DNA from: Halocafeteria seosinensis | Lineage: Eukaryota | Assembly: GCA_001687465.1 (NCBI GenBank) | Contig: LVLI01000117.1 | Location: forward strand, 62,001 to 120,066 | DNA length: 58,066 nt | Direction: 5' to 3' | Shown here: one piece after another, positions 1-58,066 of the stretch | Numbering within the stretch: the first letter of the stretch is position 1 | How the letters are laid out: the number at the start of each line of letters is the position of its first letter | The notes under the pieces: generated by a model | Told to the model about the DNA's origin: nothing | Database searches by the model: none | The model's input: the letters and a program-made list of their open reading frames with translations, nothing else | Translations under genes and position numbers: made by a program

Positions 1-936
1 TACGCCCTAGAGTAAAATCGATGAGCATGTTCATATCTGTACCACGAGTATTTTATGCCGTTTTCAAATAATCTCGAAGCGTTCATTATCAAATTGCACG
101 GGCTTACCTTCCAACACGAACGTATTCCATGCCCCCTAGAATGATAGCCTTTACAGCTTGTGCAATGAATGCATCCGTTTTGTAGTACAAGGCAGCATTT
201 TCATAGGCTTTTCCCGCTTCTTCGTGGCTGAGGTCGTCATGGTGTAGTTTTGCGATTGACATTTCGATCTGGTTGAGATATGCAGCTAACATAATTTTCA
301 AGTTTTTAGCAGCGTCGTTGTACAGTCGTCAATAATACTTACATTTGCGCACACAGCGTAATGCCCCAAGTTCTTCATATGCAATACGGCTTTCCGATAA
401 ACGGTAACAGCTTGAAATGCGTCAAACTTGCTAAACGATTCCCCTGCCTGAATATAGTACGAAGCCGCCAAATGCTCTTGCCGAAGTCTCTTCTGCAGTC
501 AACATTGTAGCTATTATCCGACGGGAGCTTAAACGAAGAAGAAAGACTTTACGTTAGAGTCTCCACAGGCCACATAGCACTCCCCAGCTCTTGTCCCTGG
601 AGAACAAAACCAGAAGCATAACATAATGGCCAGGCTGATTGATCTATGTCACAACAGACTTACATTGCGATAGTATACAATACTGTTTCGCGGCTTCTTC
701 AAAAATTACGCAAGCTTGCTGAAATTTGTCTTCTGCTGAGAGTTTGGCCACTTTTTTCAAGAGAGCATGACCCTGATGAAAAAGCATATATATCAAGGAT
801 ATACATGATTTATAATTCTGCATTGCTACTGTGCTCATAGAGGGCATAATGGGCATCTTACCTTGTCTTCAAGAGATGTGGCCAGTTGCCACCTCTCTTG
901 CCCTTGCTTGTTTTTATAATGAGCGCTGGAGGTCAT
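1..936 (-). CDS. alpha-SNAP/NSF-attachment-protein-like helical repeat protein (multi-exon, 3' end runs off the window)
   Basis: ATG at 936 (MTSSAHYKNKQGQERWQLATSLEDK), then a GTAAG donor at 861. Later exons read FQQACVIFEEAAKQY, RAGECYVACG, AASYYIQAGESF and AGKAYENAALYYKTD, the spacing of SNAP/TPR-like helices. Internal exon boundaries are only partly resolved. Confidence 0.6.
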
Positions 937-1210
937 TGTCTTGTGTCAGCCAAAAGAATAATAGCGAATCTACGTATATAATACACTCAATCCTCTGAAA
1001 GTTCGGTAATACATGTGTAGAAAGAGCAAAGCGTAAAAAAAAAAGCAACTTGAACTCGCTTCAAGTTTAACGCATTAAAGCCTTATGCTACTTTAAATAA
1101 CGATTTTTGTGATGCTTCCGTATACGTTTCCCAGGGTAGCGTAGTTGTGTATATTCTAAATACTGAATACTACAATCTACGCGGAGAGTAGAAGTCATAC
1201 TGGGATTGAC

Positions 1211-4200
1211 TTACTCGTCCGTGTTCAAACACATTGCAACACCTTGCAGCACCCAATGGCTTTCATGGTGTTCAGTGTTTAGAAAAGCGTCAAATACAAG
1301 CCCTACACCCATTGCATTCCGACGCTGTTGTGTGACATAGACTGGGGTCTGGAAAGTACCGTGAAGTTTTAACTTGGAAGCTTCAATGGGAATGATCTGA
1401 ACTATTGGAAGTTCTTCTATCAAGACTTTCGGACGTTGCTCACGGAGAACATTGCGTTCGAAATCCCAACTGGCACCTTCCAGATAGATACCCGACACGT
1501 AGCATCCGTCCTCCGAAGGACCCGGTACGTCTTCAGAGGTGCGATAGTGAGTGACTTCGGTATATAGAGTAGACTTATCCAAGGGCCAATTACGTCGTCG
1601 ACAAGTAGATTGCACCAAAGCAGTGAGGTAAGATTCGGGAATATGCAACCCCGACAGCCAGATCACCGTGGGCTCCCCATGGTCTATCCAACTCTGATAC
1701 TGAAGATGTCTGGAACGGAAATGTTGCATCCATGAACCCAATGGTTTTTGAGTATCGGGAGCGAGGGACTTCCAGAGTCTTGGGATTCGTCCATCGAAGA
1801 TAGCATCTCCTATCTCTTCCAACTGATCGCTCATGCCGATTTCGCCTGCAAGAGCACGCTGAAGATCCAACAACGAGCGTTTCATGGAAGTAACGAGGAA
1901 ATTCCACCGTTCAAGTTCTTGAAACAAGACGACCTGCGTAGGGGTAGGTGCACTACCTTCGGGAACCAACCTTCGTCGGATATTGTGGGTGTCTTCGGGT
2001 TCAGGAACCTGCTCCAAAAGATCCGCCACGGAGTTTCCAATGTGCTCCTCACGTGACACGCCACCTGCTGCCGTGGAAGAACGAGGCTGGAGATCGATGA
2101 GATTGCGCCACAAATCTTTCGCCGCATTTGTAAAGTAGTTTATTTCGGCGTTCGGGTGCAAACCATACACTCCCGGCCCACTAACAAGGGGCAAAGTCTC
2201 AACTTTTTCAATGTAGGTATCGATTGAACCCCATGGAGGCAGGTCATAGTCAAAATCTGCTCTGGAGAAGTAAAATGGCTGATTTTCATCAAACAGGAAG
2301 TCTCCCATGTACTCGTCCAAGTAAGTATTGAGGACGCGGCGGTCGTAATCATCACTGACACGACCTCCATACATTGCATCCCCTATCAGATACTTCAACG
2401 AGCCCCAAGGGATCATTTCATCATTATTTTCCCATGCTTTTAGTAAATAAGTTGACATCAGCTGTCGACTCACCCGGAAGTCCGATTCGTTGAAGTCGTA
2501 ATTGACATTCATACCTAATTTTCCATATTTCCGTCGTTCCAACAGAACAGCATGCAAGAAACACAGCACATAGACAAGCGGACGGTACGCCGGATGTGGG
2601 CATTCCTCCAAATCAGCTTGGGTGAGTCTAGAGTAGAGCGCCCGCATATTCAACTTCAAACCATCCGGTGGTTCCGTTACTACCTTCAGGGACTGCTGCA
2701 AGATTCCAAGAGGAAATTTGTCGGTCGGTTCCGTGGTAAGCCACAGACGGAAATCCGGGTGAGGTTCCTTCAGTGTCTGAATAAATCGCTCAAGGTTTTG
2801 AAGCCAAGATAGCAACAGATGGCAGTTTTGAAGTAAAATCCAGTATCCACGCTGCGAACCCAAATGAAGCAGCTCCTCGGCCTTCTTTTCTTGACCTTGG
2901 CCAAGAGCCAGGAACTTCAGCTTGGAGGGTGGAGGAAATCCTTTTTCAATACCCAAAGACTGGATATCGCTCTGAGGATCCGCTCCAGGGGATAGAATAA
3001 ACACTACTGGAGATAGTGCCGTGCTCTGATTAAAGATGCGGTGATAATTGAGTACCGGTGGTTGTACAAACCGTTCTCCCATCACGTGCATAACAAACCT
3101 TTTAACGCCGTTGTATACCCGATCGGCACGGAAGCAACGAAACACGAGAAGATGCTGGAAATTATTCAACATATCAGAAAACCCTGCAGGCAGAGGTTCT
3201 TGTTCTGGAGCTTCCTTATCATACCATTCTTTCCAAACATCTAAGTTATTTTGAATATGGTCGATCAGCTGTGGCCAGTAATCAGACGTAGTCATCGTTT
3301 TCAATTTCATCAAATCTTTCCATCCCTTGTCACTGATCCAATCCACAGGCTTCTCAGTTTCAGGAGCACCGACACTCACATCCCCTTTCAAGAAAAAATC
3401 CAACTCATCCCTATTCAGCTCATTGTCTCCCTCCATAATCATTGTAGTCATCTGCAAGGAAAACATCAGTTTGTGCCGCTCAAATATACCGGTGCAGGTG
3501 AAATCGTAGATTTGCTCAGTCGTCTCCTGAATTATATATCCAAGACGCTTTTCAACATTCGCATCTCTAGCAGAGAGCTTGAGACTACGTTCAAACACAC
3601 TCAAGAAGCTGGCAAGTGAGATTTCGTACATTCTCATAATGTTTGCCAGTCCTGTCACGGCGAAAAACAAAATGGAGCCTCTCCTCGCAGCTGACGTATA
3701 AATGGTTCTTGCTTTATCAATATCGGCTTTTGTTACGGTCGATTCTTCGAGCTTCCCTTTGATCTCCACACTCTTTGATTTAGCGTTCTCCAACGTTGAG
3801 ATCAGCTCCTCGTTGTCAAGCAGGTTGCCTGTGGAAGAGTTCAAGTTGCGGAGTAACTCCTCTTCCAGCTTTTCCAACATTTGCATGTTTTCACTCATCT
3901 CCGTTACCAGTTCATTGAATTGCTTCTCTAAATCAGGTCGTTCGTTTGAAACAACCACATTGAGTAGCTGGTCTTGAAGCCCCTGAAGCGTCACCGAATA
4001 GTTGATTATCATTGTCTTTCCCATGATTTCGGGGGAATAATGAGGGTTCGAAAGCTTGCTGGTCATAAACAACCTAAAGTTAGCGTCCCATTCAATGTCC
4101 TTGTCACCTAATTTGATCATGCGTTGTTGCCCTTCCATGTAAGTGTTCTGCTCCAAAATCGGGTCAATCATTGGATCTAGTTCCTCATCAACTGCTTCAA

Positions 4201-7200
4201 AGAGAAACGGTTTTCCATACTGGATTGCTAGTTCCATTTGACGCATAAACCCACTGTCAAGGAACGTGGAAACAATCAAGTTATCCCCTTCCTTGTTTTT
4301 GATCCATTTCACCGCCTGCTGCTGAGGGTCGATGCACAGAGGGAAACGGGAAGCTTGAGTCGTCAAGATGCCATTCATGACGCTGTGAGTATCAGCCGGA
4401 AGTCCCTGAGCAGCCCATGTCTGAACCGTAGCATCCGTCACCATGAACTTCTCGATATCAAACTCCTCAGTATGAGGAAGTTGCTTGTTTGCAATGCTCT
4501 TTAACCAATCATTATATATCAGAGATTTCCTGTAATCAAAGGTGAACGCCCCTAGGTACGACAGGAAGCCAGCGGCGATCAAACAGTCACCGATAAGCCG
4601 TTTGTGCTGATCCTGCAGCTTCGTGATATCTCCAGTCCACCGTTCTTCTTCTGAGCCAAGGCCGCTAATTAATTTCGATGCCGACGTCAGTCGCTTCTCC
4701 ATCAACGCGGCGCTCTCTTGGAGGTTCTGGAGCTCGGCAGAGTTCTTTTTGTAGTCCTTGTTTAACTGACTGATCTCCTCTCTCAACTTTTCCAACTTAT
4801 TGTTAATATCGGTCAACTCTTTTTGAGCTTTTGTTTGCTGTGTTTCCAATTCCTTAACTCGGTCTCTCAGGGGTTTAACGTTCTTCGCAACGTCATAATA
4901 GTGGCTCAAGGCTGTTACCCACTGGAACAATCCTGCTCCCGCACGGGAGACGGACTTCATCCCTTCATATGTCATATTTGCAGATTTCATTAAGCTGTTA
5001 ACCTTCTTCATTTGCTTGTCCGTGATGCGATCCTTGTCGTAGTTCTTCAATCTTTCCAAAAAGCGGGCATCAGCCATCATACTCTTACACGCTTTCCATC
5101 CGCCCTGGTCGTCTTCACGACCGGAAGGCTTCAGATACAAGACACATAAACAAGCATTCTTCACGCCTTCGGGTGGCTGCGCAAACGCTTTGATTTCATT
5201 GATATCCTTGGAATCTAAGTTCTCGAGAGCCGCAGCTGCCGCTTCCAGTGCAGGGATGGCCGCTTCAAGAGATTCATTGGCTTGCGCAGACTGCTCCTTG
5301 ATTTCTTCGTTCATCTTTTCCAATTCCGCTGCTTTCTGCTGCGCCTCTTCGGCTTGTTTATCCGCCGTTTTCTGTCTCGTTTCAATTTCTTCTATCATCT
5401 TTTCTACTTCCACAGTTTTCTGGTCAACGTCCGCCTTTTTAACCTTGAGCTCGCCACTCATTGTGTCAACAGTTTCCTGAGCCTCCTTTAGCTTGGAGAG
5501 ACCTCCTTCGAGTCGGCCAATACGTGTCTGAAGTCTGTTTGAGTTATCCGACATCTGCTTCTGGTAGTTCCATATGAAGTCCAGGTAGTTCTTTGGTGTC
5601 ACGTAGTTATGACGGCGGAGTTCCTTGGCAAACTGCTCACTAGATTGTACCACAGTCTCGTGAACGTGGACCATGTGTTCAATGATGCTCTCTTTAGTGT
5701 CCGTGTTTAAGTCCTCATTGCGCAGAAAAAACGTTGCCACTTTGTTAAGAGCTTCAGAAGGCCAAGGGAAGAACCAGTCGATAACAGTATTGGAAACCAA
5801 CCCGGGAAAATTGCGGCAACGCCTTCGCAATGTGTCACCGGAAGGACTCATAGCCAATACCAAATGCAAGTTATCGCGACACTTATTCACATAAAAATTC
5901 CAGCAATTCTCTTTGGTGGGATACAAACCTGCATCCTTAACTTCCTGCATGACACTGTTACTAAGATTGTCTTTTTCATCTGAGTCGTAGAGAGCCGGCA
6001 CCATGCCCGTAGTTAACATGTTGTTTATCAACTCAAGAAAGCCCTCTTCAACCACATGAGCGTCAGTAAACAGAAAGACAACTGGGCCTTCTCCAAGCAT
6101 CTTGTATAGTTCCTTCAGTTCTTCGCGGAAGTCTCTCTCAGTATATCTGCGTGTGAGGGTAATCTGAAACAGCCTATACCCGGCTAGAAAGGTAGCCAAC
6201 TTCGTCAAGCTTTGTTTTCCGGAGCCGCCCACACCAACAAGGAGAGCGTTTCCACGTTTCAGCCTTATGATGCGGTAAATTCTTGTAAGGTGTTCAATAG
6301 CCATCTTAAAGAGAACAAGCTGCATTTCCCTTTTCTGATGGTTATACTCTTCGAGAACCTCATCCAGAATGGGTTTGACGGAATCGTAATCTCCTAAATC
6401 TTCATAAAGCTGAGGGTCCTCGGCATCATCTACTATGCGCCGTGCCGCTAGTCGGAAATCCCCAAACACCAAAGGATCCTTCAAGATTTCCTCCGAATCC
6501 TCGGAGAAATGAGCTTCAATCTGCTCGGAAATAAGGCCAGTGACAAACTCTCGATCGGAATCACTTATCAATCTGTCACAGAAGACGCGCTCCATTTCAT
6601 TCCTCCAAAGGCGGACAAATTCTACACTTGATGTAAATTTGTCTGTTGTTGCTTGACAGAGACCCTCATACACACGCCCGAGGTCTCTCAGATTGAAAAT
6701 ATAATGGAATTTATTCGGCGTCGGAGGTAACCTTTCAACAATTTCTTTGTAAAGCTCCAAAGTGCACGGCGTGAGCTTCTCACAAGCCTCTTGTACCGGC
6801 TCCGGGAATTTCCCGGCAAATCGCTCCAAGATAGATCCATAAATATGCTGCAATACGTCATCTGTTGGCGCGGTTAAGTTGAACATGGAAAATAGGCTCA
6901 GAAAACGCGGATCTACGCTGTTCCTTCCACCACTAGGTGGTCCCATCGCTGCAACGAACATCAGGTCCTGAAATCGCTTTAGCTCAAGATCCTTTTCTCG
7001 ATCATACATGCTTCCATGTTCCAACAAGAATTTCAGCAAAGCAATAGGTTGCTGTGTACCATAGATATCAATTTTTGGCATATTCATATCGTCTATAAAT
7101 ATCATCAGCTTCTTGCCTACAGGAGGTCCAAAGATTTTCCCGCTACGCTTATCAACGTTAGCCTCAATATTCGACTGGACATCCTTCGAAGTAGTACGCG

Positions 7201-10200
7201 ACGAGAAATTCATATTCAGGAAAGCAAAACTGTCTTGGTCCAGCTCCCGGAGGAAATTTTGGATTGTTACGGATTTAGCTGTCCCCGTTTCTCCAACAAA
7301 AATGGTTGGCCTACTCACGTTAACCATCTTCTTCAGAAGTGCGGTGTACATGACACTATCAGCAGTGGGCACAAGAATCTTATTGAACTCGAAAGGCACT
7401 GGTGGTTCATACTCAGGCACCTCTTCATGCCAGCTACGCCACTTGCGCATGTCTCCATCGTAAAAGTTGTGATATATGTTTTCAGGCAGGGCTATCTCAG
7501 CAGTCCGCTTTACAAACTCCTCAAAGCGACTTCGCTGGTCATCTTGGAGCACGGCTCCTATACTCCAAATTACAGCATAAACGTAATATCCCTCAAGAAG
7601 ATCGAAATCCGTGTACTCTTCATCAGAAACCAAGAGCCCATCCAACATAGAGCAAAGTTGAGTAACCAAATTCAACTCTGTACGTTGTACTGCAAAGGAA
7701 CAGGGTGGTTGCGCATCCTCGTTACTTCCGTCCTCAGGCAATTCACCTTCCAGAACGAACTCTACGCAGCGGGGGATGTACTTCTCATACAATTCCATTA
7801 GAGATGCATGTTCCGTTGGCCTCTCAGCAGTACGGAGCTTTAACCAGCGGTAGTAGTACGGATAATACCGAAGATTCTTAGGATCAACATACGTCATACC
7901 ACACCGGCTAATAGTTGCCGGTGACGCATACTGGAGATCGAAAACTTCAATAAGCATTTTGCAGTGGTCAACCAGCTGGATACGCTCACCATTCGGCAAC
8001 GTTAGAAGTTTGTTGTCGTCCATCACAGAATTCATGTTTTCAACCCACACCGCATCGACGTCACCGTCGTAAACAATCCAACGGACTTCGTCCTCTTTCC
8101 CCTTGGGAAGTGGTCTATTGCACTCACGGAACAACTTTGAAAGAACGCCGTCTTGCCAATCACGAGTTTCAGGATCCATAATGCCGTACAATTCATTTAC
8201 AGTAATTGCTTTCGGGTTGAGCGTAAAAGTCTTGACTGTTTTACCGAATGCTGGTGAGGATGCTTTCTGCAGCGCGTTCCGCACTGTAGATTTGCCCCCT
8301 CCGGTAGGGCCGACAATCATAGTGGTGTGCCTAGTCAACATCGTCTCGTATAGTTGGATGCACTTGTCAACTTGAAGCTGAAATTTCTTTTCATCATCGT
8401 GCCGCATAGTATTACGCTCAAATTCCTCCTCTAACGCGGTTTTCAGCTCAGGATATCCAACACGGGGACAATCCAAGCCTGGGAACAAATCTTCAATTAA
8501 GCCATGGAACAGAGGTACGTCTTCGTACACGAACTTCGGCATGTTGCTGTCTCGGAGGGATCGCATCAACACAAGCTCCTCCGTCATATCACTATACTGG
8601 CGCTTCAAGCTCCCCGCCATTACGAGTACACTCTTCAATGCTCGAAGGCCCCAGTCATAATGGTACTGTTTGGACAGTTGCTCCTTTGCCAGCCTGTATA
8701 ATGTGGTCATCTTTTTCGCAAGCACCTTCGCATATTCGAAACCCTCAGAAAAGAGCATTATCTCACAAATTTGAAGCAAGTCAGGTACCACCATTGTCAC
8801 TGGTCTAAAAAGAGCCTTCAAATTCGCCGGAAGTTCGGTCCTTCCGGCATAGCCGGGATTCATTGTAATGAAAATACCAACCTGTTGTTTAATTCGTATC
8901 TCCTGTCCCATTCCGATATCAACGGTTTCTTTCTCATACAAGAGCGCATTCTGTAAGCTACGTAATTGTGCCGAAACAACAGACAGCACCTCAATGTTTA
9001 TGCGGTTAAATTCGTCGAAGCAACCCCATGCACCAACCTGGGCAAGGCCTGAAAAAATAGCCGCCATCGCCCTATAGTCTAAGCCTTCACCACAATTGAT
9101 GACGAAACAAGGAAGCGCTAAATTTTTTGCTAAGTCCTTCACAGTTTCCGTTTTCCCAGTACCAGCAGGACCGGCTGGAGAACCTCCAAGCTTAAAAGTC
9201 AGTGCTTGAGTCAAGGTCATATAGCATCGATCTGTAAGAGGAGTTATTACTAAACGCCCGTTTAAGCCCATGTACTCGTAGCCGTATCCGAATTTGCCCG
9301 TACATTGACGTATTTCTATATCATCCTTGTCTCGATCCCAGTAAAAGCGCAGCTGCGATTCCCAAGCGAATTCTCGAGCATCCAGAATAGAGTCCCGGAC
9401 GAACTGATCGATGATGTCTCTAGCATGGACGTCAATAATTAGCAATGTATTGATTTTAATCCGCGTCATTTCATCCAGAGGCTCGCGCACGACCGCCACA
9501 AGTTCCATTAGCTGCTCGGTCAGCTTCGAGGCAAACTTCTTCATGGCATATTTGTCACCCTTAGCAACGCGTCGGAAGGTGTCCTCCGTACCCCACGTCC
9601 ACCATATCTGGGAGCCAACCATGGTCACCATTCCTAATTGCTTGCTCACCCACTCAGACCGCTTCATGTGCGCGTACTCGTATACGCCCTTCTTCGTAAT
9701 TTGATGCAACGACTTTTGCATTTCGTCTTCAACGCCGCTCATCCATTCCTCCACAGGCCCTTCGACAGGGGCAGCATCTAAAGTCGAGAACCACTCTCCC
9801 TCAGAAGACGTAAGTTTGTTTATGACACTATTGCCCCTAGCAAAGCCTAAGGACTTAACATTGTTAAAGAGCTTGAGCAGATGCTCTTGGATACCTGTCA
9901 CCTCAGAAGAGCCCAAAACCGCTAAGAGCTCATCATCAGAGATAAAGAAGAAACGCGGGAAAGAGTTCCTTTTGCTATTAAGGTACTCGCTTAAACTCTT
10001 CTGACACTTGTCCAAACGTTCAGCCAGATCTTCCAGCAGACTTTGCCGTCCCTCTGACACACAGGCATCCACTATATTCGGATTTTTCGATACCGTGGAC
10101 ATCAGCCCTTTAAAGGCTTTATCAATTTCACCAAATTTCTTCGCTTCATCTGGAAGTTGTTGCTTAATATCTTCGTTGCCTACAAATATTCCCTCTAGAT

Positions 10201-13200
10201 ATTGCCAGCGTTGCTGAACGCTATGCCAGGTGTCTAAAGTTTCGGACACAACAGTCAGGTTTTTGCTCCACCGCTGTACTTGGTCCATGAAATTGGCCAC
10301 AAAACGAGAGCCAGACATTGCCTGGAGCTGGAGAGTGTGATCTTCCAAGTCATTCTTCACTTCTTCGTCCGGGACAATAAGGTACGAGCGGAATTGTCCG
10401 TCTTTATGATACTCACTGAGAGTAAAATCAGTCGAGTGCCACTTGGTCTCAATCTTCCGGAGCTCCTTTTCGATCTTCATTTCTTGCATGGCCTCGTTTA
10501 CTATCTCTTCAATTTCTTCGCTATACTTGGACAGATTCATTTCAAAAAGCTTCTGCAACGTGAAGGTGTGGGGATTCATATTAAACTGTACACCCGTAGT
10601 CTCCATAAGTTTCTTCCAGTGTCGCTCCTTCATAGCTTCGTTCTTCAAACTCTGGATAAGGGGAAGTGAGTCTTTGAACGCATTGACTTCCGCATTGATT
10701 GAGTCGAAAAGTGACATGTCTTTGAGTTCCTTCGGCAGTTTCCTCATCTTTTCAACGATCGCTTCGACTCCTCTGTTGAGAGTGTTAATATCTAGGGCAC
10801 TCCATAGCATATTCGATTGACTTTCCGTGAATGCTTTTTGCTCGGAGTATACTTCATAGAGCTGATTGACCTTCTCAATATCATCGCGGACTTCAACCAG
10901 TGGCGGATACTTCGACCGCTCCAACCCAAACAGAAGCTGTGCATTGGTCAGATCATCGCGACGGCTTTCCATTTCTTGTAAACGACGTTTGTATTCTTGG
11001 AGTAGCTCAAGGCCTTCGTCAAGATTGATACTCGGCTGAGCAGGCCCACTAGAAAAGTAGCTCTGATGAAACTCCTCACATTCCTGCTTAAACTGTTCCA
11101 CATCTTGGACTGTGACATCTTTAAATTTCTCTTTCACGCGGACAAGTCTTGCATCCTTCGTTAGGGCAGCGTTCTGTAGCTTGTGTATATCCGTGTCGAT
11201 CCTATCTGCAGCATGGAGGTCATCATCATCCAAGTCGATGCGGTCTTGATGGCGTTTGAGTAGCCGATAGCGTTCCTGAATATCCATTGCCTCTAACTCC
11301 AGCTCCAGTTTCGACTCCCGTATTGTCTTAATAGAATTGAGAAGCTGCTTCAGCTCCGGCAGATCCTGTGGATCCACGTCGAGCTGCTCATGAGACGATT
11401 CAATCCTCTCATTAATCGCTTTCAATTTCTGAGATGCTATCACAGACAATACGCGACCGAACTCGGCCACGAGACTCTCGGCCTGATTCCTGCACGCAAC
11501 CGCCACAGGCTGGCAGTCCACCCATAAAAAGCCTATCAATTTTTGTGTTTGAGCCTCTCTAACTTTGTCGGCGAGCCGGGCAAACACGTCTAAACGAGCT
11601 TCAAAATAGTTTACCGGGGGGCACTTTTCAATCAGTTTGTCCATTTTTCCTGGAGGACGAGACTCCCAAAGACCGTACTCCTTGCCATAGTTTTCCCAAG
11701 CGGAGGTAAACTGATTGACATCTTTGACTACACTATACAATGCGTCCATTCTGAGAGTCATGTGATTTATAGCGGGGTTGTGCCGAATATCGCTATAGAA
11801 CGAAAAATCTGGAGCTGTTTGTCCTTCTTCGGTTGGCACCTCAGCCTCTATACACGTACCATCAATCCACCGCACAAACCTCTGCGCTGCCTTCCCCATA
11901 AACTTGTGAAGATTATAAATATGCTTCGCCACGCTTATCATTGGAGGGTGCATTGAGAAAATGTCATCTGATTGGTGGGTCACTTTGACACGTATCACAG
12001 GAGGAAACGCAGGCCATTCCACCGGTTCGAGTGAAGGATCTACAGGTGCTCCGGCAGCACGAGTGGCAGCAGCTTCGGTGGAAGTCGACATCGATCCCGG
12101 TTTCAATGGTATCTCAGTATTGGCACCTTGGCCGTGTTTCGTTCTAACATCGAAAGGTATATTCAGAATGCCTTGGAGCGCTCCTAGAGATGCCAAAATC
12201 ATCTGAGATATGGCGTTGTAGATTCGTCTTTCCCAATACTTATAAAACTCACTCATTTCTTTGGCAGCTCCCGTAGAAGAATGAGCAATAAATCCTTCGA
12301 TCTGGGACATTACAGGGCGGATGCTTCGGTACTTTGACACTAACTCCTCTAGTCTGCTATCAGCCTTCTGGGTTACATGCTCATAAAAGTCCGAAACCTC
12401 CATAGGCAGTATGGAAGGAGGAAAATCTTCAGCACCTATCAACACAGTTTGACTGATACTTTGAACCACGTCCTCCAGAATATCAGTAGACTTCCTCACC
12501 TGAGACAGCACATTTTCAAATTCGGTTAATGCTCTACTGACGTCATCAATATAAGCAATGATATGTAGACTGTTCCAGTTAAGAGGCGTAAACCCAGGGC
12601 GAACGGCGCTGCGCAGTTCAGCGAGGTGGTGCTGCAGTAATGAGGCCTCGACCGGCCTTAACTGGCCCAAGACAGAGTGATACCTTCGCAGCAGCGAGGA
12701 TAGCCTAGCTCGGTAATCGTGAAATTTGCCCTCCTGAAGCGCCACGTTCAAAGCAGACTCGGGAATATCGAATCCTAATCTGTCCAATAACTTACTCTCC
12801 CGGATGATTGTAAGTAATTCCGGATCAAAGTTCACAATAAATGGAGGACTAGGAAGGCACATTGCTTCATAATCTACACCAGGCCCCCGTTTTGCGTTGG
12901 CTGTTGCCGCGGCTGCAGCACCCGCGGCTAAAATGATACCCTCGCCAGCTTCAGCCAGCACTTCTTTGTCTTCCATGCGGGGATGGTCACCACTTTGACG
13001 ATTCCATGGATTTGCTTTCCCATCTGGTGACATGATATCTCCAGGCAGTAAGGGAGAAGGAAACAATTCCGGCCCTAGAACTGGTTGCTTCAACAAATCA
13101 GTTACTTGGGACTCCACTTGAAGCGCCCATCCAGCATAGTGCTGTTTGATGTAGCTATCAATGGTCTTCGCGAACTTCAGGTAGTCCTTCTTGAGTTCCT

Positions 13201-15967
13201 GCCCTTTTGAGCCCTCCAACAAACCAGGCATCGAGCGGAATTTCAAAACGGGTTTCTTCTGCCGCAAATACAGTGAGTGCGCCCAAGCGATAGCACCCGC
13301 TACAGGAGGGTAATTCTTATACACAGGAGGATTATCCTTGTTCTTCGAAAAGAGGTCAGCTGTCTGAGCTAACTCCTGTCGGGCTTGTTCAATGATATTG
13401 TCGTGCTTTCCCAGAAGCAACTCTTTAATTGACTGCCGCAGCTGCATGTGTTGAAACTTTTCTAAGAGATTAAACGCGCCTTCAGCACTTCGTAGGCGCG
13501 CAAACGCGCTATTAATGAACTGTCGAGTACTCTCTTCAATTTTTTCAACGTTTTCTTCAAATCGTTCCATTTGTTGGCGCCACTTCAATACTGCTTGCCT
13601 CGACGTGTCGTACATTTTAAAGTTCATTTTCGAGCTTCCAAGAGGACGTTTTAGGTTCTCCACTCGCTTCACAACTTCCCGAATTTGTTGCTGATCCGTC
13701 GTAAGGGCAGCCATTTCAGGCGCTTTAAAGAAACGTTCAAATTCATCGGTAGTTTGCACTACACGGGCAAGGTCGTCGAGTATAGAAACCATGTAGTCTG
13801 TTCTTCCAAACAACTTCTGTTTAGGAAATTCCCAACGCCTCTCGATTTGAGCATCTTCTATGCTTTGTCTCGCCTCCATATAGCTAGACTTCCATGTCTG
13901 GAGGACAGCTTTTGCCTCTTCCATCAGTTTCAATGCTTCATTTGAAGGCAGTCGGAGAACGCTCCGAACATTTACTTCATTAGACACCTTCTCTACAAGT
14001 TCTGCCTCTATTCCTTGCATCAAGGGATACATCTGATGATCAGTGTTATAGTGTCTAGACACGATCCAAACCATTTTCAAAGCAGTCATCATGCCCGGTA
14101 TAGTGTTGGTAATGGCATTTAGAGATCCCGACTGAAGCTGTTTGAAGTGACGCTCAACAGTTCCCAGAAATTTCACATTATCTCTCGCCTCTACAAACTG
14201 TCGAGAAAGCTCCTCCTTCTGGGTCTTAAACTGCTCAAGCTGGGGTTCCTCAGCGTATTCTAACGTCGCTACGATCTTATTTGCTTGAGGTGAAGTGACC
14301 TGCTCGTATACAGCAGAGAGTGTCGCATTCCGAGCCCGCCAATGCTCAATCTCACTCATCGGGCGCACGCTGCTTCGCTTCTCCGCAGCAGCATTCAGTT
14401 CTCGCAACACAGACGAGATAGTCTCAGTCCAGCCCAAGACGGTATCCAATATAGTGGCACGTAGCTGGGAATCCTCCGCAGCAGCCGCTGGATCTTCGAT
14501 CGTAACCTCCGGCATTTCCAGCTTGACGTCACTCTTAACTTGCTGCTTTGTGTGCTGGATATGTTTCGAAAACCTTTGAAACGAGCTCTTGAATTCACCA
14601 CGAACGGAGTCACCAACACTGCTGGCACCACTCTCGACTTCCGCCGGTTGAGGTATTTCAGGCTGATGCTGGGCCTGTTGCTGCGCAGTGTTGATGGTTC
14701 CTGTACCCCAGCCAGACGAAGCAGTGCCTCCAATACCCCGGCCGCCCACTGTGGAAGTACCTTTCCGACCACCAAACGCAGAGGCGGCACCTCCAAATGC
14801 GGAAGCTGCGCCAGATTTTCCTCCACCGCCCATAACGGATCCGGAAGCCAGTGATTGCCCATACGCAACGCTGCCTGCAGCACCGCCTCCACCGCCTGAG
14901 CCCACAGTACCCAGATCCTCGCTTTGTCGCTCCAGTCCTTCAGCTCCGCCAGCAGCGGCAGCTCGACTTGCAAATTGCGGTTGCAAAGAAGGAGCAAAAA
15001 CATCCCCAAGAAAAAACTGTAAACTGCTCAGTACATCGGCTGAAAGACATCCAAATTCGATCGCCTGAGAGATGTAATCTTCAAAGTCGGTACCCTCTGG
15101 GGCAACGATGGCACCATCAACCCCTTTAACCATGTACACGCCATCAAATTCCTCAGGTGGTTGATTCTCTTCGGACTTGTTCTGCCCGTCGGCAGTCGAA
15201 GAAGAGGCATCATCTCTTTCTTCATCTTCTTCGGCAGCCTCAATCTCCACATGACCTTTATTTTTGTCTTCGTTAGCAGCGAGTGTTTCAGGGAATTTGT
15301 TCATAGCCACGTGTAAAACCATCACATCCTCGACGACTGTTTCGACCCTAGTTACTTCGATTGTTTTGAATTTCTGTTCTTTTCGACTTTCCCCATCTTC
15401 TTCTCCCGAAGAGCCCTCATCTTCGTCAGAGTCTTTCCCATTTTCATCGCCGGGTCCACTTTGTGCCGGCTTCTTCATATCTTCTTTTTCCTGCTGCGCA
15501 TCTTCTGCATTGCGTTCATCAGAACCGGGTCTATTCTCCTTATCACCGTTGGCTTTCCCTTCTTCTTGATTTTCAGTGTTCTCCCTGTCCTCGTTTTCAT
15601 GCTGTGAACCCTCCTCGCTTGAGCCTCCTGATCCTTTTGAGGAAGGCGTAGCTGGAACCTGCTGCTCTTCAACAACCTCTCGTTGTATCTCTTTCGGCTT
15701 CGTTGTCGCGTGGAAGAACAATGATGTCTGACTGGGACACTCTTCACTAATGAACCGACGTACAGCTTCTCCATTTAACTCAGGATCTGAATCATCAGCG
15801 ACCATTTCTTCCCAGGCGTCGTCCTGGAACTCAAAGTACTCCTTTATCACATCCTTTATCCATTCCATGGGAGTCTGCGGTCCCTTGCTAACTTGCTGTG
15901 TCGGAGAGGGCTGCTCATCCCCTTCCTCTTGCCCATCATGCGATTCATCGTCCCTCGACGAATTCAT
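1211..15967 (-). CDS. DNAH10: Axonemal inner-arm dynein heavy chain, DNAH10 / I1(f) 1-alpha type, single exon, 4918 aa
   Basis: AAA1 GPAGTGKTETVKDLAK and CFDEFNRI; P-loops GPTGGGKS, GETGTAKS and GVGGSGKQS; coiled-coil stalk; MVWIVSRHYNTD and C-terminal HWVLQGV are typical of the DNAH10 clade. Confidence 0.92.
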   Translation of the reverse strand: MNSSRDDESHDGQEEGDEQPSPTQQVSKGPQTPMEWIKDVIKEYFEFQDDAWEEMVADDSDPELNGEAVRRFISEECPSQTSLFFHATTKPKEIQREVVEEQQVPATPSSKGSGGSSEEGSQHENEDRENTENQEEGKANGDKENRPGSDERNAEDAQQEKEDMKKPAQSGPGDENGKDSDEDEGSSGEEDGESRKEQKFKTIEVTRVETVVEDVMVLHVAMNKFPETLAANEDKNKGHVEIEAAEEDEERDDASSSTADGQNKSEENQPPEEFDGVYMVKGVDGAIVAPEGTDFEDYISQAIEFGCLSADVLSSLQFFLGDVFAPSLQPQFASRAAAAGGAEGLERQSEDLGTVGSGGGGGAAGSVAYGQSLASGSVMGGGGKSGAASAFGGAASAFGGRKGTSTVGGRGIGGTASSGWGTGTINTAQQQAQHQPEIPQPAEVESGASSVGDSVRGEFKSSFQRFSKHIQHTKQQVKSDVKLEMPEVTIEDPAAAAEDSQLRATILDTVLGWTETISSVLRELNAAAEKRSSVRPMSEIEHWRARNATLSAVYEQVTSPQANKIVATLEYAEEPQLEQFKTQKEELSRQFVEARDNVKFLGTVERHFKQLQSGSLNAITNTIPGMMTALKMVWIVSRHYNTDHQMYPLMQGIEAELVEKVSNEVNVRSVLRLPSNEALKLMEEAKAVLQTWKSSYMEARQSIEDAQIERRWEFPKQKLFGRTDYMVSILDDLARVVQTTDEFERFFKAPEMAALTTDQQQIREVVKRVENLKRPLGSSKMNFKMYDTSRQAVLKWRQQMERFEENVEKIEESTRQFINSAFARLRSAEGAFNLLEKFQHMQLRQSIKELLLGKHDNIIEQARQELAQTADLFSKNKDNPPVYKNYPPVAGAIAWAHSLYLRQKKPVLKFRSMPGLLEGSKGQELKKDYLKFAKTIDSYIKQHYAGWALQVESQVTDLLKQPVLGPELFPSPLLPGDIMSPDGKANPWNRQSGDHPRMEDKEVLAEAGEGIILAAGAAAAATANAKRGPGVDYEAMCLPSPPFIVNFDPELLTIIRESKLLDRLGFDIPESALNVALQEGKFHDYRARLSSLLRRYHSVLGQLRPVEASLLQHHLAELRSAVRPGFTPLNWNSLHIIAYIDDVSRALTEFENVLSQVRKSTDILEDVVQSISQTVLIGAEDFPPSILPMEVSDFYEHVTQKADSRLEELVSKYRSIRPVMSQIEGFIAHSSTGAAKEMSEFYKYWERRIYNAISQMILASLGALQGILNIPFDVRTKHGQGANTEIPLKPGSMSTSTEAAATRAAGAPVDPSLEPVEWPAFPPVIRVKVTHQSDDIFSMHPPMISVAKHIYNLHKFMGKAAQRFVRWIDGTCIEAEVPTEEGQTAPDFSFYSDIRHNPAINHMTLRMDALYSVVKDVNQFTSAWENYGKEYGLWESRPPGKMDKLIEKCPPVNYFEARLDVFARLADKVREAQTQKLIGFLWVDCQPVAVACRNQAESLVAEFGRVLSVIASQKLKAINERIESSHEQLDVDPQDLPELKQLLNSIKTIRESKLELELEAMDIQERYRLLKRHQDRIDLDDDDLHAADRIDTDIHKLQNAALTKDARLVRVKEKFKDVTVQDVEQFKQECEEFHQSYFSSGPAQPSINLDEGLELLQEYKRRLQEMESRRDDLTNAQLLFGLERSKYPPLVEVRDDIEKVNQLYEVYSEQKAFTESQSNMLWSALDINTLNRGVEAIVEKMRKLPKELKDMSLFDSINAEVNAFKDSLPLIQSLKNEAMKERHWKKLMETTGVQFNMNPHTFTLQKLFEMNLSKYSEEIEEIVNEAMQEMKIEKELRKIETKWHSTDFTLSEYHKDGQFRSYLIVPDEEVKNDLEDHTLQLQAMSGSRFVANFMDQVQRWSKNLTVVSETLDTWHSVQQRWQYLEGIFVGNEDIKQQLPDEAKKFGEIDKAFKGLMSTVSKNPNIVDACVSEGRQSLLEDLAERLDKCQKSLSEYLNSKRNSFPRFFFISDDELLAVLGSSEVTGIQEHLLKLFNNVKSLGFARGNSVINKLTSSEGEWFSTLDAAPVEGPVEEWMSGVEDEMQKSLHQITKKGVYEYAHMKRSEWVSKQLGMVTMVGSQIWWTWGTEDTFRRVAKGDKYAMKKFASKLTEQLMELVAVVREPLDEMTRIKINTLLIIDVHARDIIDQFVRDSILDAREFAWESQLRFYWDRDKDDIEIRQCTGKFGYGYEYMGLNGRLVITPLTDRCYMTLTQALTFKLGGSPAGPAGTGKTETVKDLAKNLALPCFVINCGEGLDYRAMAAIFSGLAQVGAWGCFDEFNRINIEVLSVVSAQLRSLQNALLYEKETVDIGMGQEIRIKQQVGIFITMNPGYAGRTELPANLKALFRPVTMVVPDLLQICEIMLFSEGFEYAKVLAKKMTTLYRLAKEQLSKQYHYDWGLRALKSVLVMAGSLKRQYSDMTEELVLMRSLRDSNMPKFVYEDVPLFHGLIEDLFPGLDCPRVGYPELKTALEEEFERNTMRHDDEKKFQLQVDKCIQLYETMLTRHTTMIVGPTGGGKSTVRNALQKASSPAFGKTVKTFTLNPKAITVNELYGIMDPETRDWQDGVLSKLFRECNRPLPKGKEDEVRWIVYDGDVDAVWVENMNSVMDDNKLLTLPNGERIQLVDHCKMLIEVFDLQYASPATISRCGMTYVDPKNLRYYPYYYRWLKLRTAERPTEHASLMELYEKYIPRCVEFVLEGELPEDGSNEDAQPPCSFAVQRTELNLVTQLCSMLDGLLVSDEEYTDFDLLEGYYVYAVIWSIGAVLQDDQRSRFEEFVKRTAEIALPENIYHNFYDGDMRKWRSWHEEVPEYEPPVPFEFNKILVPTADSVMYTALLKKMVNVSRPTIFVGETGTAKSVTIQNFLRELDQDSFAFLNMNFSSRTTSKDVQSNIEANVDKRSGKIFGPPVGKKLMIFIDDMNMPKIDIYGTQQPIALLKFLLEHGSMYDREKDLELKRFQDLMFVAAMGPPSGGRNSVDPRFLSLFSMFNLTAPTDDVLQHIYGSILERFAGKFPEPVQEACEKLTPCTLELYKEIVERLPPTPNKFHYIFNLRDLGRVYEGLCQATTDKFTSSVEFVRLWRNEMERVFCDRLISDSDREFVTGLISEQIEAHFSEDSEEILKDPLVFGDFRLAARRIVDDAEDPQLYEDLGDYDSVKPILDEVLEEYNHQKREMQLVLFKMAIEHLTRIYRIIRLKRGNALLVGVGGSGKQSLTKLATFLAGYRLFQITLTRRYTERDFREELKELYKMLGEGPVVFLFTDAHVVEEGFLELINNMLTTGMVPALYDSDEKDNLSNSVMQEVKDAGLYPTKENCWNFYVNKCRDNLHLVLAMSPSGDTLRRRCRNFPGLVSNTVIDWFFPWPSEALNKVATFFLRNEDLNTDTKESIIEHMVHVHETVVQSSEQFAKELRRHNYVTPKNYLDFIWNYQKQMSDNSNRLQTRIGRLEGGLSKLKEAQETVDTMSGELKVKKADVDQKTVEVEKMIEEIETRQKTADKQAEEAQQKAAELEKMNEEIKEQSAQANESLEAAIPALEAAAAALENLDSKDINEIKAFAQPPEGVKNACLCVLYLKPSGREDDQGGWKACKSMMADARFLERLKNYDKDRITDKQMKKVNSLMKSANMTYEGMKSVSRAGAGLFQWVTALSHYYDVAKNVKPLRDRVKELETQQTKAQKELTDINNKLEKLREEISQLNKDYKKNSAELQNLQESAALMEKRLTSASKLISGLGSEEERWTGDITKLQDQHKRLIGDCLIAAGFLSYLGAFTFDYRKSLIYNDWLKSIANKQLPHTEEFDIEKFMVTDATVQTWAAQGLPADTHSVMNGILTTQASRFPLCIDPQQQAVKWIKNKEGDNLIVSTFLDSGFMRQMELAIQYGKPFLFEAVDEELDPMIDPILEQNTYMEGQQRMIKLGDKDIEWDANFRLFMTSKLSNPHYSPEIMGKTMIINYSVTLQGLQDQLLNVVVSNERPDLEKQFNELVTEMSENMQMLEKLEEELLRNLNSSTGNLLDNEELISTLENAKSKSVEIKGKLEESTVTKADIDKARTIYTSAARRGSILFFAVTGLANIMRMYEISLASFLSVFERSLKLSARDANVEKRLGYIIQETTEQIYDFTCTGIFERHKLMFSLQMTTMIMEGDNELNRDELDFFLKGDVSVGAPETEKPVDWISDKGWKDLMKLKTMTTSDYWPQLIDHIQNNLDVWKEWYDKEAPEQEPLPAGFSDMLNNFQHLLVFRCFRADRVYNGVKRFVMHVMGERFVQPPVLNYHRIFNQSTALSPVVFILSPGADPQSDIQSLGIEKGFPPPSKLKFLALGQGQEKKAEELLHLGSQRGYWILLQNCHLLLSWLQNLERFIQTLKEPHPDFRLWLTTEPTDKFPLGILQQSLKVVTEPPDGLKLNMRALYSRLTQADLEECPHPAYRPLVYVLCFLHAVLLERRKYGKLGMNVNYDFNESDFRVSRQLMSTYLLKAWENNDEMIPWGSLKYLIGDAMYGGRVSDDYDRRVLNTYLDEYMGDFLFDENQPFYFSRADFDYDLPPWGSIDTYIEKVETLPLVSGPGVYGLHPNAEINYFTNAAKDLWRNLIDLQPRSSTAAGGVSREEHIGNSVADLLEQVPEPEDTHNIRRRLVPEGSAPTPTQVVLFQELERWNFLVTSMKRSLLDLQRALAGEIGMSDQLEEIGDAIFDGRIPRLWKSLAPDTQKPLGSWMQHFRSRHLQYQSWIDHGEPTVIWLSGLHIPESYLTALVQSTCRRRNWPLDKSTLYTEVTHYRTSEDVPGPSEDGCYVSGIYLEGASWDFERNVLREQRPKVLIEELPIVQIIPIEASKLKLHGTFQTPVYVTQQRRNAMGVGLVFDAFLNTEHHESHWVLQGVAMCLNTDE

Positions 15968-16362
15968 CGTTATGGACGAGAAAATGCTCTGGTAGAGTTC
16001 CTAACGGTTAAGTCCGATAGTGGCCCCCCCAACGTGGGCTTTCAGCTCCCGCTTACGCAATCGCGGCAACCGGGAGCAGCGATACCACTGTGTGCACACT
16101 TGCAATAGCTTAAGTGTGACCTTGTCAACATGCGGTTTGAGCATTTACTAACGTCGGTATCGCATATAACGAGTCTACTGCGAGATTTTCAAACTCGAGA
16201 TTCAGAGCGAAGGAAAGATTGTCTGGATGGGAACAAGAAAAGATTGCTGTGTCGCGTGACTTCACAAGCAGCTTTTGGCGACCCAGACAAGAAATAGATT
16301 AGATTGAGCGTGTTGATATCGGTAGCGTAGGGACATGACCTCCAAAAGAGTAGTATTGTATT

Positions 16363-16378
16363 AGATAGATAGATAGAT
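16363..16378. repeat. (AGAT)4 microsatellite in the divergent dynein/MFS intergenic region
   Basis: agatagatagatagat read directly. Confidence 0.7.
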
Positions 16379-16547
16379 ATAGTGCTTCATTCCATGAGAT
16401 TACAGTCGGGAGAACGCAAAATTATGGCCTAGAGCGTGGGTCGCAATTCATGGTTGAGCAACCGGCTCCCTAGAATCGATCAAGCCCCTCAAGGAAATGG
16501 AACCTTCATAGCAGTTTCTAGCTTAGTGTAATACCGGTATCAACAAG

Positions 16548-18206
16548 ATGCATTTGGATAGCAAGAGCTGGATGAATCTCCTGAAGCGCTATGCATCGCA
16601 ATGGGCGATTGCCAATCGACGCTATGTCGTGTTTGGCGCTGTGATGCTCGGAAGCTCCTTGATGAATAACCTCTTCGTGACATACTACATCATGTTTTTT
16701 ACCCAGATTGAGGTTTTGGATTCATCGTGGTTTTACATTGGGCAAATAGTCTTTGCCATTTGGAATGCTATCAACGACCCTTTGTTTGGATGGCTCTCAG
16801 ACAACGCCGTGACAGCTCATTCCAGAACTGTCCAAAGACTAAGAACCGTCCGTATAGGAGGATACGTGTGGGTAGTGTCCTTTGTTTTGCTATGGTACCC
16901 TTGGTCGACGCCGTTTGGCTTTCAGTCGCCTCGACTGAGGAGTCTTCTAGCTGGTCTGCATTTTATCACTTCCCTCATCCTCTACGACGGGGGTCTGTCG
17001 TACGTTGAGGTAAATCACGGTGCTTTATTGACGGAAATAGCAAGTACATCTCAAGAACGGGCCCGATTTAATATGTGGTCTGCCATATGGGCTGGTATCG
17101 GATCATTATCTTCGCTGTTCGCTCACATAAAGTGGGATAAAGACGACTTGTCGCACTTCCAATTTGTTGTTTGGATCGTTGCACTGATCTCAGTAGTTAG
17201 TTTCGAAGTGTCCACAAGACAACTGGAAGGATGGAGCAAGCATTACTCTCCCGCCAAAAGTGATACCAAGCAAGTTAGTTTAGAACATCGGCGAAAGCAT
17301 ATGAGTAAGCGGGACAAAGAAGGGAGCTCCAAAAGCTCCGCCACGTTTTCTATGTTCATTTCCCAACTCATGAACCATCGCAACTTCATGATATTTGCCG
17401 CTCTCTCAGCAATTCAGGTAAGTATCCAAAACAAAATGCTTTCTTGATGACTTCATTATGCTTCAACCTTAGCTCCTGCACAGGCGTTTGATTGTACATT
17501 TGAGAAGAATTTTTTTGCCGCCTTCATGGATAGTTTAGCCGGTTCCCGCGTCAGCCCAGAATTGCGTGGAAGCGTCATATCTGCATCTTTTTTGTTACCT
17601 CATGCTTGTACGGTGATCGCTACTCCTGCAATTCGTAGATGGGGAATGTACGATACTATGCAGGGTTTGCTCATTGTGAGGATTGGATTCGTCGTGGCTG
17701 CAATGGCTACGACTGTGGCCATGAATTATGTACTTCCGTCACTGGTCTGGATTTCTTATGGAATTTGTGGTTTTATGCTGATCAATAGGGTGGCGTCGGA
17801 AGCAACTTGCAGATTGTTTCCGTTGATTCTTTCTGACCTTATTGATGAAGACAGTGTCATCAATAACCGGTCCAAGGGACTTTCCTCGTCAATCATCGGA
17901 ACGGCATCGTTTACGTCTAAAATATCGCAGTCGCTGGCCCCCATGGTTGGCTTTTACGTGACCCCAATCGGATCCCTATCCTCGAGCTTGCCACCAGAAG
18001 AGTATGGTGTCGAATCTGCTAAAAGGGTTGTACCCACTACAACTGGACTGTGGTGGATCCTCTTAGTAATACCTGTTCTTTGCATTTTGCTGGAGCTAAT
18101 GTTATGGAAAATGTATACACTTAGGGGCAAGTACCTGAAAAGGATCCAGAAGACTCTCTCCAAACAGGAAGAGACTATATATGAGCCATCAGAACAAACA
18201 GTATGA
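16548..18206 (+). CDS. MFSD13A: MFS transporter, MFSD13A/TMEM180 family (intron 17418-17483)
   Basis: IWNAINDPLFGWLSD MFS_2-type motif and many hydrophobic helices. Splicing GTAAGT..CACAG joins to QAFDCTFEKNFF, similar to the TMEM180 QVFHCHFNSNFF segment. Confidence 0.8.
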
Positions 18207-18297
18207 AGGCTGTTACATCTGAATTCAGGGTTTGGAACGACCTCATCAGAACAAACGGTATGAAGAATGTTCATCTGAATTCAGGATTTGGAACCAC
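18187..18297 (+). repeat. Imperfect ~57-bp tandem duplication spanning the transporter stop codon
   Basis: catcagaacaaacagtatgaaggctgttacatctgaattcagggtttggaac at 18187 vs catcagaacaaacggtatgaagaatgttcatctgaattcaggatttggaac at 18244. Confidence 0.9.
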
Positions 18298-18692
18298 CGC
18301 CTGAAGCTGAGACCGTTGAGGCAAACAGAAGCTTAACCAGCGACGATTCTTAAATTAACGTGTATTTTGTATTAGGAGTATTGACATTATTGAGAGCGTG
18401 ACGAATGTCTTAAGCGCACCGGCAATAGCTACGCGGTGCTTATAATAATTAGTGCCACTTCTTGGTCTCGCCTTCTTTGGACGTTAGATATGGTGGTACG
18501 CCGGCAGCATCACGCATACGGATCAATTAAGCTAAGATAGGAAGCGCGAAATTTTTATCCTATATATCAAGGCACAGATGCGGTGGTTGGTGTGATCATG
18601 CACTTCCCGTTAGTTGTCAGTTCGCACAAGGCTCTACTCCTGGCATCTCAATGCATGCCGTTGCCATATTACCATAAGTTGGTACGCTTCCG

Positions 18693-19209
18693 CTAGTTCT
18701 CCGTTGAGCTCTTGTGTCTGTAAATAAATAACGATACACACACTCACTACTTCATTTAATGTGCACTCCGGCGATTGTCGAAGTTACCCGCTTACCCGCA
18801 CTTAGGACACTCGTAAAACACTGTTTGACCCTCATCCGCTGACCTTAATTGCATGGTATAAAAGAGCATTTGAGGATTCTTGCAACTTGGACACTCTTCG
18901 TCGACCTGGATTAGACGGAATGACAACCAGAAATGTCGTGAATCCCCCCAGAAAGGATGAAGTTGTGCTTCCACGACCTACCATTGCTCTATGTTTCTCA
19001 TGAGACGCTGTTTGTTCCTTTCTCTGCTGATGTAATTCAGTTTGCCACGAGTGCTGAGGCTGCTGACGACTGTATGTCACTGACACGGAGGCCAAATTCT
19101 TCATGTTGGTTTGGTAGGAGCAATATCGGCATTCCAAAGTGGGCGTGTCACTGAGGATGAACAGAGATCCACAGCGGGGGCAGAAGCTAGTACTGTTCAC
19201 AGACTCCAT
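18693..19209 (-). CDS. RPA12: RNA polymerase I subunit RPA12 (3 exons)
   Basis: N-terminal zinc ribbon FCPRCGSL...CRYC; C-terminal TFIIS-like ribbon CPSC...QLRSADEGQTVFYECPKCG (RPA12-type, not RPC11 ADEP); last exon HKSSTEN* ends at 18693. Confidence 0.9.
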
Positions 19210-19362
19210 TGTGTGTGCTTTCAACGAGATCCAACAATACAAGGTGGTGTAAGTTTGATGAGTAAACCCCTATATCTCATGGAAAGTGTTATTCTTGTGG
19301 GGAAAGGCAATCTAATGGGGTCCACTTCACAGAGCGACGCCGTTGTGAAGGAAGCTCTACAG

Positions 19363-22300
19363 CTATACGGCGTACGTGGATATTGAAGTATTGTCGTCTC
19401 TGCAGAAGACACAAGTCCCACATTGGAGGTGCTTCACCAATGTGAAATTGTCAGGATGTGTTATGTTCACCGCTGGACAGCCTAGCGTATTGGCCGACGG
19501 CGAGCACAACATTCCCGAATAAGAACCTGAACCGTGATGCCGTACGTCTCCGTACTCCTCGTTTAGCAAGGAAAGTTCAGAAGATTCGGTCAAAAGGAAA
19601 GACAAACTGCGTATAAGGTCGCTTGCATCTGCTCTGGCTCCATCTACATCTCTTAATTTCTGCAACAGACTCAGAAGACATCTTAATCTCGCTGTGTAAC
19701 TCCGAAGCTCCGCAGCAACGCCTACAAATTGCAGCACCGAGAAAAGTTCTCGATTTGGAAGCGTTTCTGGTATACACTGGCTATGTGTTATCATACCATG
19801 GCCATGTTGCCACAAACGGTGAATTGCGGAAGTCCTTTCCATTGAGACACCGCAAAGACGAAGCTCCACCCAAGTGCATGCATTTCTCTCTTCCGCAACA
19901 ACTGGTGAGTCGTGCAGTATAAACGTAGAGTTATTTGGAGCAAACTGAAGTACAGAAGCATTGCTAGTAAACAATTGAGGAAGCAATGCTCCATATCCGT
20001 GAGTCCACCAAGAGTTCTTGAGAACGTATTGCCAGGCGAAGTTAACCAGGTCCCATGAAATTCGATGTTTCAATCGCGAGGGGCCTGATCCCTCTACCAA
20101 ATACTTGATCTTTTGATACATTTCTTGGAATTTCGCTGCATCGCGTCGTTGCCTGCAAGAAGGCTCTCTGCTGTACGAGCTTTTGGTTGGCGGAGGGTAC
20201 GCGCAGTACAAGCAATGCACCTCGACTGAGAGTGCCGTCAGCTGGAGGATCAAAGGAGATGTGTACTCCGAGTTGCTAGCAGTTTGTTGAATGAAGTTCT
20301 CGACCAATTGCATCCAGGAATGATGAGAGCATTTTCGAGGCAACAGCTCCAGAACCAGCCCCACGAAGGGAAGGTAAGCTCCTGACGAGGTAGGGTGAAC
20401 CAATTCTAACCCGCCCGCAGAGCAATGCGCACGCACACTATGATACGTATCACGTAGTAGCAAACTCAAGATCCCATTTTCCACCAAAATACTTCGCAGC
20501 TCTTGAAGATTATGCGTGCTTATGATTGAGTCTTCATGCATTTCCACTCGGTGAGTTTGAGAATCGCAGACTTTGTAAAGGGGCACCTCTGCAGACTCCT
20601 CCTGTTGAACTCTCAACCTGCAATCCGTGTCAAATTTAGTTCCAAAGGTTTTCTCGTCAAGGGCGTGTTGTAATGAGTTAGTAAACCTGTATAGGATTCC
20701 TCTAATCTCTGATCCCTTGGGGGTAGCGGTAATATCGTTTACAGGACCTGCACCAGCAGCAGATGCTAAATCAAGCAAGTGTTGATGGACTCTATGAAGC
20801 ATTCTCTTCCTTTCCGCCCGGAACAGTATAGCTAGTCGCTCTCTTTCCGTTAAGTGGACACACATTTGTAGAATTTCATCACTCTCTTCTCGTTTGTTAT
20901 AGCACTGGTCATACGTTCGAAGCAGCATCTCGTCTTCCACAACAGTCGTCGGGCATTCCTCGAGGAGCCCCTTGACTTTTTGAGCAAAATCTTCGTAAGC
21001 TCTAGGGAGGAAGATTAGTCCGGTGGTTTTCTCTATCAGAGGTAGTCCACTCCCTGTAAGCCGTAAATCATAAAAGCAAAACTCTCTTTCACGTTCGATG
21101 AGATCTGATATTTCGTTTTGGAACTCGCTCGAGAGTTTTGCCATATTTCCTTTCATCCAAGCTATGAATGTCTTAACGGTTGATTCGTCATCTGTCAAGT
21201 TGTGTTTTGCTTCCTGTACAACTGTAGAGAGATTCTTTAGCGAGTTTACAACAGAGGATAGGCATACTTTCGCCTCTGCCAACGGCATATACTCAATGGC
21301 GGTTACTTGAGCGGCATGCCACGGAAGGGGTCGACTACATGCGAAAAAGACAGAAGAAAATGAATGTAATGTCCTAATGTTAATACCCACGTAGCGCACT
21401 CACTCGATTCCCAAACAGACAAAGTCAGGGGAGCCAAACAGTCCGAAAATTATGTTCAACAGTACTCGAGTCTGTCCAGTCGAGGAATCTTTCTCCTTAT
21501 GGGATTGGGCAATCTTGACAACTTCACAATCAAAATCGTTTCGAGCAGGAACGAATCCGTGATGATGAAGAAAACTGGATAGTGGAATAAAAAATGCGGG
21601 GTAATCTACATTACAGTTCATCATTGACTGAGAAGACAATGCCACTTACAGCTCGTTACGAATATCCCCGAAGTCCTCTACAGCGGGATCCTCGGCATGG
21701 AAATGTCTATCAGCCGTAACATCTACGTAGAGCATCTTCTCTGCAGTTCCTTCCGCACCGTCGCTTACCACGCGGTGATGTCGCAGAAAATGGTTTCCGG
21801 CTAGTTTTTCCCTTGGGCGTTCCACCTTTGGCGAATGCCATAGCAGGTCTGGTCCAGGAATCAAATATCTTATTCCCCGAATACTAATAGCTCTCATCTC
21901 CACTGTGGCAGCAGCCCAGACGAATGCTTTTACGGAACCTACGGCATTCGCGCGAGCACGCTTTATTCTTTTATCGGCTAATACAACCCTCAGAGGTTCT
22001 TTCAACTTTTCATACAGTCGAATTATCTGCACACACGTGGCAATATATTAAGAGCGTGCTAAGCCTTGAGTAATTGAGCTCGCAACGGACTCACGTAGTG
22101 CTTCGATTTCTTAGCATACGCCTCTGCTTTTGCATTCTGCATTTAAAGCAAGCGCAACACCTGTATCTCATACCATAGTACTCTCACAACTTGTTCGATC
22201 ACCTACCTGAAGTCCCTTCAGTTCTGATTCTTCGAAGAACATAGGTAAATTCAGGTTCGATGGCAGAAGGTCCAGGTACGGCTTCCACAAAGAGTGATGG

Positions 22301-22909
22301 TCAAGCGACACTTCTCGAAGAAGCATGAGGGTCAATAGATCTTCATCAGATTTGAGTTCGGAGTAGATCCTGTTGAGTTCTGGGTCTTGAGTCCTCAATG
22401 CGGTTTGCCGACACCTGCAAAGTACGAAAAGTTTCTCTGACAGGAGAATTGTTGCTCCTCCCAGTAGAGACGTCTTACATGATAAGGTGACTTGGGACCC
22501 GAAAGAGTAGGTCATCAACATATACTTCATTTGCAGCAAATACTGTTAACAAGTAAACATGCGGCCATATCATCACTCAGGTTCACTCCATTATGTCGCT
22601 CGTCTTACCTCGAGGCTCGTACCGAGCAAACGGCGCACCAATGCTGGATAATCGCTCTGCATTTAACTGTTGGTTTTTCGCTCTATCCACTAACCTTACG
22701 CTAAAGGTAACATTTGGCGCCAAGGCACCATTATCCCGGTACCACTTCTCAAAGGCACGCAGCTTTTTTGTCATCCTTTCGTGCTCTATTTCCAGTTGTC
22801 TCATTCTCTTATGGAATTCTTTGTGATTTTGCGCCGATTCACTATACTTGTCAAAGGTGGCTAAAATCACCAGTACAATGAGAAATGTACATGATCTGTG
22901 ATCGAGCAT
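19363..22909 (-). CDS. SET-domain protein of the Rubisco-LSMT/SETD3-like family, with N-terminal signal peptide and long C-terminal extension (multi-exon)
   Basis: Exons encode AFEKWYRDNGA, LMLLRE..SLWKPYLDLLP...PMFFEESELKGLQ, FVWAAATVEMRA...LIPGPDLLWH and FLHHHGFVP. The 21403-21335 intron joins in frame to the 678-aa ORF. The N-terminus MLDHRSCTFLIVLVILATF is hydrophobic. Confidence 0.72.
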
Positions 22910-23288
22910 CGTTTGGCCCTTTTGTAGCCACTTTTCTCCCCAGATGTGGTACGTTGCTTGCCCTCTATTCTCCACCGCAGACAGTGTGACTACGAATGCT
23001 TTACTCCTGTACCTAAACCGAACGACAATGTCAATTTTGGTTTTAAATGCTTCAAACTTTCAACAAGTCGCTGAGCATTTTTTTCCCGTCGTCTTGTGAA
23101 CTTCAAGTTGAACTTGCTTCATCGGTGTCACTCTGGTTTTCGACTATATACCAGTACAGTGCATACGTGAAATTCATATCAGTATCAAACTATAATATGT
23201 CTTAGTAGTTAGTCGCTAATCAATTTGCAGGCCGCGCTTCATGGAGTAACACCTTGTGTGGGTAGGAATAGACGGTGTTTGTGCAAGG

Positions 23289-24995
23289 ATGGCGACCCCC
23301 AGGAGCAAAAAGCAACAGAGGAAGAGCAAGAATACAAGCTCTCGGACGCCACACACAGCTCATTCGCGGAATCCAAGGAAGGAGATGGAGCAATTGGCGT
23401 CCGTCAAACATAGCAAGGATATTGAACAGCACATTAATAAGGAGAATTCGTTCCGAAATGACCCCGAAAACGCGGATAGTGGCTTCGATGATGGCACCAT
23501 GGCGGGTAGTGGTACGTGTTTATGGCCTCTACATTTTTGTTTTTAAGACAGTCGAAGTATTTTGCTCGTGTTTTTTGCAGGGAGAAGGAAAGTGGATGTC
23601 GATGAAGAACTTGGAGATGAAGGCAATGCTCAACTGCGTCCAGGTACCTTGCGTCCTGTGGATGAAACATTCGAGCAAGGGAAATATGCAGGCGAACGAG
23701 TGAATGTGAACAGCATTTATTCGAACGATCAAGAGAATAACGATTCAGACGTACAGAGTGAAGAAGAATCTTCCGAAGACGAAGAAGGAGGGAGAGAAGA
23801 ACTGCCAAATGGCAGTGGTGGTTCGAGTGTAGGGGATACAGCGAGTGAGCAAGATGGCGAGCAAACGGCTAATCAAGAAAGCTCCAGGCATGATGGAAGT
23901 GAAGAAATTAATGACGAACTTGCTGCGTTAGAAGCCGAGGATGAAGCCCAATTTATTCAAATGAGCAAATCTTCACATGTTGACAAGGAAAAGGGGGATG
24001 AGGTCAAGCATCAAGTTCACTTCTTTGAGCGACTCCTGGAATCAAGGATTCTGACACAGCGATTGGTTAAAGATGCGAATCGATTTCCTCGCCAAGATGC
24101 TTATCAAGGATTAGTAAAACAAGATAGTAAACTACGGCAAAACTTCCACCAGTGCGCGTCTGCACTGAAGAAGACACTCGCACAATGTTTGGAGCTACAA
24201 ACATTATCCCTACCTAGCACTGACTCGGTCAAGCAAAATTGCAGGTCCCGGAACTTAGATTTCGATGATCTAGGCGCCAATATAGTCCCTGGCAGAAAGC
24301 GAAGGAGGGAAGATGACGATTCATCTGAAGGAGACGACCAGGACGAGGAACCTGATGATCAGTCTCAAATTGCTAGCGTAGATTCAGACGCCATCTGGAG
24401 TGCCTTGGATACACTACATCAAGTGTCGATGGAACCAATGAAAGGAGTGCTCGATAGAGAATATGAACGGGTGAACCAGGGGAAAGGCCGGAACAAAGCA
24501 ATGAAAGCATTATATCAGCCAATATCGAAACAAGTGGACGAGATACTCGCTGACACAGAGCGATTCCAGCGACGAGCCCACATCAGGTTATCGAACAGTT
24601 CCGTTTTGGGGGAAGACCAGGCGAAATTCCAGAGTGCTACTGCATCCCAGGAGTGGGACAAAGAAGTTTATGATGACTCAGAATTTTATCAGATGCTATT
24701 AAAGGAGTTTTTGCAGTCCAAGTCAACGGATGATGCCATGGCTGCGCAGTCATCTGTGTCCGGCAACTTGGTCAATTCCAAAAAGTCCCAACAACAGAAG
24801 AAGCAAGTTGACAGAAAGGCGAGTAAAGGCAGAAAGATAAGGTTTGCCGTTCAACCAAAATTGGTGAACTTTGTGGTCCCCGAGAAACACAGTGCATATG
24901 ATGAAAATAGTGATAGTAATGTGGTTACAAGAGATGGCTCTACTATAAACCTTGACAACTTAGTCCGATCTCTCTTCCGCGCTACAACGGCTTGA
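23289..24995 (+). CDS. AATF: AATF/BFR2 (Traube) SSU-processome nucleolar protein (intron 23512-23580)
   Basis: YDDSEFYQMLLKEFL and VDRKASKGRKIRFAVQPKLVNF are the conserved TRAUB C-terminal motifs; acidic N-terminal half. Confidence 0.9.
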
Positions 24996-25110
24996 AGTTA
25001 ATGCACTTTCTGAGTCTACATTATTCGTATTTGAATGATTTGTTGGGTCTTTACATTTCACACTACATGCTTTTTGTATATTCATCCACTTGTATATAGT
25101 ACGAGACGAA

Positions 25111-25849
25111 ATGGAGCCGCAGCAGCAAAAGCAAGTGCAGCGGCAACAACCGCAGTCTCAGCCTCTGGCGGCGGCCATCGTGAAGTTTACAGAGAGCTGT
25201 TTTGGGCAAGCGCTCATTTCCGGCGTCGTCGGTAAGGGCTCTCTAGAGGTATCTCGTGTGTATAATGCTTGACATCTGATGTGTATGCCTCTTATCTTTG
25301 TTATACAGGGGCTGGAGCTGGAATCGGAATGGGGATATTTTTTGGGACTTTCGAAGGAGCTCATGGTGAACTTAAAGGCAATACAACTGCTGAACAAGTA
25401 CGTGTTAGGTATTTGCCCCTAGCAGAATGAGAGTATGTTGTAATATATATGTTTGACACGGCCTTTCCTTTGGTGGAACTGTGCAGCTGAAGTATGGCTT
25501 TCGAAAGACATTTACACTGGGATACACACGTTCGAAGCATTTGGCCAAGAGTTTTGGTGCTGTTGGACTTGTATACGCATTTTTGGAGTGTAATTTATCC
25601 AAATTTCGCGGGAGGGCCGATATATACAATGCCATCTTTGCGGGCGCCGGAGCTGGGTCCATTTTCGGTCTTATTGGGCTTCACGGAAACAATAGAATCC
25701 GAGACATGACCAAATTACATTTACTGAGAAGAAGTATGGTTGGAGCATTCGGGTTCGCAGCGTTTTCTGCAACAATTGAATTATTGATACATAACGTTGT
25801 GTACAACACGAAGGAACGATCATCTGCAGAAGTTGTTGACCGGTTCTGA
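25111..25849 (+). CDS. TIM22: Mitochondrial inner-membrane translocase Tim17/22/23 family, Tim22-like (3 exons)
   Basis: Spliced product ESCFGQALISGVVGAGAGIGMGIFFG...AKSFGAVGLVYAFLEC..KFRGRADIYNAIFAGAGAG...GFAAFSATIE; the ESC and EC cysteines and GFAAFS are typical of Tim22. Confidence 0.8.
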
Positions 25850-26782
25850 ACCACTGTCCTCCAAAAACACATCCTATCCAGATTGCCGATTGGGCTGCAA
25901 GACACAGAAAACGCAGTCGATGAAGCATTTTCCCCGACGCTCATGCGAGAATCCTGGGAAGGGGATCGTTTGGACTGTTGCCGTGTGTCCAGTTTGCATT
26001 GGGTTGATATGCCCTGAACGGCTCAGAATGAACCTTTAAATGAGACGGCACAGTTTCTCAAGTCTCGTAGCGTGCATACAAAACCGTAGAGCTCTAAGTC
26101 TGAAGGTTACGTCTTTCGGAGAGCGGCTGGTTCCGAGCTCGAATACCAAAGAACCATGCCTTGAGTGCAACCGCTATAACACGACATCGTTGATCTGCAA
26201 TTGCGATAAGGGGAAGGTGCTTTGGTCTACGTGTTTTATGTCGACTGGTGCCTGTTAGGTAGTAAGCAATCCATGTAGCTGCTAGTACCCAGGTAGGAAG
26301 GATTACCGGCGAAGTGTGGCAACTTGCAAAATATCAAGGACATTAGAGCTAGTACGCTGTATTAAAAACCACATTGAGGTTTCCTCGATACTACTCTAAC
26401 GGCGGTTTTACGCTTCACCATAGAGCGGCCTTTGAAAGTTGGCCGCTTTTCCGGGAGGGGAATGCGTCTTCGTTGCGACAAAAGTGGCGCGCAAGTCGCG
26501 ACCACATCTGTGCGACAGCGTCAGCAGCCGGCGTCATGTTGTGTTTGTTAGTAGCGGACAAAACCATGTACTACATTCACTAGAATATTTGATGCTTCTT
26601 CTTTGAATACAATGGGAAATGTGGTGTTCAAGGTGGTATACGTGAACATTTGTCTCCAAACACTCCTTGCGACGTTGCGTTGCGCCGCAGAACCAGAGGG
26701 TGGGTTTCTATGCACTAGAGGGTCTACAAGCATCCCTTGATCTATTCCGTGCAGTGTGCATTTCTGTGCTAGGAGAGGCAAC

Positions 26783-29479
26783 ATGGCTCAAACACAGGTG
26801 GTAAGCGAGGGCGCGAGAGGAGGTTATCGTACGCCTGTTCGCCCGCAAAAGAGCGCGCCGGTTGCGACGCATTCCAGTTCCAATTTGGAACAAACAAAGC
26901 GCGGTCGACGTGTTAGGAACATTCGCAGTTTTCGTCGACGTCTTTCAGTCGAGCAAGCCGGAGACGATGAAATCGCTAAACCGCGTGAGAAAATGCTCCT
27001 CTGTTCCTTGTTCAAGGATGTGGACCCACTTTCGCTTCCTCCGAAGCCACCGAGTCCCCGGACATCGAAGAGTAGTTCCGAGGAGACGAAGCGTCGTCCA
27101 GAAGTGCAGCTCTTAAAGGAAGCAGGTTTATCGGGGAAAGAAATCGAAGCCCTTCGTGAAGCGCCACGTCCTTCATGCCTTGTAAAAAACAATCTGCTGA
27201 CAGAAACCGGCAAGCCAAACGGCAGATTGAGGAGGATAGTACAAGGAGACCTGAAGATCTCGACTGGAGTATCGTTTCGCCATGTTGCACCACCGTCGCC
27301 CAATGTTTCAACATTTTTTACCTCTGTAAACATATCGGACCATGAAGGACACGAGAGTACCGAAGAAGGGGAGAAGGATTCCAGTTCTCCGGTGCATGGA
27401 GAGTACCGACGAAGCTCAGCAATGACTGCTGTTCCAATACAACGAGTTCGAGGATTGTGGAGTAATCTGCGAGCAACAATGCCGTTCGATATAACCCTAG
27501 GTCCGAAAGCGATCGGGTTCTTACGAAAGAAACTTATGCGCATTTTCATGGAACGCAAGAGGCGTAACTTCCTTGCTCGAGGGCACATTCCCGGAAGGGA
27601 AACAGAGCATAAACACCAACCCCATATAACCCAGGAAGAGATCCAAGAAGAAGAGGAATTTAGACGTCTTATTAAGCTATCTGTTCATGATCAAAATACG
27701 TCAATGACAGCCCCTGAAGCAGGAATCGAACGTGACGCTGAGATGATTGCATCTGTGGCTCTATCGGGTGGGAGCTCCACGAAATCGTTGGGACACTATG
27801 GGGAACCACCAAAATCGCATGAAGTGGAAGAACATATGGATACTAAGAGGGTCCCCACGCTACAGTTACAGCTGGTGGATAGAGACTCCACGCCACTTGT
27901 GTCCCACAGGCGTTTCTCTGCGCGAAGTGTTGCTTTAGCAGCGGGTGTTAAATTTAGCCCTCGAAGCATAGAAACTTTGGAGCGGTACGAATCTTCTCGA
28001 TCTAACCGCTTGTGGCCGTCGGCATTTAGTGCTAGGGCAAGAATCTCCAGTACTGTGCGGAATGATTCCTTAAACCAAAGTAAAAGTAGAAGTAATGAGC
28101 TTGTTGATCTTGACCCGGCCTCAATGGAGTCTCCCTATAAGATGTTAGAAAGTGCCTACGAAAAATTTTGGCAAATAAGAGAAACTTCGACAAATCCGAT
28201 ACCAGAACAAGAGAACAACTCGCCTACGTTCGTTCGCCGAAGGAACATTTCCGAACACGTAGAGTTTGTCAGAGAAAATAGCTGGGTACAAGCAGCATTG
28301 GCCCTTCGCGTCCGAGCATACAAACTTGCGCAAAGGAAACTCAACAAAGAAAATGCCAAGAAAAGAAACAAAGTCATCCAGAATCGAAAGTCCGTTGATC
28401 AATTTTCCCCCGAACGCGCAAAAGACCGGCGGCAAAAATGGTTCGAGCAGGAAAAACAAAAGGAGCGACTTGTGAGAGATCGAAACAACAAAAATGTTGA
28501 ACAGACCATTGAAAATCGAGAAGACTTTTTGATGCGCAATGACTGGTTTCTTGAGAAAAGGTTAGAACGGGAGAGACAATGCCTATGGATGACTGCGTTT
28601 GTCCTCCAGAAATCGGTTTACAGTCTTATCAAACCTCTGGCGTCACGGCGGTACGAATGGCGTCGACATGCCGCAGCTGCTTGCATTCAAGTGAATTGGA
28701 AGACCATAAGAAATTTCCGCAGAGCTCTGCGCAAGTTGCACGCCCTAACAATACTCGCTGGATGGGCTGGAAGGGTGAAATTGCGAGTACGTGTGAGATG
28801 GAAAAATAGATCTGTGAATCTCATAAAAGCGTTTATGGAGGATTTCTGTTTATCAGTCAATGAAGCAAAGACTCGTGTACATATACGCAAGTTTCTGGGT
28901 AAAATAGTGACTATCCAAAGAGTATGGAGGTTTTTCTCCACTTGCTCAGGCTTAAGGATGCAAGTGATATTTCATCAGTGGAAAAAGACGCTGCTGCGAC
29001 TGGAGGAACTCTCTCAAAGTGGGGGTATCATGTACTTCGGTCAGGAGCAGGTAACGGTGGTTCCACTTAGGCAAAAAGAAGCTTTCCGTGAATTTCGCAA
29101 GTTTCGGCAGAGTACAATCGAATCAGTGAGACAAACAGGCCAGAAACTTGCTCTGCGCCGCATGAAGCAGCTAGACAAATATAAACTCCTTCTGCAAAGT
29201 GCTGACCTTCCCGCTGTGAGCAGCAAAGAACTAGGAGTTTTTGCAGGGATATTAACGAGCGATACTGTAGTTAATGGCTCTCTTCGCACAGCCACTGTTT
29301 CTCTAATGTTACGGGAACATTGTCGCCTGTATGCTAGGAGCAAGAAAGAAGCAGGAGGGCACGCTAGCCTCAGATCGCTCTTCTGGAGACTCACCCACAC
29401 GTCCTGGTTGCTGTCGTGGATGATGCAAGCTTATTATGTGGCAACTATATTGAAGAAAGAGGGTTTGGAAGTGCGTTGA
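26783..29479 (+). CDS. Hypothetical protein, disordered N-terminus, coiled coil and IQ-like motifs
   Basis: Uninterrupted ORF of ~900 aa with first ATG at 26783; AAACIQVNWKTIR and IVTIQRVWRFF resemble IQ calmodulin-binding motifs. Confidence 0.65.
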   Translation: MAQTQVVSEGARGGYRTPVRPQKSAPVATHSSSNLEQTKRGRRVRNIRSFRRRLSVEQAGDDEIAKPREKMLLCSLFKDVDPLSLPPKPPSPRTSKSSSEETKRRPEVQLLKEAGLSGKEIEALREAPRPSCLVKNNLLTETGKPNGRLRRIVQGDLKISTGVSFRHVAPPSPNVSTFFTSVNISDHEGHESTEEGEKDSSSPVHGEYRRSSAMTAVPIQRVRGLWSNLRATMPFDITLGPKAIGFLRKKLMRIFMERKRRNFLARGHIPGRETEHKHQPHITQEEIQEEEEFRRLIKLSVHDQNTSMTAPEAGIERDAEMIASVALSGGSSTKSLGHYGEPPKSHEVEEHMDTKRVPTLQLQLVDRDSTPLVSHRRFSARSVALAAGVKFSPRSIETLERYESSRSNRLWPSAFSARARISSTVRNDSLNQSKSRSNELVDLDPASMESPYKMLESAYEKFWQIRETSTNPIPEQENNSPTFVRRRNISEHVEFVRENSWVQAALALRVRAYKLAQRKLNKENAKKRNKVIQNRKSVDQFSPERAKDRRQKWFEQEKQKERLVRDRNNKNVEQTIENREDFLMRNDWFLEKRLERERQCLWMTAFVLQKSVYSLIKPLASRRYEWRRHAAAACIQVNWKTIRNFRRALRKLHALTILAGWAGRVKLRVRVRWKNRSVNLIKAFMEDFCLSVNEAKTRVHIRKFLGKIVTIQRVWRFFSTCSGLRMQVIFHQWKKTLLRLEELSQSGGIMYFGQEQVTVVPLRQKEAFREFRKFRQSTIESVRQTGQKLALRRMKQLDKYKLLLQSADLPAVSSKELGVFAGILTSDTVVNGSLRTATVSLMLREHCRLYARSKKEAGGHASLRSLFWRLTHTSWLLSWMMQAYYVATILKKEGLEVR

Positions 29480-29532
29480 TCATCGGTAGATCCGTACTTT
29501 TGGTATCAATGGTTCGTTCGACGAAAATAGTA

Positions 29533-30465
29533 TTAAGTGGTTTGCGGCATCCTCCCCCCAGACCTTATGATAAGCTCAAACCAGGCTGAGGAAACGGAGC
29601 TTGCCGGAATGCTCGCATCGAACAATCCCCATATCGGATTGCGAACTAAAGACTCGTGCAAAGATTTCCGGGGATTCGATGCTCCCGTTTGGAGCCATAT
29701 TGCTTTAAACAAATTGACATGTTCCGCCAAAATGAACTCGCTAATTTGTTCGTGCCTTGCGTCAATCTGCAGTCCCTCTTTTGTTGTATTTACCAAGTGA
29801 TAACGCTCATAAACAACCGCCCGCATCACTAAACCTCTGGACGACCACATTGCACAGCAAAAGCCCAAGAATACACCCACAGGCTCAAGCAGTAGCCCAA
29901 CCAACGGGACCATCGCAATCATGCATATTGGAAGCAACAGGAAATCCCAAATGAGTGCTAGTATTCCAAAGGGGAAGAGGAGGAACGCTAATATCCATGC
30001 CAGTAAAGTTTTGCAACATGATATTGGACCTTGGGGGGTTCCCATGGTTTTGCAGCAGCGCTTGCAGTTCAGATGTTCGAAGAAACCCGCGATGCTTGGG
30101 CCACAGCCTCGCGGATGATCCAGAAGCTCCACTCCAATGCTTGATGCAAGCGGCCTTATAAACATGTTACCATAACTGTAAAATGATCTTTTGATGCCTA
30201 CGGGAGCATTGCGCTCCGGCCATTCGTCTCCGGCTACAGCTGTGTCCAACAAAGAGTCTTTAGCTGTCGGGGTTATTGTGGATGCTGGAGCTTCCTCCTG
30301 GCGTGAATATTGGCAACACCAGTTGCAAGTAATAACCCTAGCTAGTACCAATGCTGTCTGTTGCAGTACCTCCGTGAATAGCGACGGATACGGCGCCTTA
30401 ATGTGCGTCACAAGATGATACCGTGGGCCGAAAATTGAATTCTGCTGTTGGCATCCCCGTTCCAA
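29533..30465 (-). CDS. Hypothetical Cys-rich membrane protein (last exon; upstream exons unresolved)
   Basis: 310-codon ORF with a long hydrophobic stretch (LLAWILAFLLFPFGILALIWDFLLLPICMIAMVPLVGLLL) and CC pairs; GTAAG donor-like site near 30547 upstream. Confidence 0.5.
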   Translation of the reverse strand: MERGCQQQNSIFGPRYHLVTHIKAPYPSLFTEVLQQTALVLARVITCNWCCQYSRQEEAPASTITPTAKDSLLDTAVAGDEWPERNAPVGIKRSFYSYGNMFIRPLASSIGVELLDHPRGCGPSIAGFFEHLNCKRCCKTMGTPQGPISCCKTLLAWILAFLLFPFGILALIWDFLLLPICMIAMVPLVGLLLEPVGVFLGFCCAMWSSRGLVMRAVVYERYHLVNTTKEGLQIDARHEQISEFILAEHVNLFKAIWLQTGASNPRKSLHESLVRNPIWGLFDASIPASSVSSAWFELIIRSGGRMPQTT

Positions 30466-32530
30466 GCCACTTGCCGCTACTGTAACACTAGGAAGAATCT
30501 GCCTCTACTTAGCGCAGACAATGCAATAAAATTCATCAATAACTTACCGTCGATTTCATGGCTACGCAGTTCTGTTAGTATATCGCTTCGGAAAGCACTG
30601 GGGTGTACGACAAATGTAGCCATAACATGAGTTAACTGTACTGTGCAATGTCTACATCAACCATCAAGGGCCATTTCCAACACCTGGTAGAAGCTGGCAG
30701 ACAGTATGGCGAAACAAAACAACAGGCAAACCCGATTACAGCTGCTGCTGGCATCAGTTGGCGGAGCGGAACCTCCCGTTGAATCCGGCGTGCGTCCATG
30801 TGCATCCAAGTATCACGGAACTATGATGTAATTCATTCATCAACTCTGTCTAGATGACCGTCAACGAGCAGTGAGTTCCTTCCTGTCACTGTACCCATTT
30901 CAAATCGTCGTACAATGTAATACCGGTAGGACTGTAGCCTACAGTCTGTAGGAGCACCAGCTTGTAGGGTCCCAGTGTACCATTTTCCATCCTAGGTATG
31001 CAAGCGCAAATGCTGACGTCCGTTTGGAACGAACCACAAGATATATACAGCTGGTACTCTGTTGTATAAACTTTCACTGATTCGTCATGGTTGCTTTCAT
31101 GCTGCTTGTAGAGTCCGCGTTCGCACCCCTGCTAAGCGTCCCCCAGCTATGGCATCTCCGTTCCCGAAACATTCAAAAATACTTAACTTCCTTAATTGGT
31201 TCTGATTACACTCGAGGAGGGGTAGTGTAATTGAAATGGAAAAGAAACGGTGAGATCACTGGGTTGAGGCGGTGAAAATCTAGTTTCGCAAATGCAGATT
31301 CCAGAAATGCACTGCAACAACCTTCGCATCTCTTTCGTCCGTTGGATACGACAGGTGTCCCAGTTCACCAACGTTCCTTCAAACTTATTGAATTCACAGC
31401 GTACTGTTTGTAGCTTGATGGTGAAGGGGACTAGGAATGGCTAAGTTCTTGAAACTCGGCGGCGGTCTGCTAGGAAGTGCCAAGAAACTCCAAAGTTTAG
31501 CCGCACCTTCCGTGATGAATAACACTGTTCTCCCATGGCAAGTATACAAGAGGATAGGACAGTACAACCAGTACATGCGAAAGGGGAGGGTTCTGGCTAC
31601 TTTCCATGTCCCATATGATCCCACCAGCTGATGTTGTGGACTGAATACACATGTTTGGCGATCTCCATCTCGTCCTGCTGTCCAGTCGCCTCAGAGATGC
31701 AAGCAGCAACACATTTGCCTGCTTGTCTTTTGTGAGTTACATTTCCACACATATCGTTCTCTGATACTCTATGTATGGGTGTATTACCCGTGTGTCCCCA
31801 TCTCCGCTCTTGGTTGCGGCCAAGAACATACCACGGTTTTTGAGATTCTGAGTCAGTGAGTAACTCACCTCCTATCCGGATCTTGGTCCCAGAACTGGTG
31901 CCACGCTGGAATTGTTCATGCAAGACAAAATTCTCCCCCTCTTTCTTGTTTGATATATTGTTGCGCATAGTCTGGATTTTTTTAAAATTTTTTCGGTTCT
32001 TCTCTGCAGAGTTCAGTGAAACTGCAAAATTTTTGTCTTGGGAGTACCGGCGTCAGAAGGCTCGAGAAAAGGAAAGGTATCAAGGATCCCTTTTTTTCCC
32101 CTGGCAGTTCCCCCTTGTCGCAGCCCGGAGTGTGCGACCTCGGGAAGATAGAAGGCCCTGCTATTTACAGCGCTGCAGGTTCTTGAGAGTTTGTATATTA
32201 CAACAAGAGGGGGGAGTTTATTTAATTGGGGTCTATGTACGGCGTGAGGAGAGGAGAGCTCCGAAGTGAGTTATCGGCAATTTCCTCTCGAAACGAGCCG
32301 ACGTTGAAGCGCATCTCCTCTGATACCGGGAAAACACCGAGAACAGCTCACTCCATTGTGTTCGCCGTAACAATCCCGCTAAAGCCCACAACTGGATCCC
32401 CTCAAAGTTTATTATAAGGTTATTACACCAGAGGGAATTTTCCACCAACGTGGAAAGTGCAGGACGAAAGAGGAAACCTCCAGCTGGTTTGTAACTCCGT
32501 CCTCGCAAGGGAACCGAAAGTGGAACGACA

Positions 32531-33574
32531 ATGACAACCAAAGAGAAGAATAAAATAAAGCCTCCTGCCCCACTAAGGCAGGTTCTTGTAAAACAGAGCA
32601 AATCCGATTACACAGCAAGAAACTTTACCAAGAATCCTTCAAGGGATCATGTGCCAGGCCAACTTCAAAGGTCCACGTTGTTAGAACGGTTAAGACCAGG
32701 GACTGGATTGACAGGAAAATCAAAGGTTCACTCTCTCCATCGAAAATCAGTTGCAACTACGCACCAAAGGAATAGCTACTCTTTTCCCTCAAGAGAAGGG
32801 TCTTCTTCAGGGAGTATGCGCACCCAAGGCTCAAAACACTGTAACGGCACTAAAACAATACCACCAACTCCGGTAAAGGATCCAAAGCAGCAAGTTTCCT
32901 CGCGACAGCGTAGTCATACAGGCGAAGAGACTAGCCAAAGAACTCATAATAAGAAAGATACTACGACTAAGTTGCCACCTGTAGAAGAAAGCGGTTTCAG
33001 AGGAGGAATTGTCCGAAGAGATTACAGATACCTAAACGGGAATAAATTGGTTTCCTCCAGTTTGGGAAGTACAGCAGGAGACAACCACAGTAACCATAAG
33101 AGGAATAGTAGTTGTGTTGATTCGCAGACAGCTCAATCATCCTGGAATGGATCGAAGTCTGACTCGTTCTCCAGCAGGAGAGGCTACGGTCTCTGCTACT
33201 CGACTGAGTCCACAACCGCAACTAAACCGAACTCATTTTCGGCTGTGGAAAGAAATTGGCAATATACGCATTCTTGCTCCTCGTCTGAAAAAACAGCCGC
33301 GTGTTACAAAGAGAACCAGCAAGACAAGACGTCCCGGTTACAACCAAGGGACCACCCTCGGAGTTTTAGGCTTCGCACCGACACAGGAAGTAACCCTGGG
33401 ACTGTAGATACAGAATCCACCGATTCCAGTCAAGAATTTTTATCCAAACTCGGTGAAAACGCTCAAGCGAGTTGCACGGTGGATGGGCTACCTTTATTGC
33501 TCAAATTGCAAAACTACGACCCAGGTGAACCTCAGTCTCCGTTAAAGAGTAGGAAAAGCTATTTTCGGTTCTGA
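32531..33574 (+). CDS. Hypothetical low-complexity Ser/Thr/Lys-rich protein
   Basis: 347-aa ATG-initiated ORF followed by an AT-rich 3' region; no recognisable domain. Confidence 0.5.
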   Translation: MTTKEKNKIKPPAPLRQVLVKQSKSDYTARNFTKNPSRDHVPGQLQRSTLLERLRPGTGLTGKSKVHSLHRKSVATTHQRNSYSFPSREGSSSGSMRTQGSKHCNGTKTIPPTPVKDPKQQVSSRQRSHTGEETSQRTHNKKDTTTKLPPVEESGFRGGIVRRDYRYLNGNKLVSSSLGSTAGDNHSNHKRNSSCVDSQTAQSSWNGSKSDSFSSRRGYGLCYSTESTTATKPNSFSAVERNWQYTHSCSSSEKTAACYKENQQDKTSRLQPRDHPRSFRLRTDTGSNPGTVDTESTDSSQEFLSKLGENAQASCTVDGLPLLLKLQNYDPGEPQSPLKSRKSYFRF

Positions 33575-33707
33575 TAGAACTACCCCAAATGTGAAAAAAT
33601 TAAAATAAAAATAAAACCACAGAAGCATATAAAAGTGAAACTCTTAGAGGGTATATTTATGTTTGTGTATCCTGCGATTAGTGCTGATGCCTATCAAGTG
33701 ACAGGCT

Positions 33708-34512
33708 TTACTTCAGAGGGATAAAGCGAGAACTGTGCGTCGAGCCCAAACCAGGTCGCCCGTGCAGAGTGGGCTTGTATGTGATGGAAAACTCTCCCAA
33801 ATATCTACCAATCATCTCAGGCTGTAGAGAACCAGATTAAGACAATGTGAGAACGATGCCCTAGAACAGACCTCAGGAATAGACTTACTTTTACTTCTAC
33901 GAGGGTGAAAACCTTGCCATTGTAAACTCCCAAAACGCTTCCTACCATTTCTGGAAGAATAACCATGTTACGCAAGTGAGTCTTTACAGGAGCAGGCTTG
34001 TCAAGAGGCCCAGCGGCCTTCTTCTGCAATGATAGGGAAGACAAAGTCGATTGGCGCGCAGTTTTTCGATGGAAGCTGCGCCAAACACGTACAGCTTTTC
34101 TGAGTTTCTTCAACAAAGTGGTGTGCTTGCGGGTCAAACCACGAGCAAAACGACGACGGATTCTGGAAGGTAATAACTCGACCAATTCAGCATGGCTCAA
34201 GTCCAACAGCTTGTCGAGATCTACCCCACGGTAGGAAAACTTCTTGAAAGTTCGCTTCTTCTTCAGTTCAGCCAACTGTTCAGCGCTCATGTCCTTTGTA
34301 TCAGCCTGCAGTTTTGATAAAAAACGAGTAAGTGCATGAACCAGAATCAAAATCGTGACGAGTTTCACACTGCAGGCTCTCCAAGCCCTGGTCCGTCAGG
34401 GCCCCCGGCAGAATCCCCTCACGACGGTCCCTACCCTTTTTTTGTAAAGGTACGGTTCCCCCTTTCACTAAGATAGCGTATAGAGAGGAGCTAACACATC
34501 ATTTCATACCAT
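33708..34512 (-). CDS. RPS15: 40S ribosomal protein S15 (uS19), 4 exons (ATG-only first exon inferred)
   Basis: [39 protein letters not shown] and [17 protein letters not shown]...SSRFIPLK*. Introns at 34509-34306, 34092-34024 and 33888-33822. Confidence 0.95.
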
Positions 34513-35443
34513 ACCCTTTATGGATTCTAAAAATATTCTATATCGTATACATATATCCCATCAGCATAGCTAATAAATCAGCCATCACCCCTAAAATCCG
34601 GCAAGACTGTGCCAGACAGACTCCCAGAGAGGCTGCCTCTATTTCTCGTTAACCAGCCTCTCTCAACAGTTCCATGGGGGCAATACACACAAAAAAGTAT
34701 AAACATACCATTTTTGTCTTCTTTTCCTCTCTCGATTGCAATCAAATAGAGTAAATGGGTCGTTTCCTGCACGGAGACTCCAAAGCTCAAGTAAAACAGG
34801 CTCGCCATACAACACACGAAAGCAGCAGCAGCCGCAAAAGCACGATTGGTTCAGACAGTCTAGGGTATAATCTATCTTTTCAGCTCTTGTCCCTCGCCTT
34901 ACACGCGCTAATGCTGTCAACTGGAGCGCCAAAGCTAGAAGACCTCTACACCAGTGACCTCCACACAGAGATCTTAAAGCTGAGACTCAGTGGACAAGGA
35001 TGGCGATGCTTACCTCTTTTCTTACTAAGGAATGTCCTTCCAATTCATTACCTGACCACAAGAAACAGGATACACAAAACCTAAACAACAGGGGTAAAAT
35101 GACTTGGACGCCGCAGAAGGAAGCAACAAACTTTTGATGCACTTTTCACTTATGTGTGTTGAGGTTGGTTGAAGTTCGCCGGACGCGCCGTGCCACCGGC
35201 GCCCGTGGCGAAGCTTTAGTGAAGCATACAGGACGGGAATTGCCGATTTTTCGAGTGGTATAGTTAGAAAAGTGTAACAGGTCTTAAGTTTTACTTAAAA
35301 GACTTACGTAGAATCGGCGGAAAGGGGAGGAAAAGAGCCGAAAAGTGGAGGAATACGACCCCCCTTGGCCCACTTGTGCACAATGCGCGTCTACCTCCCT
35401 CTATGAGTCTTTCTAAGCAGTGGTTCATGGTTTGGAGCTGATC

Positions 35444-36616
35444 ATGTCGTCTGAACAAGCGGACGAAAGCGTCGCAGATCGGGGTCCTTCCTCTGTTCCA
35501 GAGCCGTGGACGGCCGTATGGGACGACAATTATGAGCGCTACTTTTACTATCACCCGAAGAAGCATATTAGCACATGGTTTCATCCTGTGCTCGATGTGC
35601 AAGAGGAGGAGGACTTACACAGCGACAAACTCGACAACGAAGAGGCTACGGGCAGCAACGTGGACGACGACGACGAAACGTCGGTAGAAGCGGATGAGTA
35701 TGGCTGGATTGAATGTTTTGATGAACGATACAAGTTGCCTTACTGGTTCAACGTATTTACGGAGAGCTCGACATGGTATAAACCACCGGAAGTAGAGAGT
35801 AGTTTTTCAGATGCGGAGTTAAAGCACCAGAAGATAAGGGCTAACAGTGAAGCCTCCCGACGAGATCCAACACCTCGCCCTGTCCAAGCCCCACCCAACC
35901 AGCCACTGAATCCTATCCCGGATCCAGCAACCTATGGATTTACTTTTCCTGATATAGATAGCTTACCGCCTCCTCCAAGGTAAGCTCTCGAATTTTTCTA
36001 TGGCAATTTGTCGTACTGACGATTCTTACTTTGCATCCGTTCTATTGCAGAATTGAAGGAACAACAAAAGTATACCCTTCCGTCGTAGCCAGTGGCGGAC
36101 TCGACGCTCCGCGATATTTCATTGATACGGACCTTAAATTAGACACGGGACTCTCTGAGAATGTAAAATCTTCGAAGTATGGTGTAATGTTCAAATGTAT
36201 CGGGGAAGCAGATGGGGTCAACTGGACGGCCCGCTGGTGTAAGTGTATTCTATATTATTGACTTCAGCAAGTTGTTCATTTTGGGATGGAGTGGATATGC
36301 TTATGCAGTTGCACTGAACGGTACTTCCCTCAGATACTTTAAGTCTCACGAAGAGTACCCTAATAACCCCCTAGATGGCATCAAAGTGTATGGTTCGAAA
36401 ATACATGCTTACAAAAAGCCTGTCAAGGTTTCAGAGGACGTTGATGAGTGCACCGGCTTTTCGTTACTGGAGTCTGACGGTGAAAGAGTAGTCGACCTTG
36501 CTTTGCAGTCTCAAAAGCTTTGCGAAGATTGGATCAATGCGTTGTGTCGTAAAGGTGCGAAAGTTATCGACGATAACACAATAGTGGAAAGTCTGTCGTT
36601 GCTTTCGCATTCATAG
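35444..36616 (+). CDS. Tandem WW-domain protein with C-terminal PH-like domain (multi-exon)
   Basis: PWTAVWDD..RYFYYH....STWFHP and GWIECFD...PYWFNVFT..STWYKPP are WW domains. Intron 35980-36050. C-terminal LNGTSLRYFKS...CEDWINAL is PH-like. Confidence 0.75.
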
Positions 36617-37513
36617 AAGTTTTGAGATACGACTCATAACTCCAGAAGAAAACTCATCATTTCTCCTTAGTTCTAACGTAATAAATGAAGCTCACCTGCG
36701 AATCGAGTTGTGGTTTTGACATAAACTGAGTTGCTATGGGGTAGTTTAACTGGGTATCTTTGCGGCATCTAGAAGATGTGAGTTCGTCCCCTGTGGTATC
36801 GAACAATGTAAGCGAGTGGTTTCAAACATTAAATGAAATATGCTTAAGTTTCGCTTACCGCAAGTTACGGACGACCACAAGGACTTAGTTGAAGTTTTCG
36901 TGTACTCAACTTCAGCTTACAGTGATAGTTCAGAATATAGACGGATATTGTTACTAATAGCAGGTAGGAGTGTATTTTTAGGGCACACAGCGACAGTTTG
37001 CTGGCAACTACCTTTTGCATTCTACTCAACATCGAAGTAGGTGCACAATCCACTTTGAATAGGTACGTATCAATTGTCCATGCGCCATCTGCAAGCGTTG
37101 CAGCGCTGTATGAGCCGTTGAAAGGACGATCCCATCAGCTCGCTTCAGTGCTCAGTAGACTGCATATTTGTGTACGCCTCGATTCGTGTGTTGTGCACTT
37201 ATAAGGGCTGAGATACTTGGAAATTGGAGGCAAATCCTCGAGCACGGTTGTAAACGGCCGCGGAAAAGGCTGAAAGCGCGCGCGCGGGCAAATCTTTGAA
37301 AGGTGAATGAGGATGCTTCAAGGCTTTCAGCAGGCTCATTTACCCCATTGCCTTTTGTGTCATATCCTGTTTGGCGTTTTGGTGTCTTTGCTATGGTTTG
37401 GGAGCTTAATAGTTGATATCCAAATGACTGGTGGTCGCAGAAAGTACTGTGAAGTTCAGCTTTTGGCGGATTGGCATCTAGCGTTCGATCCTCACAAGAT
37501 ATCAATAAGCAGA

Positions 37514-40339
37514 ATGGAGACTTCATACACTACCGATACAAACAGTATGTCGAACTCTGAGGATCAACAGCGACATGTCAATGTGCTGGGCGACAGGTAA
37601 GTGCTTTGAGGAGTCGTGTGTGAAGGTCGTCTTCCAAGTTATGTACCACACCCATGAACATGCAGCACAAATAGAGTACACGGAGAGACGGTAATAAATG
37701 TCAACAGCAAGGAAAACGGTGGACATGTGACGTTTGCTGATACAAAGGGATCTTCTGCTATGAAGCAGAAGAAGAAGAAGCAGCCACGAAGAAGCAATGT
37801 CACCAAGTCGACATCACGGGTGTCTCCTGCAAGAAACTCGCGTAAACCTTCAGTACTTGTGCGGAAACGGAAGTATGGCAGCTCTCCTAAGCAAAATGTT
37901 TCTCCTACCCAAGTCAAGGCATCTGTTACTAAACGTGCTAAGAGCAGTCCACCAAAACGATCCTCCTCCAAGCAATCTCGCGGAACTTCCTACAAGAACG
38001 ATGTAGCCTCAAAACAGACGGCAGCATCGAAGGCCAAAGCTCGAGCAAAGCTTGCTCCCCAGAAACAATCCGGAAGTGAAACAGTGCGAGCGGAAAAGGC
38101 CAACAGTAATGCGAAGGAAAGCGAGGAGCGACAGGCTCAACCACAATCGCTACACAATAGTGGAGCCAAAGCACACGTAAATCTGCCCACACTTTCGGAT
38201 ACTTCTAACCATGCCAAAGAAAAGCAACTGCTGATGCTACTAAGCTCATGTGTTAAAGAAGCACAATTACAGTGCCAGTTAGAACGATACGAGGATGCGA
38301 TGCGTCTCTATGATGATCTCGCAGAAAAGTACCCGTTCGTGAAAACACGGGCACTCTTCTGGATCGGCAAATCGAAGATTGAGGAGTTAAGGCAAGAGCC
38401 CGCAAAAGCGTTCGATATCATCACTTCTGGATTATCGGCCTGCCGGGAAGAGGAGAGAGAACACGATTCCTTGACACAGGCTATGTTTCAGCTGAACCGT
38501 AGCATGCGACGCATGCCTGCTGTTTTGAGCAGCGTGAAGAAACGCCAAACAGCGTCGAAAATAGACCAGTCAGTAATCACAGAGAAGTCAGAGGAAACAG
38601 AGGAGCAAACCCAAATCAATGTTTCGGCGACGACAGAACAGGAAGTTGATACGACCTCTCAATCAATGTCTTATCAACCTCATCATGATGATACAATTGC
38701 CTCAGTAGCAAGGAAACTGGATATGGATTATAGTAATATTTCCGACATCGGGCATAAATTCGCACCTACAAGCAGCGAACGAGTAGTTAGCACTGACTCG
38801 ACTTCTGGAGCTCAATGTTTCCAGGAAACACAATGTGCGGCTACATTTGAAACAAGTCAGACATGCAACGTGAGCTTTCCTGATACTGCTAGTTTGGGTT
38901 CTGTATCAGACGAGGATGAAGACAAAAGCGAGCAAGGATGGGTGGCGGTTTCCAACGTTTCAATGGATGATAGCACAGTGCTCACCACGAGCATCCTGAG
39001 CAACTCAGCCAACGAAGACAGCGTTAACAAAGACCAGATTTGTAGTGTAGCTTGGCTGGGCAATAATTCGACTACAGTAGCTGCTTCCACTACTTCCGTC
39101 CCACATGTTACGAGCGTGCAAGCGGAAACTGAAACAAACATCCAGCCGACGACAAAAACTCCAGTGAAAAGGACACCAACGAAGTCATTGAGCAAGAGCC
39201 AACCAACCCATAAGTCGGGAAACGATGAGCAGGGTGGTACTAGTGAGTTAATGGGGAGCGTAGTGATTTTTGATGAAGTCCCGGCGCGGAAGAAGACCGC
39301 TGCCGAGTTTGGATCTGAAGCGTTTGTTTCGCCAGTGCGGAGAAGCGTTCGTGTAAACAAGTACTCGGAGAAAGCAAGCGATAAAAAGAGCAAGTCTGCT
39401 TCGAAACAAATGATTCCGAATTCTCGGCAGCTACTACAAAAAACAGGGTACGCATTTAGTCCGAACCCTTCGGTCAAGTGTCGCGGAGCTCCTTTGAACG
39501 CCAGTGGTATATGCCATCCCCGCAGCCCTCAATGGGTAAAGAGCTCCAACACGCCTTCAAAATGTTGGAGTGCCGATAACGCAAAGCGTAGACAAGCAGC
39601 AAGACCTCCGGTTTCCCCTGACCAGGCGTCTTACATCAAAGCGGTGGAGAAAGCATTTTCTGCAAAAAAGCCGTCTAAAAACATTGCCGATTCTTCTGCA
39701 CTGAATGAATCGTTTGAAGAACTCGATAGTATCAGTAACAAGCGCGCGATTGAATATGTGAGAGGAAGCGTTGCTTCGGCAGTTTCTTCTGCAGCTTTTA
39801 CGACCGCTCCTTATCAAGCTCCTTCCCGAAATGGTGCAACAGCTGCAGCTGTGTCACCACGGAAACTTAATGAAACTGCTGCGAACACATTTAACTTTAA
39901 TGTGACGGCCCAAACTCACGGAAAATGCAGTCCCACACCTTCAGGACGAGAAATGCAAGAAATCCATTCTCCCGTTGTGCAGGATCGCCAGCCAATAAAC
40001 CGGAGTACAGAAAGGCTGAGCGAGGATGAGGATCAGGATGAGAGTGACGCGCACAACGGCAAACGGCGAAGAAGTTCCATAGTAAGATCGTTGCATTGCG
40101 CAGCCACCCTCGCAGAAGAAGCACAGAATCAACGTGAGAAAGATCACGAAGGTGCGGCAGCACAGCTTGGGGACAACGCCGCAGAGATTGAAACGATCAA
40201 TGTGTCCACTACTCCACAGCAGCAGAGTACGTCCCGTAAGAGAACGGCGGCCAATAGGAGTACGCCTCGCCGTTCTGACCGGATCCGGGAAAAGAAAAGA
40301 GCGGTAACAGATGATGGAGAGGCACGCCGCCCTAAGTAA
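37514..40339 (+). CDS. CKAP2/TMAP-like microtubule-associated protein (intron 37597-37707)
   Basis: Basic S/T-P-rich disordered regions; TPR-like segment ALFWIGKSKIEE..AFDIITSGL; FVSPVRRSVR and YAFSPNPS resemble CKAP2 C-terminal motifs; the spliced N-terminus gives VLGDSKEN. Confidence 0.55.
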
Positions 40340-40377
40340 TGCAGTTTCTGTTACATTCCAAGACTATATCTATGTTT

Positions 40378-42101
40378 CTACATTCCTAGCATATTCATCC
40401 ATCCACCACCGGCGTACTGCATTGGCTTTACCGGAGGGTGTGATACGGCTTCGAAAGTGGTGAATTCTGGTTTGCAGTCTGCTTTCATTGTAATGAAGGC
40501 TCCTTTATTCCCCATCTGGTCGCAATAGTTCGGGGCGGAGAAGATGGTTATACATTTGCCATCGTGCTCAACGAGATACCCCTCGTCTTTCACCTCGTGA
40601 GAGCGAATGAGCAGCTCTGCGGAAAGTAAGTGAATACAAAAATAAAACATATACAGATCCATACTGCCTGATACATATATGGCACCTACCTAAATTGTTA
40701 TCTTCGAGGAACTTTTTCGTTATGTCTGGACCAAAGCTAAGACCCACCCCGCGTTTACTGGGGCCTCGACCAGCAAATGGTTGGGGATCAGACCACATCA
40801 GGTCAGACATCAAGCCAGTCTCCGGGGGCTCCATAAAGCGACGGATATTTCTAATTTCATCTAGAGTGGTGCCATCTTTGGACATAAGGCCACCATGCAC
40901 GACGAAAGCCTTGTTGTTGATGCAGGCTGCCAGAGGCAACGCTTGAAAGACTTCCGTGAACAGCTCCATCAGCGAAGAATCTAACTTATGTTTTACTTCA
41001 CCTTCGAACCCATACACTTTATTCATGCTCACAGTTTCGTGATTTCCTCTGGTGAGTATGACATGCTCGGGGTAAACGAGCTTCCAAGCAAACAGAGTCA
41101 TCACATTCTCTACGCTGAAACTGCCACGGTCGACGAAGTCGCCGTTGAATAGATACACGTTGTTCTCTGAAGGAAGACCATTCATCTCAAATATATTGAG
41201 GAGGTCGTAATATTGCCCGTGAGTATCACCACACACTGTGATGACGCCTTCAGATCCATCTGTGTTTTTCTCGGGAATGGTCACATCCACCATGGATGGC
41301 AATTTGGCTAAGAGACGTTTCAGAGAGATTAGCATTTGTACGACGAATTTCTTGGGGACCATCTTTTGCTTCTTAAAGTATTGCATCATCTCTCCAACGA
41401 ACTCACGAGTAACTGTTCCATCTTCTGGTAACTGTGGACCTTGGTATGTCGATGGCACGGCCATGTCTCCCACGGTCTTTGCAAAACGTTCACTAGCCGG
41501 TACTGTCGCCTCGGATGCAATGGCTTCAGCGAATTGTTGCCGCTTTATCTGCTTTTGGCATTCCTGGAGCTTTACACGAGCATCTCGGTCTTGTGGGCAC
41601 TGTTGGCAAACATAGTAGAGGTCCTTCTTAGCGGATTTGTATTTCCCGAGGGCCAAGTAAGCTGATCCCCGTCGGTAGTAGGCCTTCGTGTAGGTTGGGT
41701 CGAGGTTGATCGCTTCAGTTGTGTCCGAGATAGCTGATCCAAAGTTCTCGACTTGAAGCTGGGCGAACGCTCGATTTCCATACAATGCCGCGGTCGGATA
41801 CAATTCCAAAGCCTGTAGCAAGATGGAAGTCCGTTTGAAACAATACAGCATCTCCGGTCCTTCAAAAAACAAAACGGACACTTACCTCCGTGTACGCATA
41901 TAGAGCACTCTGAAACCTCTTTGCCTTGAAATGCTTATTCCCTTCGAGTCGTAACTCTTCGGCTCGTTTCTGCTTCTCATCTCCCTCCGAGGAGTTGGCT
42001 CCACTGTCCACCACCGGAGAGGAAATCGCCTCCTCTTCGGCTTTCAGTTTCTCATGCTCCATGGCTTTTCCGGAAGCATTCAGTCCGTCCTCGGCCGCCA
42101 T
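40378..42101 (-). CDS. PPP5C: Serine/threonine protein phosphatase 5 (TPR + PPP domain), 3 exons
   Basis: [54 protein letters not shown] and [15 protein letters not shown]; introns 41885-41813 and 40689-40617. Confidence 0.96.
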
Positions 42102-42676
42102 TATGAGGTGTATAGAATTTATGAATGGGCCCTAATAAAGTGGAAGAAAACAGTGAATGAGCGTCACTAAAGAGACGTTCAAGAGCTGCAGTGTTCTCGG
42201 ACAACACTACGCTATGCTACCGACTCGGCTGCTTCTATCCCATCAACATACGGAGAGAATGAGCCTCTCTACACACTATTTATCGTCAACCTAGCGATAT
42301 AATGCACATTAATAGAGTGACAAGGATATCGAACATTCTTTTGTTCTACTGTGAACCCCACAACTTGGCCACAACTTGCCACAATCGGACCAGTAGGCTG
42401 AAGCGAAGCAACCGTCGAACACTGCAACAATACCAATACCACTACCGGCGAGCCTATTCCGATAAACCTATTTGCGCGCAGGGAAGTAAAGAACGAAAGA
42501 AGAAAGTCTTATGGGAGAGTATCCGGTCACTGACTCCAATTCCACACAGGTACAAGTTGTACGTGACGTAGGCTTGAGTTCCCAATTCCCTTCGAGAACC
42601 AAGAGCAGAGCAGACGAACTTTTCCCTACGCTTCTCTGACATATGAAATGTCTTGGTGAATGCGTGTCCCGAACCT

Positions 42677-44353
42677 TCATGGTGCCCCATTGTATTCTCG
42701 GTAGCCAAGGCGGTGCAGGTCATTACGCTTACGTCTTCCGCAATAATGAACCACAAGTCCAAATACCACGCCACCTACGACCACAGAGGCAATCACTACA
42801 CCTGTCAAAGCCCCTTTTCCTATTTCGATGTCATCATGTCCCCCCTTTGTGGACGCGCCCGCTGAGGGAGCACTACACATAGCGGTCCACTGTTTTTGCG
42901 TGATACCGTTCTTGGATATCGAGTCCAGAAATTTGGGCAGTGGGCATAAGGACTCTCCTGGCGGGCACCCTGGGATCATCCCGGTAATAGTATTATTCTT
43001 GTGAAAAGGAGGAGGTGCAGCTGGACCAGAACCGGTGTGGTCAGCCGTTCCAACTCCGTGGTTATAGAAAACTCGAACGTACAAATCATCGGTAGATCTC
43101 ATGCGCCCTCTCATGTGGTTATGATGGAGCGAGTCAGTCAGGCTCTTCTTTTGTTTGCTTCGCACTAGCTCCCACACTACGCTAGACGCATAAGGTGGAT
43201 TCTTCTGAGGCTGCTTAAATAGCCGCATTCCATAAAGGGTTGCTGCAATCGTGGTGTCGTGGGCTGAGTACACATAGAGGTTGGGACCATCGGGGTCATC
43301 CGCAGCAGGAAAATCATCAGGGTCAAACCCTGGCTGTGTCGTTCCGTTGGCTGCACTACTTATGCGCGTGTGCAATTCATTCAGAAATACCCCGGAAGCC
43401 TTCTGACGCAACACTGAGGAGTTGAACATCTGAAACTCAGCCCATGCGTTCAACTGCGATTGATTAAGTCAACGACATATTCCCAGTCGAATAAAAAATG
43501 CATGATAACGAGTATATAGTACTCTAAAACGTGAGTAACATAGCCATCGTACCTCTATTACTTTCTGAAAGACTGACTCGTTCACTCCTGGAGGCCATTC
43601 GTACCCGTATTTCTGTCTCGCGTTGAGAACATCATACACCTCGTACAAATTGTCGACGTCCAAATCCTTTATCCCGGATACATCCTCCAGCATTTCCAAT
43701 AGTGGGGCCGCTTCATCTTTCTTTCTTTGGTAGGCCGCAGCGTTACTTCGCTTCTCCTGCTTACGGGAAGTGTCATATGTTGAGCAAGTCGCGTTCGTCC
43801 ATGAACGAAGCATACTATCCTGCTCTGTAGGAACCGTGTATATGGGTACTGCAGTGAGGTAGTCATAAGTCATTCCAGGCGCCCCATCACGCTGTTTGAT
43901 TCCAGTATCGGGCGGATACAGTCCCTGGAGGACGCTGGTGACGGACATCAGAGTTCTGTCGTACGACGTCGAACGCACACGGATATCTAAGGGACTATAA
44001 GTTCCATGGCGACCAGTTTGATTTCCAATGAGCTCGTACTGCTCAATATAGCGTTCACGTAACCGGGAACCTAAAATGTAGGTCTCATTCAGTCCTCGCG
44101 CTGTGAGCTGTCCTAATCCAAAATACCAATTGTCTTTGCACTCTTGTATCTCGGCCGGAAAGCACATAGCCGCTGAACGATCTCCATGCCGATGTAAGAC
44201 CGCAGCAAAGAGGATCTCCTCGTTGTCGGGGTCTTCATCATCGCTCACAGTCTCCTCTGTAAAGGTGTCGAAAGCGTGAGCTGCGTGTATCTGCAGCCAC
44301 GCCCCGAGACATGCGAGCAGATATACCCGTCTAAGATTGCGATTGAATTTCAT
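42677..44353 (-). CDS. Histidine acid phosphatase, lysosomal ACP2-like type I membrane protein (intron 43552-43454)
   Basis: Signal peptide, RHGDRS catalytic motif, GQLT, RSTSYDRTLMS, YSAHDTT, a C-terminal TM helix and a GYREY tail resembling a tyrosine sorting signal. Confidence 0.88.
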
Positions 44354-45320
44354 TTTCAAGCTATTGGGAGCTGCTTTACTAAGAAGGAACCGAGACAATC
44401 CAAACCTCAGAAAGAAATGTATATGTGTAGTTAGCCTCACTTCCCCCGTAACGTGCTCTGGCCGTGCCGCAGCGGAGAGCTTGGAATCCTAGAATGACTA
44501 CATGCATCCATTCTCATCGAGCAAATGAGACCGCGTAGTCTTCAATGGAAGAGAGGAGGACAGGGCAGTCATATGAAGTACATTGTTTCGATTTGGTGGA
44601 GATGAGAGCATTGATGTCAAGGCATTCAGTACAAGTGTTCCCAAGCGGAGATTCTCAAACTGTAGGCCACTATACTAGGGAATGTGCGCCTAGCAATGGT
44701 ATACAATGTGTGCATCGAACTCGCGGAATCACTCACCCAGCGTATTTCTCGTTCCATTAGCTCTGTATGCGCTATACTCGGGAAAAGCAACACAAATCCA
44801 AGGTATAGCCCGTCTCTCATATCGACTTTGCCTCGAACCTCAGGCGCTCCAAGAGCATTTCAGTCCCTTCCTCAATATAAATACTGCTAGGTCTACCCCA
44901 TGTTGTTTCAAGGCTATTATGAAGAGTGTTAATACAAGATGGTCACCTCGTAACTACGAGGATGTCTTCACAAGCACAAGCAACATCCTCCTTGGGCTCG
45001 CATACACGCGCCATACTACATCTTCGTGTGACACAAAGTGTACTTCTCTCCCAGTTCAGCGCACAACAACACGTCCATGGGCACGACTGTGGTTGTGGGG
45101 CTACGAGGCGTATGGACTACCTGAAGTTGAAGTTCCGACGAGGTCACATCTCCGGAATATACAGTGTCCCATAGATGCATGATTGGTGTGATTTCACTAC
45201 ATCTTCGATCCGTTTGACATTGCACAGTTTAGTGGGGTAATTTACCGCGAGAGAAAGTGCGGATAAAGTGTCTCTAAGTTGGAAGAACGAGTGTAGATTG
45301 GAGTCGAGCTAACGCACACA

Positions 45321-47920
45321 ATGACCCAAATACAAGCTGATATAAACCTCATACAGCTTCTCGACAGCGGAGAGTTTGCTGATTGGACGATTAAGGTTTA
45401 CACTCCCAAGAGACTTGCTGATAATGCGGGAGGGTATTTTGGAGATGAAGGAAAGGAATGGCCCAGTACCTCCAGCAGGGAGCACCGCTATGGCGATTCC
45501 AGCACTCGAAGTGAATCAGGCGAAGAAATCGAACAATTCGAGGTGCACAGTCCCATCATTGCGCTCTCCAGTGAGTACTTTAAACGCGTACTCGAACAGC
45601 GGGACTTCAAAGAAACACGGGAACGGACCACCGAGTTGCATTTTCCGGAGGCTGTTCGGTGCTATTTTAGACTGGTTCTGAGATATATGTACGGTGCTAC
45701 GGTCCACATCAACTGCGCGAACGTTGTGCAATTGTTTGTTCTCAGTGATCAATTGATAATCCGACAGTTGTTGCAAAAGGTAAGTGCTTCTTTCTCATAC
45801 TGCTATATGTCTCGAATTGCCTACACCTTGGGTTGCTTGGCTTTGGACTACAGTGTTGCCAGTTAATTTCAGAGCAATGCGAACATGACGATCGACTTGA
45901 CCATTTTCAGATTTTAGTTAATTCGGCGTATCGTTGTGGTCAGGCCGCTTCACCTATACTTGACGTTTGCATGCATACTGCAACAACGAGACACTGGGAC
46001 AATTTCGCCGATGAGCCGGTTCCCCTTCCACAGCAGTTCACGCTTTCGCTTTTGATGAGGAAAGTACTGCAAATAGCAGTGAAATTAGACGACTCCATTG
46101 TGGTAGAGCGAGAATCTCCAGAGCCTTCCACAGAAAGCCATTTCGAGAGCGGTGGACTATACGAAAAGTTCGGAAAACTGCGACCTTCTTCGTTCGATGT
46201 CTACTCCGACCTTAATGAGATTAATGTGGACAAACTGCGAAAACAGGTTTCCAAAGTTCTTCTATTTGAACTGAAAAGATGCATCAACGCAGTGAAGAAC
46301 ATTTCGAGCCGCTTTAGAGCTGATTCAGAGGACGAAGATGAGGCAGATGAACGACGGCAAAGAACGCAGGACGAGAAAGTTGATGTGAACACCTCAATGT
46401 CTTTAGGGAATGTAATGCAGATAATCAATCGGTGGATACCATCTCAAAGAAAAGATGCGGAGGAAATACTCGGAATGGTAATTTTTGCCGAGCGCTACAA
46501 CTCTGTTTTTCATGTTGCCAAGAGTTTGCCGGTATTAAAAGCTTATTCTATGATGAAACTGTTTGTGAAAGTATCCAATATCAAAGCGAATTTGGATTCA
46601 AAGACTGGGCCTTCACTGTACAAGAGATATCGCAATGCTGCCAATCCTACTGAAGAAGATCTCAAGTACTGGGAACTCATGCTGAAATTGACGGACCGCA
46701 TGTTTCATCATCTTGCAATTATAACTAGCTTGGTATTCTATTCACGACCAGCACGAAAACTTTTGCGTCAGATATCACTGACTCAGCTACAGACTCTCCT
46801 CGATTTAGATGAACTCTATGTGGAAAGCGAAGATGAGGTCGTTATGTTTATCCTTGACACTATTCGCTACACATTGAACGAAAGTCAGTCAAACGGATAC
46901 ACCCCTACTGAGAAACAGTTCCAGAAAATGTCGTTCGCATGTTCAAGGTTATTCCACTGCATACGGTGGGAGTATGTTTCCGATAAGGCTTTACAAGATG
47001 TGGAGACAAAAATTGAAAATGAGAACCTATTGCCCTCTAGCGCTCACTTTCGGCAACAATTGGGTGAGGTCATGAGAGCTAGTCAAGAAAACGAACATGG
47101 CTTGTACGTTCCGCCTAGGTTTAGCTATGCGAATAGGAAGACTTTGCTGCTTCCAGCATACTCGGGAGAAGGGAGTCCAGGTCGGAGCTATCATCTTGGA
47201 GAAGCCTCATACGAGCTTCCGAGAATACACCTTTCAGGGAGTTATTTGTTTCATAACATTGCCCCTCAAATCTTAACTAGAGATTCGGAGCATCAACCAG
47301 AGACTAGGTACCCGATGGAAGATGCAGACGACGAGACGGACACTACCGCTTGGGATGGCGAAGGAAGCTCATATGCGTTGATTCGAGCCGATGCTGCACT
47401 GAGTTCGTATCAACAAATGGGTGGATCGCTTGCGATACAACCGTATCGAGGCTCACTTTCGCCCGTTTTGGAAGCCACTCGGACTCAACGCTCCCAAAGA
47501 AATCGTGGCACGTTGTTAGAAGACTGGGACCGAGCATTTACTCAACCAGCCTCTGAAAATGGGAATTATAGGATTGGCGATAGTGATCAACTTGAAGAAA
47601 CATCTCTTGAGGACGTTCCCCCGTTGTCGTTGGAAGAGAGCGCTCTGCGAGTCCGGTCTTTGCCGTCGGAAGTTACCTCAGACGACGAACCTGCTCGAGA
47701 AACTAGGGGCGATGCAGAAAACGGCACCTCCGCTTCTTCGTCTTCGCAGGCACCTTCCGCGCGCGGTTCCATCGGAAGATCGCGCTCTATCGACGTTGAG
47801 GAGACTCCCCATAATAGTCCCATGTTCATCTCGATGAATCGCCGAGCGTTGCTGCGTAAGAATTACTGCGCACTTCGGGATAAGGATGATTCTTCCTCCT
47901 CCGAACAAAAGCGGGAATAG
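45321..47920 (+). CDS. BTB/POZ-BACK domain protein (intron 45780-45853)
   Basis: FADWTIKV..FEVHSPIIALSSEYF..FKET..FRLVLRYMYG (BTB); LLDLDELYVESEDEV..LFHCIRWEY (BACK). Confidence 0.85.
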
Positions 47921-48145
47921 TCATAGAAATCGGTACACTTTTTAAATTCCCTCTGATAAAGACGAGCAATCGAAGTCCAAAATTTAGGACTATAAATTAT
48001 AATTTTATCCGGTTGGCTTGAAGTTGTTTATAAACTTCCGGACTGCACCTCTCGTACAGTAGATTGATGATTCTGTCGGATTTGCATATTTGCATGCGTC
48101 AAAATAAAAAATATATATGTTAATTTTCCTTTTAAAGATAGAACA

Positions 48146-49375
48146 ATGATGAAAATGATACCGTCGAAACTAGCTCCAAGTACCGCCAGGAAGCCACTTC
48201 TGACGTCATGGAATCGTGGCTGCTTCCACGCCACAGCCCGAGTTATGGCTTCCTCAGTGCCTTCTCCGGGGGAATTCTACTCGCCGATGGACTTGATACA
48301 ACCGGACAAGGATGCTGATAGCTTTGAGCGTATCTGCTATGCCCGACATGCGTGCAAACAATTCGACGCAAGTAAACCTGTGGACCAGACAACCCTCCAG
48401 AGAATCCTGGATTTGACGCAGGTAAGCAAAGAGACGGTATCCTGTCCAGCATCGAGATCAAAGGTGTGGTACGTTAGTGTCACTTAATGGTTGCGTTTTG
48501 CAGAGGTCTCCCTCGGGATTCAACCTCCAGCCGTACCAAATTATTGTTGTCCGAGACACAGCTGTCAAAGAGCTCCTGGCAGATGCCGCATTGGGAGGAA
48601 ATGGAGATAAAATACGGGAAGCACCCGTCGTGACAGTGTTTGCAGCTGATCTAGGTAAGCATCGGTACAAAAATGCTGCTTCCGGGGCAAGCACGAGAGA
48701 GAACAACGTGTATGTTTGTGTCCATTTGTATGCCACGCAGAAGCCACAAGACGTATAGAATCTGTTGTCGAAACAGAGAAGGCGGCGGGAACTCGGTCGC
48801 CGCGATACTTAAATTCGCTGCCCTTTGATGCGTCCATTTTCGCTCCGGGCGCAGCCTCCGCTTTATGGAGACGATACAACTCTAGCAACTGTGGAGAACA
48901 GCAGCGAAGGGGAAAAGAAAGTGACACAGGTAACGAGGTGCCTAACCCAGACAAAAATAGAGAATACTATGAAAAGATGGGGAACCGCGTTGGTTCACTG
49001 GCGAACGCCGGAAGAGAAGTTCTCTCCGAAACGCTGTCGAACGCCGTGACGGGCGCAAAAAGTTTAACTCTGGCAACAGTCTCCGCCATCTCCGGACGAT
49101 CAGTACCCACAGTAAATAGTCCCGAAGGATGGTCCTTCAAGCACTCAATGATTGCCGCAAGTACGTACTTGTACGCGGCCACAGCCCATGGACTAGCAAC
49201 TGCTCCCATGGAAGGCATAGACAGCCGGAAAATGAAGATAGCACTTGAGATTCCGAACCGATTCGAAATCCCGGTAGTCATCCCTACTGGCCATTCGCTG
49301 CAGGAGAGTCATCAACTTACCCCTCGACTGGAGCGAAGCGAAGTGGTCTCGTTCGACAAGTACAGCCATCAATAA
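48146..49375 (+). CDS. Nitroreductase-family flavoprotein with mitochondrial presequence-like N-terminus (introns 48422-48503, 48655-48740)
   Basis: RHACKQFD, RSPSGFNLQPY and AATAHGLATAPMEGID are FMN-nitroreductase motifs; basic, acid-free N-terminus. Confidence 0.85.
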
Positions 49376-52300
49376 CTATTCGGCAGCATAGGAAAAACGA
49401 GGGAAGTTCCACCGCCCACTACCCTTCTCTTGTTCAGCTTGCTGTTCGGCAAATTCATCGAAGAATCCCAGAAAGTCCTCTTCAGTGATTCCGAGCTGTT
49501 CTGTCGCTACGCTTGAGGCCACGCTGTCACGCGCTTCTTGACGCGTAAACGTGTCTTCAAAATTCGCGATGTCATTCTCTCCGCGCATGTTAGGACGGAA
49601 AGATGGTTTATATTTCTTATCGTATACATTGGCCCAATCGACGTTCTTAAAGAATGCATGCTTCTTTATACGCTCAACGCCTCCAGCGTCTGATGAGCCT
49701 AACCGTTTGCTAGGCTCCCTTGCCAGCAGACCTTCTAGTAGGGATTTCGCGTTCTTGGATAACAGATGCAGTGTTTTTGGTTGAATTGAAGGGTTCACCA
49801 TATTCCGAAGAGTATCTAGATGAGACGATCCTCGGAAAGGATGCTTTCCCGTAAGCATTTCGGACATCATTATTCCCAGCGACCACCAATCAACGGCAGA
49901 GGAATGGCCGTGCTGAAGTAGCACCTCAGGCGCCATGTACTGCTCTGTCCCGCAGAAGCTGTGCGTCCTCTCATCAGCTGCTTTAGACTGTTCATTCAAT
50001 GAAGTGACTTCTGGTCGTTTGTTTTCTTTTCCAACACGGGACAGTCCGAAGTCGGTTAGCTTCACGTGGCCTTCTCCATCCAATAAGACATTCTCCGGTT
50101 TGAGATCACGATAGACCACGCCGTTTTTATGCAGGTGCTCAAGAGCAAGTACAAGCTCAGCCATGTAAAGCTTACACCGTTCCTCCTCAATTGTACCATA
50201 ACGCGAAAGCAGAGTAAAGAAATCTCCACCACCTACAAACTCTAGCACTAAATACAGTTTAGTAGGCGTTTGAAACGTGTACCGGAGGTCGACGATGAAT
50301 GGATGCTTCACAATGGCTAAGATATCCCTCTCAAGCAACGTTCTGAACACCTGCTTCCGACGAATTACCTCCTTCTTCTTCAATGCTTTCATTGCATAGG
50401 TACGGCCGCTATGTACGTGACGAACTTGTAACACTTTTCCGTAACCGCCACGACCCAAAACAGCGAGAATTTGGAAATCATCTAAAGTCAGTCGCTTATC
50501 GCCAGAGGAAGCGCGGATATTATCGGCATCGATCTCTTCGTTCCTTTCAGAATCTGCGATTCCGCCCACCTTCACGTCTTCCTCTGCCGCTTCCGGAGAA
50601 GATTCGTGTTCATCTTGTTCTTCTCTGCCCTCGAACTCTCTAACGGACATATTACGCCTGATGTAGCCTTGCCCAGGTACTGAAGAAGGCGATCCCATCT
50701 CATTATCCGAAGCTGCTGGGGAATCGGCAAGACCCTGTTGTCGCCGTTTCTTTACCGCTATTATATCATCCACAAGTTTCAAGAAGGACTCCATAGGTGC
50801 GATTGTTTGTCCATCTACGATTGCGTTTCCCAACCACATTGGCGTTTGCCCATTTAAGGACATCTGAGACAGTAGCGACACACGCGTAGCCACTACCGGA
50901 GACTCAGGATAACTTTTGGGGTTATCCCCGTTTAACTCGGCTGCGGTGATGGGCGTCAGCAACGATCCTGCCACGAATACACAGGCGCGTACATGGTTCT
51001 TCCTTGGAGGAATTAACCTGTGTTGAACAGATACCTCCCAAACTCCTATGCTGCCATCCTCATACCGTGTGCAATCTTGGAACACGGTTGTATCCCTCCA
51101 GGAAGAGAACGCCGACACGGGTTTCATCTTCCGATAGAGAATTCTGGGAGGCGGGAGTATGACATCATCGTTTACATGTGCAGCCGCTTCGTTCATACAG
51201 GTAACGCAGCTCTTTTCACCAGGATTTTCGTCGAGGGTAGCAGATTGAGAGGTCACCGCTTCAGTATCTGAAGTACTATTTCGGCCACCCTCGCTGGAAG
51301 TATATTCGCTAGTCGGATTACCGTACTCTGGTGCATTGACTAATTTACCAAACCATTTATTCAGATGCGGATGCTTATGAACGAACTTGGCAAACTTCTC
51401 ATGAAGTAGTTCCTCCTCTTTGTAGCGAATACTCGACCCCTCTAAAGGTGAAGGAAATTGGTCTTCTCCACTATTTCGCTCTCCAACACTCCTACGATCC
51501 CCTGTCCGGCTGGGCGAGGCGTCAAGTGGGCCATCAAAGACGTTGCTTTCTTCTCGAGTACGGGGTGCAGGCGACGGGAGGTCTTCATCATCGGTTCTCA
51601 GCCATTCGTATGTTTCAATCACTTTCCCCTTGGCACAAGAGGGATCCCATAGGGCTCTACAGCCTAAGTTCTCATCAACAAAATGGGATTCCTCTCCATG
51701 GGACTCAATGTAGTCCTTACTGGAGGCACTTCCACAGAGAAATGGGGCCAGGATATAAGGGGGAACCTGGACGGTTGCCGACGTCAAGTAAGCTGGATAC
51801 ATTGTAAGCTCTGACTCGTTTTTCAATCGATATACTTTCATTCGATCACCAGAACGCCTCTTCGATAACAACCACTTTGAACTCTCCGACGCTAAGTTCT
51901 TGAAGCGATCCCTTAGTTTCAGCAGCTCTTGGCGGATCTCATACGCGAGTTGCTCGCTCGGAGGCTTTTGCCTCACACACGCATTCAGCGATCCGGATAA
52001 TAAAGCGAATTTAATATGAATTATTTCGGCAGATTCCACTCTCATGAGCAGAGAATTATGAATAATGTGGGGCTGGAATCTCCAAGTCAATTTATATTGC
52101 CCCAAACTGCGCCCATTAGTTGCTCCGAGCTTCGGCACTGTCCAGAACTGTTTCGCGTGCTTGTCATTGTCCGCAACGAATCTGCAAAATGCAGGTTTAT
52201 CACAAAATGTCGCCGCGCTCCCACCGATAACTCTCAAGAGATTCTGCTTCTCGAGGGCAGAACCCAGTTCAACGGCTCCTTCGCGGGTGGTAGCATATCC

Positions 52301-52569
52301 TTGTTCCACAATCCAAGTGACGGCATCTTCCGCCAGGAAGACGGTCCGGTGGAGCCTCAGTCGATAGAACCTGAAGACGATAGAACAGACGGTACTTCAG
52401 TCAAGCAGATAGGACAACAATTACAAACCAAGGAACAGTACCTGTCTCGTATATCTACTCCAACACGCATAACTCTTGCAATACGCCGGCATTCCTCGGG
52501 AGTAAAATTGCCTTTGTTGCTGGGGGTAATGGGAGCCGTATTGCATGTTTTTGGCTGATGTGACGTCAT
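49376..52569 (-). CDS. AGC-family Ser/Thr kinase (S6K/SGK/RSK-like) with N-terminal DEP and START-like domains (intron 52441-52371)
   Basis: DEP: VDIRDRFYRLRLHRTVFLAEDAVTWIV..TREGAVELGSAL. START-like: RALWDP, SWRDTTVF, SVQHRLIPPRKNHVRA. Kinase: GRGGYGKV, YRDLKPEN, DFG, SFCGTEQYMAPE. Hydrophobic motif FPRFSY. Confidence 0.85.
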
Positions 52570-53182
52570 TTTCCTCACGGTTTTCCGGCGCACACACACT
52601 CAAAGGAAATATAGAGGGACACAATTGGTCAACAAACAAGTGTGTGGCGAGTAACACGCAAATAAGGGAGAAAACCCAGCTCCGGCGTCTCTTTTTCCCC
52701 TCTTCTTGAAGCTCCTTGGGGAGGACTGTTTCAACGCAACCGCAGCACACTACAGACTCAATTCCCTCTGGAGAATGAACCCAAAAACGAATTGAGTCAG
52801 ATCAGTGAGTCCAATGCACAAACTTCACGGACGCAGAATACTAGCAAGCTACATCATCATGCGCCCGAGACTCTGGCCCGGAGTCTCTGGCTCGCCTTTT
52901 CCGCACCAAACCGCCCGCAACTTTGCCCACCGGCGGCACCGCAAGTTGTCGCCTTTTCCGCTCAAAACCGACAGGTGCTACTTGCAAGCCACGTCAATAC
53001 CTCCACGTTGTGACACCCGAGCGCTGTGATTGGGATTGTTTCTACAATTTCAGCTGTGACAGGTTTCCTTCATCTCTTTGGATATCCATCTTGGACCTAC
53101 CGCAGTCCAGTTTTCCAAGAATCCAGAATATAAAAGATCTGGAAAAATCCTTGTTGCTGTGTTCCTACCGAGAACAGGCAAA

Positions 53183-54227
53183 ATGAGTGTCAAAAAAGCC
53201 ATGTATGGTGAGTACATGATTCCTAAGATAGTACAAAGATATTGGCTATTATCGACCGTTTTCATTCATCATTGAATGAACGTTGCTTCGCGGACGCAGT
53301 ACTATTAGTGTGCACGACCGTAGCACTGGCTTGCCATGTAGGGGCTCTAGTGAACAAGCGATGGATCGTCACTGGACATGTGTATTCTACTGAGGATGAT
53401 TACTATGGCCCAAGTGATGACGTAACTTACGATATTGGTTTGTGGAAGTTATGCAAAGATTTCCCTGGCAAGAGCGAGAGCAGGTGCGAGGACAGTAAGT
53501 TTTCAGCTATCGAGGCTGTACTATACTTGTATTATTCCCTTAAGTATCTTATTCACCAGCTTTTAAGGAATTGCGACCTCATCTTCGGATATACCTTATT
53601 GCAATCCGAGGCTTGGAAATTGTAGCCCTCATGCTTTCCGTGGTTGGCTTGTTTCTTATCCGCAAAGCAATCAAAATCCCCGAAGTGGGAATTTGGAGAT
53701 TGCTGACGTGTATTTGCACTTTTCTGCATTGTAAGTTGACTGAGTTATACAGTATTTGCTCCACAGGTAAAGAGAGAGAGAAAGTTCCCACCATATACAT
53801 TGCAGTGTTGATGAATGCGACTCTATTGGGGATCTTCGGTATGCTTTATGGGTATGTTCCTCCAACGCTACATCTACAGGCGGGTAAGTAGATAAAGCGC
53901 AGTTTAGACGTTTGCTATACAAGATACGTGCCACACTGTCTATATTCCGCAGGGTACGGTATCCTGGCTCCTGTTTTGGGTACCACACTTATCGCCATCG
54001 CATTCTTGGTCTCCGTATTTACATTCGGCCCTGGTTTGAATGAATGCATCAGATTAGCAGATGAGATGCACCAACACAGTGGGAATACTGAAAGTTCTCT
54101 TAATTTTCACGACATCGAAAAAGGGAATCCAACTCCGTCCTATTCACCCGCTGGATACCACGGTACAGCATACGCCCCGCAAGGCTCGGCATCATACCTT
54201 CAGTATCAGCCCCCCAGGGAATACTAA
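53183..54227 (+). CDS. Claudin/PMP22/EMP-like tetraspan membrane protein (multi-exon; first intron 53208-53299)
   Basis: TM1 followed by W...GLWKLC...C signature, further hydrophobic helices, YGILAPVLG in the last TM and a Pro/Tyr-rich tail. Confidence 0.6.
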
Positions 54228-54469
54228 TCAATTCACCAGTAGCTCAATTGCCACCTCGTACGCATCATACAAGTTCTTTCTCACAATTTGGTATAAAGTT
54301 CAGTCAACAATGAGATTTAACGAATGTAAGTCTCATTGACTACCTGCTCGGTTTTTATGCCACCCAAAACCCTCTATACAAAAGTAGAGCTTATGTAGGC
54401 ACCGGGTAATATCCTTTCATTTGTTTCACCGGAAATTCTCGTCCCTTAGTGCTGGGGAACTAACAAGAC

Positions 54470-54810
54470 AGTAGTCAATGGAGTAGATTCCTATATAACA
54501 CCAGATGGAAACCTCACCCTGCCTCACCCGACCGCATTACCCGACGATATACCCCCTACAACGTCACCTATCTGTTTCACCAAAATACCGCTATACGACC
54601 GCATATTCCGACGAAATAGGCAGACGAACTACGCAAAGTGATTCCCCACCTCAACCGAACCCGACCGCATAACCCGACGATATACCCACTAGAGAACCTC
54701 ACCCGAATTCCACAAATTGACCCCTACACGACCGTGTCTCACGGGGGTTCGACAAACGAAATAGCCATGCCTACGTGTCAAGCGACGGCGTCAAGTTGAC
54801 TTGTGAAGTG
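54470..54810 (+). repeat. Left terminal inverted repeat (341 bp)
   Basis: Hand alignment to the reverse complement of 56628-56973 shows 3 substitutions and one 5-bp indel. Confidence 0.95.
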
Positions 54811-55351
54811 ACGACGACTGTCTTCAAGGCATAACTTCAACCTTGTTCGGATTAGTTGAGTTCGTCTGGATTGAAAGGACGAGTCACTGCTTGTCGGCTT
54901 TGGCATGGTTTTCTGAAAATTTTCAGTGATTGTACTGGAAGAAAGACAACAGAGTGTTTATAAGTGAATGTTTCTGATTCAGATGTTGTGGTTTTCTATT
55001 TTTGTTTGGATTGGAAAAGGTGTGTATAGACCGGAGAACATGTCCTGATAGAGGTGTTTTTGTTTCCCTTCACCGTCCCCTGAATGCCAACCTGTTGTCC
55101 GGCTAAGTTCTTTTCTTTGGCAATTGTCCCCGTCCTATTTGCGAAGCCCGTGATAAGATCCAAAGGAATCATGATAATCACTGAAGCACAGTGATTATAT
55201 TTTGGCATAGCATAACGGAAAAGATTGATTTATTTGGGTGCATAGGGGTCGTCTTGTGAACTGAAGGATCTTTCTGAGCCAGTCGTGAACCTTGCCCCGA
55301 GTTTGCTCTAATTATGAACAGGGTTGGTTATGTATTGAATTATCATAAGAA

Positions 55352-55573
55352 TCACTGAAGCGAAGGGAATGCGTAAATGGGTGAAATAAGGGGAAGTGAT
55401 CCATTTGAGTGTTTATAGAGGGTGGTCTTGTGAACTGGTTGTTCAGTCACATGCCATTTCATTTGTCTTTTCGTCTTAATATTCCGAACATTCCCATGAT
55501 CGGATACTTCATAGTTGCTATAATCGGGAATTGACCGCCATGTCTCAACATATTGTGTTTGTGGTGGTTGCAT
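55352..55573 (-). pseudogene. NUMOD4-motif ORF, probably a truncated NUMOD4-HNH endonuclease
   Basis: ETWRSIPDYSNYEVSDHGNVRN matches the NUMOD4 pattern (E.W+.I.....Y.VSn.G.VR); no HNH domain follows. Confidence 0.7.
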
Positions 55574-55582
55574 GATTGGTGA

Positions 55583-55978
55583 CTACTCGGTTTGATCATT
55601 TTTTCTTTTGTTAGAAATTGGTTTCTCCTTGGATTCCTTGGCGTTAAAACTCTTGATTAGTTTGTTATAGCGTTTCTGTGCTCGGTCATTGACGTCCAAA
55701 TCAAACGACAGGCTGTTGGCAACTTCCTCTGCTTTAGAGGCAATGGTATGACCGGTGTCAGACAGGTATTCGGCAATTGTTCTTTTTTCCAACTCGACAA
55801 TGGCAACGTCTAATCGTTGAATACACTCCTCCGCAAAGTCGTTGTGGTTCTCGTTGGTATAGAGATCGTTGATGATATCCACCAACTGTTCGGCGTTGCT
55901 ATGTTCCGCAATATCACAGAAATCTCTGTGAGACACTTTGAGATATTCCGACACCTCTTGTCCCTTTTTCTTCGGCAT
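55583..55978 (-). CDS. Element-borne hypothetical protein, 131 aa, helical/acidic with basic NLS-like ends
   Basis: ATG-initiated, intronless ORF inside the TIRs; MPKKK start and KRK near the end. Confidence 0.65.
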   Translation of the reverse strand: MPKKKGQEVSEYLKVSHRDFCDIAEHSNAEQLVDIINDLYTNENHNDFAEECIQRLDVAIVELEKRTIAEYLSDTGHTIASKAEEVANSLSFDLDVNDRAQKRYNKLIKSFNAKESKEKPISNKRKNDQTE

Positions 55979-56034
55979 ATACCATGTTCACGGTTTTACC
56001 TTTAAGCGGATTCAAAGTCAAAAAATGAAAATGA

Positions 56035-56547
56035 TTAACAATCCAACAAACTGTCAAACCCTTTCATGAATATTTGCTTCATAAGATATGATACCTTCCA
56101 AACAATTGTCTTTTTCCTGTATTGATCATGAATATCACATAAATTTATTCTTGACTGACAAAAGTCTTCTAATTCATCATCTGCCATTGTCTCGACTTCG
56201 TAATGCTCATAATACAAAGCCCAATCATCATCCGTAAATTTGATATCAACCAATCCTTTTTTGCTCTCTTTGCCCAATTGAATATCACTTATGACTGGGG
56301 GATCACATCCTTTGTAAATCTTGATTGATTTTATTCTAAACCGATTGCGATATAACCAAGACTGTTTTGGTGTTGGTATTTTTACATCAACATCCTCTTC
56401 TTCATTATCTGAATCCATTGTATTGCGAACCATTTCACGGCATTCATCTTTTAACCGTTCGTTCAACGCAAATTCTAGATTCTTGAACAGAATAATTTCA
56501 CGTTGTTGGTTTGTCAATTGAGTAATATCCTTGTTTTCAAACGGCAT
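56035..56547 (-). CDS. Element-borne hypothetical protein, 170 aa
   Basis: ATG-initiated, intronless ORF in AT-rich DNA, starting 80 bp inside the right TIR; no domain recognised. Confidence 0.7.
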   Translation of the reverse strand: MPFENKDITQLTNQQREIILFKNLEFALNERLKDECREMVRNTMDSDNEEEDVDVKIPTPKQSWLYRNRFRIKSIKIYKGCDPPVISDIQLGKESKKGLVDIKFTDDDWALYYEHYEVETMADDELEDFCQSRINLCDIHDQYRKKTIVWKVSYLMKQIFMKGFDSLLDC

Positions 56548-56627
56548 CGTTATGGTTATACTTCATAACGGTTCAATCATTTTTCTGGACTGGGCAATTT
56601 GAACTCGCCCAAGTCAACTTGACACAC

Positions 56628-56973
56628 CACTTCACAAGTCAACTTGACACCGTCGCTTGACACGTAGGCATGGCTATTTCGTTTGTCGAACCCCCGTGAG
56701 ACACGGTCGTGTAGGGGTCAATTTGTGGAATTCGGGTGAGGTTCTCTAGTGGGTATATCGTCGGGTTATGCGGTCGGGTTCGGTTGAGGTGGGGAATCAC
56801 TTTGCGTAGTTCGTCTGCCTATTTCGTCGGAATACGGTATGCGGTCGTATAGCGGTATTTTGGTGAAACAGATAGGTGACGTTGTAGGGGGTATATCGTC
56901 GGGTTATGCGGTCGGGTGAGGCAGGGTGAGGTTTCCATCTGGTGTTATGTAGGAATCTACTCCATTGACTACT
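56628..56973 (-). repeat. Right terminal inverted repeat (346 bp)
   Basis: Reverse complement of 54470-54810. Confidence 0.95.
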
Positions 56974-58066
56974 CAAGACACTCTCAGTTGGCCCACTGAG
57001 TTGGGTAGCAAAAGCTGGAAACCACACAGCCCCTAGTTGAGGAACGGGGGACGAGCCAATGGTAATTGGTTTGACATTAAAACAATTTGGTAGAAAACTC
57101 AAATTATCGGTAGATTTTTAAGGGAGGAGAATACCAAGCACGCCGTGACAGTGTTTCAACTGCATACCGCCTGTCCTGGTAAAACCAACTCTTCAGGCAA
57201 CTGCTGCAAATGAGGAAATGACTACAAGTGTAAGCAAGTGCAAACTGGTTCATGTGTCATGATCATTTTCCTGCCTGTTCAACATTTCATGGAGTCTATA
57301 TACAGTATTTACAGGGGTGCACCCAACACAGCAGGTTCCTTGGAAGTTCCAAGTTGGAACCAAGCCGTTGTGCCGCAGCCTGTGCGGGGAATGTATTTTT
57401 TGTATTCACAGTACCGGTATTGCGAAAGTCTGAAACCACTACTGCTACTACTGAAACCTGTGAAACGTTTCAAAATCTTGAGAATGTAATGTAAGGATTT
57501 ACATTCACGCATGCCAAGTACATGGTAACACTGCGCCTACGCCTAGATCTTTCCCATGAAACGTGTTTACGGGGTCATCCGGAGAATGGTGTGGAGACGG
57601 ACCGATCAATGAACTGGTACACCACGCGGCGAAGAAGGTAACGCCGCTCAAAGGATACGCAGCTAATACTGCGAAATTTGAGAACTACAGTACATACACG
57701 TGGATCAGATGCCGGGTGCACGGAGATTATGCGGAACTTTCGGAAAGTGATGATGGCCTACAGTATATGTCACGACGACGATGATATATGTATGACGCTG
57801 ATGCACCACAACGTGGGGATTCCGGGTTTATCACTCGGGCACGTCACTGCGTCACTGACCTCACACACACACAAATGTGACAGATAGCCCACCGGCCGGG
57901 AAGATGACCGCATCCTCAACGAGGAGCGGTATGCGCCCGTGTTAAGCAGCGACGGGCCCGCTGTTCCTGCAGCCTTGCTGACATGCGCCGTGAGGGAACA
58001 CAGCACTGGTTAAGCTCAGGAGGCATCGGGGGAGGAGCCATGCCTGCGCCCACAATGTCAGAGGTA

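What the first reader, a model, noticed from the sequence alone, without database searches (positions are those of the whole stretch)
54464..56979. Mini-Polinton/Maverick: a 2.5-kb cargo-carrying element with viral-type ends but no replication, integration or capsid genes
Seen in the sequence: ~341/346-bp TIRs differing by only 3 substitutions and one 5-bp indel, termini 5'-AGTAGT...ACTACT-3', and a perfect 6-bp TSD (CAAGAC). Established knowledge: 6-bp TSDs, AG...CT termini with short terminal tandem repeats and long TIRs characterise Polintons/Mavericks (protein-primed PolB, retroviral-like integrase), which are normally about 15-20 kb. Here only ~1.8 kb lies between the TIRs, with no pPolB, integrase, ATPase, protease or capsid. 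Inference: a fairly recent insertion that is either a satellite mobilised in trans by a helper Polinton-like virus, or a full element that was internally deleted in place. Non-autonomous Polintons are known, but this family and its cargo appear uncharacterised.
Basis: partly seen in the sequence, partly recalled or inferred. Interest (0 to 1): 0.88.

Follow-up and report, generated by a model that had tools for sequence, protein, structure and literature searches.

The report
Gutted remnant of a Polinton-type virus
A 2.5-kb insertion with the exact end signature of Polinton-type integrating DNA viruses sits at a site that also exists empty; it is likely a single, internally deleted leftover of a longer virus-like element with many relatives in the same genome, a kind of remnant already reported in other flagellates.

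Summary
Observation confirmed: a 2,504-bp element (54470-56973), TIRs of 341/346 bp, (AGT)2//(ACT)2 ends, 6-bp TSD CAAGAC, no core viral genes. New here: one DNA-like run holds the empty site at about half the flank depth, so this is a real, polymorphic insertion. The same run holds many diverged relatives of the TIRs and of every interior block. The interior is not captured cargo but a patchwork of family pieces: two intact orphan genes (170 and 131 aa, with signs of purifying selection), a NUMOD4-HNH gene cut at about 55436 (three other contigs continue it in frame), two 174-bp non-coding units, and a probable gene stub cut at the left TIR. Sequence identical to this copy's 131-aa gene sits at one-allele depth, so no amplified mini-family was seen. 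Best reading: an internally deleted copy of a longer Polinton/PLV/virophage-type element, most likely shortened in place; insertion after shortening with a borrowed integrase remains open. The parent (polymerase, integrase, capsid) could not be seen: no genome is held. TIR- and TSD-keeping fragments are already described in two bicosoecid flagellates. Side lead: RNA-like runs cover the 174-bp units.

The parts
54464..54469 (+). Left target-site duplication, CAAGAC
   Evidence: empty site with a single copy in run X2
54470..54810 (+). Left TIR, 341 bp, starts (AGT)2, 51% GC, internal sub-repeats (33-nt core at spacings 67 and 66)
54811..54906 (-). Probable first 32 codons of a gene (frame C, ATG at 54906) that runs into the left TIR and stops there; inferred deletion junction 2 at 54810/54811
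   Evidence: a depth-271 contig matches 54850-55153 with 6 differences and leaves at 54850 into a diverged, frame-keeping homologue with no listed joint to the TIR (loose end read by hand)
55168..55437 (.). Two 174-bp-spaced non-coding units with two conserved boxes (20 and 18 nt); 10-bp hairpin in unit 1; the second unit is cut at its second box
   Evidence: one contig goes back 174 letters (a further unit) and up to 8 variant contigs cover it; RNA-like contigs cover it; no Rfam or tRNA match
55436..55439 (.). Deletion junction 1, with 3-4 letters shared by the unit and the NUMOD4 gene
   Evidence: 3 contigs leave the window sequence at 55436 and run on for 255 or more letters; identical RNA-like contigs start at 55410
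55436..55573 (-). 5' stub (46 codons) of a NUMOD4-HNH endonuclease gene
   Evidence: Pfam NUMOD4 E 2.2e-08, profile positions 1-35 of 49; PHROG HNH families E 6.8e-08
55583..55978 (-). ORF B, 131 aa, intact, orphan, predicted mostly helical at low confidence
   Evidence: identical contig at depth 52 and diverged relatives (24 of 198 and 29 of 189 letters differ) in X2
56035..56547 (-). ORF A, 170 aa, intact; one unnamed homologue (P0002, 38% identity)
   Evidence: depth-382 contig with 5 differences in 196 letters
56628..56973 (-). Right TIR, 346 bp, ends (ACT)2
   Evidence: one contig leaves at 56628 into other sequence, marking this as a natural inner TIR edge
56974..56979 (+). Right target-site duplication, CAAGAC

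Best explanation
This is a real insertion with Polinton-type ends at a site that also exists empty, and it is likely a single dead remnant of a longer Polinton/PLV/virophage-type element that probably lost its middle after it had inserted here. Shown: the ends, the TSD, the empty site, many diverged relatives of the TIRs and interior blocks in the same DNA-like run, and a break in the NUMOD4-HNH gene at about 55436. Inferred: (1) a retrovirus-type (rve) integrase of a full-length element made the 6-bp duplication; (2) the middle was then lost, leaving the genes next to the right end (A, B, the start of NUMOD4-HNH) joined through 3-4 shared letters to an internal block (174-bp units plus the start of gene C), which is joined to the left TIR; (3) one event such as excision followed by incomplete gap repair with template switching between family members (model recalled from Ac/Ds and P elements) would give both junctions, the patchwork divergence and the slightly unequal TIRs. 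It encodes nothing recognisable for copying, cutting or packaging; its intact ends could still be read by a relative's integrase.
For: End motif and TSD match Mavericks; rve integrases give 6-bp TSDs (PMC12220804 passages). Empty site at depth 58 against 152/125; new mavirus insertions are likewise on one allele (10.1101/068312 passages). Three contigs leave at 55436; their loose end, read by hand in the NUMOD4 frame, gives CGYKNIQVGL, which fits the missing GY..V.L end of the motif (motif end recalled). The contig identical to this copy's ORF B has depth 52, the one-allele level, while variant contigs over ORF A and the C block reach 382 and 271. All four frames lie on one strand without introns, at low GC, and HNH nucleases are patchy accessory genes of such viruses. 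Selection on the family's genes: 11 of 23 listed substitutions in A, B and NUMOD4 are synonymous against about 25-27% expected (P 0.015 at 25%, 0.055 at 30%; 6 of 29 listed rows, next to indels in one contig, were left out), and two loose ends in ORF B keep 6 of 9 and 3 of 3 residues mostly through changed codons (by hand).
Against: No polymerase, integrase or capsid gene was seen linked to these TIRs: no genome is held and contigs could be seen only as 30-letter loose ends. Two junctions are needed, and in-place loss cannot be told from loss before insertion with these data. The flank contigs (535 and 627 letters) show no difference from the window although about 10 allelic differences would be expected if the TIRs had drifted apart at this site: a weak hint that the element came in already aged, weak because contigs drop variants. 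Junction 2 is covered by no listed X2 contig (the depth of bin 54816-54942 is explained by one contig that starts at 54850). The identical RNA-like contigs have only 26-27 letters on the unit side of junction 1, under the tool's 31-letter rule. Depth is not a copy number by the tool's own note, the tables were cut (64 loose ends and 327 pieces not shown; 19 and 89), and all four runs are of one study, one of them possibly the window's source.
Confidence: 0.5

Rival explanations
1. The element was shortened first (in a replicating genome or at another chromosomal site) and then inserted here as a 2.5-kb unit by an integrase supplied in trans; it is a rare, mobile-competent defective genome, not an amplified family.
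For: Perfect TSD and intact ends; flank contigs without differences beside TIRs that differ at 4 places; two junctions and patchwork divergence; the same idea is offered for TIR- and TSD-keeping fragments in bioRxiv 10.64898/2026.07.28.741278 and for truncated EMALEs in PMC8547959.
Against: No second copy with this interior seen (identical ORF B contig at one-allele depth); internal deletion in place also keeps TIRs and TSD; protein-primed copying would be expected to even out the two TIRs (recalled model).
Confidence: 0.25
2. The 2.5-kb form is an assembly artefact: a longer element at this site was collapsed or pieced together from several family members.
For: No listed contig spans the element or junction 2; such loci mis-assemble from short reads (PMC10120064 passages; 10.1101/068312 passages).
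Against: Identical RNA-like contigs in 3 of 4 runs run from 55410 across junction 1; the identical ORF B contig has the same depth level as the empty allele (52 against 58); the two TIRs differ, which a collapse would tend to erase; the window has no N.
Confidence: 0.1
3. It is one member of a true satellite family of 2.5-kb elements that is copied, and perhaps packaged, by a helper Polinton-like virus and is kept for its two genes or its RNA.
For: Every interior block has multi-copy relatives (29 of 30 bins covered); ORFs A and B are intact; identical RNA-like contigs cover ORF B and the units.
Against: The relatives leave this copy's path at 55436, 54850 and 56628; most listed contigs differ from this copy; the kept pieces include one or two broken genes; RNA-like depth over ORF A is 0-51 and the listed differences there are variant letters.
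Confidence: 0.07
4. The ends belong to a cut-and-paste DNA transposon of another superfamily (MULE-like or IS3EU/GingerRoot-like) that picked up viral fragments.
For: No integrase seen; MULEs often insert into such viruses in a bicosoecid; IS3EU and GingerRoot also make 6-bp TSDs (PMC10045372 passages).
Against: IS3EU/GingerRoot ends are TA..TA or TG..CA, not (AGT)2//(ACT)2; the end motif plus 6-bp TSD is the Maverick signature; the interior is intronless, one-stranded, low-GC and HNH-bearing.
Confidence: 0.06

Closest known systems
Fragmented endogenous virophages and PLVs of Halocafeteria seosinensis (bioRxiv 10.64898/2026.07.28.741278; parts 1-4 of 5 of the text read; supplements and figures not seen)
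   Same: 18 virophage and 12 PLV fragments lack most core genes; some keep TIRs and TSDs, read by the authors as decay or as dependence on complete copies; HNH nucleases are patchy accessory genes; elements are lower in GC than the host; TIRs average 485 bp (PLV) and 808 bp (virophage).
   Different: Those were found through structural genes and GC dips; sizes and end sequences are in a table I could not see, so whether one is as small as 2.5 kb or has these ends is unknown. This copy has no long terminal palindrome, unlike some of their subtypes. I did not try to establish the window's host, so no claim is made that it is or is not one of their elements.
Truncated EMALEs of Cafeteria burkhardae (PMC8547959; passages and section 10 read)
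   Same: 3 of 33 resolved endogenous virophages are truncated yet TIR-flanked; insertions carry TSDs.
   Different: EMALE TSDs are mostly 3-5 bp; those elements were assignable to virophage types by sequence, while this one has no assignable gene and no sequence match in the collections searched.
Polintons/Mavericks (PMC8097293 passages; 10.1101/2023.08.22.554363 passages)
   Same: 5'-(AGT)2//(ACT)2-3' ends, perfect 6-bp TSD, TIRs within 100-1,500 bp; 96% of vertebrate copies are defective.
   Different: 13-25 kb with pPolB, rve integrase, ATPase, protease and capsid genes; none is present here.
Internally deleted non-autonomous DNA transposons such as Ds or KP elements (recalled, from no call)
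   Same: Both ends kept, middle lost, short shared letters at the junctions, movable in trans in principle.
   Different: The parent here appears to be a virus-like element, and movement in trans is not shown.

Membership tests
Polinton/Maverick | 6-bp target-site duplication | tested here: met
   CAAGAC, exactly 6 letters; empty site with one copy
Polinton/Maverick | (AGT)2//(ACT)2 or (AG)3//(CT)3 end motif | tested here: met
Polinton/Maverick | TIRs of 100-1,500 bp | tested here: met
   341/346 bp; range
Polinton/Maverick | Length 13-25 kb with pPolB and rve integrase | tested here: not met
   2,504 bp; no such family in 9 frames (Pfam) or 4 frames (PHROGs)
Polinton/Maverick | Same TIRs bound a full element with pPolB, rve and capsid elsewhere in the genome | not testable with these tools
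   no genome held; relatives visible only as 30-letter loose ends
Endogenous PLV or virophage | Major and minor capsid, packaging ATPase (protease in virophages) | tested here: not met
   absent from this copy; parent not testable
Endogenous PLV or virophage | TIRs of several hundred bp, 5-6-bp TSD, GC below the host, accessory HNH nuclease | tested here: met
   features (typical, not exclusive)
Virophage/PLV subtypes with terminal palindromes | Long palindrome at the TIR tip | tested here: not met
   longest perfect arms 5 bp in 56560-56973; first 131 letters fold no better than shuffles, z +1.27
Non-autonomous satellite or MITE-like family | Several near-identical copies of the same interior at different target sites | tested here: inconclusive
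   identical ORF B contig at one-allele depth and relatives leaving at the junctions argue against, but contigs show presence, not absence, and tables were cut
IS3EU/GingerRoot | 6-bp TSD with TA..TA or TG..CA ends | tested here: not met
   ends are AG..CT
MULE | Mutator transposase, and mostly 9-bp TSD (length recalled; one search gives 4-10 bp for the wider group) | tested here: inconclusive
   no transposase in the element; TSD is 6 bp; parent not visible

The most novel reading that the evidence does not exclude
A Polinton-type defective-interfering genome: the smallest viable pair of ends plus two orphan genes, integrated by a helper's integrase after shortening, whose family also carries an abundant, probably polyadenylated non-coding RNA array (174-bp units with fixed boxes) made while the viral genes stay near silent. 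Such minis fall below the 6-kb floor of at least one PLV survey and could be a common, overlooked layer of satellites of virophage-like viruses.
Probability: 0.15. Interest if true: 0.7.

Novelty: new member of a known kind. Interest (0 to 1): 0.3.

Why it matters
As a remnant it is ordinary: one more decayed copy in a genome with many related virus-like elements. It still has some use. It is a clean test of whether Polinton-type ends alone suffice for integration in trans, which two papers suggest but do not show. At 2.5 kb it lies below the 6-80-kb TIR spacing filter of one large PLV survey (PMC12220804 passages), so such minis may be under-counted. Its TIR is a probe for the parent family. 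The RNA-covered 174-bp units and the two orphan proteins are uncharacterised parts of that family.

Tried and rejected
Whole-genome search: no genome held. TIR start motif in viral contigs: 0 matches. TIR sub-repeat in metagenome contigs: 1 match, L001, only 24 letters alike, treated as chance. Unit box in viral contigs: 1 match, L003, 19 letters only, 62% GC, treated as chance. ORF A: 0 of 13 candidates, none in viral contigs, 1 hit among 1.84 billion representatives; the two-sequence profile found only P0002 among 213 candidates and no convincing PDB hit (1 at E 0.16); P0002 has no name, no Pfam family and no viral locus. ORF B: only itself among 5 candidates, none in viral contigs. These word searches covered only lengths near the query's, so fused forms were not sought. 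NUMOD4 frame: 1 phage locus, L002, 33% identity, a generic match. Single-sequence folds were too poor to search with (pLDDT 34.6 and 48.2), so no fold search was run. The protein atlas gave no answer. Rfam: 1 match at E 0.39, far below its cut-off; no tRNA; sliding folds of 54850-55570 showed nothing strong (best z -2.6 of 26 windows); the bacterial promoter scan is not meaningful here. A coding reading of the 174-bp units was rejected: stops in all six frames; a third unit upstream scored at shuffle level (52 against 51.7). The run finder lists no holder on record as RNA; the RNA-like label is my inference from splicing. Literature searches (listings only, except the papers named) showed no paper devoted to 2-3-kb Polinton-type minis; Kapitonov and Jurka 2006 is not held, so 'non-autonomous Polintons are known' rests on recall.
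Full report
1. Observation. The element spans 54470-56973 (2,504 bp). Its TIRs (54470-54810 and 56628-56973) differ by 3 substitutions and a 5-bp indel, it begins AGTAGT and ends ACTACT, and exactly six letters (CAAGAC) repeat on both sides. The TIRs hold internal sub-repeats but no long palindrome. The interior is 1,817 bp at 39% GC; the window is 46.8%. The window reads as a gene-dense eukaryote with short GT-AG introns and a 4,929-aa frame that looks like a dynein heavy chain (recognised by eye), so the host is probably a flagellated protist (inference; its identity was not sought). The insertion lies between host genes: the left neighbour's frame ends at 54227, and RNA-like cover resumes near 57483.

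2. The site is polymorphic. Four runs of one study hold part of the stretch; their kind is not on record. X2 covers 30 of 30 bins without splicing, so it behaves as DNA; X1, X3 and X4 skip a 69-letter GT-AG intron at about 53884-53952 and leave intergenic bins empty, so they behave as RNA (X1 and X3 are one sample). X2 has a contig joining 54463 to 56974, the empty site with one CAAGAC, at depth 58, while the flank contigs have 152 and 125. This fits one filled and one empty allele, or a mixed culture. The joint's short side is 23 letters, so it carries the tool's caution, but it falls on the TSD exactly.

3. It belongs to a larger family. In X2, summed depth reaches 3,442 over the TIR, and contigs with other letters cover nearly all of the interior (29 of 30 bins; 95 records laid, 15 of them 99% alike or more). 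Depth is no copy number, but the variant contigs are direct evidence of relatives: up to 8 at one place. TIR relatives leave at several inner positions (54710, 54767, 56628, 56654), variants lack 44 or 217 letters, and an X4 loose end shows another terminus with a different flank before AGTAGTCAAT.

4. Anatomy of the interior. Four frames lie on the minus strand: A (170 aa), B (131 aa), a NUMOD4 stub and frame C. The stub matches Pfam NUMOD4 over positions 1-35 of 49 (E 2.2e-08) and PHROG HNH families. Three X2 contigs leave the window sequence at 55436 and run on for at least 255 letters; read by hand in frame, their consensus gives CGYKNIQVGL, the expected rest of the motif. So other copies continue this gene and this copy is cut, joined through 3-4 shared letters to the second of two 174-bp units. 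Another contig goes back 174 letters, so a longer array exists. At the left, a depth-271 contig matches 54850-55153 at 98% and then leaves into a more diverged version of frame C (18 of 27 letters alike with one 3-letter gap, by hand) with no listed joint to the TIR; in this copy frame C enters the TIR after 32 codons. That second junction is inferred and weaker. A and B look like real family genes: A has one homologue at 38% identity (E 2.7e-09); 11 of 23 listed substitutions in A, B and NUMOD4 are synonymous against 25-27% expected (6 of 29 rows beside indels left out; rows are the tools' best-supported subset); ORF B loose ends keep residues through changed codons. Their functions stay unassigned.

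5. One copy, not a family of minis. The contig identical to this copy over 55676-55988 has depth 52, close to the empty allele's 58, while the deeper contigs differ from it. An amplified, recent mini-family would give a multiple. Older, diverged minis are not excluded, since the tables were cut (19 loose ends and 89 pieces not shown).

6. RNA. Contigs identical to the window cover 55410-56010 (X1), 55410-55804 (X3), 55410-55840 (X4) and about 55211-55380 (all three), so this copy's joined sequence appears in RNA-like data; only 26-27 letters lie on the unit side of junction 1, under the tool's bridging rule. Contigs cannot show strand or level. One X4 contig ends in eight untemplated A on the plus strand at 55840, a weak hint that the RNA runs antisense to ORF B. 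Summed depth over 54943-55450 is 1,290-6,810 in X1 and X3 and 197-2,780 in X4, with many variants, against 0-51 over most of ORF A; the tool warns against ranking by such depth, so this is a lead only. No Rfam or tRNA match.

7. Mechanism. Shown: ends, TSD, empty site, relatives, the NUMOD4 break. Inferred: an rve integrase made the insertion (6-bp TSDs go with rve in PLVs; end motif as in Mavericks), and the middle was lost. I put loss in place first (0.5) because a single incomplete repair with template switching, a model recalled from plant and fly transposons, explains both junctions, the patchwork and the single copy. Loss before insertion (0.25) is favoured by one weak sign: no differences in 1,162 flank letters where about 10 would be expected if the TIRs had drifted here, but contigs hide variants. 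Assembly artefact (0.1), satellite family (0.07) and another transposon class (0.06) follow.

8. Comparison. It works like an internally deleted, non-autonomous derivative of a Polinton-type element. It is not a Polinton, PLV or virophage by gene content, and which of the three its parent is cannot be told. The kind is in print: fragments without core genes that keep TIRs and TSDs (bioRxiv 10.64898/2026.07.28.741278, parts 1-4 of 5 read; its supplement may list comparable elements and could not be seen) and truncated TIR-flanked EMALEs (PMC8547959, passages and section 10). Passages only were read of PMC8097293, PMC12220804, PMC10120064, PMC10045372, PMC5718144, 10.1101/068312, 10.1101/2023.08.22.554363, 10.1101/2025.02.07.637071 and 10.1101/2025.10.09.676808.

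9. Verdict. Observation confirmed; interpretation partly supported; new member of a known kind; interest 0.3. The small size, the open question of movement in trans and the RNA-covered units are what remain worth following.

Noticed in passing
window 54943-55450: Non-coding 174-bp units with two fixed boxes are covered by many RNA-like contigs in several variants; a variant of unit 1 (one letter out at 55185, one in behind 55188) would keep the hairpin. Possible virus-associated non-coding RNA; no Rfam match.
   Followed up: partly
window 55840: An X4 contig ends in eight untemplated A on the plus strand, antisense to ORF B.
   Followed up: no
window 56607-56650: The inner edge of the right TIR carries two copies of a short palindrome (GTCAACTTGAC) 25 letters apart; the left end has one, and contigs in X2 and X4 skip 44 letters here.
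   Followed up: partly
window 56628: One X2 contig leaves the inner TIR edge into other sequence that starts with an ATG one letter in (by hand): perhaps the first gene at the other end of a fuller relative.
   Followed up: no
window 54968-55048: A 26-codon hydrophobic plus-strand frame at the start of the RNA-covered block; a variant loose end at 55022 stops it earlier, so it is probably not conserved.
   Followed up: partly
window 49376-52396 (-): Protein kinase with DEP and weak START domains in one frame.
   Followed up: partly
window 1211-16000 (-): 4,929-aa uninterrupted frame that looks like a dynein heavy chain (by eye).
   Followed up: no
window 53227-54227 (+): Spliced host gene with hydrophobic stretches, claudin-like by eye, just left of the insertion; no Pfam match in three frames.
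   Followed up: partly
window 18187-18298: 56-bp tandem duplication, 89% match, at the end of a transporter-like frame.
   Followed up: no
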